Origin: an uncultured bacterium
GTDB taxonomy: Bacteria; Patescibacteriota; Minisyncoccia; Phycocordibacterales; UBA9973
Reading direction: 5' to 3'
NCBI GenBank assembly: GCA_903892035.1
Contig: CAITGV010000001.1
Coordinates: 355,310 to 419,309 of the forward strand
DNA length: 64,000 nt
A program made the position numbers and the translations under genes. The notes below the pieces were generated by a model. The model made no database searches. It saw nothing but the letters and a program-made list of their open reading frames with translations, and had not been told where the DNA came from. Positions 1 through 64,000 of this stretch are shown here, piece by piece (positions within the stretch are counted from its first letter, which is position 1; each line of letters begins with the position of its first letter).

Positions 1-69
1 TCCAAATATGAAGACAAAGATGAAAATAAATATTATGGTGAAGACTAATATGTATGATAAAATAAATTT

Positions 70-420
70 ATGGTAAATTCTATTCAAAAATTATTTCATA
101 CGGATCGTTGGTGGGGGAAGACAATTCTTACTGCATTTGCTTATACATTATATTGGGGCGTTTTTTATGGAAGTTGGTTTTTAATTCCTTATAATTTTTT
201 TTATGATAGAAATATCATAATAAATCCATATTTATTTATAGGAGTTTTTGCTTTAATAATACCAGCTATCAGTTTTTTAATTCCAAAATTTTTTAAAAAA
301 GTATTTACAATAAATTATACTTTTCTTTACTGTATGCATGTTTTTCTGATCCTATTATCGCTTATTCTTTTTGTTTATGTTGGTTTAAATTTGGCCTTTA
401 GTCACTTTTCCATCGGTTAA
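70..420 (+). CDS. hypothetical integral membrane protein
   Basis: Long ORF with several hydrophobic helices. No recognisable motif. Confidence 0.3.
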   Translation: MVNSIQKLFHTDRWWGKTILTAFAYTLYWGVFYGSWFLIPYNFFYDRNIIINPYLFIGVFALIIPAISFLIPKFFKKVFTINYTFLYCMHVFLILLSLILFVYVGLNLAFSHFSIG

Positions 421-471
421 ACTATCTACTTTAGTTGAGTAGAGTGGACAGAAGGGTGGTATAATGTAGGT

Positions 472-903
472 ATGAACAATTCATACAATTGGTATTCGAC
501 TTTGATAAGGCCATCGTGGTCGCCACCCCCTTGGCTTTTTGGTCCGGTGTGGACCGTGCTCTATATAATGATAGCAATATCATTTGGAAAAGTTTTTATG
601 ATGCTTTCACAAAAGCAAATTCCTTTTGTCGTCGCTCTGCCTTTTATTTTAAATTTAATTTTCAACTTTTCCTTTACGTACTTTCAATTTGTTTTGAAAA
701 ACAACCTCCTCGCTGCGATCGACATACTTCTCATACTCGGTACTCTCATCTGGGCTATGATTGTTTTGTATTCCGTCGCACAAAAACTTATAAGTACAGG
801 AGGGGAGAATATTTTTTGGACTGTATATTTAATTATTCCGTACCTCCTCTGGGTTTCTTTCGCGACCGTGCTTCAGCTCACAATTACATTTTTAAATAAA
901 TAA
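472..903 (+). CDS. tspO: TspO/MBR (tryptophan-rich sensory protein) family membrane protein
   Basis: N-terminal signature W..L.RPSWSPP.W.FGPVWTVLY. About 143 aa with five predicted helices, typical of TspO. Confidence 0.7.
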   Translation: MNNSYNWYSTLIRPSWSPPPWLFGPVWTVLYIMIAISFGKVFMMLSQKQIPFVVALPFILNLIFNFSFTYFQFVLKNNLLAAIDILLILGTLIWAMIVLYSVAQKLISTGGENIFWTVYLIIPYLLWVSFATVLQLTITFLNK

Positions 904-1029
904 AAAATAGCAATCGTTTACTTTACCCATTCGCAATAAGGGAAGGGGTTTTTAAACTTGACTTTAAGTAAAAAATATATTACAATGTGGCCGGTAAAAA
1001 ATGTATATTAACAAAAAAAATAAAATAAA

Positions 1030-2094
1030 ATGGAAGAAAAAACGAAAAAAACCGTAACAGTAAACACTACTCGGGTTAGAGAACTAAGTTCCGATTTAAA
1101 ATCGCCGGTAGAAATCGCAAAGAAACTGCATATCTCGCCCGATATGCTAACACCTTTATTCAAAAAAGGTGTGACGAAGTTTGTTTTCAGGCAAAAATCC
1201 TACATGAGCGTAAAAGAGGTTTGTGAATATTTAAAAATTCCAAATCTAAATGAGCCTTATGTTGGCATCAATGAAATCGCCGAGTACCTAAGTAAAAAGA
1301 GGTATGAGGTAATCGAGTTGGTGAAATCGGACATCCCAATTAGATTTTTTCAGTCTGAAGAAGGAAAGGGAAATAAGATTTTTTTCTTAAAGTCTCAATT
1401 CATTGAAGATGTTGAAAAATTTGGAGGCAAGGACGTATCACTTTCTTCATTTGAACCAAAGATTTTTTCTTTAGAGAGAAATAGGGGTGTTGTTGAATCA
1501 AACCTCGAAAGCTTATTTAATGGCGGAGAAATCGACGAGCGCTCTTACAAAATTTTTTCAGCTTTCGTTTTGGATTTCAGAGAAAAAAATGACATTTCAG
1601 CTGAATTTAACCTGACGAAGGAGTCCATTCGCCAGACTATCAAAAAAGTTTATAGTCTTTTGGATAATTTAAGCAACAATATGCTTTCTTATCTAAAAGA
1701 TTATAGAAAAGTGAATGATGAAAACGAAAAGCTTGTAGCAGAAAATCGCAAGCTTAAGGGTCGCATTGTTTCATTGGAGCATAATGAAAAGAAATTAGAG
1801 AAAACGATAATTTCTTTAAAAAATGTTCTAGTGAATGCCGGCAAAGAAGCTCAAGATCTTGCCGATGGGGTAATTGATGTAAAAGTCCCCACAGACACAA
1901 TTGAGTACCTGCACGAGAAAAAAGAAATTTCCTATGGTCTATATAATCGCCTTAAAATAAATAATATTCCTAATTTAGATATTTTGTGTACTTACACAAA
2001 AATCAAATTAATGAAAATTGAAAATTTCGGCATTATAAAACTTAAGGAAGTTACCAAGCTTCTCAAGAAGCATGGTAAAAAATTAAAGTCTTAG
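1030..2094 (+). CDS. hypothetical protein with repeated HTH-like segments and a coiled-coil
   Basis: 354-aa ORF with three short HTH-like stretches and a heptad-rich region (ENEKLVAENRKLKGRIVSLEHNEKKLEK). A terminator follows. Confidence 0.4.
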   Translation: MEEKTKKTVTVNTTRVRELSSDLKSPVEIAKKLHISPDMLTPLFKKGVTKFVFRQKSYMSVKEVCEYLKIPNLNEPYVGINEIAEYLSKKRYEVIELVKSDIPIRFFQSEEGKGNKIFFLKSQFIEDVEKFGGKDVSLSSFEPKIFSLERNRGVVESNLESLFNGGEIDERSYKIFSAFVLDFREKNDISAEFNLTKESIRQTIKKVYSLLDNLSNNMLSYLKDYRKVNDENEKLVAENRKLKGRIVSLEHNEKKLEKTIISLKNVLVNAGKEAQDLADGVIDVKVPTDTIEYLHEKKEISYGLYNRLKINNIPNLDILCTYTKIKLMKIENFGIIKLKEVTKLLKKHGKKLKS

Positions 2095-2103
2095 TATTTA
2101 GAA

Positions 2104-2136
2104 AGCAGCTGGATGATCTCCAGCTGTCTTTTTTTG
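2104..2136 (+). terminator. rho-independent terminator
   Basis: Hairpin agcagctggatgatctccagctgtc followed by a T7 run, immediately after the stop at 2094. Confidence 0.7.
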
Positions 2137-2152
2137 CCTAAAATTAAAACCT

Positions 2153-2193
2153 TGCCCCGCAAGGCCGGATGCAGGAAGAGGCCTTGCGGGGTT
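2153..2193. repeat. GC-rich hairpin CCCCGCAAGG...CCTTGCGGGG (copy 1)
   Basis: A 12-bp stem with a 13-nt loop. A second related copy lies at 2417-2440. Confidence 0.6.
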
Positions 2194-2416
2194 GTTTGTG
2201 GTAGGAAAATTAAAATCATTCTCTATTCTATTACTCATATCTAGGAGGGCGCTACTTCCAAGGTGTCGGGGAAACGAAAAAAGAGCCAATTAAGAACGAA
2301 TACTGGGAGTGCCCGAAGTGCTATCGGGGGAAATAAGGAAGTTTCCCCAGCTTTTAATATCAAAATGCAAATTAAAAGTAAATGCTTTTACTTTTAATTT
2401 GGTGTCCCAAGAGTTG

Positions 2417-2440
2417 CCCCGCAAGGAGTACCTTGCGGGG
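2417..2440. repeat. GC-rich hairpin CCCCGCAAGG-agta-CCTTGCGGGG (copy 2)
   Basis: A 10-bp perfect stem with the same arms as the 2153 copy. Confidence 0.6.
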
Positions 2441-2673
2441 CTTGGCAGGCGGGGCAGATGGCAAAAGATCCAGATTTTAAAAATCCTTCCGGCGGGCATT
2501 AAAAACCAAAACCCCGAATTTTTAAGCTTGGAAAATGGGGCAAAATGTGGGAGACAAGTTATCCCCATTGACTGTGAACGGTAGTTTACAGTATACTTAG
2601 ACTGTAGTCGTTAAAATAATATTATAATAATCTTAAGTATTTGTAGTAAAAATTTGCTACAATAAATAAACAC

Positions 2674-3597
2674 ATGAAAACACCACTTAACTATACAGGC
2701 AATAAGTCACGATTAATGGATCAATTTAAAAATCATTTTCCAAAAGATGTTAACGTGTTTGTTGATTTATTTTGTGGTGGTGCAACTGTCGGTTTGAGTG
2801 TAGATGCAAAAAAGGTTATTTTTATAGATAACAATATTAATGTAATTAATCTACTAAAGCATCTATCAAAATATAATTTTGATACACTACTACTCAGATT
2901 AGAAACATTGGTGGAAAAATATGGTCTATCTTACTCAGCTAAGCATGGTTATAAAAAATACAAAAAACTATCCGGAGAGACTGATAATAACGGATTTAAG
3001 GAATATAATACATTGGGTTATTACAAACTACGCTCAGATTACAACTCAGTAAAAGATAAGTCTTCCAAAGAAGCGTGCGACCTCCTCTATCTTTTGGTTG
3101 TCTATGCTTTCAATAACGATATGCGTTTCAATAGAAGTGGGGAATTTAACCTACCTATTGGCAAGACTGATTTAAATAAAAATAATATAGAGAAACTAAA
3201 ACAGTATATTGATAGAGTTAAAAAGATAGATTGTGATTTTATATGTGGTGATTTCAGAGAGGAAAATATAAAAAAGATTTTAATGGATGCAGATTTTATT
3301 TATGCTGATCCACCTTATCTGATAGGTAATGCTGTTTATAATGAAACAAGTAACTGGACAGAACAAACAGAACAGGAACTTATCGATTTATTAGAGTTGT
3401 TGAATAAAAGCAAAAAGAGGTTTGCAGTTTCAAATGTTTTAGATAAAGTCGGGGCATCAAATAAACCACTGTCTGATTGGTTGTTTAATCGAAACGATCT
3501 TCATATAGTTGACATTGATTACCACTATAGGGGTGCCAGTTATAATAAAATCAATAGAGCCGCAAGAGAAAGAGAAGTATTGATAAAAAATTTCTAA
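2674..3597 (+). CDS. D12-class N6-adenine DNA methyltransferase (Dam-like)
   Basis: N-terminal NYTGNKSRL and FVDLFCGGATVG (AdoMet-binding motif I), and a DPPY catalytic motif (ADPPYL). This order is typical of MethyltransfD12 family enzymes. Confidence 0.8.
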   Translation: MKTPLNYTGNKSRLMDQFKNHFPKDVNVFVDLFCGGATVGLSVDAKKVIFIDNNINVINLLKHLSKYNFDTLLLRLETLVEKYGLSYSAKHGYKKYKKLSGETDNNGFKEYNTLGYYKLRSDYNSVKDKSSKEACDLLYLLVVYAFNNDMRFNRSGEFNLPIGKTDLNKNNIEKLKQYIDRVKKIDCDFICGDFREENIKKILMDADFIYADPPYLIGNAVYNETSNWTEQTEQELIDLLELLNKSKKRFAVSNVLDKVGASNKPLSDWLFNRNDLHIVDIDYHYRGASYNKINRAAREREVLIKNF

Positions 3598-3601
3598 TTG
3601 T

Positions 3602-4612
3602 ATGGACTTATTGATTGGGAATAGAAGATACACAGGAAGCAAAAAAGCTCTCCTTGAAGATATTTATACAAGTATCAGTCCTTACCCTAAAGGAAGGATT
3701 GTATTTGCTGACTTATTTGCTGGTACTGGAATAGTGTCTGCCTTCATGCTTGGGAAGGGAATGAGTGTTATTGTAAATGATTTTTTGCAGTCGAATTATA
3801 TAGCATATCAAGCTTGGTTTGGATGTGGAGATTATAGTAAAAAAAAACTTGAGCGGATTATTGCTGAATTTAACTCCCTAAATAGCAGTAAGCTAAAAGA
3901 AAATTATTTCTCTAAGATTTACGGCAATAAATACTTTTCTGTATCTGATGCTAAAAAAATAGGATATATAAGAGAAAAACTCGAAAAAATAAAACTTACA
4001 AAGCGTGAAAAAAGCATACTAGTAACTTCACTCATGTACGCAACCGACAAGATTGCTAATACTGTCGGACATTTTGAGCATTTTCTTTCAAAAAAACCTC
4101 AAGATAAGGGAGTTTTATTGAAATTACCACATATTGAGCCATTTATTGGAAATGCAACAATATACAAAATGGATGCTAATAAACTTGCACGTGAGATTAC
4201 TTGTGATATTGCGTATATTGACCCGCCCTATAATGCTCGCCAGTATGTAAATTTTTACCACGTTCTGGAAAACTTAGTGCAGTGGGATAAACCAACTGAG
4301 TTTGAAGGAACTTCAATGAAGTTTAAAAGAAATCATTTAAAAAGTGATTACTCAAAGTCAAAAGCACCTATGGTTTTCAAAGATCTAATTGATAATTTAC
4401 AAGCAAAGTTAATTGTGGTATCGTATAATAACACTTACTCCGCAAAGAGTAGTGCCTCTAATAATAAAATATCTGAATCCCAGTTATTAGATATTCTTTC
4501 GTCTAAAGGTAAAGTCACGGTTAGCGAAATCAAACACAGGTCTTTTAATAGCGGTAAAACAGACTTCAAGGATCATAAAGAAATCTTATATATCTGTAAA
4601 ACAAATTTATGA
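3602..4612 (+). CDS. second D12-class N6-adenine DNA methyltransferase
   Basis: RYTGSKKAL, FADLFAGTG and DPPYNAR motifs. Lies immediately downstream of the first MTase and overlaps the next ORF by 4 nt (ATGA). Confidence 0.75.
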   Translation: MDLLIGNRRYTGSKKALLEDIYTSISPYPKGRIVFADLFAGTGIVSAFMLGKGMSVIVNDFLQSNYIAYQAWFGCGDYSKKKLERIIAEFNSLNSSKLKENYFSKIYGNKYFSVSDAKKIGYIREKLEKIKLTKREKSILVTSLMYATDKIANTVGHFEHFLSKKPQDKGVLLKLPHIEPFIGNATIYKMDANKLAREITCDIAYIDPPYNARQYVNFYHVLENLVQWDKPTEFEGTSMKFKRNHLKSDYSKSKAPMVFKDLIDNLQAKLIVVSYNNTYSAKSSASNNKISESQLLDILSSKGKVTVSEIKHRSFNSGKTDFKDHKEILYICKTNL

Positions 4613-6015
4613 GTTTATTACAAACATATATAGAAAGAAATAAAAATCATGAGTGGTTTGCTAAATATTTTTCTTTAGGAAAAGGTAGTAGTGGTCGTTT
4701 GTTTGAGTATACTAACACTAATTTTAGAGAGCAAAAATCTTTTTTTGAGCAATTTAAAAAATTTGAAAAGATTGAAGATAAAGAAAGGAAAGACTGGGGA
4801 TTAGTTGAATCTAGTGGACAAGAAAAAGATAAGCAGAGAGTTGTAAATATGCTTGCCTCGAAGCTTTTTATGAGGGAGTTAAAAGGCGCAAGAAGGTCTA
4901 AAAATTTTATTTTTCATAAGACCAAAAAAGGTGCAATATACCACAAGTTTTTAAGTGAAAATTTCTCCGAACCAGAAAAGTGGTTTCTAAATTACCTATT
5001 TTTATTGGATGGTCATTATACAAACGAGGAGAGATATATAATCAAAAGAACCAATTTACTTCATCAGAAAATGTCGGCGGTTATTTTAAATACAGAAGCA
5101 TTAATAAGAAAAATAGAAGAAGTTATTGATAAGTCATACAATAAATATGAGTTGATAAAAAAAGATTTTTTCTACCTTAGTTCTTTTTACGATGACGCAG
5201 AATTTTTAGAACTATATTTACATTCAAATGATTTAGAAAAAAAAGAATTGCATGACTATATAAGTAAAAATTTAAAAGAAAAAAATGATGCATGTTGTAT
5301 ATCTAAAAAATATAAACCCAAGAGTAATTTTAATGCGGGTACTTTTATCGATGAAAGTAAGGTATTTTACTTCACTCTTATTTTAGAACAAGTAAAAAAT
5401 AATAATATAAGCAATGTGGTAACTCAATTATTGAGAAAGTATACTTTTATATATAAAAAAACAAATGTCAAAAAAGTCAAAAGTTTTATTGACGAAAAGT
5501 TTGCATTGGATATTTTTTATGCAGTATTTGTTAACGTTCTTGATATAAAAGAAGAACTAACAGAGGAAACTCGCGTAGCAGTAGAGGGGATGGAACTAGA
5601 AGAAGTCGGTCCTCAGAATTATATAGATGATACTACAATTGAAGGAAGGAGGATAACAAAACAATTATTTACACTTAAGAAAAAAAGAGCAAGAGAAATT
5701 GCTAATTATAAGTGTTCTCTAGAGAAACTGAATAATTGTAGATATTTCACTAATAAAGTAAGCAATAAGCCATATATTGAGGTTAATCATCTTATACCGC
5801 AAGAATTTAGGAATGAATTTTCTAATTCAATTGAGGTTTTTGCTAATTATACTGCCATATGTCCTCACTGCCACGCAATGTTACATAAGGCGGTAGATAA
5901 TGAAAGAAAACCATTAATAAATTATTTATACAATGAGAGATCAGCCAAATTAGAAGCCATGGGCATAGGTGTTGAATTAAAAACACTGTATGAATTTTAT
6001 AGAATTAATATTTAA
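4609..6015 (+). CDS. HNH-nuclease domain protein, putative restriction endonuclease of the R-M system
   Basis: C-terminal HNH motif (NHLIP...N...CPHCHAMLH). Translationally coupled to the upstream MTases. The roughly 380-aa N-terminal region has no recognisable motif. Confidence 0.55.
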   Translation: MSLLQTYIERNKNHEWFAKYFSLGKGSSGRLFEYTNTNFREQKSFFEQFKKFEKIEDKERKDWGLVESSGQEKDKQRVVNMLASKLFMRELKGARRSKNFIFHKTKKGAIYHKFLSENFSEPEKWFLNYLFLLDGHYTNEERYIIKRTNLLHQKMSAVILNTEALIRKIEEVIDKSYNKYELIKKDFFYLSSFYDDAEFLELYLHSNDLEKKELHDYISKNLKEKNDACCISKKYKPKSNFNAGTFIDESKVFYFTLILEQVKNNNISNVVTQLLRKYTFIYKKTNVKKVKSFIDEKFALDIFYAVFVNVLDIKEELTEETRVAVEGMELEEVGPQNYIDDTTIEGRRITKQLFTLKKKRAREIANYKCSLEKLNNCRYFTNKVSNKPYIEVNHLIPQEFRNEFSNSIEVFANYTAICPHCHAMLHKAVDNERKPLINYLYNERSAKLEAMGIGVELKTLYEFYRINI

Positions 6016-6124
6016 AAGAAAATAAAACTTATAAATAGAAGAAGACTCCAACTAGGAATATGGGTCAATGTGTGTTATTGTTTTAATATATAAAACCTAT
6101 TATTATTTTAACTATTTAAGCATT

Positions 6125-7822
6125 ATGGAATTAATTAAAAGTTCGTCAAGAAGAAATGTAGATAATTTGTTTAATTCTTCTACAGAAATTTATAAAATAC
6201 CTGATTATCAAAGAGATTATAAATGGACAACCGACGAAGCTGAACAATTTTTAGAAGATTTCTCAAATGCTGATTTTTTTGAACCACAGTACTTGGGAGT
6301 TATTGTAACAAATTCGTCACAAACTAAGTATCGAACGTTTGACGAAATTGAAGTTATTGATGGACAACAAAGACTAACTACATTATTTTTAATATTTTTA
6401 GCAATAAGAAAATTTGCCAAAGATAACAATAATGATTCTTTGGTTATAACCTTAGATCAAAAATTAATATCACACGAAGAACTGCATCAGATTTATAAAA
6501 TTAAAACTCATAAATATTTACAAGATTTTTTTGATGCTGCATTTAATTATAAAAGTGGCTCGGCGCTTAAAGGAAAAACCGTCAAAAAAGTATATGAAGC
6601 AATTTATAATTACATTTCAACATATATAAAACCTGATCGTTTGAAAGATTTTTATTTAGCAGTTATAAAATCGGAGTTCGTTTACATTGAAATAGGGAAT
6701 GCTTCTCCTTTTGAAATTTTTGAGCGAATGAATTACCGCGGTATGGATCTGGCAGTATCTGATTTATTAAAGAATAAATTATTTTTACAGGCACACAAGA
6801 CTGACGATTTAGAAAATATGAAAGAGCATTGGGATAAAATAATAGATGACGCAGGAAGGGTCACTGACAACATAAATAAACTTAGTTTTTCTGCCTTAAT
6901 TCGCTATTTCTATATTTCAAGATTTGGATACATAACAGAAAAAAAATTATATGGTAAATTAGTTGATCAATATAATACACATTATAAGGATAATTTAAAT
7001 ATATTTATTGAAGATTTTGAATCGGTAATTAAATTGCTCTTAATATTATCAAAAAAAAGAAATGAATTATCTTCTGAGGAAATTAAGAGTCTACCAGGTA
7101 GAAATTCTGAGAGAGGTTATTTAAGAACGATATTATCCCTGAAGACTTTTGGAGTTATTCAACCATATTCGCTACTTCTTTCGTTGTTTGCAAAAGAACG
7201 TAATTTAGATTTAAGAAATTGGTTAAATAGAATTGAAGTGTTTCATTTTGTCTATTCATATATTTCGAATGGTCCCGCCCGTGAATTTGAGAAGAAATAT
7301 TCTGAAACTGCAAAAAATGTATTTAATGCAGAGTCAGATAATGACGTTCAAGCTGAATTGAATAACTTTGTTAATGATTTAGGTATTCTGATAAATAAGA
7401 CCACGACAAAGGAAAAATTTATTAGTGATGTTTCGTCTAAGTTGGTTTACGGTTCGGACAGTGATGCAATCAAATTTTTTTATGAATATATCGAAGAAGA
7501 ATATTTTGGAAGAAATCTACAGGGAATTACATTTATAAATAATCCGCAAATTTCGTTAGACCATATTTGTCCTCAAAATGAAAAAGAAGACCATAGTTTA
7601 GGCAATTTAATTGTTTTAGAAACTGATATTAATCAACAACTTCAAGATGCTAGCTATAAAATAAAAAAGGAAAAGATTCTTTCTGGTAGTGGAATTAGTA
7701 TTACAAAAGAACTATTTAATAAATATGATAATTGGGGGGAAGATCAAATTAATGATTGGGGTAAGTATATTGCTTCTATTTTTTGGGACGAAATCGTTAT
7801 TAAGTATTTTAATCTAAGGTAA
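6125..7822 (+). CDS. DUF262/DUF1524 (GmrSD-like) type IV restriction-type nuclease
   Basis: N-terminal ParB/DUF262 motifs (IPDYQRDYKW, IDGQQRLTT) and C-terminal DUF1524 His-Me finger (LDHICPQ...GNLIVLE). The in-frame ORF begins at 6068, but the likely start is the Met at 6125 (MELIKSS). Confidence 0.7.
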   Translation: MELIKSSSRRNVDNLFNSSTEIYKIPDYQRDYKWTTDEAEQFLEDFSNADFFEPQYLGVIVTNSSQTKYRTFDEIEVIDGQQRLTTLFLIFLAIRKFAKDNNNDSLVITLDQKLISHEELHQIYKIKTHKYLQDFFDAAFNYKSGSALKGKTVKKVYEAIYNYISTYIKPDRLKDFYLAVIKSEFVYIEIGNASPFEIFERMNYRGMDLAVSDLLKNKLFLQAHKTDDLENMKEHWDKIIDDAGRVTDNINKLSFSALIRYFYISRFGYITEKKLYGKLVDQYNTHYKDNLNIFIEDFESVIKLLLILSKKRNELSSEEIKSLPGRNSERGYLRTILSLKTFGVIQPYSLLLSLFAKERNLDLRNWLNRIEVFHFVYSYISNGPAREFEKKYSETAKNVFNAESDNDVQAELNNFVNDLGILINKTTTKEKFISDVSSKLVYGSDSDAIKFFYEYIEEEYFGRNLQGITFINNPQISLDHICPQNEKEDHSLGNLIVLETDINQQLQDASYKIKKEKILSGSGISITKELFNKYDNWGEDQINDWGKYIASIFWDEIVIKYFNLR

Positions 7823-7934
7823 TTTAACTGCGTTAATTCCTAAATCTGTAGGTTTTTAAAAAAGACTAATGGACTAATGGGGTCAGGTACCATTATTTTC
7901 AAATTGAATTACTTAACCTGATATAATACCCCCC

Positions 7935-8276
7935 ATGTCAACCAAACAAAGCACGATAGACTATATTTTGGATCAGTTGGTGGATAGGAGCCGGGTTTCG
8001 GCGCGGAAGATGTTTGGCGAGTATGCGCTTTATTGTGATGGTAGGGTTGTGGCTTTGGTGTGCGATGATACATTGTTTGTGAAGATTACGGAGGAGGGCA
8101 AGGATTTTGTCGGCAAGCATTACAAAGAAGGCTTTGCGTACAAGGGCGCCAAAGCATCAATGGTGATAGACGAAGACCGTATCGAGGACCGAGAGTGGTT
8201 GGGGGAGTTGATCCGCATCACCGCTTTGCATGTGCCACTGCCGAAAGTGAAAAATAAATCTAAAAAAAGGAATTAA
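7935..8276 (+). CDS. TfoX N-terminal domain protein
   Basis: Similarity pattern to the TfoX/Sxy N domain (YAL..DGRVVALVCDDTLFVK). Local GC is much higher than the flanks. Confidence 0.5.
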   Translation: MSTKQSTIDYILDQLVDRSRVSARKMFGEYALYCDGRVVALVCDDTLFVKITEEGKDFVGKHYKEGFAYKGAKASMVIDEDRIEDREWLGELIRITALHVPLPKVKNKSKKRN

Positions 8277-8298
8277 AGTCCTGTGATAGAATATATTT

Positions 8299-8664
8299 AT
8301 GTACCTAAACCCTCTAACTGAAGAAGAGAAAAGAGTTCTAATTGATAAAGGCACGGAGATGCCTTTTGCGGGTGAGTATGTGAACAATACTGCTCATGGG
8401 GTGTATGTGTGTCGGCAATGTGGTGCACCTTTGTATAATTCGAAAGACAAATTTGAAAGTACGTGTGGATGGCCGAGTTTTGATCAAGAAATTCCTGGTG
8501 CAATAAAGCGGGCTTCATATATTGATCCGAGATTTGGCCAAGAAATAACTTGTGCAAGTTGTGGTGGGCACCTAGGGCATATATTTGAAGGGGAAATGCT
8601 GACCGATAAGAACATTCGTCATTGCGTGAATTCAATTTCGTTTAAATTCATTGAGGGGAAATAG
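8299..8664 (+). CDS. msrB: peptide-methionine (R)-S-oxide reductase MsrB
   Basis: GWPSF motif and CxxC...CGGHLGHIF zinc/catalytic signature. Confidence 0.85.
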   Translation: MYLNPLTEEEKRVLIDKGTEMPFAGEYVNNTAHGVYVCRQCGAPLYNSKDKFESTCGWPSFDQEIPGAIKRASYIDPRFGQEITCASCGGHLGHIFEGEMLTDKNIRHCVNSISFKFIEGK

Positions 8665-8698
8665 GAACTAATATTTTTTGATTAATTCAGGACTGTTT

Positions 8699-9814
8699 TT
8701 ATATTTTTTTCCTTCTTAATATAAAAAAATAGTAAAGAATTGCAATAATAATAATAGTTATTTGACCAGGGTAGCGAGTGCTTAAAGTATACGGTAAAGC
8801 AATGAATGCGAGTGACTTGCTCGGGCGCTTGCTTTCTCTATAAGCTATAATTTTTTTCATTTGTTCTTCATTTTTAGCTTTTACTGTAGCGAGTTCTTCT
8901 GGGCTTAGTTGAACTGATTCGCCATTTTTATCGTATTTAAATTCTGGTAATATTGGAAACATGGCTTTTTCAGCTTGAAAATCTTTAAGGAAAGTGGATT
9001 CAGATTTATTTTCGATGGGTTGTATTGCAAGTCTAAGTGGTAAACCCAAGAACATTGTTGCGTATGAGATCGGAGGTACGTAAGACAATAATAAGATAAT
9101 AAGAACTATTGGAATATAGTAAGGGTATTTTTTTCTTTTATTTGCTTGCTGGATTATAGTATTTTTTTTAAATTTAATTTTTCTAACTATAAAGATAAAG
9201 AAAATAATAAGTGCAATAATAAAACCAAAAACTATCATTTGATTATATATATAGCCAAGTGATAAAGAGTCTGCAAATGCTCCTTGTTTGAGAGTTCCTT
9301 TGAAGGGAACAACCTCCTTGATATTTTTTCCTGTAAAATATTTACCAGTTCCTATTTCTGTGTAAAATGGTGGGTGTGTATCAAAAAGCTTCATCCCGCT
9401 CATTGGCCCAGGTAACAGTAGTTGTGGTAAAAAATATTCTTTCTTTACCTGAACAATACTGTCTTTTGGTAATATCGTTTGTTGTTGTCCAACAGAACCG
9501 AGTTTGTAATCTCTATCTAATTGTATTTGTCCCGTAGCTGAATTTACACCTGAACTCGCGGTGTTAATGAATAAAAAAATTGTAATTACAAAAAAAGCTA
9601 TTGTTGCGCATAGTATAATTATCCATTTTTTATTCGACGTGTTATTTATCGGCTCTGGCACGATTATATTTTCTGGGATAATTTCAGAAAATGCTTCTTC
9701 TATATCTGCTTCGTTCCAGTTGCTTTGTTGTCTCAGTGTAGCTTTGATCTCATCTTTAGTTTTTCCTACAGCAAGTGAGTTTTTAATATAATCAACAAAT
9801 TCTTTTGTAATCAT
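8699..9814 (-). CDS. hypothetical membrane protein
   Basis: 371-aa ORF with a soluble N-terminal region followed by TM helices. No motif recognised. Confidence 0.4.
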   Translation of the reverse strand: MITKEFVDYIKNSLAVGKTKDEIKATLRQQSNWNEADIEEAFSEIIPENIIVPEPINNTSNKKWIIILCATIAFFVITIFLFINTASSGVNSATGQIQLDRDYKLGSVGQQQTILPKDSIVQVKKEYFLPQLLLPGPMSGMKLFDTHPPFYTEIGTGKYFTGKNIKEVVPFKGTLKQGAFADSLSLGYIYNQMIVFGFIIALIIFFIFIVRKIKFKKNTIIQQANKRKKYPYYIPIVLIILLLSYVPPISYATMFLGLPLRLAIQPIENKSESTFLKDFQAEKAMFPILPEFKYDKNGESVQLSPEELATVKAKNEEQMKKIIAYRESKRPSKSLAFIALPYTLSTRYPGQITIIIIAILYYFFILRRKKI

Positions 9815-9939
9815 TTTTTAAGTATATTATTTAAGACAAATAAATACAAATTTTGCACTTGATGTGTCGAAAATAAAACAGAACATCTTTAATTAAAAAA
9901 AGATTTCGTATTCAAGAATATAATTGTTATACTGCAATT

Positions 9940-10290
9940 ATGGAATATTGGATCAAGAGACTTTCTCATCCACTCCGAGGACTGAAATATGCCTTTACTC
10001 GCGATTTTGCTATTCAGTTTGAAACAATAGTTTTTGGAATTATTGGTTTACCACTCGTGTATTTTTTATTCAAACTTTCAGCCAAAGAATTACTTCTACT
10101 TATATTTTGTTGGTTTTTTATTGTTGTTACTGAAATTCAAAATTCGTCTATTGAAATAGCTCTTACCAAACTTCACCCAGAGAACGATGAGGCGATTGGA
10201 CGAAGCAAAGACCTTGCTTCGGCAGCTGTCGTGTGGGCATTTATATTCGGACTCATTTGTTTATTGTTTGTAATAAGTGGAAAAATTTAA
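9940..10290 (+). CDS. dgkA: diacylglycerol kinase family protein
   Basis: About 116 aa with three TM helices and a DgkA-like pattern (E..NS.IE, DLASAAVVWAF). Confidence 0.6.
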   Translation: MEYWIKRLSHPLRGLKYAFTRDFAIQFETIVFGIIGLPLVYFLFKLSAKELLLLIFCWFFIVVTEIQNSSIEIALTKLHPENDEAIGRSKDLASAAVVWAFIFGLICLLFVISGKI

Positions 10291-10325
10291 AAAAGTAGAA
10301 ATGCAAACAAGAGTTAGTTATCCAC

Positions 10326-10359
10326 AAATATCTTGTGAACATATGTTCACAAGATATTT
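10326..10359. promoter_or_regulatory. LexA box (perfect Cheo box GAACATATGTTC inside a 34-nt perfect palindrome)
   Basis: aaatatcttgtgaacatatgttcacaagatattt, lying 22 nt upstream of the ATG of the RhuM/Doc gene. Confidence 0.65.
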
Positions 10360-10380
10360 GTTTGGTGGTAAAATTAAAGT

Positions 10381-11379
10381 ATGAAAAAGAAAATCGTAGA
10401 AAAAAAGAATAATAAAAATGGTTTGGTAATCTATCAGGCAAAATCTGGAGCAATTGAGCTCCGGGGAGATATTAGTAAGGAGACTATTTGGGCGACACAA
10501 GCTCAAATTATAAAGTTATTTGGAATTGACCAATCTGTTGTGTCTAGACACATTAAAAATGTCTTTAAAGATAAGGAAATTGACCTAAGAAGCAATATGC
10601 AAAAAATGCATATTGCAAATTCAGACAAACCAGTGATTCTGTATTCATTAGATGTTATTCTTGCCGTTGGATATCGCACAAATTCAAAAACTGCTATTGA
10701 TTTTCGAAGATGGGCCACAAAGACTCTTAAAGAATATCTTGTTCAGGGATATGTTGTAAATGAAAAGCGTCTGCTTGAAGCCAAAGAGAATTTCAATAAA
10801 TTACAAAATACGATTGCATTTCTTAATGAAAAATCACACAAGGAATTACTTTCTGGGCAAGGTAAAGAGATTTTGGATTTGCTTGGTTCGTATGCCAAGA
10901 CACTCACATTGCTCGATGAGTATGATAGAGGCGAGCTCAGTTCCGCAAAAGGCACAAAAGGTAAATTTGTTATTTCATATGAACATTGTTTGGAAGTAAT
11001 TATCGAAGTCAGGAATGAACTTGCAAACAAAGGAGAAGCGAGTGAGCTTTTTGGTTGTGAGCGAGATGGTTCGTTTGGGGGAATTATCAAAGGGCTTTAT
11101 CAAACATTTGGTGGAAAGGAGTTATATTCAACTCTTGAAATAAAAGCTGCACATATCTTGTATTTGATTATAAAAGATCATCCTTTTTCTGATGGGAACA
11201 AAAGAATGGGTTCATTTCTCTTTGTGTATTTCTTAGACAAAAACAATGCTCTATATCGTGAACATGGTGAGAAGAAAATTAATGACAATGCGCTCGCTTC
11301 GCTCGCGCTTCTAATTGCCGAAAGCGATCCTAATGAAAAAGATCAAATGATTGCACTTATTACACAATTGTTGAAGTAA
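10381..11379 (+). CDS. RhuM-family / Fic-Doc domain protein (Doc-type motif HPFSDGNKR)
   Basis: The C-terminal motif HPFSDGNKR matches the Doc-subfamily signature Hx[FY]x[DN]GNKR. The N-terminal region resembles RhuM-like proteins. Confidence 0.6.
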   Translation: MKKKIVEKKNNKNGLVIYQAKSGAIELRGDISKETIWATQAQIIKLFGIDQSVVSRHIKNVFKDKEIDLRSNMQKMHIANSDKPVILYSLDVILAVGYRTNSKTAIDFRRWATKTLKEYLVQGYVVNEKRLLEAKENFNKLQNTIAFLNEKSHKELLSGQGKEILDLLGSYAKTLTLLDEYDRGELSSAKGTKGKFVISYEHCLEVIIEVRNELANKGEASELFGCERDGSFGGIIKGLYQTFGGKELYSTLEIKAAHILYLIIKDHPFSDGNKRMGSFLFVYFLDKNNALYREHGEKKINDNALASLALLIAESDPNEKDQMIALITQLLK

Positions 11380-11408
11380 TATTAACATCTAAATTAAAAA
11401 TTATATTT

Positions 11409-11900
11409 ATGAGTACTAAAAAAACATATTTGGCAGGAGGGTGTTTCTGGGGATTGGAAGAATTGATGCGAAGTCAGCCTGGGGTGAAAAATATTATCGC
11501 TGGTTACGCTGGTGGGACGAATGAAAATCCAACTTACGAAAATCATCCAGGTCATGCGGAAGCATTAGAGATTGAATACGATACAGAAGTCACAAGCTTT
11601 TGGAAACTTTTGGATTTCTTTTTTCAGATTCACAATCCAACGACAAAGAATCAACAGGGGAATGATATTGGTGATTCGTATCGAAGCGCGATTTTTTATC
11701 AAAACGATGAAGAATTGCAAAAAGCAAAGGATTTTATAAAAATCGTCAACGATTCAAAGCGTTGGGATGCTCCAGTGGTCACGACACTTGAGCCTTTTAC
11801 AAAGTTTTGGCCAGCAGAAGACTATCATCAAGACTATTTGCAAAGGAATCCTGGTGGCTACACCTGCCACGCAATTTATTTCGATAGTTATTTGGATTAA
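11409..11900 (+). CDS. msrA: peptide-methionine (S)-S-oxide reductase MsrA
   Basis: GCFWG active-site motif near the N-terminus, followed by the typical MsrA core. Confidence 0.85.
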   Translation: MSTKKTYLAGGCFWGLEELMRSQPGVKNIIAGYAGGTNENPTYENHPGHAEALEIEYDTEVTSFWKLLDFFFQIHNPTTKNQQGNDIGDSYRSAIFYQNDEELQKAKDFIKIVNDSKRWDAPVVTTLEPFTKFWPAEDYHQDYLQRNPGGYTCHAIYFDSYLD

Positions 11901-11943
11901 ATATTTCCGAAAATAAAATCACAAATTGTGATAATATCAGCTC

Positions 11944-12288
11944 ATGAGAGTCTGGGATATACATCCGAAACATTTGTGTAGAAAGCATTTGCTCGCCGAA
12001 CATCGTGAGCTTCATGGGCTTTGGAATATTTTGACGAAACATGGCGGAGTGGGTGGATATTCGAGACACCCAGAGACTTTGCGTTGGGTGGGCAAGACTC
12101 GTGCATTATATTTGCGTCACGAAATGCTCGTGCAAGAATTTATACGTCGTGGATACAAGCATCATACTCCACTTGATAAAAAGTTGGCAAAAGGTTCTGC
12201 GAATCAGAGTGTGTTTATAAACACCGCTCGTGAACAAAAAGAAATTTTGAAAAATAAAATGTGCGAATGTTTACTAGATATGCACTAA
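11944..12288 (+). CDS. pyrimidine-dimer DNA glycosylase-like protein (Pyr_excise-like)
   Basis: N-terminal MR.WDIHPK.L....LLAEHRELH pattern resembling the endonuclease V/denV-like family. Assigned by motif resemblance only. Confidence 0.4.
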   Translation: MRVWDIHPKHLCRKHLLAEHRELHGLWNILTKHGGVGGYSRHPETLRWVGKTRALYLRHEMLVQEFIRRGYKHHTPLDKKLAKGSANQSVFINTAREQKEILKNKMCECLLDMH

Positions 12289-12332
12289 GTGTTATCTTTT
12301 TATTAAATTCAAATTAAGTGTAGAATGGGTGA

Positions 12333-12557
12333 ATGACAGAACAAAAAAACAATCCACTACACGGAGTGACACTCGAATTTATTTTGAAATTTCTTGTGGA
12401 ACAATATGGCTTCGAGGAATTGGGGGAGAGGATAAGAATAAATTGTTTCGTGAGTGACCCGAGTATAAATTCTAGTTTGAAATTTCTACGCAAAACTCCT
12501 TGGGCACGCAAAAAGGTGGAGGATTTGTATTTGTATACTAAAAGAAAAATTGGTTAA
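12333..12557 (+). CDS. DUF2132 (VF530-like) small protein
   Basis: LHGVTLE.IL..LVE.YG.EELG pattern typical of DUF2132. Confidence 0.45.
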
Positions 12558-12850
12558 GATTTCTTTAGAAATTCTGTTCGGAGAACAATGCCTTTCATTC
12601 CATTGATATTGCATTCGATCTGTTCTTCATTGTCTGTAAGGTGAATATTTTTTGCTTTCGCACCTCTTTTGATTACCGTCGAGCTACCTTTCAATTTTAA
12701 ATCTTTTATGACTATGACAGTGTCACCATCGGCTAAAATAGTGCCATTGCTATCTCTTGTAATTACTTTTTCGTCTTCTTCATTTTCATTGTTCATAAGT
12801 GGATTATATACTATATAGGGAAATAGGAGTAGGGTGATATAAAAAATCAT
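12554..12850 (-). CDS. PhnA-like protein (C-terminal domain type)
   Basis: DSNGT.LADGDTV.VIKDLK.KGSS..IKRG.K.KNI.L pattern of the PhnA C-terminal domain. Confidence 0.55.
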
Positions 12851-12880
12851 ATCAATTTATAAAGTTTTCCACATATTGTT

Positions 12881-12910
12881 TTGACTGTGAACGACTGTTC
12901 ACGTTATAAT
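12881..12910 (+). promoter_or_regulatory. promoter with embedded LexA box (TTGACT-GTGAACGACTGTTCAC-TATAAT)
   Basis: -35 TTGACT at 12881-12886, GAAC-N4-GTTC at 12889-12900, -10 TATAAT at 12905-12910. Lies 7 nt before the ORF at 12917. Confidence 0.6.
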
Positions 12911-12916
12911 ATTTGA

Positions 12917-14026
12917 ATGACAAATATTTTTTCTAGAAATTTGTTTGGAATTTTTTTAATAATAATATTAACAATTATTTTTCCAACACAGAGTTTCGCT
13001 TCATATCATTTTTCAAATTTTCGTGGACGTCCACCGATTCATGTTTATAAAACTACCGGCAGTATTCCGATGGGTATGACACCAGCGATGATAAAAAATA
13101 TTTATATTTTACCCGCAAGTGGCGGACAGGGAACTATCGCTATCGTTGGTGCATACGATGATACAAGTATTGAAAAAGATTTGGTAGATTTTAGTAAGAC
13201 TTTTAATTTAACATCGTGTACTGTTTCAAATGGTTGTTTTGAAAAACATAAAATGTCTTCAAAAATAAAAGCTGATAGCAATTGGGCTCTTGAGACAACT
13301 CTCGATGTAGAGTGGGCTCACGCGATAGCACCACAGGCAAAAATCTTACTAGTCGAAGCGGTGACGCCATCGGGAGCTAACCTTTTGAATGCAGTAGATT
13401 ATGCATCAAAAAGAAATGATGTATCGGCAATATCGATGAGCTGGGGCGGAAGTGAATTTCCAGAAGAAGTAAATTTGGATCCACATTTTAAAAGTATTTC
13501 TGGTGCGAAGTATTTTGCTTCGTCGGGAGACAATGGCACGGGGGCGTCGTGGCCAGCTTCATCACCAGATGTTATTGCTGTCGGAGGTACGACACTTGTT
13601 TTAAATAGTAATGGAAATGTTTCAAAAGAAATTGCATGGTCTGGATCGGGTGGTGGCATATCTCAATATGAAAAAGCTCCAACGTATCAAAAAGATTATT
13701 CAATTTCAAAAAGTGGCGGCATGCGCGCAATTCCAGATGTGGCGTACGACGCAGATCCGAAATCTGGCTTTCCAATAATTCGTGGTGGGGTGTGGCGTAC
13801 TGTTGGTGGCACTTCAGCCGGTGCCCCACAATGGGCAGCAATTTCCACTCTTGGTTCGGGTGCAAGTAATGATAATTTTTATTCCGACAAAGCTGGTTCA
13901 AATAGTAGTTCTTATTTTCGTGATATTACAAGTGGAGCAAATGGCGATTGTGGCTACGTGTGCAATGCTCGTAAACATTATGATTTTGTGACAGGACTAG
14001 GGACTCCAAAGACTGTAAACTTTTAG
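12917..14026 (+). CDS. secreted S53/S8-like serine peptidase
   Basis: N-terminal signal/TM segment and a GGTSAGAP motif around the catalytic Ser (sedolisin/subtilisin-like). Confidence 0.5.
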   Translation: MTNIFSRNLFGIFLIIILTIIFPTQSFASYHFSNFRGRPPIHVYKTTGSIPMGMTPAMIKNIYILPASGGQGTIAIVGAYDDTSIEKDLVDFSKTFNLTSCTVSNGCFEKHKMSSKIKADSNWALETTLDVEWAHAIAPQAKILLVEAVTPSGANLLNAVDYASKRNDVSAISMSWGGSEFPEEVNLDPHFKSISGAKYFASSGDNGTGASWPASSPDVIAVGGTTLVLNSNGNVSKEIAWSGSGGGISQYEKAPTYQKDYSISKSGGMRAIPDVAYDADPKSGFPIIRGGVWRTVGGTSAGAPQWAAISTLGSGASNDNFYSDKAGSNSSSYFRDITSGANGDCGYVCNARKHYDFVTGLGTPKTVNF

Positions 14027-14219
14027 AGATAGCAAAATTTTGGTAGAAAAGATTTTATTAAAAAATCACGAATGGAAATCTTATTCAGCAAAGCGATTAC
14101 GTGGATCACAAATGGCAGAAAATTTAAAAATCTTGGAAGCAGAATATGATCAAATCTTAAAAAACAAATAAAAAAGGAATGCCACTAGTGCATCCCTTCT
14201 TTCTTTTTTTTGAGGAAGA

Positions 14220-14393
14220 CTATTTTTTTTCGTCTGGCTCAATTTCTTTTTTTTCGAAAAGTTCCTCGTGAGAGGTCTCTTCGTGGTTGATGATGACAAT
14301 TGCATCACCTGCCCTAACAGATACTGTTACAGTTCCATTAGGTTCTTTTGTGAAGTTGATACCCTGAGGGATCATTTTAATTTGTACTGACAT
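14220..14393 (-). CDS. small hypothetical protein (57 aa)
   Basis: An ORF not in the supplied track because it is under 60 aa (MSVQIKMIPQGINFTKEPNGTVTV...). Followed on its strand by an A/T-flanked hairpin at 14170-14215. Confidence 0.25.
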   Translation of the reverse strand: MSVQIKMIPQGINFTKEPNGTVTVSVRAGDAIVIINHEETSHEELFEKKEIEPDEKK

Positions 14394-14481
14394 ATTTTTT
14401 TTATTTAATTGTGAGCTAGTATTATAGCATTTTAAATATATAAAGTCAAGAAAAGCGGTGATGTGCTAAATAAGCTATAAT

Positions 14482-14883
14482 TTGCAAATGAAATTCAGAT
14501 GGAAGAGGGTTGTATTTCGAATACGAGTGAAGGGACCAAAAAAATTGTTGGGGCATTTGAGAGTGAAGGATTACAGGGAAAACAAGGAGGCCGCGCGAGG
14601 GAGGGCCCTCGCGCGGCTTTCGCATTTCAATCAATTTTACAATCTAAAAGTTGGCAAGGTTTTCATTCGTAATCAAAAGTCACGATGGGGAAGTTGCTCA
14701 AGCAAAGGCAATTTGAATTTCAATTATAAAATTGCAATGCTTCCGAGCGAACTTTCGGACTACATCATAGTCCACGAACTTTGCCACCTCGCACAAATGA
14801 ATCACTCAAAAAATTTCTGGTCCCTAGTAGAACAACAAATTCCAAATTACAAAAATCTCCGCGCTGAACTTAAGAAATATTGA
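14482..14883 (+). CDS. DUF45/YgjP-like zinc metallohydrolase, N-terminally short or truncated
   Basis: The C-terminal half of the DUF45 family, including an HExxH motif (HELCHL) and the RWGSCS segment. The usual roughly 100-aa N-terminal part is missing. Confidence 0.5.
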   Translation: MQMKFRWKRVVFRIRVKGPKKLLGHLRVKDYRENKEAARGRALARLSHFNQFYNLKVGKVFIRNQKSRWGSCSSKGNLNFNYKIAMLPSELSDYIIVHELCHLAQMNHSKNFWSLVEQQIPNYKNLRAELKKY

Positions 14884-14887
14884 TCAC

Positions 14888-14917
14888 TTGCATTGTGAAC
14901 AATCGTTCACGTATAAT
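14888..14917 (+). promoter_or_regulatory. promoter with embedded LexA box upstream of dinB
   Basis: -35 TTGCAT, GAACAATCGTTC at 14897-14908, -10 TATAAT at 14912-14917. Confidence 0.65.
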
Positions 14918-14923
14918 GTAGGA

Positions 14924-16180
14924 ATGAATGAAGAGGGAATAGAGAAAAAGCAAAAAGAGAGAATATTTTTTCATATGGATGGTGATGCATTTTTTGTCGG
15001 TGTAGAAATAGCTAAGAATCCAAAATTGAAAGGCTTGCCCGTGGTGACCGGAGAAGAGCGGGGAATTGTCTCTGCACTTTCGTATGAAGCCAAAGCGCTC
15101 GGCATCACACGAGGAATGCCAGTTTTTCGTCTAAAAAAAGAATTTCCAAATGTAATAATTCTTGCCGGAGATTATAAATCATACGCAGAGTATTCGAGTA
15201 GGATGTTTGAAATAGTTCGTCGATATGCGGATGATGTAGAAGAGTACAGCATCGATGAATGTTTTGCCGACCTCACAGGGCTTGATTCGACTTTGTATAT
15301 GAGCTATTTGCAAATTGCACAGAGAATAAAAAAAGAAGTAAATAGTGAACTTGGACTTTCTGTTTCAGTCGGTCTTGCACCGACAAAAGTTCTCGCTAAG
15401 GTTGCTTCGAAATGGGTCAAGCCTGATGGGTTGACGGAAATACGAAAAGAAAATGCCCCAAATTTTTTGTCGAAAACGCCAATAGAAAAAATTTGGGGCC
15501 TTGGTCTGCAAACTTCAACTTTCTTAAAAATAAAAAAAGTTTTTACAGCATTGGATTTTATAAATAAAGATTTGTCTTGGGTGAAAAGAAATTTATCTGC
15601 TCCATATGAGACTATATGGTACGAACTTCGGGGGATTAGGATAATGAGCATTAATCCAGAGCTGAAAATAATTTATTCATCAATACAAAAGACGCGAAGT
15701 TTCCACCCCTCGACAAACGAGAAAAATTTTCTTTTCTCTGAACTCTCAAAACATATTGAAGATGCGTGTAGAAAGGCTCGCCACTACCACCTTGTGCCAA
15801 AAAAAATTTCATTTTTTCTTAAAACAACAAATTTTAAATTCATAACTTTTTCACAAAAAATTTTAATACCAGCAAATTCTCCTGAAGATTATATTTCACT
15901 CGCATATGTGTGGCTCAAAAATTTAGAAAAAACAAAAACACTTTACCGCACGACCGGTGTGACCTTGCACGACTTAGCGTACGATACATTTACGCAAGCA
16001 GATTTATTTGGTCACGGAGAAAAAATTGATAAATTGAAAATAATACACAAACAAATTGATAAATTGGAAAATAAACTTGGTAAAAGATTTGTGCATCTAG
16101 GTTCAAGCCACAAATCACTTTCACGCGAAATGCTTGGCACTGAGCCAGACGAAATAGATCGAAATTTATTATTTTTATAA
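14924..16180 (+). CDS. dinB: DNA polymerase IV (Y-family)
   Basis: Signature FFHMDGDAFFVGVE near the N-terminus, plus SIDECFADLTG. Length and order fit DinB. The start is uncertain: the ORF begins at 14888 with TTG, and the first ATG is at 14924. Confidence 0.8.
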   Translation: MNEEGIEKKQKERIFFHMDGDAFFVGVEIAKNPKLKGLPVVTGEERGIVSALSYEAKALGITRGMPVFRLKKEFPNVIILAGDYKSYAEYSSRMFEIVRRYADDVEEYSIDECFADLTGLDSTLYMSYLQIAQRIKKEVNSELGLSVSVGLAPTKVLAKVASKWVKPDGLTEIRKENAPNFLSKTPIEKIWGLGLQTSTFLKIKKVFTALDFINKDLSWVKRNLSAPYETIWYELRGIRIMSINPELKIIYSSIQKTRSFHPSTNEKNFLFSELSKHIEDACRKARHYHLVPKKISFFLKTTNFKFITFSQKILIPANSPEDYISLAYVWLKNLEKTKTLYRTTGVTLHDLAYDTFTQADLFGHGEKIDKLKIIHKQIDKLENKLGKRFVHLGSSHKSLSREMLGTEPDEIDRNLLFL

Positions 16181-16324
16181 AACAGGTTCTCCGCGAATGA
16201 TTCTTACCAGTATCATAATTATGGCAAGAACCAAAAGAATGTGAATTAGTCCACCAAGGGTAAAAGCTGTCACCATTCCTAAAAGCCAAAGAGTTATTAA
16301 AATGAGTGCAATTGTGAATAACAT
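16175..16324 (-). CDS. Lmo0937-family small membrane protein (49 aa)
   Basis: MLFTIALILITLWLLGMVTAFTLGGLIHILLVLAIIMILVRIIRGEPVL matches the known WLLG...GGLIH.LLV small-protein family. Not in the ORF track because it is under 60 aa. Confidence 0.45.
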   Translation of the reverse strand: MLFTIALILITLWLLGMVTAFTLGGLIHILLVLAIIMILVRIIRGEPVL

Positions 16325-16421
16325 AGATATTTATAATTAAGTTAATAATATTACTTACAATATAAATGCCGTAAGATAACTAAATATATTACAAAATAAA
16401 TAGTTATCCACAGTATTTTTC

Positions 16422-16450
16422 TTGACTGTGAACATGCGTTCACATATAAT
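16422..16450 (+). promoter_or_regulatory. promoter with embedded LexA box upstream of the lexA operon
   Basis: -35 TTGACT at 16422-16427, GAACATGCGTTC at 16430-16441, -10 TATAAT at 16445-16450. Confidence 0.7.
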
Positions 16451-16488
16451 AGAAAGGTAAGAGATTAAAAGTTTAATTATTAAAATAT

Positions 16489-16683
16489 ATGTCAAAAGAT
16501 CAATATATAGTCGCCCTTGAGCGCGAACTCACAAAGCTCAACAAACAAATTGATTTAAAAATAATTCGAGGGGAGAATTATTCATTCGAATCTCGCAAGC
16601 ACAAAATGCTAAAAGAGATTTCAAAGAAATATAAAAAGCCCACTTTCTTTGCACATATATTTCCAATGATGTTAAAATACTAA
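16489..16683 (+). CDS. small hypothetical protein co-transcribed with lexA
   Basis: 64-aa ORF between the LexA-box promoter and lexA. Its stop lies 1 nt from the lexA start. Confidence 0.35.
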   Translation: MSKDQYIVALERELTKLNKQIDLKIIRGENYSFESRKHKMLKEISKKYKKPTFFAHIFPMMLKY

Positions 16684-16684
16684 T

Positions 16685-17251
16685 ATGAAAAACGAATACC
16701 AAAATAAAATTGAAAACTTCCATTCGCGACAGAAAAGAATGCCTACGTACTCCGAAATGATGAAGCTCTTTGGTTTCAAATCTAAAAATGCAGTTTACAG
16801 GGTAGTTGAGAAGCTTATGGATGCAGGGCTAGTGGCAAAAGACCACCTTGGTCGCCTGGTGCCAACAAAAAGTTTTGGAGAGATTCCTATGCTCGGTTCT
16901 GTGACTGCGGGATTCCCAGCAACAGTCGAAGAAGAGCGACATGAGACGATGAATATCGACGATTATCTTGTTGAAAAAAAGGATTCTACATATATGCTTG
17001 AAGTTGATGGTGACTCTATGATCGATGCTCATATTGAAGATGGAGATATGGTCCTAGTCGAACGCACAGACAAAGCCAAAGATGGGCAGATAGTCATAGC
17101 ATATATCGATGGGGAATTTACAATGAAATATTTCCGTAAAAATGCTGACGACGTCTGGCTTGAACCTGCAAATAAAAAATATAAAAACATTTACCCAAAG
17201 CATGACCTTCAGATCACTGCGGTGGTAAAGGCTGTCATACGCAAATACTAG
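16685..17251 (+). CDS. lexA: LexA repressor (S24 peptidase)
   Basis: N-terminal wHTH, an Ala-Gly cleavage site (VTAGFP), and the Ser and Lys catalytic residues in VDGDSM...K context. Confidence 0.85.
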   Translation: MKNEYQNKIENFHSRQKRMPTYSEMMKLFGFKSKNAVYRVVEKLMDAGLVAKDHLGRLVPTKSFGEIPMLGSVTAGFPATVEEERHETMNIDDYLVEKKDSTYMLEVDGDSMIDAHIEDGDMVLVERTDKAKDGQIVIAYIDGEFTMKYFRKNADDVWLEPANKKYKNIYPKHDLQITAVVKAVIRKY

Positions 17252-17335
17252 TCTATTGACAAAAAATCTCCTACATGCTATGGTGTGTGGGATATTTTTT
17301 GTATGTAATTTAATAAACCCAAAATTTTAGAAACT

Positions 17336-17668
17336 ATGGCTAATGAATTAATGTTTAGAAACACCGGGCTTGATTTGCGTCACGTCCATTTTCTTTTTAT
17401 GATTGCCTTTGAGCAAGAAATGTCTCAGAAATGGCAATTTAAAAGAAGGGAAATCAAAAAAGTGAATGCATTTAATTTAAATGTGAGTTCATTTTGTTTT
17501 AATTTTATAACTAATTGTGACATTCAAGTTGAAGGAACTATTACAGTTCTTGAGGATGATGCAATGTTGCGCTACACAGTGCGTGAAAGTACTGTAAGTC
17601 TAGTTATAAATTTAGAACTTTCTGAAATTTTGTCTGAACTGGAAAATCGAGTTCGTGAAATATTTTAG
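17336..17668 (+). CDS. hypothetical protein
   Basis: 110-aa ORF preceded by a TTGACA-17-TATGGT promoter-like site at 17258-17286. Confidence 0.25.
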   Translation: MANELMFRNTGLDLRHVHFLFMIAFEQEMSQKWQFKRREIKKVNAFNLNVSSFCFNFITNCDIQVEGTITVLEDDAMLRYTVRESTVSLVINLELSEILSELENRVREIF

Positions 17669-17758
17669 AAATCAAAAATTTAAAAAATGTCCTTACTGGC
17701 TAGCGTTGGTAAGGATTATTTTTTTGCTTGAAATACAGCTTTAAAAACCTACTATTTC

Positions 17759-20700
17759 ATGCTATTATCAGAAAATATGGAAGAGAATTCAGACAATAAA
17801 TCACAAATAGCAAAACGCGAAGAAAAGATTTTGGCATATTGGCAAGAGAACAATACTTTCAGAAAAAGTTTGGAAAAAGAGGCGCCAAAAGGGAATTACG
17901 TTTTTTATGATGGACCACCTTTTGCGACAGGTTTACCACACTACGGGCACATACTCGGAAGTACTGCTAAGGACGTGATTGGTCGCTATCAGACGATGCA
18001 GGGTTTTAAGGTGCCAAGAAAATGGGGTTGGGATTGTCACGGCCTGCCGATCGAGCACATTATAGAAAAAGAATTAAAAATTTCTGGACATAAAGAAATT
18101 GAAGAATACGGAATTGAAAAATTTACAGAATATGCGCGAAGTAAAGTTTTGACCTATGTGCATGATTGGAAGAGGACAGTAGACCGCATCGGGCGCTGGG
18201 TGGATTTTGATAATGGTTACAAGACAATGGACAACACTTTCATCGAAAGTGTATGGTGGGCACTTGGAGAGCTTAATAAAAAAAGTTTGGTATATGAAGG
18301 TGTGCGAGTACTTGCTTACTGTCCACGTTGCGAGACACCAATAGCAAATTCGGAAATTGCAATGGACAATAGTTATAAAGACATTACAGATATTTCTGTA
18401 TTTGTGAAGTTTCCTTTGATTGAAGATCCAAATACATATTTGGTAGCCTGGACTACAACGCCTTGGTCACTTCCTGGTGATACTGCTCTTGCTGTAAACA
18501 AAGAAATAAAATATATAAAAATTTTACACGAAGGTGCGTACTATGTTATTGCAAAAGAGCGAGCACCTTTTGTTCCGGTACTCAAGGATATTGCTCTAGT
18601 AGAAGGGGAAAATTATGAAGAAGTAAATGTCGAAGATTTGATTGGTAAATCATACATACCACCTTTTAAGTATTATGAAAATACTGAAATGCCAAATAAA
18701 GAAAATATTTGGAAGATTTGGCATGCGGACTTTGTCACGATAGATGCAGGTACGGGCATTGCGCACGAAGCTCCAGCTTTTGGAGAAGAAGATATGGATC
18801 TAGCAAAAAAGAATAATATTCCATTTATTAATCATGTAACTGTGGATGGAAAATTTGCATCAGAAGTTCTTGATTTTGCTGGTGAAAAAATAAAACCAAA
18901 AGAAGATCACCAAAGTGGTGATGTACTCATAATCAAATATTTGGCAAAAGCTGGAACTCTTTTTGCAAAAGAAAAAATAATTCACTCATACCCGCACTGT
19001 TATCGTTGTGAGACACCACTTTTCTACTATGCTCTTCCATCGTGGTTTGTAAATGTGCAGAAAGTAAAAAATAAAATGCTTGAAAATGCCAAAGAAATGA
19101 ATTGGATTCCAGGGCATTTAAAAGAAGGGCGTTTTCAAAATATTATGGAAAATGCTCCAGATTGGAACATTTCCCGCAATCGCTACTGGGCGAGTCCTTT
19201 GCCTATTTGGAAATCAGAATCAGGTAAGCTTTTATTTGTATCGAGTGTAGAAGATTTGAAAAATAAAACAAAAAAATCTGGAAATAAATATTTTATAATG
19301 CGCCACGGAGAATCAACTCATAATACAGAAGGAATTTGTAGTTCTGTGGTAGATTACCCGCATCATCTTACAGAAGAAGGGAAGAAAATCGTTGGTGAAA
19401 ATGCAGAATTATTAAAAACAAAAAATATTACAACAATATATTGTTCACCTTACGTTCGTACAAAAGAAACCGCTGAAATAGTAGCAAATACAATTGGTTT
19501 TGATAAAACAAAAATAATTTACGATGAAAGAATTGAAGAATTTAAATTTGGGGATTTCAATATGAAGCCCATGAAAGAATATTTGAAATGGAGAGAAAAA
19601 GTGGGTAATACAGTCAATCTCTGTCCTCCAAATGGTGAAAGTGTTGTTGATTCACGTCATCGTTTTTCTAAATTTTATTATGATATTGATGAAAAACTTA
19701 CAAATCAAAATGTTCTTGTTATTTCTCACGGTATAGCACTTGAGGTTATGGAAGGAATTGATAATGGTTATAGTGATGAAATTATGTGGAAAAATTGGAA
19801 AATGAACAGCGTTGCGCCGGGGCATTTTAAAGAATTTAATTTCACACCATTGCCACATAATAAAAATTTTGAACTTGATTTACATAGACCATATATAGAC
19901 AACATTGTTTTGACCGATGGTGCAGAAGAGTATCATCGTGTGCCTGAAGTTATGGACTGTTGGTTTGAGTCAGGCTCAATGCCTTTTGCGCAAGACCACT
20001 ATCCCTTCGACTTCGCTCAGGGTAAACCCTTTGAAGGTGTTGATTGGAAAAAATTAAATTTCCCAGCAGGTTTTGTTGCAGAATACATAGCGCAGACACG
20101 TACATGGTTTTACTATTCACATACACTTTCGACTATGCTTTTTGATCACGCACCATTTAAAAATGTCGTAACGACAGGAACACTGCTCGCTTCCGATGGA
20201 CAGAAAATGTCGAAGTCGAAAGGAAATTATCCTGACCCATGGATTATCTTTAATAAATTTGGAGTTGATCCGCTACGTTTTTATTTGATGTCATCACCTT
20301 TGATGAAAGGCGAGGATACAAATTTTATGGAAAAAAGTGTTCAAGATATTTCAAGTAAAATTATTTCTCGCATGGACAACGTTGTGGCGTTTTATGAATT
20401 GTATAGAGATAATGAATTAGAGAATAAATTGGTAAATTCAAAGAATGTCCTCGATATTTGGATTCTTGCTCGACTCGAGCAGTGTGTGAGTGAAGTGACG
20501 GCTGGAATGGAGGCGTACGATATGGCTCTAGCTTCAAGACCTTTTGAATTATTTATCGAAGATCTTTCGACTTGGTATTTGCGTCGTTCACGTGAACGCA
20601 TAAAAGACGGTGATGCGGGAGCAAAAGCTACACTATATTTTGTATTGAAAACAGTGGCGACAATTATCGCACCGCTGACGCCATTTCTCGCTGAAGATAT

Positions 20701-21223
20701 TTGGCAAAAATTGAAATTGGATAATGACCCAGAAAGTGTTCATCTAACAACTTGGCCACTAGGAAGGACCGTCCTTGCTAGTGATGTGGTTAAAGAAATG
20801 CAAAATACTCGAGATTTAGTTTCGCTTGGACTTCAGGCAAGACAAAAAACTGGAATTCCAGTTCGACAACCTCTACAGAAGTTGAAAGTTAAAAGTATAA
20901 AGTTGAACGAAGATTACATCGAATTAATTAAAGAGGAATTAAACGTAAAAGAAGTTGTAGAAGATATAAAAATAGAAAATACTGTTGAACTCGATACTGA
21001 AATTACTCCAGAACTAAAACGAGAAGGGGACTATCGTGAGCTTGTGCGAGCTGTGCAAGAGCTACGAAAAAATTCTGGACTCACTCCGAGTGACATAATA
21101 GTTCTCACGATGCCTCTAAATACAAAAGAAATTGTCGCAGGTTTTGAAGACGATATGAAAAAAACAGTACTCGCAACTGAAATTCTATTTGAAGGTGAAG
21201 AAATGAAAGTTGTGGTAAAATAG
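17759..21223 (+). CDS. ileS: isoleucyl-tRNA synthetase (type 2) with inserted histidine-phosphatase domain
   Basis: PPFATGLPHYGH (HIGH region), WTTTPWSLP and KMSKSKGN motifs. An RHG histidine-phosphatase-like segment (MRHGESTHN ... VISHGIA) is inserted between WNISRNRYW and DLHRPYID. Confidence 0.85.
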   Translation: MLLSENMEENSDNKSQIAKREEKILAYWQENNTFRKSLEKEAPKGNYVFYDGPPFATGLPHYGHILGSTAKDVIGRYQTMQGFKVPRKWGWDCHGLPIEHIIEKELKISGHKEIEEYGIEKFTEYARSKVLTYVHDWKRTVDRIGRWVDFDNGYKTMDNTFIESVWWALGELNKKSLVYEGVRVLAYCPRCETPIANSEIAMDNSYKDITDISVFVKFPLIEDPNTYLVAWTTTPWSLPGDTALAVNKEIKYIKILHEGAYYVIAKERAPFVPVLKDIALVEGENYEEVNVEDLIGKSYIPPFKYYENTEMPNKENIWKIWHADFVTIDAGTGIAHEAPAFGEEDMDLAKKNNIPFINHVTVDGKFASEVLDFAGEKIKPKEDHQSGDVLIIKYLAKAGTLFAKEKIIHSYPHCYRCETPLFYYALPSWFVNVQKVKNKMLENAKEMNWIPGHLKEGRFQNIMENAPDWNISRNRYWASPLPIWKSESGKLLFVSSVEDLKNKTKKSGNKYFIMRHGESTHNTEGICSSVVDYPHHLTEEGKKIVGENAELLKTKNITTIYCSPYVRTKETAEIVANTIGFDKTKIIYDERIEEFKFGDFNMKPMKEYLKWREKVGNTVNLCPPNGESVVDSRHRFSKFYYDIDEKLTNQNVLVISHGIALEVMEGIDNGYSDEIMWKNWKMNSVAPGHFKEFNFTPLPHNKNFELDLHRPYIDNIVLTDGAEEYHRVPEVMDCWFESGSMPFAQDHYPFDFAQGKPFEGVDWKKLNFPAGFVAEYIAQTRTWFYYSHTLSTMLFDHAPFKNVVTTGTLLASDGQKMSKSKGNYPDPWIIFNKFGVDPLRFYLMSSPLMKGEDTNFMEKSVQDISSKIISRMDNVVAFYELYRDNELENKLVNSKNVLDIWILARLEQCVSEVTAGMEAYDMALASRPFELFIEDLSTWYLRRSRERIKDGDAGAKATLYFVLKTVATIIAPLTPFLAEDIWQKLKLDNDPESVHLTTWPLGRTVLASDVVKEMQNTRDLVSLGLQARQKTGIPVRQPLQKLKVKSIKLNEDYIELIKEELNVKEVVEDIKIENTVELDTEITPELKREGDYRELVRAVQELRKNSGLTPSDIIVLTMPLNTKEIVAGFEDDMKKTVLATEILFEGEEMKVVVK

Positions 21224-21227
21224 ATGG

Positions 21228-21785
21228 ATGAAAAAAGTCTATTTAATTCATGGGTATGGAGGTGAGCCGAATGGCGGATGGCGACCTTGGTTAATGGGTA
21301 AATTAGCAAAAAAAGATATTTGGGCATGTGCACTAGCAATGCCAATGTCAGATGAACCCAAAAAAGATGAATGGATTGCAGAAATGAAACGTGTAATTGG
21401 TAAGCCAAATGAAGATATTTTTTTAGTTGGACATTCGCTTGGTGTTTCTGCAATATTAAATTATTTACAAAGTTTAGATAGTGAAGTTGTTGGCGGTGCT
21501 ATTTTGGTTTCAGGTCCAATTCATGTATTAGGTGATGATAAATATAGAGCAATAGATCATTTCATGAATAAGGATTTTAATTTTGAATATATTAAAAATG
21601 TATGTAAAAATTTTTGTGTTATACACGGAGATAATGATGTCACTGTTCCATTTAGCCATGCCGTAGAATTGTCTAATAATTTAAACTGTCAATTAATTAC
21701 CATTAAAAATGGGGGTCATTTAAATGGTTCTTCTGGTTGGTATGAACTTCCAGAAGCTTATGAAACTATTTTAAAAATGCTGTAA
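21228..21785 (+). CDS. alpha/beta hydrolase (YdeN/RBBP9-like serine hydrolase)
   Basis: GHSLG nucleophile elbow, with a downstream Asp and His. About 185 aa. Confidence 0.55.
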   Translation: MKKVYLIHGYGGEPNGGWRPWLMGKLAKKDIWACALAMPMSDEPKKDEWIAEMKRVIGKPNEDIFLVGHSLGVSAILNYLQSLDSEVVGGAILVSGPIHVLGDDKYRAIDHFMNKDFNFEYIKNVCKNFCVIHGDNDVTVPFSHAVELSNNLNCQLITIKNGGHLNGSSGWYELPEAYETILKML

Positions 21786-21794
21786 TTGCATTTT

Positions 21795-21830
21795 CCCCTC
21801 TCCTTTCAGGAGAGGGGTGGGGGTGAGGTT
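21795..21830. repeat. GC-rich palindromic intergenic element (family copy)
   Basis: CCCCTCTCCtttcaGGAGAGGGG followed by TGGGGGTGAGGTT. Confidence 0.6.
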
Positions 21831-21848
21831 TTGTAGTATAATAGGTAG

Positions 21849-22493
21849 ATGAAAATCACAAAATATGGACATTGTTGTTTTGTTGCAGAGCCGAAAGAAG
21901 GTGTATTTATTATGACTGACCCGGGGGCACCTGATTATTCGGGACTAAAAAATTATCCTGAAAATATTTCTGCTATCTTGATTACACACGAACATGCAGA
22001 TCATTTACACATTGAATCACTTCAGGAAATATTGAAAAATAATCCAAATGCAATTGTTATTACAAACAGTGCAGTAGGGAAGTTGCTCGACGAGGCTTCG
22101 ATTAAATATATAAAAGTTGAGGAAGGAGAAAATTATGAATTGATGGGCGTGCAAATTTCAGGTTTTGGAAATAGACATGCTGAAATTTATGATGAATTTG
22201 GGCAAGTGCAAAATACAGGATTTATGATAGACAAACTTTGCTACCCCGGTGATTCTTTTAATTTCCCAGATAAAGAAGTAGATATTTTGGCTTTACCTGT
22301 CGCAGGACCTTGGATGAAAATAAGAGATGCTATCGATTATGCAAAAAAAATAAAACCACGAATTGTTTTTCCTGTGCATGATGCAATGTTAAAAGATTTT
22401 GCAACATTCTTGTACACAATACCAGCTTATTTTTTAAAGAGTGATGATATTGTATTTAAAAAGTTAGAAATTGGAAAAGAAGAAATTTTGTAA
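21849..22493 (+). CDS. MBL-fold metallo-hydrolase
   Basis: HEHADH motif (HxHxDH) and downstream His and Asp. Confidence 0.7.
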   Translation: MKITKYGHCCFVAEPKEGVFIMTDPGAPDYSGLKNYPENISAILITHEHADHLHIESLQEILKNNPNAIVITNSAVGKLLDEASIKYIKVEEGENYELMGVQISGFGNRHAEIYDEFGQVQNTGFMIDKLCYPGDSFNFPDKEVDILALPVAGPWMKIRDAIDYAKKIKPRIVFPVHDAMLKDFATFLYTIPAYFLKSDDIVFKKLEIGKEEIL

Positions 22494-23080
22494 TGTCACA
22501 TCATATTTACCATACGAATGCCATAATAATTGGAAGTAAACCTCAAGGTGAGGCAAATAAAATTTTAAGTATTTATACCCGAGAGCTTGGACTCGTGAAT
22601 GCTACCGTGCAAGGTATACGATACGAAAAATCAAAATTACGTTTTGCTCTGCAAGATTTTTCTCTTGCACAAGTGGACCTAGTGCGAGGTAGGGAAGTTT
22701 GGCGAGTTACTTCAGCTACTACTCAAAACCTCTTTCCATTTATAAGAAAAGATAGTGAAGCACTTTTAATTTTTGCACGTTTGGCAAAATTAATTGAAAG
22801 ACTTATGCCAGGTGAGACAGCTCATGAGAAAATTTTTGATGATATTTTGCAAGGATTAAGTTTGCTTGATAATGAAATAGTAGAAAAAGAAACGATAGAG
22901 GCAATAGAACTCTACCTCGTATTGCGTATTGTATATGAACTTGGTTATGTTGGTGATAGTGAAATAATCAATGAACATCTTGGTGGTAATTTTGATCCAA
23001 ATAATGCAAGTGTTCTACTTTCAAAAAAACGTTCAATAGTGCTTGCCATAAACACTGCACTAAGTGAAAGTCACTTGTAG
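22493..23080 (+). CDS. recO: DNA repair protein RecO (short form)
   Basis: N-terminal OB-fold pattern as in RecO (IIGSKPQGEANKILSIYTRELGLV...LRFALQDFSL). Assigned by pattern only. Confidence 0.45.
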   Translation: MSHHIYHTNAIIIGSKPQGEANKILSIYTRELGLVNATVQGIRYEKSKLRFALQDFSLAQVDLVRGREVWRVTSATTQNLFPFIRKDSEALLIFARLAKLIERLMPGETAHEKIFDDILQGLSLLDNEIVEKETIEAIELYLVLRIVYELGYVGDSEIINEHLGGNFDPNNASVLLSKKRSIVLAINTALSESHL

Positions 23081-23099
23081 TTATGGTATAATTATTACC

Positions 23100-25019
23100 A
23101 TGTTGGAGGATGGAGATAAATTAAATAAAATCGAAGACTTAAATAGACGTCTATATGCAAAAAACCAAGACGTTATAAAAAAACGTCGCATAGGTGTATT
23201 GCACCAAGTTAGTCACGATGTAAATTCAAATTTTTCAGAACAAAAAATAGAAGAAATGCCAAAAAAACAAAAAATTTTAAATAATACATCAATGTTTAAA
23301 AAGTTTTTTATTTCGTCACTTGTATTTTTTGGTGTAGCAATACTTTTTGCATTGTTAATGTTTTTTAGAGGTGGCAATACAGTTTCAAATCAAAATATTG
23401 AAATAAACATTTTAGGAAATTCATTTACAGCAGGGGGTGAAGACTTGCCACTTCAGGTTGAAATTGTAAATAAAAATTCCGTTGCACTTCAGTACGCAGA
23501 TTTGTTGATTACTTATCCAAAAAATTCTGCAAGTAGCGCAGAGGACGTTGTACGCGTAAGGCAGTCTGTGGGTGATATTCCCGCTGGGGGTTCTGCACAT
23601 CAAGACGCAAAAGTTGTACTTTTTGGCGAGCAAGGTTCTACAAAAACTATCACTGCAACTCTTGAGTATCGTATTTCCGGATCAAATGCAGTCTTTGTTA
23701 CAGACAAGACCTACGATGTAAGTATAAATTCTTCCCCAGTCGCGCTCACTGTCGACTCACCAAGCGAACTTGTAGCAAACCAGCCAATTACATTTAAAAT
23801 TAAAGCAATATTAAATACAACAAGACCTGCAGATAAAATGTTGATGTCTGTGGACTACCCGCCAGGTTTTCAATTTACTTCAGCAGATCCAAAGCCTTCG
23901 TATGGAAATAATGTTTGGACACTAGGTGACCTAGTACAAGGATTAGAAAAGGATGTCACAGTTACAGGCACGATGTATGCTTCTGCAAAAGAGCAAAAAT
24001 CATTTCATGTATATATAGGAACAGAAGACACAAATGATCAAACAAAAATTGGCATTGTGTACAATTCTCTTCTAAATACGATTACAATGAGCGAGCCATT
24101 TCTCGACGCTAGGCTTTTGATAAATGGACAAGATAAAACAGAATTTACTGCTGATAATACTCGCAAAATTTCTGGTGAAATCCGCTGGGCAAACAATTTG
24201 CCGACACGTATTACTGATGCAGAAATTCATTTGAAGTTTTCTGGAAATGCATTTACTGAAAGTGGCCTAGATCCACGCGGAGGTTTTTATAATTCCATGA
24301 CAAAAGAAATTGTTTGGGATAAAAATAGTGTTTCGCAATTTGCTGCACTTGAGCCAGGACAAAGTGGTTCGCTTACATTTTTATTCAATTCTTCTTCACT
24401 TGTAAGTCAAGGGACGACAATCGATTCACCTCAAATAGTTTTATCTGTTTCCGTTAAAGGCAAAGAGCCTACCACTGGCACCGATGTAAAAGAAATTACA
24501 AGTTCTGATCAAAAAGTTGTAAAAATAAATTCTAATTTTCAACTTGCAGCAAAAGGTTTATATTATTCTGGAGCTTTTCAAAATACAGGTTCTATTCCAC
24601 CAAAAGCTGAAAATGAAACTACATATACTATAGTCTGGGATATTACAAATTCTGCGAACTCAGTGACAGACGGCGAAGCACGTGCGACACTTCCACCATA
24701 TGTGACTTGGAAAAATAAAATTTCACCAACCACAGAAGATCTTTCATACAATACATCTACAAATGAAGTTGTATGGAAAATAGGTTCTGTTTCAAAAGGC
24801 GTAGGATTTTCAAGTGCAGGACGGGAAGTTTCTTTTCAAGTAAGCATTACTCCTTCTACGAGCCAAATCGGTTCGATACCAATGCTTGTTTCAAATATTG
24901 CTCTCACTGGAACCGATACTTATACAACTAGTACTATTTCGGATAGTTATCCATCGCTAAATACTAGTCTATTAAATGATCCAAATTTCCCAATTGGGGG
25001 AGACAGGGTTGTGCAGTAG
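23100..25019 (+). CDS. hypothetical membrane-anchored large extracellular protein
   Basis: An N-terminal TM helix (FFISSLVFFGVAILFALLMFF) followed by a long beta-rich region. The start could be 23064 or 23100. Confidence 0.45.
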   Translation: MLEDGDKLNKIEDLNRRLYAKNQDVIKKRRIGVLHQVSHDVNSNFSEQKIEEMPKKQKILNNTSMFKKFFISSLVFFGVAILFALLMFFRGGNTVSNQNIEINILGNSFTAGGEDLPLQVEIVNKNSVALQYADLLITYPKNSASSAEDVVRVRQSVGDIPAGGSAHQDAKVVLFGEQGSTKTITATLEYRISGSNAVFVTDKTYDVSINSSPVALTVDSPSELVANQPITFKIKAILNTTRPADKMLMSVDYPPGFQFTSADPKPSYGNNVWTLGDLVQGLEKDVTVTGTMYASAKEQKSFHVYIGTEDTNDQTKIGIVYNSLLNTITMSEPFLDARLLINGQDKTEFTADNTRKISGEIRWANNLPTRITDAEIHLKFSGNAFTESGLDPRGGFYNSMTKEIVWDKNSVSQFAALEPGQSGSLTFLFNSSSLVSQGTTIDSPQIVLSVSVKGKEPTTGTDVKEITSSDQKVVKINSNFQLAAKGLYYSGAFQNTGSIPPKAENETTYTIVWDITNSANSVTDGEARATLPPYVTWKNKISPTTEDLSYNTSTNEVVWKIGSVSKGVGFSSAGREVSFQVSITPSTSQIGSIPMLVSNIALTGTDTYTTSTISDSYPSLNTSLLNDPNFPIGGDRVVQ

Positions 25020-25051
25020 CGAATTTCTCTATAAGAGTGTAGTATAGAAAT

Positions 25052-26359
25052 ATGGCTCAAAATGAACAAAATAATGATTTAATGGAGAAAATAGTTTCGC
25101 TTTGTAAGCGTCGTGGTTTCATATACCAGGGTTCAGAAATATATGGGGGATTGGCGGGGACTTTTGACTATGCTCATTACGGTTTGGCTTTGAAAAATAA
25201 CATAAAAAATTCTTGGTGGAAAAAGTTTGTTGATAGTAGAAGAGACATGTATGGTATCGATGCTTCGATAATTATGAATAGTAAAGTTTGGGAAGCATCA
25301 GGACACGTTGCAGGATTTTCTGATCCACTTGTGGAATGTACAAAATGCAAACGCCGTTTTCGTGAAGATACACTTAAAGAAAAAGGTAAATGTGATGATT
25401 GTGGTTCACCTGTTGGCATGCCACGACAATTCAATATGATGTTTGCTACGCAAATTGGAGCTATGGAAGACTCTTCGACTACAGTATATTTGCGACCAGA
25501 AACTGCACAAGGAATATTTGTAAATTTCAAAAATACAGTCGATTCTTTTCATCCAAAACTTCCTTTCGGTATAGCACAAATTGGTAAAGCTTTTCGAAAT
25601 GAAATTACTCCACGTGATTTTATTTTTCGTGTACGTGAATTTGAACAAATGGAAATTGAATATTTTGTCAGAGAAAATGATTGGCATAAATATTTTGAAT
25701 ATTTCAAAGATGAAATGCTTGAATGGATGGAATCTGTCGGTATCGATATGAATAAAGTACACGAACTTGAAGTTGAAATAGGGGATTTGGCTCACTATTC
25801 AAAGAGAACTATGGATTTTGAATTTGAATATCCTTTTGGTAAAAAAGAACTTTTTGGCCTTGCATATAGACAAGACTTTGATTTAAAAAATCATGGCCTT
25901 GAATATCAAGATGAGGAAAATGGTGGAAAACTCACACCGCATGTTATTGAGCCAACTTTTGGAGTAGATCGAGCGGTTCTCGCTGTACTTTTGTCTGCGT
26001 ACAATGAAGAAGATCCCGAAAGACCATTTCTAAAACTTAAACCAAACATTGCTCCTGTGATTTGTGCTGTGTCTCCACTTTTGAAAAATAAACCTGAGCT
26101 TGTTGAAAAAGCTGAGATGGTTTTTGGAATGTTAAAAGCAGAGTTTGGACGTGTCGCATACGATGACAATGGAAACATCGGTAAGCGCTACCGTCGCCAA
26201 GACGAAATTGGTACACCATATTGTATAGTTGTAGACTTTGATACTCTAGGAGAGAATCCAGATCTACTCGATACTGTTACAATCCGCGACCGAGACACTG
26301 GCAACCAAGAACGTGTAAAAATTTCAGATTTGATTTCAAAAATTAAGGAACAGATGTAA
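25052..26359 (+). CDS. glyQS: glycyl-tRNA synthetase (dimeric, class II)
   Basis: N-terminal RRGFIYQGSEIYGG...F.DP and class II motifs, typical of GlyRS alpha2. Confidence 0.85.
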   Translation: MAQNEQNNDLMEKIVSLCKRRGFIYQGSEIYGGLAGTFDYAHYGLALKNNIKNSWWKKFVDSRRDMYGIDASIIMNSKVWEASGHVAGFSDPLVECTKCKRRFREDTLKEKGKCDDCGSPVGMPRQFNMMFATQIGAMEDSSTTVYLRPETAQGIFVNFKNTVDSFHPKLPFGIAQIGKAFRNEITPRDFIFRVREFEQMEIEYFVRENDWHKYFEYFKDEMLEWMESVGIDMNKVHELEVEIGDLAHYSKRTMDFEFEYPFGKKELFGLAYRQDFDLKNHGLEYQDEENGGKLTPHVIEPTFGVDRAVLAVLLSAYNEEDPERPFLKLKPNIAPVICAVSPLLKNKPELVEKAEMVFGMLKAEFGRVAYDDNGNIGKRYRRQDEIGTPYCIVVDFDTLGENPDLLDTVTIRDRDTGNQERVKISDLISKIKEQM

Positions 26360-26360
26360 T

Positions 26361-26792
26361 ATGAAAAAAGGAATTGATTATATTGCAGTTGGAGTTTCTT
26401 ATTTTTGTCATGATGGAAATGGTAAGTATTTGATGAACAAAAGAAGTACAAACTGTCGTGATGAGCATGGCAGGTGGGACATTGGTGGAGGGGGTATCGA
26501 TTTTGATGACACCATAGAAGAAACCTTACGCAAAGAACTAAAAGAAGAATACTGCGTGGAGAACATTGAATATGAATTTCTCGGGCATAAAGATGTTTTT
26601 CGAGAACAGGATGGTAGTAAAACACATTGGATACAATTTTTCTTTAGAGTAAAAGTTGACCCAAAAGAAGTGAAAAATGGTGAACCCCATAAGTTTGATG
26701 AAATAGGGTGGTTTAGTTTAGATAATTTACCTACACCCCTCCACTCTCAAATACTGGCTCAAGTTGATTTATTTAAAGACAAACTAAAATAA
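26361..26792 (+). CDS. NUDIX hydrolase
   Basis: Loose Nudix box GGGIDFDDTIEETLRKELKEE. Confidence 0.45.
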   Translation: MKKGIDYIAVGVSYFCHDGNGKYLMNKRSTNCRDEHGRWDIGGGGIDFDDTIEETLRKELKEEYCVENIEYEFLGHKDVFREQDGSKTHWIQFFFRVKVDPKEVKNGEPHKFDEIGWFSLDNLPTPLHSQILAQVDLFKDKLK

Positions 26793-26793
26793 T

Positions 26794-28062
26794 ATGAAAT
26801 ATACAAAAACAATATTAAAAAATGGACTGAGGGTGATTACGGTTCCAATGAAGGATAACCCGACAGTGACAGTACTAGTGCTTGTAGAAACAGGAAGTAA
26901 ATATGAGACAAAAGAAAAAAATGGTATTTCTCACTTTTTGGAACATATGTGTTTCAAAGGTACGACAAAGCGCCCAAGTGCGCAGGCGATATCTAGTGAG
27001 CTTGATGGACTAGGAAGTAGTTACAATGCTTTCACAAGTCAGGAATATACAGGGTACTATGCAAAAAGTAGCGCAAATCATTTCAAGAAAATTTTTGATG
27101 TTGTTTCTGATGTATATTTAAATTCAACATTTCCTGCAACTGAAATAGAAAAAGAAAAAGGCGTGATAGTGGAAGAAATAAATATGTATGAAGATATGCC
27201 ACACCGTCACGTGCATGATTTATTTACTTCACTACTTTATGGTGATACTCCAGCAGGGTGGAATATTGCAGGAACAAGGGAAAATGTAAGAGCAATGACT
27301 CGGGAAGATTTTGTGTCGTATCACACAAATAATTATGTACCAAAAGCTACAACTGTAATCATTGCAGGGAAGGTGAGTGAAAAAGAAGCTTTAGCTGAAG
27401 CTAAAAAAGTTTTTGATAAATTACCAAATAAAAAGAAAAATAAAAAAATTAAAACAGTAGAAAAACAAAACAAACCTGAGGTTCTTGTAAGTTATAAAAA
27501 AACTGATCAGACACATTTGGTATTAGGTTTTCGCACTACAGATTTATATGATAAAAGAAATTCTGCTCTCACAGTACTGTCGACAATACTTGCTGGTGGA
27601 ATGAGCTCAAGACTTTTCATTAAATTACGTGAAGATCTCGGTGTTGCGTATTATGTGCGTGCTTCAAACGATACTTCTACGGATTCTGGTTTTCTTTCAA
27701 TTTCTGCCGGTGTATCAAATGACAGGGTAGAAGAAGTAATCAAAGAAATTTTGCTTGAGTGTAAACGTTTGACTACAGAACTTGTGGGGAAAAATGAATT
27801 GGAAAAAGTTAAAGAATATCTAATAGGAAATATGAAACTTGAACTCGAGTCTTCAGATGCTTGGGCAAGCTATTTCGGAGGGCAAGATATAGTACATAAA
27901 AAAATCCAAAAACCTGAGGAAATTGAAGCTAAAATAAGAAAAGTTACAGCAAAGGAAGTACAAAAAATTGCTAAGAGTTTCTTTGTAAATCAAGGATTAA
28001 ATCTCTGCCTTATAGGACCATTTGAGAAAAAAGAGAATTTCATAAAAATTTTAAAAGTGTAA
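26794..28062 (+). CDS. M16 family (pitrilysin-like) zinc peptidase
   Basis: HxxEH inverted zinc motif (HFLEH) near the N-terminus. About 420 aa. Confidence 0.75.
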   Translation: MKYTKTILKNGLRVITVPMKDNPTVTVLVLVETGSKYETKEKNGISHFLEHMCFKGTTKRPSAQAISSELDGLGSSYNAFTSQEYTGYYAKSSANHFKKIFDVVSDVYLNSTFPATEIEKEKGVIVEEINMYEDMPHRHVHDLFTSLLYGDTPAGWNIAGTRENVRAMTREDFVSYHTNNYVPKATTVIIAGKVSEKEALAEAKKVFDKLPNKKKNKKIKTVEKQNKPEVLVSYKKTDQTHLVLGFRTTDLYDKRNSALTVLSTILAGGMSSRLFIKLREDLGVAYYVRASNDTSTDSGFLSISAGVSNDRVEEVIKEILLECKRLTTELVGKNELEKVKEYLIGNMKLELESSDAWASYFGGQDIVHKKIQKPEEIEAKIRKVTAKEVQKIAKSFFVNQGLNLCLIGPFEKKENFIKILKV

Positions 28063-28100
28063 TTTTGTGCAACTGGGCATAAAAGTGTTATTATTGGCAT

Positions 28101-29165
28101 ATGGCAGAAAATAAGCATACTACTGTTTCAATTAGCTCCGGAAGTATAGTGAGAGTAATACTATTTGGTATTTTGCTTTTTTTATTGTACTACCTTAGAA
28201 GTTTATTGCTTGTTTTACTTACCTCTGTCGTCCTCGCATCTTTTGTAAATGCGGCAGTTGAGAAAATTCATAAATATTTTAAATATCGAACTCTAGTTGT
28301 TGTTTTAATTTATCTTTTAACATTGGGAATTTTGACTGGTTTCTTTTATTTAGTCATACCAATTTTTATTGAAGAGATTTCAAATCTTATTTCTCTTTTG
28401 ATTCAATACGTCCCAGCAAGTCAGCTTCACAAGCTCGATGGGACTGCAATAGGGAATGCCACAAATGCAGTAAGCACACTTTCAAAATCTGGTGCACTTA
28501 CTCAAATATTTTCAAGTACAAAAAATTTCTTCACTGCTGTTTCTGGTGGACTTTTCCAATCCCTTTCAGTTGCTTTTGGGGGCATAATAAACTTTATGCT
28601 AACTATGATAATCTCATTTTATCTTTCTATAAACAGAAGTGGTCTTGAAGATTTCTTACGAATTATTACACCAGATGCAAAAGAAGATTATATTATTTCT
28701 TTATGGCAAAGAATTGAAAGAAAAATTGCTCTATGGGTAAAGGGCCAGCTTCTTTTGGGTCTTATGGTTGGAGTATTAATATATTTTGGACTTTTGATTT
28801 TAGGAATTCAATATGCTGTTATACTTGCTTTGACTGCGGCATTTTTTGAACTTTTCCCACTAGGTTTGATACTTGCTGTGGTCCCAGCACTTGCTTTCGC
28901 TTATGTAAATGGTGGTTTTACTTCAGTACTAACTGTGGGAGTATTTTATTTTGTCGTTCAACAATTTGAGGCATATTTTATTCAACCACTCGTGGTAAAA
29001 AGAATCGTTGGAGTTTCTCCTCTTGTTGTTATTCTTTCAGTATTGATCGGTGCTGAGGTTGCTGGTTTCTGGGGACTGATTCTTGCTGTGCCAATTGCTA
29101 TCGGAGTACTTGAGTTTACTGGAGATATTGAAAAGAAAAAAATATTTGCTAAAAATGCAAACTAG
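28101..29165 (+). CDS. AI-2E family transporter-like membrane protein
   Basis: About 350 aa with 7-8 TM helices in the typical AI-2E/UPF0118 arrangement. Confidence 0.45.
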   Translation: MAENKHTTVSISSGSIVRVILFGILLFLLYYLRSLLLVLLTSVVLASFVNAAVEKIHKYFKYRTLVVVLIYLLTLGILTGFFYLVIPIFIEEISNLISLLIQYVPASQLHKLDGTAIGNATNAVSTLSKSGALTQIFSSTKNFFTAVSGGLFQSLSVAFGGIINFMLTMIISFYLSINRSGLEDFLRIITPDAKEDYIISLWQRIERKIALWVKGQLLLGLMVGVLIYFGLLILGIQYAVILALTAAFFELFPLGLILAVVPALAFAYVNGGFTSVLTVGVFYFVVQQFEAYFIQPLVVKRIVGVSPLVVILSVLIGAEVAGFWGLILAVPIAIGVLEFTGDIEKKKIFAKNAN

Positions 29166-29170
29166 TATTT

Positions 29171-30730
29171 ATGGATAAAAATTTTTATATTACGACCACA
29201 CTCCCATACGTGAACTCATCACCACATATTGGTTTTGCGATGGAGATTATTCGCGCTGATGTATTTGCTAGGCATATGGAGTCTTTAGGCTATTCTGTAT
29301 TTTTCAATACTGGTACAGATGAACACGGTCAAAAGATTTGGACAAAGGCACAAGAAGAGGGGAAAGATACTCAAGGATATGTCGATGAATTTGCAGAAAA
29401 ATTTAAAAATTTAAAAGATTTACTAGATATTTCACCCAATATTCATTTTACTCGCACTACTGACAAACATCATATCTCGTCGGCTCAGGCTTTTTGGAAA
29501 ATTGTTGAGAAAAATGGTTATATTTATAAAAAAAATTATCAGACAAAATATTGTGTTGGCTGCGAATTGGAGAAAACTGACTCCGAACTTGTAAATGGCG
29601 AGTGCCCAGTACACCCGGGCAAACCTGTAGAATTGCGCGATGAAGAAAATTATTTCTTTAAATTTTCTGCTTTTCAAGAAAAACTTTTAGCATACTACAA
29701 TGCAAATCCAGATTTTGTTGTACCAAGTTTTCGTTTTAATGAAATTCGAAGTTTCGTAGAGCGAGGACTTGAAGATTTTTCAATTTCTAGACTTGCAGAA
29801 AAAATGTCTTGGGGTACACCAGTTCCGCACGATGAAGAACACGTGATGTATGTTTGGTTTGATGCTTTGGTAAATTATATTTCATGTTTAGGTTGGCCAA
29901 AAAATATTGAAGACTTTGAAAAATATTGGGTAAATGGCACACCGACACAGTATTGCGGGAAGGATAATTTACGTCAGCAATCTGCAATGTGGCAAGCGAT
30001 GCTTTTGGCTGCCGAGCTTCCAATGTCGAAAAGAATAATTGTAAATGGTTTTATAAATGTGGGTGGACAAAAAATGTCAAAAAGTATTGGTAATATTGTA
30101 AATCCATATGATGTAGTGGCAGAGTATGGAAAAGAAGCACTACGATATTACGTAACACGTGAGCTCAATACTTTTGAGGATAGTGACTATACTGCAGAAA
30201 AATTTAAAGAAAGTTACAATGCGGGGCTTGCAAATGGTTTAGGTAATTTGGTTTCTCGGGTTTTAAAAATGTCTACTACATATTTTAATGGGGAAGTTGC
30301 AGAGATTGTTCCTGGGGGATTACCCATGAAAAATACTTTTCCTGAAGCTGGTGGAAGTGTTGAGATTGAAGGTTGGCCACTTTCATATTATATAGAACAA
30401 AATATTACACCAAAATATAATAAAGGTTTTGAAACTTTTGATTTAAGAGAATCAATGGATGCAGTTTGGGATTTAGTAGCTACGCTCGATAAATACGTGA
30501 CCGATTATGAGCCATATAAACTTATAAAAATTGATGCAGAAAAAACAAAAGCTGTGATTTGGACCCTGCTTTATGGCATTTCAGAAATTTCAAAAATGCT
30601 TACACCATTTATGCCAGAAACTTCTGATAAAATAAAAAATCTCCTCGGTGCAACTTACGAAAATAATGGTGAAAGTATTTCATTTAAAACTGGAGTACTC
30701 GAGAAGCCATTGTTTATGAGGAAAGATTAA
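29171..30730 (+). CDS. metG: methionyl-tRNA synthetase
   Basis: Class I aaRS N-terminus (PYVNSSPHIGFA), a zinc-knuckle CVGC...ECPVH, and KMSKSIGN. Confidence 0.85.
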   Translation: MDKNFYITTTLPYVNSSPHIGFAMEIIRADVFARHMESLGYSVFFNTGTDEHGQKIWTKAQEEGKDTQGYVDEFAEKFKNLKDLLDISPNIHFTRTTDKHHISSAQAFWKIVEKNGYIYKKNYQTKYCVGCELEKTDSELVNGECPVHPGKPVELRDEENYFFKFSAFQEKLLAYYNANPDFVVPSFRFNEIRSFVERGLEDFSISRLAEKMSWGTPVPHDEEHVMYVWFDALVNYISCLGWPKNIEDFEKYWVNGTPTQYCGKDNLRQQSAMWQAMLLAAELPMSKRIIVNGFINVGGQKMSKSIGNIVNPYDVVAEYGKEALRYYVTRELNTFEDSDYTAEKFKESYNAGLANGLGNLVSRVLKMSTTYFNGEVAEIVPGGLPMKNTFPEAGGSVEIEGWPLSYYIEQNITPKYNKGFETFDLRESMDAVWDLVATLDKYVTDYEPYKLIKIDAEKTKAVIWTLLYGISEISKMLTPFMPETSDKIKNLLGATYENNGESISFKTGVLEKPLFMRKD

Positions 30731-30769
30731 GAACCTCTCCCCAGCCCCTCTCCTTGTTAAGGAGAGGGG
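30731..30769. repeat. GC-rich palindromic intergenic element (inverted orientation)
   Basis: GAACCTCTCCCC + CCCCTCTCCttgttaaGGAGAGGGG. Confidence 0.6.
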
Positions 30770-30794
30770 AAAGAAGCTGACATTTTAGATTTCA

Positions 30795-31142
30795 ATGACA
30801 ATTCTTTACAACCAATCCAAGAATTTACCCAAGAGACTTTTACTTAGAAAAAATCAAACTCCAGAAGAAATACTTTTATGGGAAAGGTTGCGAAGAGGAC
30901 AGCTTGGTTGTAAATTCAAAAGGCAATATTCTGTTGGTCCATATGTTTTGGATTTTTATGCACCAATAAAAAAGTTGGCAATTGAAATCGATGGTTTTCA
31001 GCACATTAAAGAAAAAGAATATGATGATCAAAGAACCGGTTACCTAAGAGTATTGGGTATAAAAGTCCTTCGCTTTTGGAATAACGAAGTAGGTGATAAT
31101 ATAGATAATGTTATCAACAAGATAATTAGTAAGCTGGATTGA
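30795..31142 (+). CDS. DUF559 (Vsr-like endonuclease fold) domain protein
   Basis: Characteristic DUF559 pattern (LW..LR......FKRQ...G.YVLDFY.P...AIEIDG..H). Confidence 0.65.
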   Translation: MTILYNQSKNLPKRLLLRKNQTPEEILLWERLRRGQLGCKFKRQYSVGPYVLDFYAPIKKLAIEIDGFQHIKEKEYDDQRTGYLRVLGIKVLRFWNNEVGDNIDNVINKIISKLD

Positions 31143-31150
31143 GCCCTTTA

Positions 31151-31193
31151 CCCTCTCCTTAATAAGGAGAGGGATAGGGAGAGGTTCTTAATT
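31151..31193. repeat. GC-rich palindromic intergenic element
   Basis: CCCTCTCCttaataaGGAGAGGG + ATAGGGAGAGGTTCTTAATT. Confidence 0.6.
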
Positions 31194-32057
31194 GTGTTTA
31201 TGACCCCAGATTTTATAGACATACATTCACATACGAATTTTAAAGCCTTCAATGAAGACGTGGAGGAAGTGACTATGCGTACGCTTGCGCAAAAGACTTG
31301 GATTATAAACGTCGGCACCCAGCGTGATACTTCAAAAAGAGCAGTAGAGCTCGCAGAGAAATACAAAGAAGGTGTTTACGCTATTATTGGTCTGCACCCT
31401 ATACATACTGGAGCATCGTATCACGATGAAAAAGAATTGGGCGAAGGAGGAGTAGAGTTTACTTCTCGCGGAGAAGTTTTTGATAAAGAATATTATTGTA
31501 ATTTAGGTAAAAGTGAAAAAGTTGTAGCAATTGGCGAGTGTGGTCTCGACTATTATCGTCTTGACCCTGAAACTATCGACAAACAAAAAGCGGCCTTTGT
31601 TGCGCAAATTGGTGCAGCAAATTATTTAAATAAACCATTGATGTTGCATATTAGAAATCCCTCGAAAGAATCTGGTAGTACTTTGTCTGCATATAAAGAT
31701 GCATTAGAAATTTTAAAATTATATGCAAAAGTAAAAGGGGATGTACATTTTTTTGCAGGCAACTGGGAAGAAGCAAAAGGTTTTCTTGATTTTGGTTTTA
31801 CTCTTTCATTTACTGGAGTTATCACATTTGCTCGAGATTATGATGAAGTAATTCGAAATACTCCACTTGAAATGATAATGTCTGAGACAGATAGCCCATA
31901 TGTCACCCCAAAGCCACATAGAGGAAAGCGCAATGAACCACTATATGTTTCTGAGGTAGTAAAAAAAATTGCCGAAATAAAGGGTATACCCCTAGAAGAG
32001 GTGAAGACTCAGCTTGTAAAAAATGCCCTAAGGGTCTTTTTTGGCCAGCCGAGCTAG
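31194..32057 (+). CDS. TatD-family metal-dependent hydrolase
   Basis: DIHSH and GECGLDYYR motifs. Confidence 0.75.
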   Translation: MFMTPDFIDIHSHTNFKAFNEDVEEVTMRTLAQKTWIINVGTQRDTSKRAVELAEKYKEGVYAIIGLHPIHTGASYHDEKELGEGGVEFTSRGEVFDKEYYCNLGKSEKVVAIGECGLDYYRLDPETIDKQKAAFVAQIGAANYLNKPLMLHIRNPSKESGSTLSAYKDALEILKLYAKVKGDVHFFAGNWEEAKGFLDFGFTLSFTGVITFARDYDEVIRNTPLEMIMSETDSPYVTPKPHRGKRNEPLYVSEVVKKIAEIKGIPLEEVKTQLVKNALRVFFGQPS

Positions 32058-32060
32058 GGC

Positions 32061-32603
32061 TTGCCTTTTTATAAGGTTTCTGCTACTATGGGACCTATGT
32101 CTAAAGAGGTAGAAAATCTAAATACAGAGGAGGAAATCCTAGGAACAGAGCCAAAAGTATATGAAATATCATTTCTTTTTGTTCCAACTATTACTGAGGA
32201 AAACATCAGCGCAGAATTTATTGTCCTAAAATCTCTACTTGAGACAAATGGTGCAACTTTCATTTCAGAAGATTTTCCAAAGCTTATTAACCTTGCTTAT
32301 ACAATGAGCAAAGTTATTACAAATAAAAAAACAAGATTCGAAACAGCATATTTTGGATGGATAAAGTTTGAAATATTACCAGAAAAAATTGCAGAGATGA
32401 AGACTATTCTTGAAAGAAATGACAAGATTATCCGTTTCCTTACAGTCCGCACTATTCGCGAAAGTACACTTGCTTCAAAGAGAGTATTTACAGAAGGTGG
32501 TTCACGCCGAAAATTCGAAGCTAAAAATGCTGAGCCAAAAGAAGAAGTAAACAAAGAGACAATTGATCAAGAAATCGACGCATTAGTATCAATACCTGCA
32601 TAA
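32061..32603 (+). CDS. rpsF: ribosomal protein bS6 with N- and C-terminal extensions
   Basis: YEISFLFVP...L.RFLTVR pattern, and its position directly upstream of ssb and rpsR. Confidence 0.6.
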   Translation: MPFYKVSATMGPMSKEVENLNTEEEILGTEPKVYEISFLFVPTITEENISAEFIVLKSLLETNGATFISEDFPKLINLAYTMSKVITNKKTRFETAYFGWIKFEILPEKIAEMKTILERNDKIIRFLTVRTIRESTLASKRVFTEGGSRRKFEAKNAEPKEEVNKETIDQEIDALVSIPA

Positions 32604-32608
32604 ATATT

Positions 32609-33064
32609 ATGTATTTAAATAAAGCTATAATCATTGGAAACCTTACTCGCGACCCAGATCTAAAGTCGCTTCCATCTGGTATCAAGGTTACAAGTTTTAG
32701 TATTGCTACAAATCGCACATGGAAAGATAAAAATGGTGCAAAGCAAGATGCAACAGAATTTCACAATATAGTTGCTTTTGGAAAACAAGCTGAGCTCATC
32801 GCTCAATATATGAAGAAGGGAAGTTCAATTTACGTCGAAGGAAGAATGCAGACACGAAGTTGGGATGACAAGGCTACTGGCGAAAAGAAATACCGCACAG
32901 AAATCATCCTCGAAGCATTCCAATTTGGTCCACGAACAACACCAGGGGGAGGATCATATAGTGGAGGAGAGCCAAAGGCCGACAATCACAAAGAGTCATC
33001 GCCAGAAGTCGACACGATTCAATACCCAGAAGAAGAGAGCAACCCAGAAGATATACCTTTTTAA
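32609..33064 (+). CDS. ssb: single-stranded DNA-binding protein
   Basis: OB-fold SSB N-terminus (NKAIIIGNLTRDPDL...F.IAT) and an acidic C-terminal tail (EEESNPEDIPF). Confidence 0.85.
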   Translation: MYLNKAIIIGNLTRDPDLKSLPSGIKVTSFSIATNRTWKDKNGAKQDATEFHNIVAFGKQAELIAQYMKKGSSIYVEGRMQTRSWDDKATGEKKYRTEIILEAFQFGPRTTPGGGSYSGGEPKADNHKESSPEVDTIQYPEEESNPEDIPF

Positions 33065-33094
33065 AAATCATTATTATCAATTTCAATTTAAATT

Positions 33095-33295
33095 ATGAAG
33101 CAAGATTACTTTTCATCAAATAACATAAAGCACATCGATTTTAAGGATACAGAAATCCTAAAGCGTTTTCTAAGTCCAGCAGGAAAGATGATGGCTCGTA
33201 AACGTTCTGGTGTCACAGCAAAGAACCAGCGTAAACTTTCAATGGCTATAAAGCGCGCTCGTTTTATGGGCCTACTTCCATTCATCGCAAAATAA
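33095..33295 (+). CDS. rpsR: ribosomal protein bS18
   Basis: FLSPAGKMMARKRSGVTAKNQRKL..AIKRARFMGLLPF pattern. Confidence 0.8.
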   Translation: MKQDYFSSNNIKHIDFKDTEILKRFLSPAGKMMARKRSGVTAKNQRKLSMAIKRARFMGLLPFIAK

Positions 33296-33304
33296 ATTTT
33301 ACTG

Positions 33305-33339
33305 TAAAAAATCCCCTTCGAATCTCGAAGGGGATTTTT
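33305..33339. terminator. bidirectional rho-independent terminator
   Basis: aaaaaatccccttcgaatctcgaaggggatttttt between rpsR and the convergent gene. Confidence 0.8.
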
Positions 33340-33355
33340 TCTTTACTTTTTGAAG

Positions 33356-34282
33356 TTATGCAAGATCATCAAAAGATTTCTTTGCATCATCCTCAAACTT
33401 TTTTGCTCTTTCGTATATTGGGTGTATCACTTCCAATAATTTTTCAAAAGAAAATAAAACATCCACAGAAGTCATTTTGCCTATTCCTGCTTCAGTACAC
33501 CCACGCTTTGTGGCCACTTTTCTAACATATTCTTCGATTGTTTCAAAAGTGATTTCACCTTTTTGGCTCAACAGTGCGAGGATTGTGCTCAGTAGAGTTT
33601 CAGCCGAATGTTCAAGTGAAAATTCGTAATCGTAGCCCAATACCTCAGTAAAGACTTTCGCCTTGTTTTCAATGTAAGCATTTAACATGGGATGTCCACT
33701 CTTTTCGACCTTTTCAAGCCATTTGCGGAAACTCCAGATACTTTTACTTGCTTCATACATCAACAAAAGTGCTTGCGCGTCTACACCGCATCCTGATCCG
33801 ACACTTACAATCAATTTAGGAACTTCGGTTGGACTTACCGTCGTAACTTTTCCCAATCTTCCCATCAACTCTTTAATTTTTTCATTTCCTCGGGTCATGT
33901 AAACTAAACCTTTCCCGTACTCCACATTGACATTCATAGTACCAATGCGTATGTTTTTAGGACTAATTCCCAAGAATCTAGAAAGGTCAGAAATATTAGA
34001 GCCTGAAGCAAAGGAAGTTAAATTTTCAATTTTAGTTTCCTTTAAGCGTTTGAGCTGTGGACCAATACCAGATGGCGTGACCATAAGGATTGCATGTTTT
34101 GCCTCCTTTACTTGCATGATGTCTTTTGATACGAGGACACCAAGTTTTTCAAAGACTGAGAGATTTGAATTTTCTCTGCCGATGACGATAATTTTTTCAG
34201 ATTCCATGCCTGAGGCCAAGAAACCTTTTACGGTAGCTAGTGTAAGCTTGCCGTTTCCGATAATTGCGATTGTTTTACTCAT
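33356..34282 (-). CDS. NAD(P)-binding Rossmann-fold oxidoreductase (ProC-like)
   Basis: N-terminal IAIIGNGKL glycine-rich loop. About 308 aa. Family assignment is uncertain. Confidence 0.35.
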   Translation of the reverse strand: MSKTIAIIGNGKLTLATVKGFLASGMESEKIIVIGRENSNLSVFEKLGVLVSKDIMQVKEAKHAILMVTPSGIGPQLKRLKETKIENLTSFASGSNISDLSRFLGISPKNIRIGTMNVNVEYGKGLVYMTRGNEKIKELMGRLGKVTTVSPTEVPKLIVSVGSGCGVDAQALLLMYEASKSIWSFRKWLEKVEKSGHPMLNAYIENKAKVFTEVLGYDYEFSLEHSAETLLSTILALLSQKGEITFETIEEYVRKVATKRGCTEAGIGKMTSVDVLFSFEKLLEVIHPIYERAKKFEDDAKKSFDDLA

Positions 34283-34518
34283 TTTAATTTATTTTATTGT
34301 TTAACATTTATTTAATTTTTAAAGAATTTACACAAAAAGAAACCAGCTTTTGAGAAGCTGGTTTCTAAGGTCAAACAATTAAGATTTAGAAAGTATTTTT
34401 AAACGCAAAAACCAGCCACCCAAATTTTGAGCGGAGGTACCGGGCTGTTGTTCAATTTTGTTTTTGCGTAATATTTCATTACTTTTTAAGTATAGCAGTG
34501 GGGGACTTAATGTCAAAC

Positions 34519-35091
34519 TTATGCTCTTTCTACGTATTCACCTGTTTCGGTATTGACTATAATTTTCTCTCCGACATTTATAAACATTGGTACGTTTACT
34601 GTAGCGCCATTCTCGAGTACGGCAATTTTATTACTTCCAGATGCTGTGGCACCTTTGATAGCTGGGGGAGCGTCTTTGACGGTGAGAGTCATTTTGATAG
34701 GAAGCTTTACATTTATGATTATTTCTTCATCATCATTGTCCCACACGAGTGCTGTGACGATTTCATTTGGTATTAAAAATTTTACAGCATGACCCATCAA
34801 TTTTTCATCGAGTTTAAATCGATTTGCTGGATCTTTTGGATCACAAAACCAATATTCTCCGCGACTTTCATAAAGAAATTTTGTATCTCTTTTTTCTAGA
34901 TTAGGCTCCTCGATAGAGTCTGTGGTGCGAAATGTCTCATTGTAGGTGCGACCACTAACCAAGCTTTTCAATTTAACTTGGTTTTGAGGCTTTCTTTGCT
35001 GTGTGCGAGCCACGTGGCTTTCGAGCACAGTGCAAGGTTCATCATTAAATATAATAATTTTTCCTTCTCGAACTTCGCTATATTCTAACAT
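34519..35091 (-). CDS. efp: elongation factor P
   Basis: KGATASGSNK...VNVPMFINVGEKIIVNTETGEYVER, with the three OB/KOW-like domain order. Confidence 0.85.
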   Translation of the reverse strand: MLEYSEVREGKIIIFNDEPCTVLESHVARTQQRKPQNQVKLKSLVSGRTYNETFRTTDSIEEPNLEKRDTKFLYESRGEYWFCDPKDPANRFKLDEKLMGHAVKFLIPNEIVTALVWDNDDEEIIINVKLPIKMTLTVKDAPPAIKGATASGSNKIAVLENGATVNVPMFINVGEKIIVNTETGEYVERA

Positions 35092-35248
35092 CTCTCGATT
35101 CTACCCGAAATTGGGTATTTTTTCAAGCCCCCGTAAAATTGTTTACAATCACGGGACATGCTTGACGTTTGGCGTCAGTATGCGAGAATTACAAAAGAAT
35201 AGTAGCTTTCTGATAATAAAATAAAAATTAACCAAAACTTATATTAAG

Positions 35249-35716
35249 ATGAAAAAAAGACCAAATTATGATCTACTACACCTTTTAACTTGGGTAGTAG
35301 CTGTGCTGGCAACTGTAACTATTGTTGTCGACTATCTCTTTAATGCAAGAGCAGACATGATATATTATTTTCATGTTGCAATTGTGTGTTTAACTTCTAT
35401 ACAACTTTGTTATAATTTTGCCTTTGTTTATCTCAGAAGGCTAAACTTATCACAATTACTTTTTTGGATTTTTCTCGGATTTTTAACAACATCAATTGCA
35501 ATGAAATTCTGTGATGACATTATTGGTAATGTTGAAGTCAAACTTCAACATATAATCAGTTTTTGTTTGCCAGTATTTATTTCAATGTGTGCATATTGTT
35601 ACTCTTACCGAAAAAGGATTTCAAAAAAATTTTGGGAGTGGTTAAACGATAGTACTTTTTGGGAGAATTACAATGCTCTTCCTAAGGGTTGTCCGATACC
35701 GTACATTTACTATTAA
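35249..35716 (+). CDS. hypothetical membrane protein
   Basis: 155-aa ORF with 4-5 TM helices. Confidence 0.35.
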   Translation: MKKRPNYDLLHLLTWVVAVLATVTIVVDYLFNARADMIYYFHVAIVCLTSIQLCYNFAFVYLRRLNLSQLLFWIFLGFLTTSIAMKFCDDIIGNVEVKLQHIISFCLPVFISMCAYCYSYRKRISKKFWEWLNDSTFWENYNALPKGCPIPYIYY

Positions 35717-35788
35717 TAAAAAAGAAAACGAGCGGATTGTTATTACAACAATCCGCTCGTCTCTCGTTTTGGTAAGTATTTTGTATTT

Positions 35789-35833
35789 CCCCCTCTCATT
35801 CATAAGGAGAGGGGTCAGGGGAGAGGTTCTTAG
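35789..35833. repeat. GC-rich palindromic intergenic element
   Basis: CCCCCTCTCattcataaGGAGAGGGG + TCAGGGGAGAGGTTCTTAG. Confidence 0.6.
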
Positions 35834-35855
35834 TTTTCCGAAGGCGGAGAGGGTT

Positions 35856-36902
35856 TTATTCCCCAGCGCTTGATGTTTGAATTTCTCCAAAGCGCGCACG
35901 GACTTGTTTTTCAAGTTCCTTTGCAACTTTTGTATTTTCGCGTAGCCACACTCGAGTCGCATCATAACCGCGACCCATAGGAATTTTTTCATTATCTTTA
36001 TCACGATATGAATACGAAGCACCAGATTTTTCTACGATGCCAAGTTTTTCTCCAAGAGCCATCAGTTCACCTTCGTGAGAAATTCCTTCACCGTAAATAA
36101 TATCGAATTCTGTTTGTTTGAAAGGGGAGGCAACTTTATTTTTCACAACCTTTACGCGTGTACGCCCACCGACAACTTCTTCACCTTTTTTAATTTGCGC
36201 AATGCGACGAATGTCGAGACGTATTGATGTGTAAAATTTCAAAGCTTTTCCACCTGGAGTAGTTTCAGGGTTTCCAAACATCACACCAATTTGCATTCTG
36301 ATTTGATTTATAAATATAACAATAGTTTTTGAGCGAGCGACAATAGCTGTGAGTTTTCGAAGCGCTTGCGACATAAGGCGAGCTTGTTTACCCATGTGCT
36401 GCTGGCCCATATCGCCCTCAATTTCGTCTTTTGGAGTAAGTGCTGCGACAGAGTCGATGACAACGACGTCGATTTTTCCAGAGCGTACCAAAGACTCTGT
36501 AATTTCAAGACCTTGTTCTCCAGTGTCTGGTTGGGCGATGAGAAGGTCGTTAATATTCACGCCGAGGTTCTTTGCATATGTTGGGTCCATTGCGTGCTCT
36601 GCGTCGATATATGCGCATACGCCACCTTTCTTTTGAGCCTCAGCGACTATATGTAGAGCGAGTGTGGTTTTTCCAGATGATTCTGGTCCAAAGATTTCAA
36701 TAATGCGTCCTCTTGGTACTCCACCGACTCCGAGAGCCATATCGAGACCCAAAGATCCAGTAGGCACGACATCTATATCGACTTTTGGAGCGTCACCAAG
36801 TTTCATTATTGCTCCTTCTCCAAATTTTGTTTGAATCGACTTAATTGTATCTTCAATCTCTGCACCCATTTCCTTTTTTGCTTTTTCTTTTTTCTTTATC
36901 AT
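35856..36902 (-). CDS. recA: recombinase RecA
   Basis: Walker [10 protein letters not shown] and the highly conserved RecA core ([17 protein letters not shown]..., IDAEHA). Confidence 0.9.
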
Positions 36903-36937
36903 ATATTGTGTAAGAAAAAATTGTTTTAGATTTTTAT

Positions 36938-36971
36938 GCGTGTCGGAGCCCCCGTAGAGAGGGTAAAGCGC
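36938..36971 (-). promoter_or_regulatory. conserved GC-rich 33-nt upstream motif (recA copy)
   Basis: On the recA strand it reads GCGCTTTACCCTCTCTACGGGGGCTCCGACACGC. A near-identical copy lies upstream of rplL at 49809-49846 in the same orientation relative to the gene. Confidence 0.45.
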
Positions 36972-37005
36972 TAAAAATGTAAAATAATTTTTTCTGTAAC
37001 GTTAT

Positions 37006-37365
37006 TTACGTATTACTCTTATAATAGACCCTATAATTTTTTTCAATTTGCCTTCCAAACGAATCTTCGCTATGGATGTTTACTATATTGTATCCAGGAA
37101 TTAAAACCAATGATTCATTGAACTGACTCGCACCATTAAATGAAATTGCTCGACCATCGATAGCAAACAATTTCATTTTTTTTGCTGTACCTGTGATATT
37201 TACAATAGGGGAGTTGAAAACTTGTCCATCAAAGATGCCACTAATTTTTATATTTGAACCAAAAAGTGCATCTTTCATTTTAAAATAAGTATAAGTACCT
37301 GCAACTATGAAAAGTACAATTAATGCTCCGATATTTATTTTTGTTTTAAAATCATGTTTTGTCAT
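37006..37365 (-). CDS. hypothetical membrane-anchored protein
   Basis: The ORF track starts at 37437 inside a repeat element. The likely start is the Met at 37365 (MTKHDFKTKINIGALIVLFIV), which precedes a TM helix. Confidence 0.4.
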   Translation of the reverse strand: MTKHDFKTKINIGALIVLFIVAGTYTYFKMKDALFGSNIKISGIFDGQVFNSPIVNITGTAKKMKLFAIDGRAISFNGASQFNESLVLIPGYNIVNIHSEDSFGRQIEKNYRVYYKSNT

Positions 37366-37377
37366 TTTTGTATTCCT

Positions 37378-37418
37378 CCCTCTCCTTAATAAGGAGAGGG
37401 TCAGGGAGAGGTTCTTAT
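37378..37418. repeat. GC-rich palindromic intergenic element
   Basis: CCCTCTCCttaataaGGAGAGGG + TCAGGGAGAGGTTCTTAT. Confidence 0.6.
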
Positions 37419-39643
37419 ATTGTATCACTCTCCGCATGATCCATTGGTCGTTCCATCACTTCTCTTGGTTTTGCTCCGTCACCGGGGCCGACTACTCCAC
37501 GCTCTTCCAACATATCGATAAGTCTTGCAGCTCGAGCGTAACCAACTTTCAATTTTCTTTGTAAATATGAAGTCGAGGCTTTTCCAGCTTCTATCACGAC
37601 CATTCTAGCTTCTTCATACATATCATCGTCATCACTATCGCTGTCCACCATTGATTCAAATATAGATTTGTCTGGGCTCATTGTGCCAGTGAGTGTAATT
37701 TCGTCTGGAACTTCATCCTGGTAGCTCTTCACCAAGTATTTTACCACCTTTTTGACTTCTTCTTCAGAAATAAAAGCAGACTGAAGGCGCTCTGGTTGAG
37801 ACATTTCTCCTGACATATAAAGCATATCTCCAGCTCCAAGAAGTTTTTCCGCTCCTCCCTGGTCAAGAATTGTACGTGAGTCTATTTGTGAAGATACTTG
37901 TAGAGCAATGCGAGCAGGAATATTTGCTTTGATGAGTCCTGTAATGACGTTTACACTTGGGCGCTGTGTGGAAAGAATAAGGTGAATACCGACAGCACGA
38001 GACATTTGTGCGAGGCGGACGATAGCGCTTTCGAGTTCACGTGGGTAGCTTTGCATAATATCTGCCAACTCATCGATGATGACTACAATAAACGGCATTT
38101 TTTCTGCTTCTGCACCAGTGTCTTCACCTTTTTTGTTTTTTTGATTTTTACCAAGGACATTTGCATGATAGCTCTCGATATCACGCACAGACTCTGATTC
38201 GAGAATGTCATATCTGCGATCCATTTCTTTTGCAGCCCACTTGAGTGCAAGGATAGCTTTCTTTGGATCTGTGATGACAGGTGTAAGCAAGTGGGGGATT
38301 TTATTGTAAAGCGTAAGTTCCACACGTTTCGGGTCCACCATTATAAAACGCATTTCTTCTGGACCATTTCTATATAGTAATGAAGTGATGAGAGCGTGAA
38401 TGGTTACAGATTTTCCAGAACCAGTTGCTCCTGCGATAAGTAGGTGAGGCATCTTTCCCATATTTCCAAAAAATGATTTTCCAGAAATTCCTTTTCCGAG
38501 TGCCATGAGCAAAGGTTTTCCTCCATTTTGAAATTTATCATCCGAAAGAAGTGTTGCGAGGCCGACTGTGGACTTTACTCTGTTTGGAATTTCAATACCG
38601 ACGAGTGATTTGCCAGGGATAGGGGCTTCGATACGAATAGGGTGAGCAGCGAGTGCGAGTGCGAGGTCGTTTTGAAGTCCTACGATTCGTGAGAGTTTCA
38701 TTCCTTCCGCAGGTTTTAGAGCATAGCGAGTGACGGTAGGCCCAATTGTAATTTCATCCATTTCGACAAGAATACCGAAGTTTTGAAGTGTGCGACGAAT
38801 GATATTTGCATTGGCTTTAATATCGCCGACATTTGGTTTACCTTTGTCTTCTTCGAGAAGTGAAAGTGGTGGTGGAACGTAAGCAGAATTTTTCTTTGGA
38901 TTTGCTTTTACAACAAAATCATCATCACTTTCCTCCCCTCCTTTTTGAGGAGGGGATTGAGGGGTGGTGGTTTCCTCAGATTCACCTACCTCTTCCTCTT
39001 TATAATCACCACCCCCTGCCCCCTCCTCGTCAAGAAGGGGGTTCTCGTCATCATCTCCAATTTCTTTTCCATGTTCAAAAAACATATTCTTAAAGAAATT
39101 GAAAATCTTTTTAAACATTGGAACAAGGTTTGGTCGTGCATCAAAAATTATTATAAAAGAAATGATGAGTAGTCCACCTAGGAAAAGTATTCCTGCATAA
39201 TTTCCAAAAAGTTTTGTAAAAGGATAGCTTGCGATGGATCCTACATAACCACCCGACATATCGCTAGAAATATTGAAAAGTCCAAGTGTTGAAGTTAGAA
39301 ATAAAAGTCCACCGATGGTGTGCGTGAGTGCGATATTTGGTCTTTGTTCTTTTGCAAAAGATATACCAAAAAGAATACAAAGAATTGGTAGAAATAAATA
39401 TCCATAACCAAATAGTGAGCTAAAAAGTGTGTGGAAAAAATTCCCAGCAGGTCCTGCAATATTGAGCCCAGCAAGAATAAAAAAAAGTGCAAGAACAAAT
39501 GCTACAACTGCTAGAACTCCGTGCCTAGTTTCATCAGAAATTTTTGAACTTGTATTTGATTTTTTTGCCACTTCTTTTTTTTCCTTTTTATCAACCTTTT
39601 TAATTATTTTTTCAGTATCAGATTTTACTTTTTTTACAGCCAT
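37415..39643 (-). CDS. ftsK: DNA translocase FtsK/SpoIIIE
   Basis: N-terminal TM helices, Walker A GATGSGKS, and the FtsK alpha/beta/gamma order. The likely start is MAVKKVK at 39643; the longer track ORF runs into a repeat element. Confidence 0.85.
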   Translation of the reverse strand: MAVKKVKSDTEKIIKKVDKKEKKEVAKKSNTSSKISDETRHGVLAVVAFVLALFFILAGLNIAGPAGNFFHTLFSSLFGYGYLFLPILCILFGISFAKEQRPNIALTHTIGGLLFLTSTLGLFNISSDMSGGYVGSIASYPFTKLFGNYAGILFLGGLLIISFIIIFDARPNLVPMFKKIFNFFKNMFFEHGKEIGDDDENPLLDEEGAGGGDYKEEEVGESEETTTPQSPPQKGGEESDDDFVVKANPKKNSAYVPPPLSLLEEDKGKPNVGDIKANANIIRRTLQNFGILVEMDEITIGPTVTRYALKPAEGMKLSRIVGLQNDLALALAAHPIRIEAPIPGKSLVGIEIPNRVKSTVGLATLLSDDKFQNGGKPLLMALGKGISGKSFFGNMGKMPHLLIAGATGSGKSVTIHALITSLLYRNGPEEMRFIMVDPKRVELTLYNKIPHLLTPVITDPKKAILALKWAAKEMDRRYDILESESVRDIESYHANVLGKNQKNKKGEDTGAEAEKMPFIVVIIDELADIMQSYPRELESAIVRLAQMSRAVGIHLILSTQRPSVNVITGLIKANIPARIALQVSSQIDSRTILDQGGAEKLLGAGDMLYMSGEMSQPERLQSAFISEEEVKKVVKYLVKSYQDEVPDEITLTGTMSPDKSIFESMVDSDSDDDDMYEEARMVVIEAGKASTSYLQRKLKVGYARAARLIDMLEERGVVGPGDGAKPREVMERPMDHAESDTI

Positions 39644-39678
39644 ATATGCGGATATTATAGCATATTGATTTTGAATTT

Positions 39679-39727
39679 CCCCCTCCCATTTATAAGGGGA
39701 GGGGTTGGGGAGAGGTGAATTAAGAAC
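39679..39727. repeat. GC-rich palindromic intergenic element (variant)
   Basis: CCCCCTCCCatttataaGGGGAGGGG + TTGGGGAGAGGTGAATTAAGAACC. Confidence 0.6.
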
Positions 39728-39911
39728 CCATCCTAAATCCTTCCCAAAGGGAAGGACAAAAAATCCGCCCTGCCCCGTGATGCGTACTCGCATTTTACGG
39801 GGTTGCAATTATTTCTCTGTCCGTTATATAATGGACAAACGAAATACATAAAAACTCCAAAATTTTTACCAAAAAGACACGCAGAATTTTAAAAGACAAG
39901 CTTAGAGACAT

Positions 39912-40739
39912 ATGGAAAATATCAATAATACAAAGGAATATTCAAAGGACATGCATTCTGCTAATGCAGGAGAAGAACAAGCAGAAAGTGCTTTCGTGGT
40001 ACTCTCAAAAAAGACCGATAAATTGGTCACAGCTTTGTATATGGTCACAGACTGTATGGAGTTTGCAGAACCAGTAAGAACTAAACTTCGTGCAGTGGGG
40101 GCGGACCTTGTTTCTGGTGTAAAACATGCAGAATATCGCAATGCCATAAATAAGCATTTCCTTTTCGAAGAGCTCGAAGGAAGTGTCTCCGAAGTGCTTT
40201 CTTTTTTAGAAATTGCATCATCTGTGGGGCTCATTTCAAGCATGAATGGAGCAATTCTTTCTAAAGAATTTAGTAGTCTTTCTGACGCTATCAAACATCA
40301 TAAAAATCAAAATAAAAATGGCCGATTCAAAGATCCAAATTTCGAAGGAAAATCATTATCAAGTTTTCTTTTGGGTGAAAAAGATTTCGGTGTGCCAGTA
40401 GCGCTCACAAGTCCTATAGATAAAGACACAGACGATAAAGGACAGTTGTCCTTTAGAAAAGATATACAGAAAAAGGACGCAATTATTCCTAGCGCTAGAC
40501 CCATAGAAAACTCTAAAGGACACGTATCAAGGACAACAGAAATAGCATTAAGAATATCAAGACGTAATGATATTTTGAAACTTATAAAGGACAGCAAAGA
40601 AGTTACCATAAAGGACATTTCAAAAGTTATTATTGGTTGCTCAGAAAAGACCATTCAGCGTGAACTTACGTCTTTAATATCAGAAGGAGTTATAAAAAAA
40701 GTTGGTGAAAAACGCTGGAGTAGGTATTCGATCAAATAG
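39912..40739 (+). CDS. hypothetical protein with C-terminal winged-helix DNA-binding domain
   Basis: C-terminal KDISKVIIGCSEKTIQRELTSLISEGVIKKVG is HTH-like. The rest is not recognised. Confidence 0.4.
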   Translation: MENINNTKEYSKDMHSANAGEEQAESAFVVLSKKTDKLVTALYMVTDCMEFAEPVRTKLRAVGADLVSGVKHAEYRNAINKHFLFEELEGSVSEVLSFLEIASSVGLISSMNGAILSKEFSSLSDAIKHHKNQNKNGRFKDPNFEGKSLSSFLLGEKDFGVPVALTSPIDKDTDDKGQLSFRKDIQKKDAIIPSARPIENSKGHVSRTTEIALRISRRNDILKLIKDSKEVTIKDISKVIIGCSEKTIQRELTSLISEGVIKKVGEKRWSRYSIK

Positions 40740-40750
40740 ATTATATAAAA

Positions 40751-40835
40751 CCCTCACCTCAGTCCTCTCCCTTATCAAGGAGAGGAAGACTGCTTAGCTT
40801 TCGATGTTCCCCCTGATAAGGGGGATTGAGGGGGT
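40751..40835. repeat. two adjacent GC-rich palindromic elements
   Basis: CCTCTCCCttatcaaGGAGAGG and CCCCCtgataaGGGGG + ATTGAGGGGGTTG. Confidence 0.55.
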
Positions 40836-40893
40836 TGTATTTTTTTGTAATCTTCATACATTTCTTTCGTCTCTATTATTGTATCTCGCTTTT

Positions 40894-40934
40894 CTCCCCT
40901 CCCATTTATAAGGGGAGGGGTCGGGGGAGAGGTG
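40894..40934. repeat. GC-rich palindromic intergenic element (variant)
   Basis: CTCCCCTCCCatttataaGGGGAGGGG + TCGGGGGAGAGGTG. Confidence 0.6.
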
Positions 40935-41471
40935 CATTGCATTTTCACCCCAAAAATGCTACTATGTGGTGTGCTTTGTAAATCAATATTTGAGATTTAC
41001 AGGCATGCCTCGCACATTGCGAAAGCATTTGTGCAGGGGTTATCCACATTATAGTTTTGCGACTTCGGTTGCATATATACTATAATGTTTATATGTGTAA
41101 TGCCTGACGGATTTTTTTCCGTTTTGTCGTGCACATGTCCATGGAGTGATCATTGAAAATTAAATAAATTGTTTTCGTTAATAAAAAACAAAACAATATA
41201 TAGATTGATTTTTATATTTATTTTTCGCATTGCGATATGCGTAAAATTTTTATAATTATTATTCTCGTTTTCTTGATCAACGTTTATTTTGCAACTACCG
41301 AAATTGTTTTAAAAACCAATTTCGTTTAGTAACAAATTCGGGAGCGTTAATTAAGCTCCGGAATTTAAAATGCGCAACATATTAGTTTTGTCGAAATTAA
41401 TTAATAGCGCATAGATCCACAGTGTATGAATAATTTAATTTCGTACGCTCGACGGTCACATTAAAAAAAAT

Positions 41472-44400
41472 ATGTTAAAAACAAAAATTGCGAAAGCAAT
41501 TCTTGGATTTGTAGCAATGCTTATGTTGGTTGTTGGCTTTTCAGCTAATGCTTACACATTCACAGCTCCAAATCTAATGAAAGGTTCAACAGGCGAGGCT
41601 GTCAAACAGCTTCAAATGGTTTTGAACGCAACTCCTGCAACTCAAGTTGCTACATCGGGTGCTGGTTCTCCAGGAATGGAAACTATGTACTTCGGTGGTG
41701 CTACTAAAACTGCAGTGATGAAATACCAGACAGCTCATGGTCTTCCGTCAACAGGTCTTGTTGGTCCAATGACACGCGCTGTGTTAAATGGAACACAAGT
41801 AGTAGTACAAGGAAACTGTCCTACAGGATTCCACACAGTTACTCCTGTTGCTCCAACATTCGCAGCATGTGCTGCAGACGTTGCAAATCAATCAGGTCCT
41901 GTAACAGTAGCTATGGCTTCAGATAGCCCAGCTTCAGGTTCTGTTGTTTCTCCATCAACTGGTGCTGTATTTGCTAAATACACATTTACAGGTAATGGCA
42001 CAGTTACTTCAATGAGTTTCAAGAGAACAGGTATTTCTTCAAATACTTCTCTCACAAACATCTATCTTTATGATGGGGCAACTCGTTTGACAGATGGATT
42101 TTCATTGAATTCTGACAATACAGCAACATTTGCTAATATCAGTGGTCTATTTACAGTTTCAGGCACACGAACAATTTCAGTGGTTGCTGATGTAACAGGC
42201 TCTGATTACAGTATTGGTCTAGATCTTACAAGTATCACTTCAGGTGGCGTAGTTTCACCTGTTAGTGTTGTAGGAAATGTTCAATATGTTGCAGTAGTTT
42301 CAAACCCAGCTACAGTAGACTTTGGAACTGTAACACCTACAGGTGGTTCAATTGACCCAGCTCATGATGTTGTAGTATTCAATAGTAATGTAAACGTTGG
42401 TACACGTGATGTTACTCTTACACGTTTGGCGATGCGTCAAATTGGTTCAGTTAACACAAGTGATATTGCTAACTTCCGTCTTATGATTGATGGTACAACA
42501 GTATCAACTGTTGCTACTATGGACATGAACGGTTATGTAACATTTGCTCTTGCTACACCAAAAGTTCTTACAACAGGAACACGTGTGTTTAAAGTTCTTG
42601 CAGATGTTAATGCTGGATCATCACGAACATTCCAATTCTCAATCCGTAACAAGACAGATATTGGTATAATGGATACACAATACAATGCAGGAGTTGCTGC
42701 AACATTTAATTCAAGCAACTTCCCAGCAAGTTCAGTAGCTGCAACTTCAATCAATTCTGGCTCAGTCACAGTACAAAAAGCTTCTGATTCAACGTCAGGA
42801 AATGTTACTTTGAATGGCCACGATGTTGTTCTTGCTCGTTACAGTTTGACAACATACGGTGAATCTCTAAAGATTGAAACAATCTTGGCTGGATTTACTT
42901 CTTCAAACGGTAGTGTTGGTTCACTTCGAAATGGCCGTATTATGATAAACGGTTCTCAAGTTGGTTCAACAGCTACACTTTTGAAAGTAGGTTCTGGTGG
43001 AACTTCGTTCACAACAAATTACACACTTGCAGCTGGTCAACCTGCTACTCTTGAAATTCGTGCAGATTTGTACGACAACGATGGAACAAATGATCTTGCT
43101 ATAAGTGATACAGTAACTGGCCGATTGATGGTTCCAGGTTCTGCGAACACACAACGTTTGTCATCACTTGGTTACATAACAGTCCCTGCTTCTTACTATG
43201 ATGGAAATGCTTTGAGTGTCCAATCTGCTGCATCTTTGACAATGGCAAAGACTTCAACATATAGTGCACAAACAACAGCTGTTCCTCAAACTCAGTCATA
43301 CAAGGTTGCTTCTTACTCTTTGAGTGGAAACAATGTTGAAGACGTAAATCTTGATACAGTTTCAGTAGATTTCACTGCTGTTTCTGGAACAACATTTACA
43401 TCAGCTGATCTTACAGATGTAACTCTAAAGATTGACGGTACAGTTATAGGTTCACCAAAATCAACAGTAACTGCAACTGGTAATTCTTACTCAATCACAA
43501 AAGTTCTTCCAAAGAATGGAACAATGAATATTGAACTATGGGCAACTATTGGTTCAACAATCACTGCAACTAATTCGATTAAGGCAACTACGACAGTTTC
43601 TGGTGTTGGTGCTTCATCTTCAGTAGCTTCTTCAACAGGAGCAGTTGATGGTCAAGTAATAACAGCAAACTCCGGTTCAATTACAGCTACAACTGATGCT
43701 TCACGACCTGATGCATCTATGAATGATGATTCTGGTACAAAGACAATGGCTGCATTTAAATTTGCTGCCGTTACAGATTCTTACACAGTTACAGATCTTA
43801 CATTTACAGTTGCTGATGTAACTACTGTTTCTCAAATGAGTCTATATGATGGAACAACTCTTATTGCTCAAAAGACTGCAGCAGGAACAACAACCTTCAG
43901 CGGTATTTCATGGCCAATTCCAGCTGGTACATCAAAGATTCTTACAGTTAAATTGGATCTTGGTACAGTTGGTGTAGGTAATGGTTCAACTGGTGCTTCA
44001 ACACTTGTTACATTGACTTCAGGTCTTGCAACAAATGGTGCTGGTACAAATGCTGCGATTACACAGAGTAATCCTGCAGGTACTGCACAATACACATTCA
44101 AGGCTATTCCTACTCTAACAACAGTTACACTTCCTACTACATCACTTGTAGCTGGAACAAATACTCTTGCTAAGTTCTCAGTAAATACAAATGGTACTGG
44201 AACAGTAGGATGGAACAGAATCGTATTAAACGTAACAAAGACTGATCATCCAACTCTATCAACATTCACACTTTGGAATGCTGATTCGAATACTCAAATT
44301 GCCGGTACATTTATAGTACATGACACTGCAAACGTAGCTTCTTGTATTGCAACTGACGGTAGTGGAGATACTTGCCGCCTAGGATTTGTTCCTGGAACAG

Positions 44401-44693
44401 AACAACAAGTTTCTGGTTCAGTAAACTATGTTCTTAAGGCAACAGTTGGAGGTGCTCTTGCAACAGCAGACTATGTAAGTACAACTATCCCATCAAACAC
44501 TGCGTCATTTGTGGCTTCAAACACATATTCGACAATTGCGGGTAGTCCATCAACATACACAAACTATGGAACAACTCCATCATTTGTATGGTCTGATGTT
44601 TCAGCTGCTAGTCACGATACTACAACATCTGACTGGTCAACTGATTACCTAGTTCGCTCATTGCCACTTGATTCACAAACTCTTACAAAATAA
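41472..44693 (+). CDS. large secreted surface protein with N-terminal peptidoglycan-binding domain
   Basis: Signal peptide, a PG_binding_1-like segment (GSTGEAVKQLQ...MKYQTAHGLPSTGLVGPMT), then roughly 900 aa of Thr/Ser/Val/Gly-rich beta-type repeats. GC is higher than in neighbouring genes. Confidence 0.6.
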   Translation: MLKTKIAKAILGFVAMLMLVVGFSANAYTFTAPNLMKGSTGEAVKQLQMVLNATPATQVATSGAGSPGMETMYFGGATKTAVMKYQTAHGLPSTGLVGPMTRAVLNGTQVVVQGNCPTGFHTVTPVAPTFAACAADVANQSGPVTVAMASDSPASGSVVSPSTGAVFAKYTFTGNGTVTSMSFKRTGISSNTSLTNIYLYDGATRLTDGFSLNSDNTATFANISGLFTVSGTRTISVVADVTGSDYSIGLDLTSITSGGVVSPVSVVGNVQYVAVVSNPATVDFGTVTPTGGSIDPAHDVVVFNSNVNVGTRDVTLTRLAMRQIGSVNTSDIANFRLMIDGTTVSTVATMDMNGYVTFALATPKVLTTGTRVFKVLADVNAGSSRTFQFSIRNKTDIGIMDTQYNAGVAATFNSSNFPASSVAATSINSGSVTVQKASDSTSGNVTLNGHDVVLARYSLTTYGESLKIETILAGFTSSNGSVGSLRNGRIMINGSQVGSTATLLKVGSGGTSFTTNYTLAAGQPATLEIRADLYDNDGTNDLAISDTVTGRLMVPGSANTQRLSSLGYITVPASYYDGNALSVQSAASLTMAKTSTYSAQTTAVPQTQSYKVASYSLSGNNVEDVNLDTVSVDFTAVSGTTFTSADLTDVTLKIDGTVIGSPKSTVTATGNSYSITKVLPKNGTMNIELWATIGSTITATNSIKATTTVSGVGASSSVASSTGAVDGQVITANSGSITATTDASRPDASMNDDSGTKTMAAFKFAAVTDSYTVTDLTFTVADVTTVSQMSLYDGTTLIAQKTAAGTTTFSGISWPIPAGTSKILTVKLDLGTVGVGNGSTGASTLVTLTSGLATNGAGTNAAITQSNPAGTAQYTFKAIPTLTTVTLPTTSLVAGTNTLAKFSVNTNGTGTVGWNRIVLNVTKTDHPTLSTFTLWNADSNTQIAGTFIVHDTANVASCIATDGSGDTCRLGFVPGTEQQVSGSVNYVLKATVGGALATADYVSTTIPSNTASFVASNTYSTIAGSPSTYTNYGTTPSFVWSDVSAASHDTTTSDWSTDYLVRSLPLDSQTLTK

Positions 44694-44717
44694 TAGTTTA
44701 GGCTTCATGTAGTAATA

Positions 44718-44796
44718 GTTTCTCGATTCTTAAAATTGAAAGTCTGGTTGACTTAAATCACCAACAAAAAAGCACCCTTCACCGGGTGCTTTTTTG
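44718..44796 (+). repeat. cassette-boundary direct repeat DR1 plus terminator hairpin
   Basis: AGTTTCTCGATTCttaaaatTGAAAGTCTGGTtGACTtAAATCACCAACAAAAAAGC, then hairpin gcacccttcaccgggtgc and a T-run. Copies also at 46827 and 47478. Confidence 0.65.
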
Positions 44797-44822
44797 CTTG
44801 CCAAAAATTAAAATACCCTCGT

Positions 44823-44841
44823 GTTGAAGTTTGACTTCAAC
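44823..44841. repeat. REP-like hairpin GTTGAAGTTTGACTTCAAC
   Basis: 7-bp stem and 5-nt loop. Further copies at 44860-44876, 45068-45085 (inside the RAYT ORF) and an inverted copy at 45610-45628. Confidence 0.6.
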
Positions 44842-44897
44842 AAAAAGTAATTAAAAACTGTTGAAGTTTGACTTCAGTGGTGATAATATTTATGTAT

Positions 44898-45608
44898 ATG
44901 AGAAAAGAACAATTTGGTGTTGACTCTATAATTCATGTTTATAATCGTGGAAATAGAAAACAAAAAATAGTAATAGATGATAATGATCGGTGGCATTTTT
45001 TACAGATACTTTTTTATTTTAATGACGAATTTTCTCCAGTGAATCCATTCCGCACACTAAGGGAACTGTTGAAGTTTGACTTCAGCAGTAAACTTATCTG
45101 GCCAGATGAATGGCCAGAAAGAAATAAACTTGTAAATATTGTAGGTTTTTCATTGAAAGATAATCATTTTCATTTAATTATTCAGGAAATTAAAGAAGGA
45201 GGAACAACAAAATTTATGAGGAAGTTTGGTACTGGAATGACAAATTATTTTAATACAAAATATAAAGAAAGAGGAAAACTTTTTCAGGGTTCATATAAAG
45301 CAAGATTGGTTGATACAGATAATTATTTAAAATATTTAAGTGTATATGTTCAAGTAAAAAATGTTATTGAAATGTATTCGGGTGGGTTAGAAAATGCAAT
45401 TTTAAATTTTGATCATGCTTATCAATTTGCAATAGATTATAAATACGGAAGTCTTGGTTCACAAATTTTACAAAATCTTGAAACAGATAAAATTCTTGAT
45501 AATCACATACTGGTTGATCTTTTTAAAAGTGGAGAGTATAAAAAATTTTCAAAAGAATGTTTAACATTTGTAATTTTTGATGAAAAAAAATCTCAACTTG
45601 TATATTAG
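44898..45608 (+). CDS. REP-associated tyrosine transposase (IS200-like Y1 HUH)
   Basis: N-terminal HVYNRGNRKQKIV, HUH motif HFHLIIQ, and the catalytic Tyr region GKLFQGSYKARLVDTDNYLKYL. Flanked by inverted REP hairpins. The track ORF starts at TTG 44868 inside a REP. Confidence 0.6.
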   Translation: MRKEQFGVDSIIHVYNRGNRKQKIVIDDNDRWHFLQILFYFNDEFSPVNPFRTLRELLKFDFSSKLIWPDEWPERNKLVNIVGFSLKDNHFHLIIQEIKEGGTTKFMRKFGTGMTNYFNTKYKERGKLFQGSYKARLVDTDNYLKYLSVYVQVKNVIEMYSGGLENAILNFDHAYQFAIDYKYGSLGSQILQNLETDKILDNHILVDLFKSGEYKKFSKECLTFVIFDEKKSQLVY

Positions 45609-45609
45609 T

Positions 45610-45628
45610 TGTTGAAGTCAAACTTCAA
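45610..45628. repeat. REP-like hairpin, inverted copy (GTTGAAGTCAAACTTCAAC)
   Basis: Exact reverse complement of the 44823 element, lying immediately after the RAYT stop. Confidence 0.6.
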
Positions 45629-45639
45629 CGGAAACTTCA

Positions 45640-45739
45640 ACAGAATACATATGTCCGCCTATGGGGAAATGCATGCGGTTTTCGGTAGAAAACCGCATGC
45701 GTAGTTTACCAGTTTGTATTACGTTGATATAATTAATCA
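45640..45739 (+). ncRNA. conserved structured leader upstream of MazF-like gene (copy 1)
   Basis: Contains hairpin GCATGCGGTTTTC-ggtag-AAAACCGCATGC (45671-45700) and the palindromic gttgatataattaatcaa just before the ATG. A paralogous copy lies at 46237-46351. Confidence 0.45.
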
Positions 45740-46123
45740 ATGAAAGATTTTGATAATTGGAACAAAGAAAAACAATATATAAATAACTTAAATCACCACC
45801 CCTACTGTGCTATTCGAGAAATATGGTGGTGTTCATTGGGAGTAAATGTGGGTGTTGAGATTGATGGAAAAAATGGAAAATTTGAAAGACCAGTTCTAAT
45901 TTTGAAATATTTAAATAAAGACATGGTATTAGTAATACCACTTACAACAAAAAATAAAAATGATAAAAATCATATTCAAATTGAAATGGAAGATAGGGTT
46001 TCTTTTGCAAAGATTTCCCAATCTAGAGTTATTAGCACGAAGAGACTTTTAAGAAAGATAGATATGTTGCCAGAGGGGGAATTTGTGGAGGTCAAGAAAA
46101 AATTTATAGAATTTCTTTCATAA
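45740..46123 (+). CDS. MazF/PemK-like toxin-fold protein
   Basis: REIWWCSLGVNVGVE..GK....RPVLILK....MVLVIPLTTK pattern of the PemK/MazF family, with a 25-aa N-terminal extension. Confidence 0.6.
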   Translation: MKDFDNWNKEKQYINNLNHHPYCAIREIWWCSLGVNVGVEIDGKNGKFERPVLILKYLNKDMVLVIPLTTKNKNDKNHIQIEMEDRVSFAKISQSRVISTKRLLRKIDMLPEGEFVEVKKKFIEFLS

Positions 46124-46136
46124 ACATCGAAACCCC

Positions 46137-46160
46137 CTTGCGGGGGTTTCTCGGAGGCCG
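46137..46160 (+). terminator. terminator hairpin after MazF-like gene 1
   Basis: gaaacccccttgcgggggtttc immediately after the stop. Confidence 0.55.
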
Positions 46161-46236
46161 AAGCCGTCAATACATATATAATATATTTTTTAAATTAATT
46201 GTCAACTGTTTAAAATCCGCACAAGTCAGGCTTGTG

Positions 46237-46351
46237 CGAAGGAAAATACATATGTCCGACCTATGGGGGAACTGCGTGCGGTTTTCGGTAGAAAACCGCA
46301 CGCTGGATTATTTATTTTTGTAAATTATCATAGTGTTGATATAATTAATCA
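46237..46351 (+). ncRNA. conserved structured leader upstream of MazF-like gene (copy 2)
   Basis: Same hairpin as copy 1 with an A>G / T>C compensatory pair (GCGTGCGG...CCGCACGC, 46274-46303), plus an upstream hairpin CGCACAAGtcaggCTTGTGCG (46208-46228). Confidence 0.45.
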
Positions 46352-46738
46352 ATGAAGGATTATATTAACTGGAATAAAAAGAAAATTCAAATTGACGAAA
46401 TAAAAAACAGACCATTTTTTCACGAAAGAGAAATTTGGTTTTGTCATCTGGGTGTTAATGTTGGGTTTGAGCAAGATGGTTCAAATGATGAATTTTTAAG
46501 ACCTGTTGTTATTGTGCGGAAGTTTAATAACAGTATATTTTTGGCAGTTCCACTAACTCGAACAAATAAGAAGAATCAATTTTATTTTCAGTTTATTTTT
46601 AATGAAAATGAAAAAAGTACAGCTATTTTATCTCAGATCAAGCTTATTGATGGTAGACGATTAAGTTATAAAATTGGTGATATTTCAGAAATAGATTTTA
46701 TTGAACTAAAGAAAAAACTCAAGGCTTTGATACCTTGA
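46352..46738 (+). CDS. MazF/PemK-like toxin-fold protein (paralog)
   Basis: REIWFCHLGVNVGFE..GS....RPVVIVR....IFLAVPLTRT. Paralogous to 45740..46123, including the N-terminal extension MKD.(D/I)NWNK. Confidence 0.6.
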   Translation: MKDYINWNKKKIQIDEIKNRPFFHEREIWFCHLGVNVGFEQDGSNDEFLRPVVIVRKFNNSIFLAVPLTRTNKKNQFYFQFIFNENEKSTAILSQIKLIDGRRLSYKIGDISEIDFIELKKKLKALIP

Positions 46739-46826
46739 GTTTTTTCCATTTATACCTCCACCAAAGGTGGAGTCGGGCCGAGGCCATTTGTATTTACACT
46801 TTATCAAATAGCAAAGATAAAGTCAA

Positions 46827-46900
46827 AGTTTCTCGATTCTAAATCGAAAGTCTGGTCGACTCAAATCACCAACAAAAAAGCGGTAGGCAAGACCTACCGC
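46827..46900 (+). repeat. cassette-boundary direct repeat DR2 plus terminator hairpin
   Basis: AGTTTCTCGATTCTAAATCGAAAGTCTGGTCGACTCAAATCACCAACAAAAAAGC, then hairpin gcggtaggcaagacctaccgc. Confidence 0.65.
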
Positions 46901-46965
46901 TAAAATCCGCACAAGTCAGACTTGTGCGAAAGGAAAATACATATGTTCGACCTATGAGGAATTGC
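46901..46965 (+). repeat. truncated third copy of the MazF leader
   Basis: aaaatccgCACAAGtcagaCTTGTGcgaaaggaaaatacatatgttcgacctatgagg matches the start of leader copy 2, then diverges into the relB/relE cassette. Confidence 0.5.
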
Positions 46966-46997
46966 GTAATATCTATTTTGTGTGGTATAGTAATGAT

Positions 46998-47219
46998 ATG
47001 AATACGTTGATAAAAAAAATCAATATTGGAACCCTCGAGGATAAACCTGTGGTTATGATGTCTGCAGATATTTGGGAAAAAATGCAAGCAAAATTTCTTG
47101 AAATGCAGGAGGATTTAGAAATGTATACTTCTAAGACATACAAGAAGAGTATTACTCGCGCAAGAAATTCTAAGAAATTTTTTACTAGTTCTGAAGCACG
47201 TAAAAAACTAGGTTTATAA
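46998..47219 (+). CDS. antitoxin (RelB/DinJ- or Phd-like) of RelE/ParE pair
   Basis: Small acidic/basic protein immediately upstream of the RelE-like gene, separated by 3 nt. The start could also be 46962. Confidence 0.45.
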   Translation: MNTLIKKINIGTLEDKPVVMMSADIWEKMQAKFLEMQEDLEMYTSKTYKKSITRARNSKKFFTSSEARKKLGL

Positions 47220-47222
47220 TAT

Positions 47223-47477
47223 ATGCGTTATCTTATTACCGAAGAAGGTATAAGAACTTTGTTGCAATTGCCAAAGTCTGTGCAAAGAAAAATTCTAGAT
47301 AAATTAGATTATATTTTTGAAACCGAAAACCCGTTTACATACTCAAAAAAATTAAATCATTTTGAATATGGAGATTATCGAATGAGAATAGGGGACTATC
47401 GTGCATCGTTTGATTTAAAAAATAATACGGCATATTTTTTAAAGTTTGGACATCGCAAAGATTTTTATAAGAAATAA
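47223..47477 (+). CDS. RelE/ParE-family toxin
   Basis: C-terminal YRMRIGDYRASFDLKNNTAYFLKFGHRKDFY, typical of the RelE/ParE fold (R..DYR...F, GHRKD.Y). Confidence 0.65.
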   Translation: MRYLITEEGIRTLLQLPKSVQRKILDKLDYIFETENPFTYSKKLNHFEYGDYRMRIGDYRASFDLKNNTAYFLKFGHRKDFYKK

Positions 47478-47562
47478 AGTTTCTCGATTCAAAATCGAAA
47501 GTCTGGTCGACTCAAATCACCAACAAAAAAGCACTCCGACCTAGGTCGGAGTGCTTTTTTTT
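47478..47562 (+). repeat. cassette-boundary direct repeat DR3 plus terminator hairpin
   Basis: AGTTTCTCGATTCAAAATCGAAAGTCTGGTCGACTCAAATCACCAACAAAAAAGC, then hairpin gcactccgacctaggtcggagtgc and a T8 run. Confidence 0.65.
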
Positions 47563-47636
47563 GTGTAATATTTTTGATTAAAATACGGCTTTAGTTTTAT
47601 AGGTCAAATTTATTATCAATTTAATTATTTAAATTT

Positions 47637-48143
47637 ATGGGACAAAAAACTACAAATAGAACAGCATGGGCGATTATTGTTGTAGCAATTTTGGCAGTAG
47701 GGGCGTATTTGATATTTAATAAGTCAGCTGTAAATCCAGTAGCGACAGATAGTATTTCAGACAATACAAACACAGTAGCTGATACTATCACAAATCCAAC
47801 CAATGAACCTGAATCTGTGCAGGATACATCGGGGCAGACAGGTGGTGTTGCGCCAGTGACTCTATCTTATGCAAATGCTTTGATAAAGTATGCAGACAGA
47901 AGGATCCAACTTAATGCAACTTGCCAAGCATATCCGTACAATGTTACATACAAAGACAATACAGGTATTATGATATACAACAGGTCTCCAAATACTCGCA
48001 CAGTGAAGGTGGGAACGACATTTACTATAAAACCTTGGGGATTTAGGATAGTTGTTCTTCCTGATATATATCTAAAATCAAAGACTATTTTGGTAGATTG
48101 TGACAAAATGCAAAACGTAGCGACGATATTGGTCCAAGAGTAG
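47637..48143 (+). CDS. hypothetical membrane-anchored protein
   Basis: N-terminal TM helix (AWAIIVVAILAVGAYLIF), then a Thr-rich linker and a C-terminal domain. Confidence 0.4.
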   Translation: MGQKTTNRTAWAIIVVAILAVGAYLIFNKSAVNPVATDSISDNTNTVADTITNPTNEPESVQDTSGQTGGVAPVTLSYANALIKYADRRIQLNATCQAYPYNVTYKDNTGIMIYNRSPNTRTVKVGTTFTIKPWGFRIVVLPDIYLKSKTILVDCDKMQNVATILVQE

Positions 48144-48244
48144 TGTAATGGTTTTACTCAGTCTACTGCTTATCTATGTAAGTCTAAATTAACAAAAGGT
48201 CGAAATTATAATGTTTCTCTTATTAAATTAAAATTAAAAATTAT

Positions 48245-48898
48245 ATGAACAAAATTTCAAAGTTTACAAATCGTTTTATGAAAATAGCAGGAATTTCAAT
48301 TGCAGCTCTTGCTCTTGTAATTCTCCCAGGTATTTCTCGTGCAGATACTCTTACTCGCAATCTTTCAGTTGGATCTACGGGTACTGAAGTTTCATCACTC
48401 CAAACATTTCTAGCAACTGACGCTACAATTTATCCACAGGGTTTAGTTACAGGATACTTTGGTTTCCTTACAAAATCAGCAGTATCAAACTTTCAAAGTA
48501 AAAATAGCCTAACTGCAGATGGAATCGTGGGACCAATGTCACGTAGTGTTATAAATCAACAAATGATAAATGGTATGGGTGGAAATTCTCAAGCCCCAAT
48601 GATTTCAGATGTAATTATAAACACAACTAACTCTGGTGCAATGGTAAACTGGACTACAAACGAAGGTGCAAAAGGAGTTGTTTATTACAGTACAAGTCCA
48701 CTTTCAACTTATGAACACGAAAATTCAGTAGACATAAGTGGCAGTACAGCAATGACTGATTCAAGTCTACGCACAACACAAAATATTTCAGTACAAAATT
48801 TGCAATCAAATACAACTTATTACTACATGATCTATACTACTGATCAAGCAGGAAATGTAAGTGTAACAATCCCAGCAACTTTCCACACTTCAAATTAA
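48245..48898 (+). CDS. secreted protein with peptidoglycan-binding domain
   Basis: Signal peptide, then a PG_binding_1-like segment (GSTGTEVSSLQTFL...GYFGFLTKSAVSNFQSKNSLTADGIVGPMS) paralogous to the N-terminus of the 41472 protein. Confidence 0.5.
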   Translation: MNKISKFTNRFMKIAGISIAALALVILPGISRADTLTRNLSVGSTGTEVSSLQTFLATDATIYPQGLVTGYFGFLTKSAVSNFQSKNSLTADGIVGPMSRSVINQQMINGMGGNSQAPMISDVIINTTNSGAMVNWTTNEGAKGVVYYSTSPLSTYEHENSVDISGSTAMTDSSLRTTQNISVQNLQSNTTYYYMIYTTDQAGNVSVTIPATFHTSN

Positions 48899-48957
48899 GT
48901 AAGTAGTGGTATTAAAAACCGTCACGACTTTGGTCGCGGCGGTTTTTATATTATAAT

Positions 48958-49107
48958 ATGAGGATGTACACAAAGCACTTTTTGAAAATTCTTGTCGGTT
49001 TTGTAGGGCTACTTTTACTTGGAATTATTGGCCTTTTTCTCATAAACAGTTACGACCCAAACAATACTGGTAATCCTGTGAACCCAGTAAATCTCAAGGC
49101 GAAATAA
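48958..49107 (+). CDS. small hydrophobic protein (49 aa)
   Basis: MRMYTKHFLKILVGFVGLLLLGIIGLFLINSYDPNNTGNPVNPVNLKAK. Under 60 aa, so not in the track. Lies after a terminator-like hairpin at 48915-48948. Confidence 0.25.
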   Translation: MRMYTKHFLKILVGFVGLLLLGIIGLFLINSYDPNNTGNPVNPVNLKAK

Positions 49108-49109
49108 GT

Positions 49110-49276
49110 TGACTTTTGTATTTTATCGTGTAATATATCAATATACGCTGTAGACAGCAGGTATCCCGAGCGTTAGTCGAGGGAACAAATCCTGCCGAGG
49201 TTACTCAAAAATCATTTTTGATTTTGATACATCTGACCGCGTAGGTCGATTTTTTATTTTTATATTAAAAAATATT
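49110..49276 (+). promoter_or_regulatory. rplJ promoter and ribosomal protein L10 leader-type 5' UTR
   Basis: TTGACT-17-TAATAT at 49110-49138, then a roughly 140-nt GC-containing untranslated leader before rplJ. This is the usual position of the L10 autoregulatory leader. Confidence 0.45.
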
Positions 49277-49768
49277 ATGGCTCTTACAAAAGCAAAAAAA
49301 GTTGAACTAGTAGGCGAGCTTGATACTGCAATCAAAGGTGCAAATTCTTTGGTTTTTGTTTCATTTGATCGCTTGTCAGTTGCAGATGCAAACAGTCTCC
49401 GTAAAGATCTCCGTGGAGAATCTGTCGGTTATAAAGTTGCAAAAAAGACTTTGATGAAACGTGCTCTTGATGCTGGAAAGTTTGTTGGTGTAATGCCCGA
49501 ACTTCCAGGAGAAATTGCTCTTGCTTACGGCACAGATGCAATCGCGCCTGCACGCGGAGTATACAACTTTCAAATGACACACAAAGACAATATAAAAATT
49601 GTCGGTGGAGTTTTTGAAGGAAAATATATGAACGCAGAAGAGATGATGGGAATTGCAACAATTCCTCCACTACAAGTTTTGCGTGGTATGTTTGTCAACG
49701 TTATCAATTCTCCAATTCAAGGTTTGGTGCTTGCACTAAATGCTGTTGCCGAGAAGAAAAGTGCTTAA
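49277..49768 (+). CDS. rplJ: ribosomal protein uL10
   Basis: Conserved uL10 N-terminus and its position upstream of rplL. Confidence 0.85.
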   Translation: MALTKAKKVELVGELDTAIKGANSLVFVSFDRLSVADANSLRKDLRGESVGYKVAKKTLMKRALDAGKFVGVMPELPGEIALAYGTDAIAPARGVYNFQMTHKDNIKIVGGVFEGKYMNAEEMMGIATIPPLQVLRGMFVNVINSPIQGLVLALNAVAEKKSA

Positions 49769-49808
49769 TTATTAATTTTGTTATTACGCAACAATTATTT
49801 TTTTACTC

Positions 49809-49846
49809 GCGCTTAACCCTCTCTACGGGGGCTCCGACGCGACTCG
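49809..49846 (+). promoter_or_regulatory. conserved GC-rich upstream motif (rplL copy)
   Basis: GCGCTTAACCCTCTCTACGGGGGCTCCGACGCGACTCG. Near-identical to the motif upstream of recA at 36938-36971. Confidence 0.45.
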
Positions 49847-49876
49847 TAAAAAAGTAATTGTTGCTCATAGAAATTT

Positions 49877-50269
49877 ATGGAAGAAACAAATGTAAATGTA
49901 GAAGTTCCAGCAAAGTTCAAGGCAATCGTTGATGCAGTAGAATCAATGTCAGTTCTTGATTTGCACGAATTGGTTAAATTATTAGAAAAGAAATTTGGCG
50001 TTTCTGCTGCAGCAGTTGCTGTAGCTGGTCCTGCTGCAGGTCCTGCTGTTGAAGAAAAAGATTCTTTCACAGTAGTTTTGGCTGGTGCAGGTGAACAAAA
50101 AATTGCAGTTATGAAAGTTGTCAAAGAAGCTCTAGGTCTTGGTCTTAAAGAGGCAAAGGACTTAGTAGATGGTGCTCCTTCAACACTTAAAGACGGTTTG
50201 AAGAAAGCAGAAGCTGACGAACTTAAGAAAAAGCTTGAAGAAGCTGGTGCAAAAGTCGAGCTTAAGTAA
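49877..50269 (+). CDS. rplL: ribosomal protein bL12 (L7/L12)
   Basis: Ala-rich hinge and C-terminal [22 protein letters not shown]...EAGAKVELK. Confidence 0.85.
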
Positions 50270-50313
50270 GCGAGATACTGAGCTTGTCGAAGTATAGATT
50301 TTACTCAATAGCA

Positions 50314-50343
50314 AAAAACACCCCTTTTGGGGTGTTTTTTGCT
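50314..50343 (+). terminator. rho-independent terminator
   Basis: aaaaaacaccccttttggggtgttttttgc after rplL. Confidence 0.8.
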
Positions 50344-50354
50344 ATAATGCAGAA

Positions 50355-51959
50355 ATGAAAAAAATAGCATTATTGTCAGTTTATAATAAAGAGGGAATTG
50401 TGGATTTTGCACACGAGCTAGTGGCCCTAGGTTGGGAAATAATTTCTTCCGGAGGAACTTCAAAAGCTCTTGTTGATGCAGGAATTTCTGTGACAGATGT
50501 TTCAGATATTACTGGAATGAAAGCAATATTAAGCCACAGAGTAGTGACACTTCACCCAAAAATTCACGGTGGACTTTTGGCTTTAAATACTCCAGAGCAT
50601 TTAGCAGAACTTGAGAAATATGAAATTCCTTGGATTGATATGGTTTGTTGTGATCTGTATCCATTAGCAGAAGAAATTGAAAAAGTAAATTCTACACGTG
50701 AATCAGTAATTGAAAAAACAGATATGGGAGGACCTGCAATGACGCGCTCAAGTGCAAAGGGTGGAAGAATTACAATTTGTGATCCAGCTGATCGACCACT
50801 CGTGATTGATTGGCTAAAAGCAGGTGAACCAGATCGTGAAATTTTTATACAGAATCTTTCAGCAAAAGCTGAATATATAATTTCAAAATATATATTCACT
50901 TCTGCGAAATATTTAAGTAAAGGTACGTACGAAGGATTTATTGGTGAGAAAATTGCAGAATGTAAATATGGAGAAAATGCATACCAGACACCAGCTGGAG
51001 TTTATTCGGTAAATAACTGTGACCCACTTTCTGTAGAAAATTTTAAATTAATTTCAGGTACGGCTCCTTCATACAATAATTATTGTGACCTAGATAGGAT
51101 GCTCACAACCATTACGCATATCGCCGGAGGGTACGATGTGAACTATGGGAAAGTTCCGAAAATTGCAATTGCTGTAAAACATGGAAATGCTTGCGGTGCG
51201 GCGGTCGGAGAAAATGAAAAAGAAGTTTTGGAAAAAATGATAATGGGAGATCCTCGAGCAATTTTTGGTGGACTTGTGATGACAAATTTTCCAATAGACG
51301 AAGGTCATGCAGAGAGTTTGCTTTCGTACAATATGCCAGAAGGGGTTCGAAGAATTCTCGACGGAATTATTGCACCAGATTTTGCTGAAAGTGCGATTGC
51401 AGTATTAAAAAGAAAAGGTGACAAATGTCGTTTTCTTGCAAATGAAGCTCTATTAAATTTAACAAAAAATTCTCTCGACAAGACACCACGTTTCCGTTAT
51501 GTGCGTGGAGGATTTTTTATGCAACCAAATTATTCTTATCTTTTAGATTTGAAACAAACAGAACTTGCAAAACATGGAAGTGCGACAGAGGCGCAAGAGC
51601 GCGATATGATTTTATCTTCAGCAATTGGTCACACTTCAAATTCAAATACTATTGCCTTGGTTCGCGAAGGACAGCTCATAGGTAACGGTGTCGGACAGCA
51701 AGACCGAGTCGGAGCTTGCGGACTTGCTATATCGAGAGCAGTTGGTGCAGGTCACAATACTCAGGGAGCAGTGGCGTACAGTGATTCTTTTTTCCCATTT
51801 CCAGATGCACCAGAAGTCCTAATAAAAAATGGTATTTCAGCAATATTTTCTACAAGTGGTTCGGTCAATGATGTGAAAGCTATCGACGTTTGCGCAAAGG
51901 CAAATGTGCCACTTTACCTCATTCCTGACACTTTGGGAAGGGGCTTTTTTGGTCATTAA
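50355..51959 (+). CDS. purH: bifunctional AICAR transformylase / IMP cyclohydrolase
   Basis: N-terminal MGS-like domain (ALLSVYNKEGIVDFA..L...G.EIISSGGT) followed by the AICARFT domain. About 530 aa. Confidence 0.8.
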   Translation: MKKIALLSVYNKEGIVDFAHELVALGWEIISSGGTSKALVDAGISVTDVSDITGMKAILSHRVVTLHPKIHGGLLALNTPEHLAELEKYEIPWIDMVCCDLYPLAEEIEKVNSTRESVIEKTDMGGPAMTRSSAKGGRITICDPADRPLVIDWLKAGEPDREIFIQNLSAKAEYIISKYIFTSAKYLSKGTYEGFIGEKIAECKYGENAYQTPAGVYSVNNCDPLSVENFKLISGTAPSYNNYCDLDRMLTTITHIAGGYDVNYGKVPKIAIAVKHGNACGAAVGENEKEVLEKMIMGDPRAIFGGLVMTNFPIDEGHAESLLSYNMPEGVRRILDGIIAPDFAESAIAVLKRKGDKCRFLANEALLNLTKNSLDKTPRFRYVRGGFFMQPNYSYLLDLKQTELAKHGSATEAQERDMILSSAIGHTSNSNTIALVREGQLIGNGVGQQDRVGACGLAISRAVGAGHNTQGAVAYSDSFFPFPDAPEVLIKNGISAIFSTSGSVNDVKAIDVCAKANVPLYLIPDTLGRGFFGH

Positions 51960-51979
51960 TTTAGTGCTATAATACCCCC

Positions 51980-52573
51980 ATGGAAACACTCGGAAAACTA
52001 TTCGGCGGCACGGGACAAGTCAAAATAATGCGACTTTTTTTACTTAATCCTGAGGCGCCTTTTACTACAAAAGAAGTGGCATATAGAAGCAAGGTTACAA
52101 TTTCTCTAGCCCGCAAAGAGATAAACGGTTTGATTGGCGCAAAATTTTTGAAAAAGAAAAGTGGTGCAAAATCTGTAACATTTATTTTAAATCCCACTTT
52201 CCCATATTTAGTACAAATGCGCAGTCTTTTGATTGATGCAAATATTTTGAAAGGTGATGAAATTGCTCGAAGATTTAAAAATGCTGGAAGAATAAAACTC
52301 CTCGTTATTTCTGGAATATTTATAAAAGATCCTGAAAGTCGTGTAGATATTTTGATAGTAGGAGAGAATCTTATCAAAAGTAAAATCGACAATGCAGTAC
52401 GACTTCTTGAATCTGAAATTGGAAAAGAACTTTCTTATGCGACATTTGAAACTCCTGACTTTTTGTATCGTTTAAGTATGTACGACAAGCTTGTTTGCGA
52501 CATACTAGACTTTCCTCATGAGCGTGTTATAGAGGGTATAAAGTTATCCACATACGCCTTAAAAAAAAGCTAG
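51980..52573 (+). CDS. hypothetical protein with N-terminal winged-helix-like region
   Basis: 197-aa ORF. No motif recognised. Confidence 0.3.
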   Translation: METLGKLFGGTGQVKIMRLFLLNPEAPFTTKEVAYRSKVTISLARKEINGLIGAKFLKKKSGAKSVTFILNPTFPYLVQMRSLLIDANILKGDEIARRFKNAGRIKLLVISGIFIKDPESRVDILIVGENLIKSKIDNAVRLLESEIGKELSYATFETPDFLYRLSMYDKLVCDILDFPHERVIEGIKLSTYALKKS

Positions 52574-52655
52574 AAATTGGTATAATAGATACAGTACTTT
52601 GGAAGGTCGAACTTTAAGGGTATCAATTATCAGTAATTATTAATATTCAATATAT

Positions 52656-53345
52656 ATGTTGATTCAACAATGGGGTGATGTCTTTACAGCTTCTCTCCAA
52701 AATCTTTGGTTCGGATTTATTGGCTTTATGCCAAGTTTGCTCCTAGCCATTATTATTTTCTTGCTAGGTTGGTTCGTAGGGTCGATCATTGGTGAGGCTA
52801 TCAATAAAGCAATCACTGCTCTCAAGGTAGACAATCTTGCAGCAAGCATTGGAGCAGAAAAGTTTTTTGCTCGCGCTGGAATGAAGCTTTCAATCGGTGG
52901 TTTTATCGGAGGTTTGGTAAAGTGGTTTTTAGTAATCGCTTTCCTTATTCCATCTCTTGAGCTTTTGAAGATGACTTACGTAACAGAATTTTTGCAAGGT
53001 GTTGTACTTTCATACCTTCCACACGTAATTGCTGCAGCATTAGTTCTAATCGTTGCAACTCTTGTTGCTGACACAATGGCTAAAATCATTGCTGGTTCTG
53101 CAAAGGGTGCAAATCTAAAAGGCGCAGACTTTTTGGGTACAATGACACGTTGGGCAATTTGGATTACAGCTTTTGTAATCGCTCTTGATCAACTTTCAAT
53201 TGGTGCTCAATACGTCAATATCATTTTCGAAGGTCTAGTGGCAATGCTTGTTATTGCTGGAGGTCTTGCTTTTGGTCTTGGTGGAAAAGATGCTGCATCT
53301 CGCACTATCGAAAAAATCAAATCAGATATCGGTCACGGAAACTAA
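52656..53345 (+). CDS. hypothetical integral membrane protein
   Basis: 229 aa with 5-6 TM helices. Confidence 0.4.
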   Translation: MLIQQWGDVFTASLQNLWFGFIGFMPSLLLAIIIFLLGWFVGSIIGEAINKAITALKVDNLAASIGAEKFFARAGMKLSIGGFIGGLVKWFLVIAFLIPSLELLKMTYVTEFLQGVVLSYLPHVIAAALVLIVATLVADTMAKIIAGSAKGANLKGADFLGTMTRWAIWITAFVIALDQLSIGAQYVNIIFEGLVAMLVIAGGLAFGLGGKDAASRTIEKIKSDIGHGN

Positions 53346-53368
53346 ATATTCAATATTTAAATTTCACC

Positions 53369-53403
53369 AAAAAGCCCTCCGACCTAGGTCAGAGGGCTTT
53401 TTG
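53369..53403 (+). terminator. rho-independent terminator (CCGACCTAGGTC-loop family)
   Basis: aaaaagccctccgacctaggtcagagggctttttg. Related hairpins at 53829-53862 and 47531-47562. Confidence 0.8.
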
Positions 53404-53511
53404 TATGGAGCTCAAACCCATCCGCCCTTCGGGCACCTTCCCTTATCAGGGAAGGCAACTGCTGACGAGTTTTTGTTTTGCTTTAAAGGCAACGTTTGGT
53501 ATACTTTAACT

Positions 53512-53697
53512 ATGTTGAGTTCGCTTACAAACCTTAATGCATTGGGAGAAATAAGTAAAGATATCGGACAAATTTTTTTCGCCTCCGTTTTTCTTACAAG
53601 TATTACGGGTGGTAACGTGAACTATTTTACTGTTATTTTAGGACTTTTTTTATCAATTGGATTTTGGTCGGTTTACTTGATAACTAGAAAATATTAA
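53512..53697 (+). CDS. small hydrophobic protein (61 aa)
   Basis: MLSSLTNLNALGEISKDIGQIFFASVFLTSITGG.... This is the alternative in-frame start of the 53248 track ORF. Preceded by TATACT. Confidence 0.25.
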   Translation: MLSSLTNLNALGEISKDIGQIFFASVFLTSITGGNVNYFTVILGLFLSIGFWSVYLITRKY

Positions 53698-53828
53698 TAA
53701 TTAATTATGAATACAAATGTTATGATAAATATATATATATTGGGAGCCCTTCTTCTTATTGCGATTATACTTTTAATAATTGCGGGAAAGAAGACTCAAG
53801 GAAAATAAAGATGCTGTAATTTTCTGCA

Positions 53829-53862
53829 AAAGCCCTCCGATCTAGGTCGTGGGGCTTTTTGC
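53829..53862 (+). terminator. rho-independent terminator
   Basis: aaagccctccgatctaggtcgtggggcttttt. Confidence 0.7.
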
Positions 53863-53940
53863 ATGGCTGTAAGATTGGTGGTTTATATGCGTCTTAGTAT
53901 AGGTACAGTTATTATTAAGGTTTATTAATCATTAAATTAT

Positions 53941-54948
53941 ATGAAAAAATTAAGTATCGGTTTTTTAATAGCATCTTTCCTTTTTATGGGATTTGGTGCT
54001 CAGTATGCAAGTGCAGGTTTTACAAAAGTATCTTTGCCACCGCAAATAATACATTCACAACCAACTCCAAATTGGTTTTATTCCACTATTAATTCCGCGT
54101 ATGGAAATCAAAATACGACATCAAATAATAGTCATTATGTTATTGCAAAATATTTAATTACAAACGCCGCGTCAGAACCAGTGCGTCTGACAAATTTGAA
54201 ACTTGATGCAACCTTGGTTGGAGTCAATGCAACAAACTTTACAAATGTTACATTCTACAATCCAGGTGCAAACTCAAACTACGCCGCTCCGTACAATCCT
54301 TCATCATTTCCATACAATGAAGCGATACCCGCAATTATTTTTGGATCACACGAAACTAAGCAAGTAGTAGTGTATGCTGATATTGGTGCAAATGTTTCCG
54401 GAAGTATTACTACAAATCTTACTCCTACTGGTATAGGTCAAAATACATTTACACTATTTACTCCACCATCTTCAACCGTTGGACAGACAATAACAATAAA
54501 TAATATGTTGGAATGTAATCCAACAGTTCAACAGATTGCACTACCAAATACTATCTTGTCCGTTGGTATCCTAACAACTTCAGAATATTTATTTACAAAT
54601 CCAGTTGGGCATAATGATTGTAAATTAAGTAGCATTACAATTCGAAGAATGCCATCAATTCATACAACATTTTCAATAGGGGACTTGGTTGTTGTTGATC
54701 CATTAACAAATACAACCTTAATACAATCTCCGACAATTGGAAGTTATCAAACACTTAATTTTACAACTCCGTGGATAATTCATGGTGGTACAGATGTAGG
54801 ATTATTTGTAAAAACAAGATTTAATGGCACTCCTCAAATTGGAGACACCTTCCCGAGTTACTTTTCAGCAGTTAATATGACGGATGCATCTACTGCAATA
54901 ACAGTAAATCCAATATTACCTGTAACCTGGCAAACACTTAACTTTTAA
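53941..54948 (+). CDS. hypothetical secreted protein
   Basis: N-terminal signal peptide (MKKLSIGFLIASFLFMGFGAQYASA). Asn/Thr-rich. Confidence 0.4.
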   Translation: MKKLSIGFLIASFLFMGFGAQYASAGFTKVSLPPQIIHSQPTPNWFYSTINSAYGNQNTTSNNSHYVIAKYLITNAASEPVRLTNLKLDATLVGVNATNFTNVTFYNPGANSNYAAPYNPSSFPYNEAIPAIIFGSHETKQVVVYADIGANVSGSITTNLTPTGIGQNTFTLFTPPSSTVGQTITINNMLECNPTVQQIALPNTILSVGILTTSEYLFTNPVGHNDCKLSSITIRRMPSIHTTFSIGDLVVVDPLTNTTLIQSPTIGSYQTLNFTTPWIIHGGTDVGLFVKTRFNGTPQIGDTFPSYFSAVNMTDASTAITVNPILPVTWQTLNF

Positions 54949-54971
54949 AAAATAGTAAATTGTTTTAATAC

Positions 54972-54998
54972 AAAAAGCCCCAGAAAAGGGGCTTTTTG
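54972..54998 (+). terminator. rho-independent terminator
   Basis: aaaaagccccagaaaaggggctttttg. Confidence 0.8.
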
Positions 54999-55060
54999 TA
55001 TGGGTATTTGGCTTTTCCACAGGGTATGCCCAGAACCCCATTTGAGGGGTATTTAGGGGC

Positions 55061-55192
55061 TTGACTTTAATTTTGGCTTCGTATATACTAGCCACTACAG
55101 ATATGAATAACAAAAAGCAAACAAATCTATCGTGAGGCGGTGAAATAAACGTTTAGTTTGTTTTACCCGCCGAGAGGCGGTTTTCTTTTTTT
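55061..55192 (+). ncRNA. candidate small RNA or rRNA-operon leader (consensus promoter to terminator, about 97 nt)
   Basis: Perfect TTGACT-17-TATACT at 55061-55089 and a terminator hairpin cccgccgagaggcgg + T-run at 55166-55192. No ORF longer than 10 codons in between. Confidence 0.3.
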
Positions 55193-55396
55193 CAGAACGA
55201 TCATTCATTAATAAATAAATCCTGTTGCACACAAAAATTATTTCTTCCAAAGTAAGAATTTATTTTTTATTTTGGTGGGTCTTTGAGCCGTGTGTAAACA
55301 GAACCTCGAAGTTTTTATTTTTTTCGCCAAGCGGTTGGTATCAGAGAAATAAAAACTTCGAAAAACGAAAATTGTGATTTTTAAATTTCCTAATAG

Positions 55397-58850
<3,454 letters not shown>

Positions 58851-58963
58851 AAATTTGAAAATCACACTCATTATTTATATAATGAGCAAAAATATTCGTT
58901 GAGGAAATTAAAATCCTCTTTTGTTTCTTCCCATAATCGTGGGAAGTTAGTATTCAGTTTTAT

Positions 58964-59073
58964 GTTTTGGTGGTTTAACGCTAGGGTCACACCTTTTCCC
59001 ATTCCGAACAGAGAAGTTAAGCCTAGTAGTGGCGATGATAGTCTTTTAGGCAAAAGTAGCTAGCCGCCAGAAC
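58964..59073 (+). rRNA. rrf: 5S ribosomal RNA
   Basis: ...CCCATTCCGAACAGAGAAGTTAAGCC... with helix I pairing TGGTGG/CCGCCA. About 110 nt, lying about 110 nt after the 23S. Confidence 0.8.
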
Positions 59074-59101
59074 ATAGTACTGAATTAAAATCTAAAATAT
59101 A

Positions 59102-59126
59102 GCCAGACAAAAAATCTGGTTTTTTG
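59102..59126 (+). terminator. rho-independent terminator after rRNA operon
   Basis: ccagacaaaaaatctggtttttt. Confidence 0.7.
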
Positions 59127-59146
59127 TGTTATCTAAAATTAATATA

Positions 59147-59184
59147 CCACCCCCCTGACCCCCTCCTAATTTAGGAGGGGGTTT
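59147..59184. repeat. GC-rich palindromic intergenic element (variant)
   Basis: CCACCCCCCTGACCCCCTCCtaatttaGGAGGGGG. Confidence 0.55.
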
Positions 59185-59222
59185 ACTGTGCATTAATTAA
59201 AAATAGTTGTATAATTAATTTT

Positions 59223-59378
59223 ATGCAAACATCAAAATTTGATCGAGTGGTAAAAACTTTATTTTTAAGTTTGATGGTCATTGGACTAGCCGCGGGTATT
59301 TTGCGTGGTATGCAAGTACAAAATCAAATTCAAGCGAATACAATTTCTGCAAATCAAAATGTAAATTTGAGTAAATAA
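59223..59378 (+). CDS. small membrane protein (51 aa)
   Basis: MQTSKFDRVVKTLFLSLMVIGLAAGILRGMQ.... Under 60 aa, so not in the track. Confidence 0.25.
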   Translation: MQTSKFDRVVKTLFLSLMVIGLAAGILRGMQVQNQIQANTISANQNVNLSK

Positions 59379-59404
59379 AACTTTATTAACTAATTTAAAA
59401 TCAT

Positions 59405-60016
59405 ATGCAAAATAATTCAAAAATAAATACAGCATTGTTATCAATTATCATCGTTCTTCTTTTGGTCGGAATATATTTAATGGTTACAAAAAAAGAAACT
59501 CCAAATGAGTTGGGACAAGTTACCCCAGGTCCGCAACTAAATACAACAGATAATACACAGAATACTCAAAACAACACTCCGCCAGTTACACCACCAGAAA
59601 ATAATAACCCAGTTGTGCCAGCGGGTTGGTCTATGGTTTCAGAAAACGGAATGAGTGCTACTATACCTGCAGGATATTCTCATAATACAGAATTTGCTCG
59701 AGCTGCAGGATTTAATGCTGTTACACTTAATATAGGCTCTGGCAATAAACTCGTTGTCAGTATTTACAAATGGAACAATCAAGTACTTTTTAATGAATCT
59801 GTACCACAAGGAGTATCGAGCGACTATACACTAATAAATAATAACTATCAGATAAGTGGACTAACTGGGAAATATTATCAAAGAAGCACAGCAATTGGTG
59901 GAGGGAATTTAATTGTTGTACCTTCAAAATTAGTTGTTATTGATATTCAGCCAGCTTCATTTATAGGTGTTCCTCAGGCAATTATTGATCAAATTGTGGC
60001 TTCTATCAAACTCTAG
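59405..60016 (+). CDS. hypothetical membrane-anchored protein
   Basis: N-terminal TM helix (ALLSIIIVLLLVGIYLMV) followed by a Pro/Thr/Asn-rich linker. Confidence 0.4.
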   Translation: MQNNSKINTALLSIIIVLLLVGIYLMVTKKETPNELGQVTPGPQLNTTDNTQNTQNNTPPVTPPENNNPVVPAGWSMVSENGMSATIPAGYSHNTEFARAAGFNAVTLNIGSGNKLVVSIYKWNNQVLFNESVPQGVSSDYTLINNNYQISGLTGKYYQRSTAIGGGNLIVVPSKLVVIDIQPASFIGVPQAIIDQIVASIKL

Positions 60017-60053
60017 TTTTCCGACTGAGCTTATTTTTGCTATGATATAGTAT

Positions 60054-60842
60054 ATGGCACTTACGTGGGCGGGGAAGAGACAATTGACGGTAATGGGAAT
60101 AATTTTTGGAGCAATTTTGATTGTGGCTTCTTTTTATATTATTCCAGCTGTGACAAAAGCACCGACGTGCTCTGACGGTGTGCAAAATGGTACAGAGACA
60201 GGGGTAGACTGTGGAGGAAAATGTCCGACTTTTTGTGCATTTGAAGTGACAAAGCCAATAGTGCTTTGGTCACAAGCATTTCCAGTTTCCGATACAGTTT
60301 ACAATTTGGCTGCTTATGTAGAAAATCAAAATACAAATGCTGCAGTAAATTCTATTTCATATAATTTTAAAATTTATGATTCAAATTATGTATTTATTGC
60401 CGAGCATGCAGGTAGTGCTTTTATTCCACCAAAAGGAAATTTTGTAATTTTTGATGCAGGAGTATATGTAGGAAATAGAATTCCAGTTCATACAAAATTT
60501 GAATTTACATCTTCTCCAAATTGGTTGAAAGTCTCGCAAGCGACTATGGACAAGATTCCAGTTCTAACTGTTTCAGACCAAGATCTGACAAACGTAGGGA
60601 CAATTCCTACACTTGTGGCAAAAGTTTCAAATCATTCAGTATATACAGTAAATGACGTTGCCGTAGTAGCCATCCTGTCAGGTGATGATGGAAATGCAAT
60701 TGGTGTTTCTCAAACTACGATTGATACATTGAATGCAAATGATTCAAAACAAATATTTTTTACTTGGCCAAAAGCTTTAAATGGCGTCGTGAAAAAAATT
60801 GATATAATTCCAAAATTCGATTATTCATCGATAAAATTCTAA
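60054..60842 (+). CDS. hypothetical membrane-anchored protein with Cys-rich module
   Basis: N-terminal TM helix, then CSDGVQNGTETGVDCGGKCPTFC. Confidence 0.4.
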   Translation: MALTWAGKRQLTVMGIIFGAILIVASFYIIPAVTKAPTCSDGVQNGTETGVDCGGKCPTFCAFEVTKPIVLWSQAFPVSDTVYNLAAYVENQNTNAAVNSISYNFKIYDSNYVFIAEHAGSAFIPPKGNFVIFDAGVYVGNRIPVHTKFEFTSSPNWLKVSQATMDKIPVLTVSDQDLTNVGTIPTLVAKVSNHSVYTVNDVAVVAILSGDDGNAIGVSQTTIDTLNANDSKQIFFTWPKALNGVVKKIDIIPKFDYSSIKF

Positions 60843-61970
60843 ATGTTTGTAAATATTTCAAAAAAAATAGATTGGCTTTTGCTTTTATTTTTGGCGCCAA
60901 TCCTTTCCGCAGGGCTTGTCACAATGAAGTCTTTTCAATCGACAGGGGACACACATTTTTTTACTAGACAATTGGTTTGGATTTTAATTTGTTTTGGTGT
61001 TTTTTTTGTATGTTCCGTAATGGATTTTCGTTTTCTAAAAAGAAGATATGTTTTACCTACAATTTATCTAATTTGTTCTGGACTTTTAGTTTTGGTTTTT
61101 ATTGCTGGCCACACGGCAAATGGCGCAAAAAGCTGGTTTTCTATAGCTGGAATTGCTTTTCAGCCTTCGGATATAATGAAATTGGTTTTAGTAATAATGC
61201 TTTCAAAATATTTTTCTCGCCGTCATGTGGAAATTGCAAATTTTAAACATATTATAATTTCAGGTGTATATGCACTCATACCTTTCGGCTTAATTTTAAT
61301 TGAACCAGACTTTGGTTCTGCTATAATTATATTTTTTGTGTGGCTTGGAATGATACTTTTTTCCGGTATTTCAAAAAAACATTTATTAATTGTTTTTGCT
61401 GTTGGGGCTAGTGCATTTTTAGTTCTCTGGAGTTTTGTTTTTCATCCTTACCAAAAAGAAAGAATTTCAAATTTCCTAAATCCAATGTCGGACATTCACG
61501 GTACGGGTTACAATTCATATCAGGCAACGATTGCTGTCGGGTCAGGAAAATTGTTAGGTAAAGGAGTTGGTTTTGGTACCCAGTCACGTTTACAATTTTT
61601 ACCTGAATATCAGACTGACTTTATTTTTGCAGCTTATGCAGAAGAATGGGGTTTTGTTGGTGTTTTACTACTTTTTGTTTTTTTCGGCTTATTTTTATGG
61701 CGAATACTATTCAATGCAATGCACGGAGCAACAAACTTTGAAATACTTTTTGGTGTTGGACTTGCAGTCTTGTTTATGAGTCACGTAATTGTTAATGTAG
61801 GTATGGTTATTGGGCTGTTGCCGGTGACAGGAGTCACCTTGCCTTTTATGAGCTATGGAGGGTCACATTTATTAACAGAATTTGTCGGACTTGGAATTTT
61901 AATGAGCATGCGTAGATATGCCAGAGCGACGCACCGTGACAATATGCGCAATGAATTTTTAGGAATATAA
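60843..61970 (+). CDS. ftsW: SEDS-family peptidoglycan glycosyltransferase FtsW/RodA
   Basis: About 10 TM helices and conserved SEDS blocks (GAKSWF.IAGI.FQPSD..KL, LPEYQTDFIF, LPFMSYGGS). Confidence 0.8.
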   Translation: MFVNISKKIDWLLLLFLAPILSAGLVTMKSFQSTGDTHFFTRQLVWILICFGVFFVCSVMDFRFLKRRYVLPTIYLICSGLLVLVFIAGHTANGAKSWFSIAGIAFQPSDIMKLVLVIMLSKYFSRRHVEIANFKHIIISGVYALIPFGLILIEPDFGSAIIIFFVWLGMILFSGISKKHLLIVFAVGASAFLVLWSFVFHPYQKERISNFLNPMSDIHGTGYNSYQATIAVGSGKLLGKGVGFGTQSRLQFLPEYQTDFIFAAYAEEWGFVGVLLLFVFFGLFLWRILFNAMHGATNFEILFGVGLAVLFMSHVIVNVGMVIGLLPVTGVTLPFMSYGGSHLLTEFVGLGILMSMRRYARATHRDNMRNEFLGI

Positions 61971-61974
61971 TTTT

Positions 61975-62814
61975 ATGCAAGAAACAAATATTATCAATGG
62001 TAGAAAAATGAGAGATGCTATTTTAGCAGACCTGAAACTTGAGGTGGCAGAATTATCTTTTCAGCCTTGCTTTGTGGATGTACTAGTTGGTTCCGATGGA
62101 CCTTCTGCTCAATACGTTGGAATGAAAAATAGAATAGCAGAAAGTATTGGTATAAAAACTGTTCATGCAGCTTATCCAGAAAATATTTCAACTGACGACT
62201 TAATTTTAGAAATAGAAAAATTAAGCAAGCTTCCACATATGTGTGGGCTTATTGTTCAACTTCCGCTTCCAGCATCAATCGATACAAAAAAAGTTTTAGA
62301 CGCAATACCTCCACATATAGATGTCGATGCGACAGGGGAGGAAAATAGCCTACTTTTTTATGAAGGAAAATACAGATTTTTATTTCCGACTGCTGCAGCA
62401 ATTATTGAAATTCTCGATTCTACTGGTGTCGCGCTCAATGGAAAAAAGATTGTTGTAATTGGTCAGGGGAAACTTGTCGGAACTCCTGTTACTTTTTTGC
62501 TAAAATCTCGAGGACTTCATGTCGAAACTGTAGTAAAAGAAACAATAAATAAAGATGAAATAATAAAAAATGCTGATGTGATAATCACCGCAGTTGGAAA
62601 AGCAAAATTAATTATGGGTGAAATGATTAAAAAAGGAGTAATAATAATTGATGCTGGTACTTCTGAATCAAAAGGAGGAATTGCAGGTGATGTAGATTTC
62701 GAAACTGTAAATTGTATTGCTGGGTATTTATCTCCTGTACCGGGTGGGGTAGGGCCGATGACTGTGGCAGTACTTATGAAGAATGTAGTTTTATCAGCTA
62801 AACGTATCACTTAA
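61975..62814 (+). CDS. folD: bifunctional methylenetetrahydrofolate dehydrogenase/cyclohydrolase
   Basis: INGRKM...VGSDGPSAQYVGMK, VVIGQGKLVGTPV, SPVPGGVGPMTVAVLMKN. Confidence 0.85.
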   Translation: MQETNIINGRKMRDAILADLKLEVAELSFQPCFVDVLVGSDGPSAQYVGMKNRIAESIGIKTVHAAYPENISTDDLILEIEKLSKLPHMCGLIVQLPLPASIDTKKVLDAIPPHIDVDATGEENSLLFYEGKYRFLFPTAAAIIEILDSTGVALNGKKIVVIGQGKLVGTPVTFLLKSRGLHVETVVKETINKDEIIKNADVIITAVGKAKLIMGEMIKKGVIIIDAGTSESKGGIAGDVDFETVNCIAGYLSPVPGGVGPMTVAVLMKNVVLSAKRIT

Positions 62815-62834
62815 TAGTTGGACTACTGGGCTCA

Positions 62835-63389
62835 TTGAGTAGTCCAACTATTAAGTACAACATATTTATGAATATTTCAATATTTCACTTTTTAAATAAT
62901 TTAACAGTTAATAATAGTTTTTTTTCTAATTTGGCAATTTTTATTGCTACGACTTTTGGTATTTTGGTTTTAATCTTTACTTTTATATTTTTTGTATATA
63001 AAAAAGATGTTCGGGCATTATTTTTAGTTTTCGGCACCACAGCTACTGCATGGATTGTCACAAAAATTTTAAAAACAATTTTTCATATGCCAAGACCATT
63101 TATAAATTTGACCGATATGCATGCATTTATAATGTCCGGTGGTTATGATTCTTTTCCCTCAAATCATGCGACCGTTTTTACGGCTCTTGCTGTAGCAACT
63201 TTCTTTTTTTATAAACGTTTTGGTTTTTTATTAATGTTTTTTGCCTTACTTATAGGACTTAGTAGGGTAGTAGTAGGGGTGCATTTTCCGACTGACATAT
63301 TGGCTGGATTTTTAGTGGGTTTTGGGGTAGCTTATTTTGTCCACCGATGGAGGAATCTTATACTTGCGAAAATGCCTAAAAACCTATAG
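62835..63389 (+). CDS. PAP2-family phosphatase (undecaprenyl-diphosphatase-like)
   Basis: PAP2 motifs KxxxxxxRP (KTIFHMPRP), PSNH (SFPSNHAT), SRVVVGVHFPTD. Confidence 0.7.
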   Translation: MSSPTIKYNIFMNISIFHFLNNLTVNNSFFSNLAIFIATTFGILVLIFTFIFFVYKKDVRALFLVFGTTATAWIVTKILKTIFHMPRPFINLTDMHAFIMSGGYDSFPSNHATVFTALAVATFFFYKRFGFLLMFFALLIGLSRVVVGVHFPTDILAGFLVGFGVAYFVHRWRNLILAKMPKNL

Positions 63390-63402
63390 AATGCTTCCCA
63401 TA

Positions 63403-64000
63403 TGTGGAAAACAAGAATAACAGCATTACTTATATTATTGATAGGCGTCGGAGTCGCTTATTTCGTTTATTCATCTGAGCCAAAGCTCAATAAGACACCT
63501 CATCACGTAAAGACCCCAGCGATGTTTACTCATTCGCCTTTTCGTCTAGGTCTTGACCTTTCTGGTGGAAGTCACCTTATTTACCAAGCAGATGTGTCCA
63601 AACTTTCATCTTCACAGGTGAAGGATTCAATGTCCGCACTTCGCGATGTTATCGAACGCCGAGTGAACTTGTTTGGAGTATCAGAACCAGTTGTACAAGT
63701 AGAGGACAGTGGTTTTATTTCTGGAAATATTGGTGAAAGACTTATTGTTGATTTGCCAGGAGTTACAGATGTAAATAAAGCTGTGACAATGATTGGTCAG
63801 ACTCCACTTCTCGAATTCAAAACAGAAAATCCAAATCCAGATAAAAATGCTGTTCAAAATGCAACTGTTGGAAAAGATGGAAAAGTTGTCATTGATGCAA
63901 ATAGTTTTTATGCAAATAAATATATTGCTACCGACCTTACTGGTCGCTATCTCGATCACGCTGCTTTGGAATTCAATCAAAATACAGGTGAGCCTATCGT
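63403..64000 (+). CDS. secD: protein translocase subunit SecD (5' partial, continues beyond window)
   Basis: N-terminal TM helix, then LGLDLSGGSHLIYQAD and GQTPLLEFK motifs of the SecD periplasmic domain. No stop codon within the window. Confidence 0.7.

What the first reader, a model, noticed from the sequence alone, without database searches (positions are those of the whole stretch)
2674..7822. Defence island: two D12 adenine methyltransferases, an HNH endonuclease and a GmrSD-like type IV nuclease
Two tandem Dam-like (DPPY) MTases are translationally coupled to a 468-aa protein whose only recognisable part is a C-terminal HNH motif. Two adenine MTases plus an HNH nuclease with a large N-terminal recognition region is the pattern of Type IIS systems with asymmetric sites. 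A DUF262/DUF1524 (GmrSD/BrxU/SspE-like) modification-dependent nuclease follows directly. The island is bounded upstream by a 570-nt non-coding stretch with GC hairpins and downstream by a high-GC TfoX-N gene, consistent with horizontal acquisition.
Basis: partly seen in the sequence, partly recalled or inferred. Interest (0 to 1): 0.55.

Follow-up and report, generated by a model that had tools for sequence, protein, structure and literature searches.

The report
Adenine-methylase restriction operon plus GmrSD nuclease
This stretch carries a three-gene restriction-modification operon (two adenine methylases and a nuclease with a previously undescribed DNA-reading domain) followed by a separate nuclease of the kind that cuts modified phage DNA. 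It is an ordinary kind of bacterial defence, but the cutting enzyme belongs to an uncharacterised family.

Summary
Four co-oriented genes sit at 2674-7822:
- M1 is a Dam-family D12 methylase with a DPPY motif.
- M2 is a second, non-paralogous D12 methylase with a DPPY motif.
- R is a 468-aa protein whose start overlaps the M2 stop (ATGA).
- A GmrSD-family protein carries DUF262 and DUF1524.

R has two parts. Residues 1-318 have no Pfam, PDB-sequence or Foldseek match. The C-terminus is a McrA-like HNH finger (four Cys, H394, N413, H422, H426).

The M1-M2-R order recurs in 44 of 51 informative loci across many phyla, with unrelated flanks. Homologues that lack the methylases have lost the catalytic His, which is what restriction-modification logic predicts. 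The closest annotated relatives of the methylase pair serve AlwI-family Type IIS enzymes (AlwI: GGATC 4/5). So the Type IIS reading is well supported but unproven, and the site is unknown.

The window's GmrSD is of the HEC-06 type, an experimentally shown stand-alone defence, and is most likely independent.

The more interesting result lies outside the window. With the same methylase pair, R's N-domain is elsewhere fused to McrB (with McrC), or stands alone directly before a different GmrSD subfamily. It looks like a portable site-reader.

Verdict: new member of a known kind, moderate interest.

The parts
2095..2673 (.). Non-coding spacer upstream of the operon. It holds the terminator of the upstream gene (2105-2127 plus a T-run), four copies of GCCCCGCAAGG forming two perfect GC hairpins (2154-2192, 2416-2441), a 15-bp AT hairpin (2368-2401), and a promoter-like site at 2568-2597.
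   Evidence: Sequence. Repeats. The motif occurs 5 times in the window against 0.24 expected, 4 of them here. Terminator and promoter scan. Fold z = -5.3 on both strands. No Rfam match. Not conserved in any related locus. Its function is unexplained.
2674..3597 (+). M1: Dam-family D12 N6-adenine DNA methyltransferase (307 aa). FCGG at 2770-2781, DPPY at 3307-3318.
   Evidence: Pfam PF02086 4.1e-33 and TIGR00571 139 bits, above the cut-off. PADLOC MTase_II 4.8e-84. T4 Dam structures 4.7e-34, aligned end to end. 36% identical to the second methylase of a Lactococcus AlwI-family system.
3602..4612 (+). M2: second D12 N6-adenine DNA methyltransferase (336 aa), of a different lineage from M1. FAGTG at 3716-3730, DPPY at 4220-4231.
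   Evidence: Pfam PF02086 2.2e-27. PADLOC MTase_II 2.2e-112; it matches the N-half of fused two-domain methylase profiles whose C-half matches M1. 47% identical to plasmid methylases that precede AlwI-family REases. 25% identical to M1.
4609..5562 (+). R, N-terminal domain (residues 1-318): uncharacterised, mostly helical domain with a winged-helix-like hairpin (strands 87-91 and 100-104). Inferred reader of the unmethylated target site.
   Evidence: AF2 model pLDDT 92, pTM 0.91. No Pfam hit, no PDB sequence hit, no Foldseek PDB match. Only 139 representatives among 1.84 billion proteins. Found fused to HNH, fused to McrB AAA+, or alone. Invariant residues T37, N38, R40, K75, G108, K234.
5563..5625 (+). 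R, acidic linker of variable length (residues about 319-339).
   Evidence: Lowest pLDDT of the model, 67-79. This is the region of length variation in the alignment.
5626..6015 (+). R, C-terminal HNH (beta-beta-alpha-metal) nuclease domain. Zn-binding Cys C369/C377/C418/C421, EVNHLIP at 5779-5799 (general base H394), N413, H422, H426 (5845-5886).
   Evidence: Pfam HNH 19.5 bits, below the 21.4 cut-off. Foldseek best hits EcoKMcrA 6ghc and ScoMcrA 5zmm. phmmer hit to 6ghc at E = 0.012. Invariant columns. H394 is replaced by Q or R only in homologues without intact methylases.
6125..7822 (+). GmrSD-family (DUF262 + DUF1524) nuclease of the HEC-06 type, 565 aa from the ATG at 6125 (the mechanical ORF starts at 6068). 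DGQQR at 6359-6373, DHICP at 7559-7573.
   Evidence: Pfam GmrSD_N 1e-32 and GmrSD_C 4.7e-13. PADLOC HEC-06 1.7e-58. PDB 9jfl DUF262 protein 6e-07. A 110-nt AT-rich gap after R, with no terminator found. HEC-06 is an experimentally shown single-gene defence (bioRxiv 10.1101/2024.01.29.577857).

Best explanation
Positions 2674-6015 are one operon encoding a methylation-protected restriction-modification system, most likely Type IIS.

Proposed mechanism:
- M1 and M2 each methylate an adenine on one strand of a short asymmetric site.
- R binds that site through its N-terminal domain when the site is unmethylated.
- R cuts DNA with its C-terminal HNH nuclease, probably at or near a fixed offset. 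It has one catalytic centre per chain, so two chains or two binding events are needed for a double-strand break.
- The site is unknown. GGATC-like, or another 5-bp asymmetric site with an A on each strand, is a lead only.

The next gene (6125-7822) is an HEC-06-type GmrSD nuclease. It most likely acts on its own against phage DNA with modified bases. It would then complement the R-M, which acts on unmodified DNA.

What is shown: gene structure, catalytic motifs, conserved operon linkage, the two-domain build of R, and loss of the catalytic His where methylases are missing.

What is inferred: the asymmetric site, the cleavage position, the blocking of R by methylation, and the independence of the GmrSD gene.
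For: Motifs and families:
- Both methylases are above the Pfam D12 threshold and carry intact SAM-binding and DPPY motifs.
- R carries a complete HNH set: four Cys, H394, N413, H422, H426. Its confident model (pLDDT 92) matches McrA-type HNH domains.

Linkage:
- 44 of 51 informative loci carry M1-M2-R, mostly with overlapping stop and start codons.
- The flanks are unrelated.
- The closest cassette (84% M1 identity) sits behind a different upstream gene, which I read as a dnaK-type gene end.

Toxicity logic:
- Six homologues without methylases (L043, L050, L052, L053, L055, L056) have lost the motif. Four are seen to read EVHQIIP or EVHRIIP in place of E-x-H-H-x-I-P. In the other two the printed stretch starts after that position.
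- One locus with broken methylases (L048) reads EVHQFIP.
- 43 of the 47 homologues scored with both methylases keep HH; one has NH and three escaped the strict search pattern.

Domain modularity:
- The N-domain (31% identity, E = 3e-37) is fused to McrB AAA+ and followed by McrC behind the same methylase pair.
- Methylases are 50-65% identical across the effector classes.

Type IIS lead:
- M2 and M1 match the two halves of fused methylases.
- Their closest annotated relatives precede AlwI-family REases.
- AlwI is GGATC 4/5 with two strand-specific methylases (PMC4081073).
- M1 aligns end to end with the GATC methylase T4 Dam.

GmrSD independence:
- The best match is HEC-06, a stand-alone defence often embedded, co-oriented, in other R-M-like systems.
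- It belongs to a different subfamily from the GmrSDs that recur next to this cassette elsewhere.
Against: - No biochemical or methylome data exist. The site, the cleavage offset and protection by methylation are all untested.
- The window's R has N393 where about 90% of homologues have His (EVNH instead of EVHH). From my knowledge of colicin E9 and Cas9 HNH sites, this position is a metal ligand, so activity could be reduced.
- The HNH match is below Pfam's threshold.
- pTM 0.91 implies that the HNH domain packs on the N-domain rather than being loosely tethered. The cut could therefore lie within or next to the site.
- No depletion of GGATC, GGATG or similar sites is seen in the 64 kb. That is uninformative for a protected host.
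- No terminator separates R from the GmrSD gene. GmrSD genes are adjacent and co-oriented with this cassette in 7 of 72 loci, against 0 of 80 control loci. Functional coupling is therefore not excluded.
Confidence: 0.8

Rival explanations
1. All four genes form one composite system. The GmrSD nuclease is recruited or licensed by the site-reading N-domain of R, so the R-M has two nuclease arms, or GmrSD is the main one.
For: - In L091, L093/L094 and L095 a stand-alone N-domain protein (302-307 aa, no HNH) follows the same M1-M2 pair. It is followed within 2-11 nt by a 691-694-aa GmrSD protein with intact DGQQR and EHLMP motifs.
- GmrSD genes also flank full cassettes in L066, L028, L048 and L006, always on the same strand.
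- The enrichment is 7 of 72 cassette loci against 0 of 80 control loci.
- There is no terminator between R and the GmrSD gene in the window.
Against: - The recurrent partners belong mostly to one subfamily (PADLOC PDLC02693, 1e-98 to 1e-154) and most carry an extra C-terminal stretch of about 120 aa.
- The window's protein is HEC-06-type, scores only 1.5e-37 against that model, is 25-27% identical to the partners, and lacks the extension.
- HEC-06 works as a single gene.
- The window's R has its own complete nuclease.
- A 110-nt gap with a promoter-like site precedes the GmrSD gene.
- Most cassettes (about 90%) have no GmrSD neighbour.
Confidence: 0.15
2. The restriction arm is attenuated or dead. 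The H393N change has weakened R, leaving in effect two orphan adenine methylases plus a DNA-binding relic.
For: - N393 replaces a nearly invariant His.
- This family demonstrably produces inactivated, methylase-less descendants.
- It also produces a stand-alone N-domain followed only by a terminator, in L181.
Against: - The general base H394 and every other motif residue are intact.
- The same N393 occurs in the 79%-identical homologue, which also keeps both methylases.
- Asp at this position is normal in other active HNH enzymes (Cas9 D839; my knowledge), and Asn could plausibly bind the metal in the same way.
- The ORF is full-length and translationally coupled to M2.
Confidence: 0.1
3. R is unrelated to the methylases. 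It would be a homing or mobile HNH endonuclease, or a modification-dependent Type IV enzyme, that merely sits next to them.
For: The HNH domain's nearest structural relatives (McrA, ScoMcrA) are modification-dependent enzymes. The Pfam HNH match is weak.
Against: - Linkage to M1-M2 holds in 86% of informative loci, with overlapping codons.
- The catalytic His is lost exactly where the methylases are absent.
- There are no phage homologues, and only HNH-fragment hits in viral contigs.
- An m6A-dependent nuclease co-transcribed with m6A methylases would be self-destructive.
Confidence: 0.03

Closest known systems
AlwI-type Type IIS R-M systems (AlwI GGATC 4/5, with two strand-specific D12 adenine methylases)
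   Same: The methylation half is homologous. M2 is 47% and M1 36% identical to the paired or fused methylases that precede AlwI-family REases on Lactococcus and Enterococcus plasmids. M2 and M1 map to the N- and C-halves of fused methylase profiles. The logic is the same: one methylase per strand of an asymmetric site (PMC4081073).
   Different: The endonuclease is unrelated. R has no RE_AlwI match, and hhalign gives a probability of 0.2%. The nuclease is HNH rather than the AlwI-family cleavage domain. The gene order is M1-M2 rather than M2-M1. The methylases here lack the HTH_17 N-terminus of the Enterococcus fusion.
HNH Type IIS endonucleases MnlI (CCTC 7/6) and HpyAV (CCTTC 6/5)
   Same: The architecture is the same in principle: a DNA-recognition part plus a single HNH catalytic site, in a Type IIS setting (PMC4081073).
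   Different: No sequence relationship was detected. From the sequence of their sites (my inference), the C/T-only strand has no adenine, so they cannot be served by two adenine methylases. R's N-domain has no known relatives.
LlaJI-type R-M (McrB-like GTPase plus McrC-like nuclease acting on an unmodified asymmetric site, with two methylases)
   Same: Relatives of this cassette (L010 and 8 representative clusters) have exactly this build. Two methylases are followed by the N-domain fused to McrB AAA_5 and its lid, then by McrC. As in LlaJI, a site-reading N-domain steers a Type IV-style engine to unmodified DNA (PMC12707154).
   Different: The window itself has no AAA+ or McrC component; its effector is a fused HNH. 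LlaJI uses a B3 domain (PMC12707154) and, to my knowledge, cytosine methylases.
GmrSD family: HEC-06, BrxU, SspE
   Same: The fourth gene has DUF262 with DGQQR and DUF1524 with a (D/E)HxxP motif. Its best match is HEC-06. Like BrxU and HEC-06, it sits co-oriented beside a system that targets unmodified DNA.
   Different: The substrate is unknown. It is only distantly related to the solved DUF262 protein 9jfl (6e-07, N-terminal part only). It belongs to a different subfamily from the GmrSDs that follow stand-alone N-domains in related cassettes.
EcoKMcrA / ScoMcrA HNH domains
   Same: These are the best structural matches for residues about 340-468. They share the Cys4 zinc site and the H-N-H core.
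   Different: Those enzymes are modification-dependent and use other reader domains. The matches are weak (Foldseek E = 0.04-0.4, TM 0.15 over the whole query) and limited to the nuclease domain.

Membership tests
D12-class N6-adenine DNA methyltransferase (PF02086) | Profile match above the curated threshold, for both proteins | tested here: met
   M1 115.6 bits and M2 96.9 bits against a cut-off of 22. M1 also passes TIGR00571 Dam family, 139 against 115.
D12-class N6-adenine DNA methyltransferase (PF02086) | SAM-binding FxGxG-type motif and catalytic DPPY | tested here: met
   M1 has FCGG at 33-36 and DPPY at 212-215. M2 has FAGTG at 39-43 and DPPY at 207-210.
D12-class N6-adenine DNA methyltransferase (PF02086) | m6A formed at a defined sequence | not testable with these tools
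   This needs a methylome or an in vitro assay.
Type II restriction-modification system | Endonuclease gene linked to its methylase gene(s), with the linkage conserved across hosts | tested here: met
   44 of 51 informative loci carry M1-M2-R. The median M2-R gap is 1.5 nt. Flanks are unrelated.
Type II restriction-modification system | The nuclease is tolerated only with its methylase | tested here: met
   This is an indirect, comparative test. Homologues without intact methylases have lost the HNH motif, with the general-base His replaced by Q or R in the five where that position is visible.
Type II restriction-modification system | Cleavage at a defined sequence, blocked by the cognate methylation | not testable with these tools
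   Requires biochemistry.
Type IIS subtype | Asymmetric recognition sequence | not testable with these tools
   Inferred only. The evidence is two non-paralogous methylases whose relatives serve AlwI-family IIS enzymes.
Type IIS subtype | Separable recognition and cleavage domains | tested here: met
   The AF2 model shows two domains joined by a linker. The N-domain occurs with HNH, with McrB AAA+, or alone. The HNH domain occurs with other N-termini.
Type IIS subtype | Cleavage at a fixed distance outside the site | not testable with these tools
   Requires run-off sequencing of cleavage products.
HNH / beta-beta-alpha-metal nuclease (PF01844) | Profile match above the curated threshold | tested here: not met
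   19.5 bits against 21.4. NCBIfam gives no hit.
HNH / beta-beta-alpha-metal nuclease (PF01844) | Catalytic His, structural Asn, metal-ligand His, and the fold | tested here: met
   H394, N413, H422, H426 and four Cys are invariant in 39 sequences. The model's C-terminal domain matches McrA, ScoMcrA and Cas9 HNH domains.
AlwI-family restriction endonuclease (PF09491) | Sequence or profile similarity to RE_AlwI | tested here: not met
   No Pfam hit. hhalign of the N-domain profile against two AlwI-family REases gives a probability of 0.2%.
LlaJI/McrBC-type R-M | McrB-like AAA+ GTPase and McrC-like nuclease subunits | tested here: not met
   Absent from the window. Present in relatives such as L010.
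GmrSD family (Type IV) | DUF262 (PF03235) and DUF1524 (PF07510), both above threshold | tested here: met
   114.3 bits against 33.2, and 49.7 against 23.
GmrSD family (Type IV) | DGQQR NTPase motif and (D/E)HxxP nuclease motif | tested here: met
   DGQQR at residues 98-102 and DHICP at 498-502 of the 584-aa ORF. Mutating the same motifs abolishes HEC-06 defence.
GmrSD family (Type IV) | Dependence on modified DNA | not testable with these tools
   Needs phage or DNA substrates with defined modifications.

The most novel reading that the evidence does not exclude
R's N-terminal domain may be a portable reader of the unmethylated target site. With one conserved pair of adenine methylases, it would be wired to three different nuclease engines:
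- a fused HNH, as in this window;
- a fused McrB GTPase with McrC;
- a separate GmrSD-family nuclease encoded 2-11 nt downstream of a stand-alone N-domain protein.

If the third arrangement is a true two-subunit enzyme, a nuclease family known only for attacking modified DNA (or phosphorothioate-linked, as in SspE) has been turned into the restriction arm of a classical methylation-protected R-M system.
Probability: 0.45. Interest if true: 0.6.

Novelty: new member of a known kind. Interest (0 to 1): 0.42.

Why it matters
- **A new restriction enzyme family.** The family (about 460 aa, found in dozens of uncultured lineages) has an unknown and possibly new specificity. Its recognition domain has no known relatives. 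That is useful for enzyme discovery and for annotation, since these proteins are now labelled 'hypothetical' or 'HNH endonuclease'.
- **A test of domain function without biochemistry.** The comparative pattern offers a clean natural experiment: one reader domain with three nuclease engines, and loss of the catalytic His wherever the methylases are gone.
- **A route from Type IV to Type II logic.** If the stand-alone reader really works with GmrSD, it shows how Type IV-style nucleases can be converted to act on unmodified DNA.
- **Limits.** For the window itself the biology is conventional: an R-M operon beside a complementary Type IV nuclease in a small, AT-rich genome that looks like Patescibacteria.

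Tried and rejected
- **Homology to AlwI-family REases.** Rejected: hhalign probability 0.2%.
- **Empty-site test for horizontal acquisition.** Eighty loci with relatives of the neighbouring TfoX_N gene were fetched. None shares the window's flanking gene order, so no insertion boundaries could be drawn.
- **Metagenome survey of what follows stand-alone N-domains.**
  - Alignments A2 and A3 were too divergent for the pattern tool.
  - My hand-made DNA pattern had a 90-N gap instead of 88 and found nothing.
  - Better patterns would have covered too few members.
  - Context therefore rests on a handful of exact-protein look-ups.
- **Site avoidance.** GATC, GGATC, GGATG, GCATC, GAGTC and others show observed/expected ratios of 0.6-1.4 in 64 kb. 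This is uninformative.
- **Spacer 2095-2673 as a known RNA.** No Rfam family matches at E <= 1 except a chance sroD hit on the terminator. There is no tRNA or tmRNA. It is not conserved in any fetched locus.
- **Phage or plasmid origin.** R has no phage homologue. Viral contigs gave only short HNH fragments. Plasmids match only the HNH domain.
- **LlaI literature lead.** My recollection that LlaI pairs a FokI-like methylase with McrBC-like subunits found no paper in the library. It was not used as evidence.

Full report
**1. What is in the sequence**

Four co-oriented ORFs occupy 2674-7822.

M1 (2674-3597) and M2 (3602-4612) are both D12-class adenine methyltransferases.
- Both score above Pfam's threshold, and M1 also passes the curated Dam-family model.
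- Both keep the SAM-binding and DPPY motifs.
- They are only 25% identical, so they are two separate lineages, not a tandem duplicate.
- M1 aligns end to end with phage T4 Dam (4.7e-34).

The genes are tightly coupled. The M1 stop and M2 start are 4 nt apart, and the M2 stop overlaps the R start as ATGA.

R (4609-6015, 468 aa) gives only a sub-threshold HNH hit in Pfam, nothing in NCBIfam, and a weak hit to a Type IV REase model in PADLOC.

The fourth ORF is a GmrSD-family protein. Both domains are above threshold, and the DGQQR and DHICP motifs are present. Its probable start is 6125, not 6068.

The segment is the lowest-GC stretch of its size in the window: 29.2% against 35.9%.

**2. Anatomy of R**

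Seventy full-length relatives were found. Nearly all are unnamed metagenomic proteins of 455-475 aa.

An alignment of 39 of them shows an invariant HNH core:
- C369 and C377;
- Y389-x-E-x-(H)-H394-x-x-P;
- N413-Y;
- C418-P-x-C421-H422-x-x-x-H426.

With that alignment AlphaFold2 gives a confident model (pLDDT 92.3, pTM 0.91). It has three parts:
- a mostly helical N-terminal domain (1-318) with a beta-hairpin 'wing' at 87-104;
- an acidic linker of lower confidence (about 319-339);
- a C-terminal beta-beta-alpha-metal domain.

Foldseek against the PDB matches only the C-terminal domain, to EcoKMcrA, ScoMcrA, Cas9 HNH, VcaM4I and Cap5. The N-domain has no Pfam, PDB-sequence or Foldseek match. 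A few members give a faint winged-helix hit at the hairpin.

The window's protein, and its 79%-identical relative, have Asn at position 393 where about 90% of members have His. The general base H394 is intact.

**3. Is it a restriction-modification system?**

I scanned one genome per species and analysed all fetched loci.
- 59 loci encode a full-length R homologue.
- 51 of those have at least 2.1 kb of upstream DNA.
- 44 of the 51 carry M1 and M2 homologues immediately upstream, in the same order and on the same strand.
- Median gaps are -2.5 nt (M1 to M2) and 1.5 nt (M2 to R). The commonest M2-R junction is the same 4-nt overlap.

Hosts span Patescibacteria, Bacteroidales, Clostridia, Mycoplasmatales, Leptotrichiaceae, Omnitrophota and a Nanoarchaeota bin. 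The flanking genes differ from locus to locus. The closest cassette (84% M1 identity) lies behind a different upstream gene, which I read as a dnaK-type gene end. This is how a mobile R-M cassette behaves.

The exceptions are the strongest evidence.
- Six homologues without nearby methylases sit in bins mostly labelled Clostridia or Christensenellaceae. In those examined, they lie at a syntenic chromosomal site, between genes I read as a glycyl-tRNA synthetase and a pantothenate kinase.
- All six fail the motif. Four visibly read EVHQIIP or EVHRIIP, so the general-base His is replaced. In the other two the printed stretch starts after that position.
- One locus with a truncated M1 and a frameshifted M2 reads EVHQFIP.
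- Among the 47 homologues scored with both methylases, 43 keep HH. One has NH, and three escaped my strict search pattern.

So the nuclease is retained in active form only where the methylases are present.

**4. Which kind of R-M?**

M2 and M1 match the N- and C-terminal halves of fused two-domain methylase profiles in PADLOC.

The closest annotated relatives of M2 (47% identity) lie on Lactococcus and Enterococcus plasmids. There they form either a pair of D12 methylases or one 700-aa fusion. In both cases an 'AlwI family type II restriction endonuclease' follows directly, confirmed as RE_AlwI by Pfam. M1 is 36% identical to the second methylase of the Lactococcus pair.

The Type II review describes AlwI as a Type IIS system (GGATC 4/5). 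Its two methylases, joined in one chain, are specific for GGATC and GATCC respectively (PMC4081073). The same review lists MnlI and HpyAV as HNH-type IIS enzymes.

R itself is unrelated to AlwI-family enzymes (hhalign probability 0.2%). That is usual for endonucleases that serve homologous methylases.

I therefore read the operon as a Type IIS-like system: AlwI-type methylation combined with an HNH endonuclease of a new family. The site is unknown. GGATC-like is a lead, consistent with M1's resemblance to a GATC methylase. However, 36-47% identity does not fix specificity, and M1 differs from T4 Dam at two positions of the recognition hairpin (which residues contact DNA is from my memory, not tested here).

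**5. The N-domain is a swappable module**

A profile of the N-domain, searched against 1.84 billion representative proteins, finds only 139 relatives. They have three architectures.

(a) N-domain plus HNH. This is the majority.

(b) N-domain plus a McrB-type AAA_5 domain.
- There are 8 representative clusters, of 582-930 aa.
- In L010 this protein follows an M1-M2 pair (55-58% identical to the window's) and is followed by McrC.
- This is the LlaJI design, in which a McrBC-like engine acts on an unmodified asymmetric site protected by two methylases (PMC12707154).

(c) A stand-alone N-domain of about 305 aa, in about 20 clusters. The contexts recovered were:
- In L091, L093/L094 and L095 it follows M1-M2, and a 691-694-aa GmrSD-family gene with intact motifs begins 2-11 nt after it.
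- In L092 a separate 147-aa HNH ORF follows.
- In L181 only a terminator follows.

Methylases are 50-65% identical, and N-domains 30-44% identical, across all three classes. The simplest reading is that M1, M2 and the N-domain form a conserved 'mark and read' unit, to which different nucleases are attached.

**6. The GmrSD gene in the window**

GmrSD-family genes lie next to the cassette, always co-oriented, in 7 of 72 cassette loci. The figures for comparison are 0 of 80 control loci and 1 of 24 loci with only an HNH match.

The recurrent neighbours are mostly one subfamily. L091a, L093, L066, L048 and L006 have PADLOC PDLC02693 as best hit (1e-98 to 1e-154), and most carry an extra C-terminal stretch of about 120 aa.

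The window's protein differs from that subfamily:
- Its best hit is HEC-06 (1.7e-58), and it scores only 1.5e-37 against PDLC02693.
- It is 25-27% identical to the partner subfamily.
- It has no C-terminal extension.

HEC-06 has been shown to defend as a single gene, dependent on its DGQQR and EHICP motifs. GmrSD-like genes are reported to be embedded, co-oriented, in other systems that target unmodified DNA (bioRxiv 10.1101/2024.01.29.577857).

The window's R has its own nuclease. A 110-nt AT-rich gap with a promoter-like site precedes the GmrSD gene.

I therefore consider the GmrSD gene an independent, complementary Type IV-like defence (about 0.8), with functional coupling not excluded (about 0.15).

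**7. Horizontal acquisition**

Three observations support it:
- the low GC content;
- the phylogenetic spread of the cassette;
- the different flanks in close relatives.

The direct test failed. No relative with conserved flanking synteny was found, so no empty site could be compared.

The 579-nt upstream spacer is strongly structured on both strands (z = -5.3). It contains a motif, GCCCCGCAAGG, that is almost confined to it. It matches no Rfam family and is not conserved elsewhere. Its role is unexplained, and it is not evidence of an island boundary.

**8. Verdict**

- What is in the window is a conventional kind of system: an R-M operon plus a Type IV-like nuclease.
- Its endonuclease belongs to an uncharacterised family with a novel recognition domain, so I rate it a new member of a known kind.
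- The more novel lead is the reuse of that domain with McrBC and GmrSD engines. It comes from related loci rather than from this window.

Noticed in passing
L043, L050, L052, L053, L055, L056 (R homologues at about 6001-7560 of each locus): R homologues of 501-548 aa without any nearby methylase. In the loci examined they sit at a syntenic chromosomal position, between genes I read as a glycyl-tRNA synthetase and a type III pantothenate kinase. Where the motif is visible, the HNH general-base His is replaced by Q or R (EVHQIIP, EVHRIIP). They look like domesticated, nuclease-dead, site-specific DNA-binding proteins.
   Followed up: partly
L091 2254-5255; L093 3423-6418; L095 1253-2249: A stand-alone N-domain protein (302-307 aa, no nuclease) follows the same two methylases. 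A 691-694-aa GmrSD-family gene (PADLOC PDLC02693 type, with an extra C-terminal stretch of about 120 aa) begins 2-11 nt after it. A small HTH gene precedes the methylases in L091 and L093.
   Followed up: partly
L029 4552-7386 and L058 4532-7386: Two tandem R paralogues follow one M1-M2 pair, and both have HNH motifs. In the first copy the usual IP after HH is changed to VQ. This could be a heterodimeric enzyme with one catalytic site per strand.
   Followed up: partly
window 2095-2673: This 579-nt spacer holds several perfect hairpins, and four of the window's five copies of GCCCCGCAAGG. Its fold z-score is -5.3 on both strands. It has no Rfam match and no conservation in related loci. It could be an unannotated structured RNA, a cluster of palindromic repeats or a relic. 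Unexplained.
   Followed up: partly
window 55391-59072: The 23S rRNA spans 3460 nt against a 2925-nt model, about 535 nt extra, with no ORF of 90 aa or more inside. A 5S rRNA follows. No 16S rRNA and not a single tRNA gene is found in the 64 kb. To my knowledge, unlinked rRNA genes and rRNA insertions are typical of Patescibacteria/CPR genomes.
   Followed up: no
window 1030-2094: This 354-aa protein lies just upstream of the spacer. It gives weak excisionase-type HTH_17 hits (also faintly the MADS1 HTH of a methylation-associated defence system), a coiled-coil middle and an RpoA-CTD-like C-terminus. It is not found next to the cassette elsewhere. It could be a regulator or a mobile-element remnant.
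   Followed up: no
window 10381-11379: A RhuM-family/Fic-DOC domain protein lies 2.5 kb downstream of the island, among MsrA, MsrB and TfoX_N genes. It may be another accessory or toxin-type gene in the same neighbourhood.
   Followed up: no
L183 5794-7896: The Enterococcus fused two-domain D12 methylase next to an AlwI-family REase carries an N-terminal HTH_17 domain, presumably for autoregulation. The split methylases of the window lack it, and no small HTH (controller-type) gene is present upstream in the window.
   Followed up: no
L181 1621-2662: A stand-alone N-domain gene follows M1-M2 and ends in a clear intrinsic terminator, with no nuclease gene after it. This is either a decayed system or a methylase-plus-reader pair with a non-restriction role.
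   Followed up: no

Follow-up and report, generated by a model that had tools for sequence, protein, structure and literature searches.

The question raised by this locus is what controls a RhuM-Fic/Doc gene of 332 aa (10381..11379, + strand; RhuM-Doc below) that stands behind a long perfect palindrome, and what its product may do for the cell. The window, by which we mean the whole 64-kb stretch of DNA that was analysed, comes from a Paceibacteria/Nomurabacteria-like (CPR) genome. The answer that we consider probable is that the locus is a LexA-repressed, leaderless, single-gene RhuM-Doc fusion. Judged by its promoter sequence, expression of the gene is very probably induced by DNA damage.

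The palindrome (ACAAATATCTTGTGAACATATGTTCACAAGATATTTGT, 10324..10361) is 38 nt long, equals its own reverse complement, and is the longest perfect one in the 64-kb window. The first-pass annotation had described it as perfect, rightly, and as 34 nt long, which falls short; 10326-10359 (34 nt) and 10325-10360 (36 nt) are also self-complementary, and 10323-10362 is not. The gap to the ATG at 10381, previously given as 22 nt, is 21 nt if the palindrome is taken as 34 nt long and 19 nt if it is taken as 38 nt. At the centre lies GAACATATGTTC (10337-10348), a GAAC-N4-GTTC core that had been recognised as Bacillus-type LexA sequence and is indeed common to the lexA and dinB promoters of the window. 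The predicted LexA operator is the 16-mer around this core (GTGAACATATGTTCAC, 10335..10350), with the pattern GTGAAC-N4-GTTCAC. The shorter pattern GAAC-N4-GTTC occurs four times in the 64-kb window where 0.8 copies are expected, a count reached in one of 100 shuffles; the 16-mer pattern also occurs four times, against an expectation of 0.00, and appeared in none of the 100 shuffles. Perfect symmetry extends 11 bp past the 16-bp box on both sides, and these extensions are not accounted for by LexA.

All four perfect 16-mers are embedded in promoters, namely those of the lexA operon, dinB, a sedolisin-like peptidase gene and RhuM-Doc. The lexA-operon promoter (16422..16450, + strand) reads TTGACT - GTGAACATGCGTTCAC - A - TATAAT, with the LexA box at 16428-16443, and is followed on the same strand by a small conserved ORF of 64 aa (16489..16683) and by lexA itself (16685..17251, 188 aa). 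The latter ORF, which had been taken for LexA beforehand, scores 133.7 bits with TIGR00498 (cut-off 110.95). Its cleavage-site and catalytic motifs are readable (VTAGFP, GDSM, TMKY), and from its sequence the LexA of the window is apparently cleavable. At dinB (14924..16180; Pfam IMS and IMS_C, with DNA polymerase IV as the best NCBIfam models, every one under its curated cut-off) the order is TTGCAT-T-GTGAACAATCGTTCAC-G-TATAAT, then 6 nt and the ATG at 14924, the box being at 14895..14910. GTGAAC-N4-GTTCAC sits between the -35 and -10 hexamers in both the lexA-operon and dinB promoters. The promoter of the kumamolisin/sedolisin-like peptidase gene (12917..14026; match to PDB kumamolisin, E 3.4e-22) reads TTGACT-GTGAACGACTGTTCAC-GT-TATAAT, then 6 nt and ATG, with the box at 12887..12902.

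Related Paceibacteria repeat this design at their own lexA genes. The lexA promoters of L173 and L176 have the same 16-mer pattern and those of L182 and L184 have one change (ATGAAC), all with the common layout of -35, box, one nucleotide and -10; the small ORF upstream of lexA is also present in L173-L184. The recurrence of GTGAAC-N4-GTTCAC in the lexA and dinB promoters of the window, and in front of lexA in relatives, identifies it as the operator that LexA uses in this clade.

A candidate fifth LexA-type promoter (2568..2601, + strand) has one mismatch to the 16-mer and reads TTGACT-GTGAACGGTAGTTTAC-AG-TATACT, with TTATCCCCA before it. It is less certain because another -10-like site lies closer to the ATG. 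Downstream is a restriction-modification (R-M) operon by Pfam, with two D12 N6-adenine methyltransferases (2674..4612), a 468-aa ORF and GmrSD (6068..7822). RecA is the co-protease required for LexA cleavage. The recA gene of the window (35856..36902, - strand) was found by local tblastn at 62% identity to E. coli RecA, and no LexA box is visible in its upstream sequence. The window would thus hold a minimal CPR SOS regulon composed of lexA, dinB, the secreted peptidase, RhuM-Doc and possibly the R-M operon, and not recA.

The box before RhuM-Doc overlaps a predicted sigma-70-type promoter (10346..10374, + strand) that matches 10 of 12 consensus positions and has a TG extension besides. Its -35, TTCACA (10346-10351), falls within the right half of the LexA box; after a 17-nt spacer the extended -10, TGgTAAAAT (10366-10374), ends exactly 6 nt before the ATG. 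The transcription start is predicted to be at or near the A of that ATG (10381), which would make the mRNA leaderless. This geometry is common in the window: a -10 hexamer with at least five of six positions matched lies exactly 6 nt before the ATG in 18 of the 58 genes of the window, RhuM-Doc included, and any other offset is found in at most five genes. Relative to the predicted start the box spans -46 to -31, covering the -35 hexamer. The boxes of the other three SOS promoters lie 15 bp closer to the start codon, and repression at RhuM-Doc could be weaker for that reason. A second promoter, P2 (ATCTTG-17-GATATT), would hold the box in its spacer, like the other SOS promoters; it is possible, is weaker (about 6/12 by eye) and breaks the leaderless rule, and it was set aside.

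A DnaA-box-like 9-mer, TTATCCACA (10318..10326, + strand), lies 8 nt upstream of the LexA box and runs into the palindrome, with which it shares its final 3 nt. The 9-mer occurs five times in the window, only on the + strand, where 0.67 copies are expected. Another copy, at 16404, precedes the -35 of the lexA promoter by 9 nt, and the 9-mer is kept in the lexA loci of L173/L176 and L182/L184. Enrichment is confined to the strict 9-mer; the relaxed DnaA box TTWTNCACA was seen 17 times in the window against 12.3 expected.

The RhuM-Doc protein is laid out as a RhuM/Bro-N-like DNA-binding region (about aa 1-145), a long helix (aa 103-151), a helical linker and a Doc-like Fic domain (about aa 195-332). 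The RhuM-like N-terminus proposed in the first-pass annotation is borne out by Pfam Virulence_RhuM (PF13310), which covers aa 80-144 with 68.4 bits (cut-off 33.7) and aligns only through profile positions 16-83 of 252; Pfam Fic (PF02661) covers aa 233-285 with 41.1 bits (cut-off 24). PADLOC assigns the protein to PDC-S23 (PDLC04965, E 6.5e-116) along nearly its full length, aa 11-332 against profile positions 3-324 of 327.

Doc-type active sites follow the motif HxFx(D/N)(A/G)NKR, with Lys where the Fic motif has its second Gly. HPFSDGNKR (aa 267-275; 11179..11205, + strand), which had been named as a C-terminal Doc-subfamily motif, is of this type, with Lys at that position and without the second Arg at +3, and its residues H267, D271, G272, N273, K274 and R275 are invariant among 43 homologues. 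Profile comparison of Doc with canonical Fic likewise came down on the side proposed: in a search with the family profile, the best PDB match was 9vzc_A, a 'Death-on-curing family protein' (E 1.2e-4) in which HCFYNANKR aligns to HPFSDGNKR, and a Fic protein reached an E of only 0.14. PHROG 577, 'Doc-like toxin', also matches (1.5e-12). By sequence, then, the C-terminal domain groups with Doc and away from canonical Fic. NCBIfam TIGR01550 (DOC_P1) gives 29.3 bits, under its cut-off of 38.65, and the protein is therefore Doc-like but outside the P1-Doc subfamily as NCBI defines it.

The AlphaFold2 model of RhuM-Doc is of moderate confidence (mean pLDDT 72, pTM 0.49). Its top Foldseek match in the PDB is P1 Doc (3k33_A; target-normalised TM 0.70, rmsd 3.5 Å, probability 1.00), with a weak E of 0.028, and weak BFVD matches are to Bro-N, KilA-N and antirepressor proteins. 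In this model the N-terminal domain is a DNA-binding type of fold, Bro-N or winged-helix-like. A Phd-like antitoxin partner is absent, as the first-pass annotation had remarked: the 90-nt upstream and 29-nt downstream spacers hold no ORF. The adjacent small antitoxin gene and two-gene operon that mark a phd-doc type II toxin-antitoxin system are not found here. The points of the first-pass interpretation that can be checked in the sequence all came out as proposed.

At least 7900 homologues were found across many phyla at E of 1e-10 or better, and all 120 homologues among the matches listed carry both Pfam domains, RhuM and Fic. Their annotations vary ('virulence protein', 'death-on-curing', 'prophage maintenance killer'). 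In a Eubacterium eligens plasmid, considered as a possible example from a cultured Gram-positive, the homologous gene is split into two fragments. We scanned about 165 homologue loci for LexA boxes, of which 80 came from GTDB genomes, 80 from metagenomes and 10 from exact-protein look-ups. RhuM-Doc genes with a LexA box were found in two genomes among these loci, the window and L001, and the closest homologues (L162, L164 and L165, 75% identity) have none. A box as a family-wide feature was accordingly rejected, and LexA control is a lineage-specific recruitment rather than a property of the family.

The second case, a Candidatus Nomurabacteria MAG (L001), has a RhuM-Doc protein 66% identical to that of the window and its own LexA box in front, in a promoter that reads TTGATA-GTGAACAAATGTTCAC-A-TATAAT, then 6 nt and ATG. 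The locus is at a different genomic position; a type I R-M system precedes it, and 486 nt separate it from the gene that comes next. On sequence grounds L001 is an independent replicate of the pairing of LexA box and RhuM-Doc. Neighbouring genes differ at every homologue locus examined; HsdM or HsdS is near 11 of the 99 loci of at least 6 kb, and several homologues lie 4-5 nt behind housekeeping or heat-shock genes.

The 11-bp extensions, seen at no other LexA site, leave room for other readings of the palindrome. Another repressor could use it as an operator, either in the main or besides LexA, for example for autoregulation by RhuM-Doc as in Phd-Doc, with the LexA core as part of a larger site. 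We think this unlikely. The modelled N-terminal domain is of a DNA-binding type, and long perfect palindromes of other kinds are frequent in the promoters of homologues: with arms of 9 nt or more, they were found between -50 and -15 at 14 of 124 homologue loci and in 3 of 620 shuffles, for example GAACCTGTGCAAAATTTGCACAGGTTC in L082/L169-171 and TAGTGATATAATATCACTA in L136/L069. Some of these 14 resemble terminators belonging to the gene upstream. However, they are unrelated in sequence despite N-terminal domains that are 60-75% identical, which speaks against a single conserved site for autoregulation; the core of the palindrome fits the 16-nt pattern common to the lexA and dinB operators; and at L001 the box occurs alone, with no extended symmetry. 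We also considered whether the homologue palindromes, such as that of L136, are operators of divergent LexA proteins, and rejected this, as no such palindrome precedes the LexA-like genes of L136 and L053. A further reading, that the palindrome is essentially the intrinsic terminator or insulator hairpin of dgkA (9940..10290) and resembles a LexA box by coincidence, is very improbable. As RNA it would form a 17-bp hairpin (centroid -22.9 kcal/mol, z = -4.96) lying 34 nt after the dgkA stop codon, a U-rich AUAUUUGUUUGG follows if the stem is taken shorter, and our scan found no other terminator for dgkA. Yet the terminator scan did not call the palindrome, which differs from the typical terminators of this genome (47525, 50308, 33306), where G+C-rich stems are flanked by A and T runs. 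By chance, a site that agrees with the LexA operator of the clade at each of the 12 specified bases has an expectation of about 0, and L001 repeats the association with RhuM-Doc. The palindrome was therefore rejected as a terminator in the main; in a secondary role the extended hairpin may halt read-through out of dgkA, so that a dual role as hairpin and operator is possible.

It could also be that LexA is aimed at the repair genes downstream, with RhuM-Doc as first cistron or passenger. The msrA gene (peptide methionine sulfoxide reductase, 11409..11900, + strand; Pfam PMSR, 3.5e-57) starts after a gap of 29 nt in which the scan found no terminator-like site and no good promoter-like site, and the two genes are possibly co-transcribed. 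Damage-repair genes abound nearby (MsrB, MsrA, Pyr_excise, a YgjP/SprT-like peptidase, dinB). We regard this aim as quite unlikely. A LexA promoter of the same kind drives RhuM-Doc alone in the different context of L001, the site validated by EMSA in a gut metagenome is likewise upstream of a rhuM gene (PMC3998124), and the pyrimidine-dimer glycosylase gene (11944..12288), perhaps the other target, carries a -10-like element and a palindrome of its own.

We return to LexA repression of RhuM-Doc itself. In an undamaged cell a LexA dimer would occupy the box and block RNA polymerase. RecA would be activated by DNA damage, or by single-stranded DNA arising from phage or prophage activity; LexA would then cleave itself at its Ala-Gly site, and RhuM-Doc would be transcribed, possibly together with msrA. 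By analogy with P1 Doc the product may transfer phosphate (AMP less likely) to a cellular or invader target, and the transfer would slow growth or abort infection. Because homologues are tolerated in housekeeping and heat-shock operons without an antitoxin, the enzyme probably stays latent until its N-terminal domain detects a signal. RhuM-Doc is probably a latent effector, then, rather than a 'toxin' with constitutive toxicity; under SOS induction the cell would make more of a sensor-effector instead of setting a toxin free. What the LexA operator, the second genome and an in-vitro result from 2014 (see below) provide together is a testable expression condition for RhuM-Doc, namely DNA damage.

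A bolder reading, which we hold to be doubtful, is that Paceibacteria with LexA have a very small SOS regulon that serves largely as an invader alarm and not for repair, that RhuM-Doc has been captured repeatedly by stress regulons, and that the family is a damage- or stress-primed kinase. LexA would directly control RhuM-Doc, the R-M operon, the secreted sedolisin-like peptidase, dinB and lexA, leaving recA uncontrolled. The SOS regulon would have captured such genes independently in two Paceibacteria, where both the locus and the promoter geometry differ, and in a Gram-positive scaffold from the gut; in another relative a heat-shock locus would have done so. Through the conserved DnaA-box-like element beside SOS promoters, replication status would act as a further input. 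If the captures are true, the pattern points to a general role for the widespread RhuM-Doc family in arresting the cell or the infecting element.

Among known systems, phage P1 Doc shares with the window protein the motif HxFxD(A/G)NKR and, in the model, the Doc-type Fic fold. Unlike P1 Phd-Doc, the locus has no Phd gene and no two-gene operon, its Doc domain is fused to an N-terminal RhuM/DNA-binding region of about 190 aa, and its control is predicted to be by LexA and not by Phd-Doc autoregulation. The gene resembles PADLOC PDC-S23 and the NCBI 'virulence protein RhuM/Fic/DOC family protein', which are single-gene and often beside R-M genes. LexA control, predicted in two genomes among about 165 loci, sets it apart from that family overall. 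For PDC-S23, a candidate defence system, we found no published test in the literature.

Several SOS-regulated effectors are directly under a LexA operator: tisB, symE, yafNO and sulA in E. coli and yneA in B. subtilis. The window would present the same scheme, a growth-modulating effector behind a LexA operator, and no concept is changed, as SOS-controlled growth effectors are well known. The effector differs in kind, as it is not a small membrane peptide, an mRNA interferase or a division inhibitor but a Fic/Doc enzyme with a DNA-binding domain.

The only experiments on the RhuM + Fic architecture that we found in the literature concern BifA of Streptococcus equi subsp. zooepidemicus, which has the same two domains. 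Phosphorylation of its target is seen only if the Fic histidine is intact, and the protein is reported to be secreted and to act as a virulence factor on moesin of the host (PMC6529018). In contrast, nothing points to a eukaryotic host for the groundwater-type CPR organism of the window, and no SOS regulation is reported for bifA.

The closest parallel is the in-vitro result of Cornish et al. 2014 (Bioinformatics 30:1193; PMC3998124), in which B. subtilis LexA bound TCGAACAAATGTTCGA in EMSA. That site is upstream of a gut-metagenome gene for rhuM or a 'death-on-curing family protein', which the authors liken to SOS-regulated toxins and checkpoint effectors. As in the window, a GAAC-N4-GTTC box precedes a RhuM-family/Doc gene. 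In the same work a type I R-M subunit (HsdS, COG0732) is put forward as a cluster associated with SOS, paralleled here by the LexA-like promoter before the R-M operon. The differences are that the earlier case is on a Gram-positive gut scaffold and not in Patescibacteria (CPR), with the site 96 nt from the gene; that the coordinates of that gene (1346-2191) make it shorter than a full RhuM-Doc gene; and that the box is flanked by TC/GA there and by GT/AC in the window, where it overlaps the -35 of a leaderless promoter inside a 38-nt perfect palindrome. A similar link with LexA was thus already known in vitro from this one gut gene, and the window offers a clear new example rather than a new type of system.

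The window has four copies of the Cheo-box core GAAC-N4-GTTC (0.8 expected), and all of them share the longer LexA 16-mer GTGAAC-N4-GTTCAC, which was absent from 100 shuffles. These 16-mers lie within 6.1 kb, each preceding a gene. Three of them fill promoter spacers: in the lexA operon (TTGACT-GTGAACATGCGTTCAC-A-TATAAT, followed by a small ORF at 16489 and then lexA), before dinB (TTGCAT-T-GTGAACAATCGTTCAC-G-TATAAT, 6 nt, ATG at 14924), and before the gene for a 369-aa secreted protein (TTGACT-GTGAACGACTGTTCAC-GT-TATAAT, 6 nt, ATG at 12917, with the box at 12887-12902). Autoregulation of lexA and control of a translesion polymerase are the classical basis for assigning LexA motifs.

The fourth copy precedes the RhuM-Doc gene (10381..11379, + strand), within the longest perfect palindrome of the 64-kb window (ACAAATATCTTGTGAACATATGTTCACAAGATATTTGT, 38 nt, 10324-10361), which is centered on GAACATATGTTC (10337-10348) and ends 19 nt before the ORF. 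The first-pass annotation had recognized the perfect symmetry, the LexA-type core inside it and the position upstream of the gene, but its length of 34 nt covers only the inner part (10326-10359), and its distance of 22 nt becomes 19 nt from the full palindrome.

Among 58 ORFs, taken from crude gene calls across the whole window, 18 have a -10 hexamer (at least 5/6 matches) exactly 6 nt before the ATG, while every other offset accounts for five or fewer, a pattern that makes leaderless transcription probable for many of the organism's genes. The strong hexamers at this spacing often have a TG extension. The RhuM-Doc gene obeys the 6-nt rule (TGgTAAAAT at 10366-10374, 6 nt, ATG), and a consensus scan predicts its -35 element as TTCACA at 10346-10351 (17-nt spacer, 10/12 matches), and this hexamer forms the end of the LexA box's right half-site. 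With the start taken as 10381, this box lies at -46 to -31, whereas it fills the spacer in the other three SOS promoters; judging from promoter anatomy, bound LexA would occlude the -35 region.

Perfect symmetry extends 11 bp past the LexA box on both sides, and these extensions are unaccounted for by LexA. They may form an RNA hairpin insulating the RhuM-Doc gene from read-through out of dgkA, directly upstream; RNA folding yields a hairpin at the palindrome with a centroid energy of -22.9 kcal/mol (z = -4.96). Alternatively, a second regulator may bind there, as suggested by the enrichment of homologue promoters in long perfect palindromes of unrelated sequence (14/124 vs 3/620 shuffles), although some of these 14 resemble terminators. 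Palindromes such as GAACCTGTGCAAAATTTGCACAGGTTC, TGTTATAGTGATAGAATATCACTATAACA and TAGTGATATAATATCACTA are found at the RhuM-Fic homologue promoters of loci L082 and L169-L171 (-50 to -23), L013, L136 and L069, L119, and L085; the same palindromes were not found at the LexA-like genes near those homologues. Elsewhere in the window, a 15-nt palindrome (ATCACAAATTGTGAT, 11917-11931) overlaps the -10-like TGTGATAAT before a pyrimidine-dimer DNA glycosylase gene (11944..12288), and its arms resemble the outer LexA-box flanks (TTGTGA / TCACAA) in inverted order.

The perfect DnaA-box 9-mer TTATCCACA has five copies in the window (10318, 16404, 41040, 48430 and 52544) where 0.67 would be expected, and every copy is on the + strand; four are directly upstream of promoters, including those of lexA and RhuM-Doc. 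It is kept 8-9 nt upstream of the lexA -35 in related Paceibacteria (L173, L176, L182, L184) and is inverted upstream of the LexA-like genes of L136 and L053. Relaxing the motif to TTWTNCACA removes the enrichment in the window.

The presumptive repressor, ORF 16685..17251, is LexA (TIGR00498, 133.7 bits, cut-off 110.95) with an Ala-Gly cleavage site (VTAGFP) and the motifs GDSM and TMKY. Proteins 72-80% identical to it are common in Paceibacteria/Nomurabacteria MAGs, and the lexA promoter layout recurs in two independent sets of related loci, L173/L176 (TTGACA-GTGAACGAGCGTTCAC-T-TATACT) and L182/L184 (TTGACA-ATGAACGCTCGTTCAC-C-TATACT). The window also contains recA (35856..36902, - strand); no recognizable LexA box was found upstream of it to 37060, so recA is apparently not part of this organism's SOS regulon. 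The RecA/LexA switch is complete, and the case for LexA repression of the RhuM-Doc promoter is as strong as sequence analysis can make it.

Directly 5' of lexA, under the same LexA-controlled promoter, is a small ORF (16489..16683; 62-70 aa in the window and L173-L184) for which no family match was found. In L172-L181 (Nomurabacteria with LexA protein P0167), lexA is followed by a same-strand 89-aa ORF and then N6_Mtase and Methylase_S, a further adjacency of lexA and restriction-modification (R-M) genes. The isoleucyl-tRNA synthetase (17759..21223, 1154 aa) has a histidine-phosphatase (His_Phos_1) insertion at aa 512-664 that splits its catalytic domain, and the 23S rRNA match (55391-58850) is 3460 nt long against a 2925-position model, implying about 0.5 kb of insertions.

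A candidate fifth LexA promoter (2568-2601; TTATCCCCA-TTGACT-GTGAACGGTAGTTTAC-AG-TATACT) has one mismatch to the 16-mer and a lexA-like layout. It is upstream of an R-M operon (2674..7822) comprising two D12-class N6-adenine methyltransferases, a 468-aa ORF without a family match found, and a GmrSD type IV enzyme; SOS control of R-M would be unusual. In the 580-nt intergenic region here (2094-2674) there are G+C-rich hairpins in repeated copies (CCTTGCCCCGCAAGG..., GCCCCGCAAGGAGTACCTTGCGGGGC) as well as a 34-nt AT-rich palindrome (2368-2401); no Rfam match was found.

The secreted protein (12917..14026), whose leaderless promoter contains a perfect LexA box, is a kumamolisin/sedolisin-like (S53) peptidase (PDB kumamolisin, E 3.4e-22); it has a hydrophobic segment at the N-terminus and no Pfam or NCBIfam matches. 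A 51% identical homologue occurs in L053, <10 kb from a RhuM-Fic gene and a LexA-like gene. In L075 (a MAG labelled Saccharibacteria), a promoter of the LexA type (8841-8886; TTGACG-GTGAACGACTGTTCAC-C-TATACT, 6 nt, ATG) lies at the contig end, 3.3 kb downstream of the RhuM-Fic gene.

In Pfam, the RhuM-Doc protein (332 aa) hits Virulence_RhuM at 68.4 bits (cut-off 33.7) and Fic at 41.1 bits (cut-off 24), bearing out the RhuM-type N-terminus and the Fic/Doc alignment of the C-terminal region proposed at first pass. The Doc-subfamily motif HPFSDGNKR, also noted then, is at aa 267-275, with H267, D271, G272, N273, K274 and R275 invariant in 43 aligned homologues. A profile of these 43 favors Doc over canonical Fic: 9vzc_A, a PDB 'Death-on-curing family protein', is hit at E 1.2e-4, far better than canonical Fic 3cuc_A (E 0.14); PHROG 577 'Doc-like toxin' also matches (1.5e-12). 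The AlphaFold2 model (mean pLDDT 72; C-terminal half 80-90) has phage P1 Doc 3k33_A as best PDB neighbor (TM 0.70 on target, rmsd 3.5 Å), but NCBIfam DOC_P1 scores 29.3, below its cut-off of 38.65; by these scores the C-terminal domain is Doc-like, outside the strict P1-Doc subfamily. In the model, three strands, a winged-helix-like unit and a 50-residue helix make up the N-terminal part, which shows weak resemblance to phage Bro-N, KilA-N and antirepressor DNA-binding domains and to MarR-type winged helices. End to end, the protein matches the PADLOC candidate single-gene defence family PDC-S23 (E 6.5e-116), and NCBI names relatives 'virulence protein RhuM/Fic/DOC family protein'.

As first suggested for this gene, no antitoxin-like ORF adjoins it in the window, nor in any relative locus examined. 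Some homologues, in L186 (4135-5121) and the P0067 locus, lie 4-5 nt behind another gene, one after a ksgA-like methyltransferase gene and one inside an hrcA-grpE...dnaK-dnaJ heat-shock cluster. Evidently, the protein and such housekeeping or stress genes can be expressed together, a point in favor of a latent enzyme rather than a free toxin. Growth arrest or defence through Doc-type phosphotransfer is a prediction from homology and context.

Sequence conservation in this very large family is strong: a search limited to 8,000 candidates gave more than 7,900 homologues at E <=1e-10, of which the best 120 listed are 58-75% identical, all of them with both Pfam domains. We collected about 165 loci encoding relatives and scanned their upstream regions for the LexA box, which was found in only one other genome, L001 (a Candidatus Nomurabacteria MAG; protein 66% identical), but there convincingly, as TTGATA-GTGAACAAATGTTCAC-A-TATAAT, 6 nt, ATG. 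This gene lies between a type I R-M system upstream (HsdR C-terminus, HsdM, HsdS) and, after a 486-nt gap, genes for a further Fic protein and an Smr protein, so LexA and RhuM-Doc are linked at a second chromosomal location too, with the box placed differently relative to the promoter. Leaderless promoters also precede the genes of the closest relatives (75% identity: L162, L164, L165), but no LexA box was found in them, and LexA control, on this comparison of promoters, is a lineage-specific recruitment and not a family property.

The SOS network in Patescibacteria was reportedly the subject of a comparative study by Sanchez-Osuna et al. in 2017, which subsequent work cites. Our analysis provides a testable trigger for an uncharacterized, very widespread protein family and sketches a minimal, apparently defence-flavored SOS regulon for a CPR bacterium. 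The RhuM+Fic architecture is that of BifA of Streptococcus equi subsp. zooepidemicus, where the observed phosphorylation of the reported host target depends on the Fic histidine (PMC6529018). Using the Gram-positive LexA motif, Cornish et al. (2014) searched the human gut metagenome and demonstrated, in EMSA, binding of B. subtilis LexA to a site upstream of a rhuM/death-on-curing gene; HsdS of type I R-M systems was another cluster for which they proposed an SOS association (PMC3998124), and the candidate LexA promoter before the R-M operon of the window parallels it. The predicted LexA-controlled RhuM/Doc gene is thus a new example of a concept with prior experimental precedent.

What the first reader, a model, noticed from the sequence alone, without database searches (positions are those of the whole stretch)
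12881..17251. Compact SOS regulon with box-in-promoter architecture; recA lacks a box
Three promoters share the layout TTGACT / GTGAAC-N4-GTTCAC / TATAAT, with the LexA box between the -35 and -10. They lie upstream of (i) a secreted S53-like peptidase (12917), (ii) dinB (14924), and (iii) a 64-aa ORF followed by lexA (16489, 16685). A fourth box serves the Doc/RhuM gene. No GAAC-N4-GTTC is visible upstream of recA (36903-37005). The peptidase as an SOS target is unusual. A degenerate version, TTGACTGTGAACGGTAGTTTAC + TATACT, lies at 2569-2596 ahead of the R-M island.
Basis: partly seen in the sequence, partly recalled or inferred. Interest (0 to 1): 0.55.

Follow-up and report, generated by a model that had tools for sequence, protein, structure and literature searches.

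The report
SOS (LexA) operators in a CPR bacterium
The repeated GTGAAC-N4-GTTCAC palindromes are genuine binding sites for the DNA-damage repressor LexA in a tiny "candidate phyla radiation" bacterium; this is an ordinary SOS system in kind, but this genome has added a secreted protease and two defence loci to it, left recA out, and pairs the LexA site with a conserved DnaA-box-like sequence.

Summary
Four perfect GTGAAC-N4-GTTCAC palindromes (10335, 12887, 14895, 16428) and one 1-mismatch copy (2574) occur, against 0.00 expected. The window is from a Ca. Nomurabacteria-like genome (Patescibacteria/CPR). In 80 related genomes the same palindrome sits between -35 and -10 of the lexA promoter in all 80. 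It occurs nowhere else in 1.33 Mb, so it is the clade's LexA operator and not a generic promoter feature. The 64-aa ORF is a real, conserved gene fused to lexA in 79/80 relatives. recA sits in a conserved ftsK-x-recA cluster with no box in this genome or in six relatives. The S53 peptidase box is specific to this genome: 76 metagenomic homologues plus the four closest lack a promoter box. The degenerate box before the R-M genes gains support because the same R-M cassette lies inside the lexA operon of another genome. "Compact regulon" cannot be judged from 64 kb; locally the regulon is expanded relative to relatives. It lies 25-27 nt upstream of the LexA box in 75/79 lexA promoters and accompanies four of the five boxes here. 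The kind is known (Gram-positive-type SOS; Patescibacteria SOS published 2017). Interest is moderate.

The parts
16404..16412 (+). TTATCCACA (exact DnaA-box consensus) upstream of the lexA-operon -35
   Evidence: Exact 9-mer in 75/79 related lexA promoters and 1 mismatch in 3 more, starting 25-27 nt before GAAC. Here the offset is 26.
16422..16450 (+). lexA-operon promoter: -35 TTGACT, LexA operator GTGAACATGCGTTCAC (16428-16443), -10 TATAAT
   Evidence: The same arrangement occurs in 80/80 relatives.
16489..16683 (+). orf64: conserved small helical protein, first gene of the lexA operon
   Evidence: tblastn hit directly upstream of lexA in 79/80 loci. Its stop overlaps or abuts the lexA start. 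There are 11 invariant columns and 84 representative clusters in 1.84 billion proteins, nearly all 60-90 aa. No Pfam, NCBIfam or PDB family matches. AF2 predicts three helices, pLDDT 72.
16685..17251 (+). lexA (188 aa), with Ala75-Gly76 cleavage site, Ser111 and Lys148
   Evidence: Peptidase_S24 E 7e-31. TIGR00498 is above its cutoff. Full-length alignment to solved LexA 3K2Z and 1JHH covers the N-terminal domain. Homologues are named LexA in Ca. Nomurabacteria and Paceibacterota.
14888..14917 (+). dinB promoter: -35 TTGCAT, LexA operator GTGAACAATCGTTCAC (14895-14910), -10 TATAAT. The ATG lies 6 nt after the -10, so the mRNA is probably leaderless.
   Evidence: The TTGCAT -35 variant also occurs at lexA promoters of L048 and L055.
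14924..16180 (+). dinB (Y-family DNA polymerase IV)
   Evidence: IMS E 1e-44 and IMS_C E 7e-12. Pol IV models reach E 1e-66. In L023, L066 and L077 dinB follows lexA directly. In L033 it is the fifth gene of the lexA operon.
12865..12910 (+). Peptidase promoter module: TTTTCCACA (12865-12873), -35 TTGACT (12881), LexA operator GTGAACGACTGTTCAC (12887-12902), -10 TATAAT (12905-12910). The ATG lies 6 nt after the -10.
   Evidence: 11 of 12 promoter match.
12917..14026 (+). Secreted S53 (sedolisin/kumamolisin-like) peptidase without a long prodomain
   Evidence: Kumamolisin E 3e-22, with E126, D130, D205 and S300 aligned to the catalytic E78, D82, D164 and S278. Homologues are named S53 family peptidase. 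The signal peptide is seen by inspection. No box lies upstream of homologues.
10318..10374 (+). RhuM/Fic promoter region: TTATCCACA (10318-10326), LexA operator GTGAACATATGTTCAC (10335-10350) overlapping -35 TTCACA (10346), -10 TAAAAT (10369-10374). The box is the core of a 38-nt perfect palindrome (10324-10361).
   Evidence: RNA hairpin of -23 kcal/mol, z -4.8.
10381..11379 (+). RhuM + Fic/Doc protein, a candidate anti-phage defence gene. msrA (11409-11900) follows after 29 nt and may be co-transcribed.
   Evidence: Pfam RhuM E 8e-19 and Fic E 3e-10. PADLOC PDC-S23, full length, E 6.5e-116. msrA, pdg and VF530 are annotated. pdg and VF530 have their own -10-like hexamers close to their ATGs.
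2559..2597 (+). R-M promoter module: TTATCCCCA, -35 TTGACT (2568), degenerate LexA operator GTGAACGGTAGTTTAC (2574-2589), -10 TATACT (2592-2597), then TGTAGTCG 9 nt further on
   Evidence: PWM score is 7.0. TGTAGTCG sits at the same place in the lexA leaders of L001, L007, L016, L065 and L070.
2674..6015 (+). Type II R-M cassette: two D12-class (Dam-like) methyltransferases plus a 468-aa putative endonuclease
   Evidence: Pfam MethyltransfD12. PADLOC MTase_II. The same three genes (72-79% identity) lie inside the lexA operon of L068.
35856..39808 (-). ftsK - 143-aa gene - recA cluster without any LexA box
   Evidence: Pfam. No site in the PWM scan. The synteny is the same and no site at <=2 mismatches occurs in six relatives.

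Best explanation
The window comes from a Ca. Nomurabacteria-like member of the Patescibacteria (CPR). GTGAAC-N4-GTTCAC is the operator of its LexA repressor. It is a Gram-positive ('Cheo box', GAAC-N4-GTTC) type palindrome.

In the lexA-operon, dinB, peptidase and R-M promoters the operator fills the spacer between the -35 and -10 hexamers. A bound LexA dimer would therefore occlude RNA polymerase; this step is inferred. At the RhuM/Fic gene it overlaps the -35.

After DNA damage, RecA filaments would trigger LexA self-cleavage. The Ala75-Gly76 site, Ser111 and Lys148 are present. Cleavage would derepress:
- orf64-lexA (autoregulation)
- dinB
- in this genome only, a secreted S53 peptidase
- a RhuM/Fic defence-candidate gene, perhaps with msrA
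- probably a type II R-M cassette

recA is outside the regulon. It is expressed from the conserved ftsK-x-recA cluster.

The extra promoters look like re-used copies of the lexA promoter module (TTATCCACA-like box, -35, operator, -10). They are not ancient regulon members.
For: Motif statistics: 4 perfect 16-mers against 0.00 expected.

Phylogenetic footprint: the operator lies between TTGACA and TATACT upstream of orf64-lexA in 80/80 related genomes.

Specificity:
- 0 other matches at <=1 mismatch in 1.33 Mb.
- GAAC-N4-GTTC elsewhere is at chance level, 14 against 16 expected.
- 1 non-promoter near-match in 483 kb of other Patescibacteria loci.

The LexA protein is bona fide.

dinB is a canonical target and is physically inside the lexA operon in L023, L066, L077 and L033.

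The boxed promoters are among the best sigma-70 matches in 2-18 kb.

The R-M cassette lies inside the lexA operon of L068.

recA has no site here or in six relatives.
Against: - There is no binding or expression data. CPR organisms are mostly uncultured.
- The peptidase box is absent from 76 metagenomic homologues plus the four closest homologues. Comparative support therefore exists only for lexA and dinB, and indirectly for the R-M cassette.
- The R-M operator has a mismatch at a position (GTTC to GTTT) that is invariant in 80 lexA sites.
- The RhuM/Fic site could be primarily a hairpin.
- Only 64 kb of a contig of about 0.36-0.49 Mb was seen, so the true regulon size is unknown.
Confidence: 0.85

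Rival explanations
1. The palindrome is a generic promoter or spacer feature of this genome, or the site of some regulator other than LexA.
For: Formally, no binding data exist. The site always coincides with strong -35 and -10 hexamers.
Against: - Only 4-5 sites occur in 64 kb.
- Other strong promoters lack it: 14449(-) at 11 of 12 match, the 23S rRNA promoter, and the promoters at 41056 and 52570.
- In 80 relatives it occurs only at lexA.
- It matches the known Gram-positive LexA half-sites. Autoregulated placement at lexA is the classic signature.
Confidence: 0.03
2. The boxes at the peptidase, RhuM/Fic and R-M genes are evolutionary by-products. Copies of the lexA promoter module were carried along by rearrangement or horizontal transfer in a variable island. 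LexA may bind them, but there is no selected 'SOS function' for these genes.
For: - The peptidase box is not conserved in any of 80 homologues.
- The lexA neighbourhood is non-syntenic with relatives.
- G+C falls to 0.28-0.30 across the R-M/GmrSD segment.
- The ygjP gene next to dinB is truncated.
- The R-M promoter carries the clade's lexA-leader signature TGTAGTCG and -10 TATACT. The cassette sits in a lexA operon in L068. Together these suggest derivation by loss of orf64-lexA.
Against: - Three of these sites are perfect or near-perfect and keep consensus -35 and -10 hexamers, which argues for maintenance.
- LexA control of toxins, mobile and defence functions is common elsewhere (own knowledge).
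- This reading is compatible with the mechanism of the best explanation. It disputes only adaptive meaning.
Confidence: 0.35
3. The 10324-10361 palindrome acts mainly as an RNA hairpin that terminates the upstream dagK gene (9940-10290). The LexA-box core would be incidental or secondary.
For: It has a 17-bp perfect stem with a 4-nt loop, -23 kcal/mol, z -4.8. It starts 34 nt after the dagK stop. The geometry differs from the other four sites.
Against: - A perfect 12/12 match to the operator is not expected by chance.
- The stem is A+T-rich and is not followed by a clean T-run, and the terminator scan did not call it.
- A TTATCCACA lies just upstream, as at the lexA promoter.
- A -35/-10 pair (10346-10374) follows, 7 nt before the RhuM/Fic ATG.
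Confidence: 0.2

Closest known systems
Gram-positive SOS system (Bacillus subtilis 'Cheo box' CGAAC-N4-GTTCG; Actinobacteria TCGAAC-N4-GTTCGA)
   Same: The half-sites (GAAC/GTTC) and the 4-bp spacer are the same. lexA is autoregulated, and an error-prone polymerase is a target. LexA has an S24 autopeptidase domain. The Gram-positive core regulon is described in PMC7739468.
   Different: The flanks are GT...AC, giving GTGAAC...GTTCAC. recA, a core member in Gram-positives, is not controlled. lexA is preceded by a clade-specific 64-aa gene. The local targets include a secreted S53 peptidase, a RhuM/Fic protein and an R-M cassette.
Patescibacteria SOS network (Sanchez-Osuna, Barbe and Erill 2017, Environ Microbiol 19:3465; cited in PMC8565304 and PMC7739468)
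   Same: It concerns the same superphylum and the same question, the LexA motif and regulon by comparative genomics. It is therefore direct prior art for 'an SOS regulon in CPR bacteria'.
   Different: The paper is not in the held library, so I could not check its motif or gene list. PMC7739468 cites it, among three references, in a sentence on LexA's complex evolutionary history that mentions independently evolved direct-repeat motifs. My recollection of a small regulon is unverified. The genome-specific targets, the orf64 linkage and the TTATCCACA element may or may not be reported there.
Dual DnaA/LexA control of E. coli uvrB, recN and dinJ (Wurihan et al. 2018, PMC6015884; review PMC8203912)
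   Same: A DnaA box (consensus TTATCCACA) sits beside or overlaps LexA boxes in SOS promoters.
   Different: Here the DnaA-like box is at the master regulator's own promoter. It sits at a fixed offset upstream of the -35 and is conserved in 75/79 genomes. DnaA binding is not shown.
Minimal SOS-like networks (HdiR in Streptococcaceae, UmuDAb in Acinetobacter; summarised in PMC8565304)
   Same: The regulon is very small and centred on the repressor's own gene plus an error-prone polymerase. In many relatives a single operator controls one operon that contains lexA with or without helicase, MGMT and dinB.
   Different: The repressor here is a canonical LexA (TIGR00498), not HdiR or UmuDAb.

Membership tests
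LexA/SOS regulon | Repressor with S24 autopeptidase domain, Ala-Gly cleavage site and Ser/Lys dyad | tested here: met
   PF00717 E 7e-31. TIGR00498 scores 133.7 bits, above the 110.95 cutoff. Alignment to 3K2Z and 1JHH places A75-G76, S111 and K148.
LexA/SOS regulon | N-terminal winged-helix DNA-binding domain | tested here: inconclusive
   Residues 9-70 align to the N-terminal domains of solved LexA proteins and to the full-length TIGR00498 model. Pfam PF01726 itself gave no hit.
LexA/SOS regulon | Palindromic operator in the promoter of lexA itself, conserved among relatives | tested here: met
   80/80 related lexA promoters carry it. It occurs nowhere else in 1.33 Mb.
LexA/SOS regulon | Operator at DNA-repair or translesion genes | tested here: met
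   dinB has a perfect box. dinB lies in the lexA operon in four relatives.
LexA/SOS regulon | recA under LexA control (a core member in most phyla, PMC8565304) | tested here: not met
   No site is found in the window or in six related ftsK-x-recA loci. This is not a defining feature of the system, only of its usual core.
LexA/SOS regulon | LexA binds the sites and the genes are induced by DNA damage | not testable with these tools
   This needs EMSA, reporters or transcriptomics.
Peptidase family S53 (sedolisin/kumamolisin) | Ser-Glu-Asp catalytic triad plus an oxyanion Asp in a subtilisin-like fold | tested here: met
   phmmer to kumamolisin 1T1E gives E 3e-22 over residues 23-365. E126, D130, D205 and S300 align to E78, D82, D164 and S278. 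Sources name homologues 'S53 family peptidase'.
Peptidase family S53 (sedolisin/kumamolisin) | N-terminal activation prodomain (Pro-kumamolisin type) | tested here: not met
   The catalytic domain starts at about residue 51, after a signal peptide. No Pfam prodomain hit was found.
DnaA box / DnaA-regulated promoter | 9-mer matching TTATCCACA | tested here: met
   Exact match at 16404 and 10318, and 1 mismatch at 12865 and 2559. Exact in 75/79 related lexA promoters. The consensus is taken from PMC8203912.
DnaA box / DnaA-regulated promoter | Bound by DnaA, with an effect on transcription | not testable with these tools
   No dnaA or oriC region was present in the window or in 1.8 Mb of fetched loci, so even the organism's own box usage could not be checked.

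The most novel reading that the evidence does not exclude
The lexA promoter of this CPR clade is a composite DnaA-LexA switch. An exact DnaA box is fixed about 9 nt upstream of the -35, centred near -49. It is as conserved as the LexA operator itself: 75/79 genomes, and it is also present at distant LexA-like genes in L082 and L117. It travels with the operator to the peptidase, RhuM/Fic and R-M promoters. If DnaA binds there, replication-initiation status and DNA damage would be integrated at the SOS master regulator and at defence and secretion genes, in organisms with very few transcription factors.
Probability: 0.3. Interest if true: 0.6.

Novelty: new member of a known kind. Interest (0 to 1): 0.38.

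Why it matters
This is a clean, comparatively validated example of an SOS system in an uncultured, genome-reduced lineage. In most relatives a single operator governs one operon, orf64-lexA with or without a helicase, an MGMT-like gene, dinB or an R-M cassette.

It shows how such a minimal regulon grows by re-using the lexA promoter module. In this genome the module sits in front of a secreted protease and two defence-type loci.

It also gives three concrete, testable leads:
- an uncharacterised small protein always co-transcribed with lexA
- recA kept outside LexA control across the clade
- a DnaA-box-like element coupled to the LexA operator

None of this changes the known concept of the SOS response.

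Tried and rejected
- **Generic promoter motif:** rejected.
- **Conserved SOS control of the S53 peptidase:** rejected. 1 of 76 metagenomic homologues has any GAAC-N4-GTTC within 220 nt, and it is not promoter-proximal. The four closest homologues (72-75% identity) have none.
- **Hidden or degenerate box at recA, or at ftsK upstream of it:** none found here or in six relatives.
- **Identity of orf64:** Pfam, NCBIfam, PADLOC and a PDB profile search gave nothing. Only weak, probably spurious Lon_lid (25/78 members, best E 8e-4) and HisKA hits appeared. A single-sequence AF2 model has three helices (pLDDT 72), and Foldseek found nothing with E < 3.
- **oriC-like DnaA-box clusters, to calibrate the TTATCCACA reading:** none in the fetched DNA.
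- **An ncRNA downstream of the TTATCCACA promoter at 41040:** no Rfam match.
- **Ungapped leader identity between the R-M promoter and lexA leaders:** uninformative in A+T-rich sequence. Only the TGTAGTCG motif at a fixed distance is informative.
- **rhuM/fic-msrA-pdg-VF530 as one LexA-controlled operon:** weakened. pdg and VF530 have their own -10-like hexamers just upstream of their ATGs.
- **The 2017 Patescibacteria SOS paper:** could not be read. Papers citing it give no details.
Full report
**1. Observation**

The pattern GAAC-N4-GTTC occurs four times in the window against 0.8 expected. The full 16-mer GTGAACNNNNGTTCAC occurs four times against 0.00 expected, with none in 100 shuffles. 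The sites are at 10335, 12887, 14895 and 16428. A one-mismatch copy, GTGAACGGTAGTTTAC, lies at 2574.

Reading the sequence together with the promoter scan gives these layouts:
- Peptidase: TTGACT-18-TATAAT, 12881-12910.
- lexA operon: TTGACT-17-TATAAT, 16422-16450.
- R-M genes: TTGACT-18-TATACT, 2568-2597.
- dinB: TTGCAT-18-TATAAT, 14888-14917.

In each of these the palindrome fills the spacer. At the RhuM/Fic gene the box instead overlaps a -35 (TTCACA 10346-17-TAAAAT 10374).

**2. Organism and genes**

The LexA protein is 72-80% identical to proteins named LexA from Ca. Nomurabacteria, Paceibacterota and Patescibacteria MAGs. The window is therefore from a CPR bacterium.
- LexA has an S24 domain and passes the TIGR00498 equivalog cutoff. 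It aligns over its whole length to solved LexA structures, with Ala75-Gly76, Ser111 and Lys148 in place.
- ORF 14924-16180 is a Y-family polymerase.
- ORF 12917-14026 gave no Pfam hit. It aligns to kumamolisin at E 3e-22 with the S53 catalytic residues conserved. It has a signal peptide but no long prodomain.
- ORF 10381-11379 is RhuM+Fic/Doc. It is a full-length match to the PADLOC defence candidate PDC-S23.
- ORFs 2674-6015 are two Dam-like type II methyltransferases plus a 468-aa protein. A GmrSD type IV enzyme follows.
- recA (35856-36902, minus strand) follows a 143-aa gene and ftsK.

**3. Is the palindrome the LexA operator?**

I fetched 80 related lexA loci from species-representative genomes.
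- All 80 have GTGAAC-N4-GTTCAC upstream of lexA, between TTGACA and TATACT.
- In the 1.33 Mb of these loci there is no other match with up to one mismatch.
- Bare GAAC-N4-GTTC elsewhere is at chance level, 14 against about 16 expected.
- A further 483 kb of Patescibacteria loci gave one non-promoter near-match.

Together with the half-site identity to the Gram-positive LexA box (own knowledge; the Gram-positive regulon is discussed in PMC7739468), the operator assignment is well supported. Repression by promoter occlusion and RecA-stimulated cleavage are inferred from the established LexA mechanism (PMC8565304).

**4. The lexA operon**

The 64-aa ORF is a real gene.
- A homologue lies directly upstream of lexA in 79/80 loci. 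It often overlaps the lexA start by 8 nt.
- It has 11 invariant positions.
- The family has 84 representative clusters among 1.84 billion proteins, nearly all small stand-alone proteins.
- It has no family assignment. The predicted structure is three helices.

Its function is unknown. Its obligatory co-transcription with lexA makes an SOS-linked role, as a modulator of LexA or RecA or as a checkpoint protein, the most reasonable guess.

Downstream of lexA, relatives often append further genes with tiny gaps. These include dinB (L023, L066, L077). They also include a P-loop helicase-like protein, an MGMT-like protein and dinB (L033 and six others). One relative appends an R-M cassette (L068).

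**5. recA**

No site is found near recA or ftsK in the window. Six relatives keep the ftsK-x-recA order with 2-30 nt between x and recA. None has a site with up to two mismatches anywhere in about 9 kb. Absence of LexA control of recA is therefore a clade property. It departs from the usual core but has precedents in other lineages (own knowledge).

**6. The extra targets**

*Peptidase.* 76 metagenomic homologues (45-68% identity) and the four closest available (72-75%) have no promoter box. The box is therefore a recent, genome-specific acquisition.

*R-M cassette.* The operator carries a mismatch at an otherwise invariant position. Two observations support it.
- The same three genes (72-79% identity) form the distal part of the lexA operon in L068.
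- The window's R-M promoter carries the clade-typical -10 TATACT and the motif TGTAGTCG 9 nt downstream, exactly as in several lexA leaders. GTCG lies within 6-15 nt of the -10 in most of the 51 of 79 leaders that carry it, against 7.7% background.

The simplest history is a lexA-operon promoter left in front of the R-M genes after loss of orf64-lexA.

*RhuM/Fic.* The box is perfect, but it is the core of a 38-nt hairpin that could also terminate dagK. msrA follows after 29 nt. pdg (pyrimidine-dimer glycosylase) and VF530 further downstream seem to have their own promoters.

All five sites lie within 14 kb next to lexA. That region is not syntenic with relatives and has low-G+C segments. Relative to the one-site neighbourhoods of 80 relatives this is an expansion, so 'compact' is not the right word for what the window shows.

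**7. A missed element**

TTATCCACA, the DnaA-box consensus (PMC8203912), occurs five times exactly in the window against 0.67 expected, all on the + strand.
- It lies 26 nt before the lexA operator. One-mismatch or exact copies lie 17-24 nt before the R-M, RhuM/Fic and peptidase operators. dinB has none.
- In relatives it is exact in 75/79 lexA promoters and has one mismatch in three more, always 25-27 nt before GAAC.
- It is also found at the promoters of distant LexA-like genes in L082 and L117.
- It is enriched relative to permuted 9-mers in all data sets.
- Outside LexA promoters it tends to precede a -10-like hexamer by 20-41 nt: 17/49 against 11% for controls.

DnaA/LexA co-regulation has a precedent in E. 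coli uvrB, recN and dinJ (PMC6015884). Whether DnaA binds here is untested. No oriC or dnaA region was available for calibration.

**8. Comparison and novelty**

In kind this is a Gram-positive-type SOS system, and an SOS network has already been described for the Patescibacteria (Sanchez-Osuna et al. 2017). I could not read that paper. The finding is therefore a new member of a known kind.

The genome-specific targets, the orf64-lexA fusion, the clade-wide exclusion of recA and the DnaA-box coupling are its more interesting details. The last is the most novel reading not excluded by the evidence.

**9. Verdict**

The mechanism is standard LexA repression (confidence about 0.85 for lexA and dinB, about 0.7 for the peptidase and RhuM/Fic, about 0.5 for R-M). 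Interest is moderate.

Noticed in passing
window 16404-16412, 10318-10326, 12865-12873, 2559-2567; also 41040, 48430, 52544 and 55013; L001-L080 lexA promoters: The exact DnaA-box consensus TTATCCACA lies at a fixed offset upstream of the LexA operator: 75/79 relatives exact, and four of the five boxed promoters here. It is also enriched upstream of non-SOS promoters, with a 1-mismatch copy before the 23S rRNA promoter.
   Followed up: partly
window 16489-16683; L001-L080: A conserved 62-75 aa helical protein is always the first gene of the lexA operon (79/80). It has no known family and forms a narrow family of 84 representative clusters.
   Followed up: partly
L068 9753-14194; window 2559-6015: The same two-methyltransferase R-M cassette lies inside the lexA operon of another Nomurabacteria genome. 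The window's R-M promoter looks like a displaced lexA-operon promoter plus leader start (TATACT-N9-TGTAGTCG).
   Followed up: yes
L001-L080, 6-15 nt downstream of the lexA -10: A conserved GTCG (often AAGTCGG in a small hairpin loop) occurs in 51/79 lexA leaders against 7.7% background. The window's own lexA leader lacks it. Its function is unknown.
   Followed up: partly
L009, L010, L011, L014, L028, L031, L036, L068, L070 lexA leaders; window 40750-40930 and 14590-14617: G+C-rich palindromic repeat elements (such as CCCCTACCCAGCCTCCCCCTATGTAGGGGGAGG...) are inserted in the lexA 5' leaders of at least nine relatives. Similar elements occur in the window. One lies in the N-terminal part of the truncated ygjP-like ORF.
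   Followed up: no
L082 4368-4414; L117 2218-2974; L085: Distant LexA-like S24 genes (22-30% identity) lie next to S53 peptidase homologues in 3 of 80 metagenomic loci. In L117 the two genes are divergent and share an intergenic region with a long inverted repeat. In L082 a GACT-N4-AGTC palindrome sits between -35 and -10, and TTATCCACA abuts the -35.
   Followed up: partly
window 12905-12919, 14912-14926; also 11925-11946 and 12318-12335: The -10 hexamers end 6 nt (9 nt at pdg) before the ATG of the peptidase, dinB, pdg and VF530 genes, which suggests leaderless mRNAs.
   Followed up: no
window 17759-21223; L162 3527-4385: The isoleucyl-tRNA synthetase (1154 aa) carries an inserted histidine-phosphatase domain at residues 512-664. 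A relative's class I tRNA synthetase of similar size (1151 aa) carries a NUDIX domain instead.
   Followed up: no
window 55391-58850: The 23S rRNA spans 3460 nt against a 2925-nt model, which implies an insertion of about 500 nt. No 16S rRNA or tRNA gene lies anywhere in the 64 kb.
   Followed up: no
window 10381-11379 and 6068-7822: The LexA-boxed RhuM/Fic gene is a full-length match to the PADLOC defence candidate PDC-S23. A GmrSD type IV restriction enzyme follows the R-M cassette. The lexA-proximal 14 kb therefore looks like a defence island.
   Followed up: partly
window 14482-14883: The YgjP-like (SprT/WLM-related) metallopeptidase ORF covers only profile positions 109-206 of 207. It is a truncated remnant that ends 5 nt before the dinB -35. 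Intact homologues lie near lexA in L070 and near the peptidase in L117.
   Followed up: no
L033 10589-13771; L071 and five other loci: In seven relatives lexA is followed directly by a 556-564 aa P-loop helicase-like gene. In four of these an MGMT-like 92-96 aa gene comes next, and in L033 dinB follows that. The gaps are under 30 nt, which suggests one long LexA-controlled operon.
   Followed up: partly
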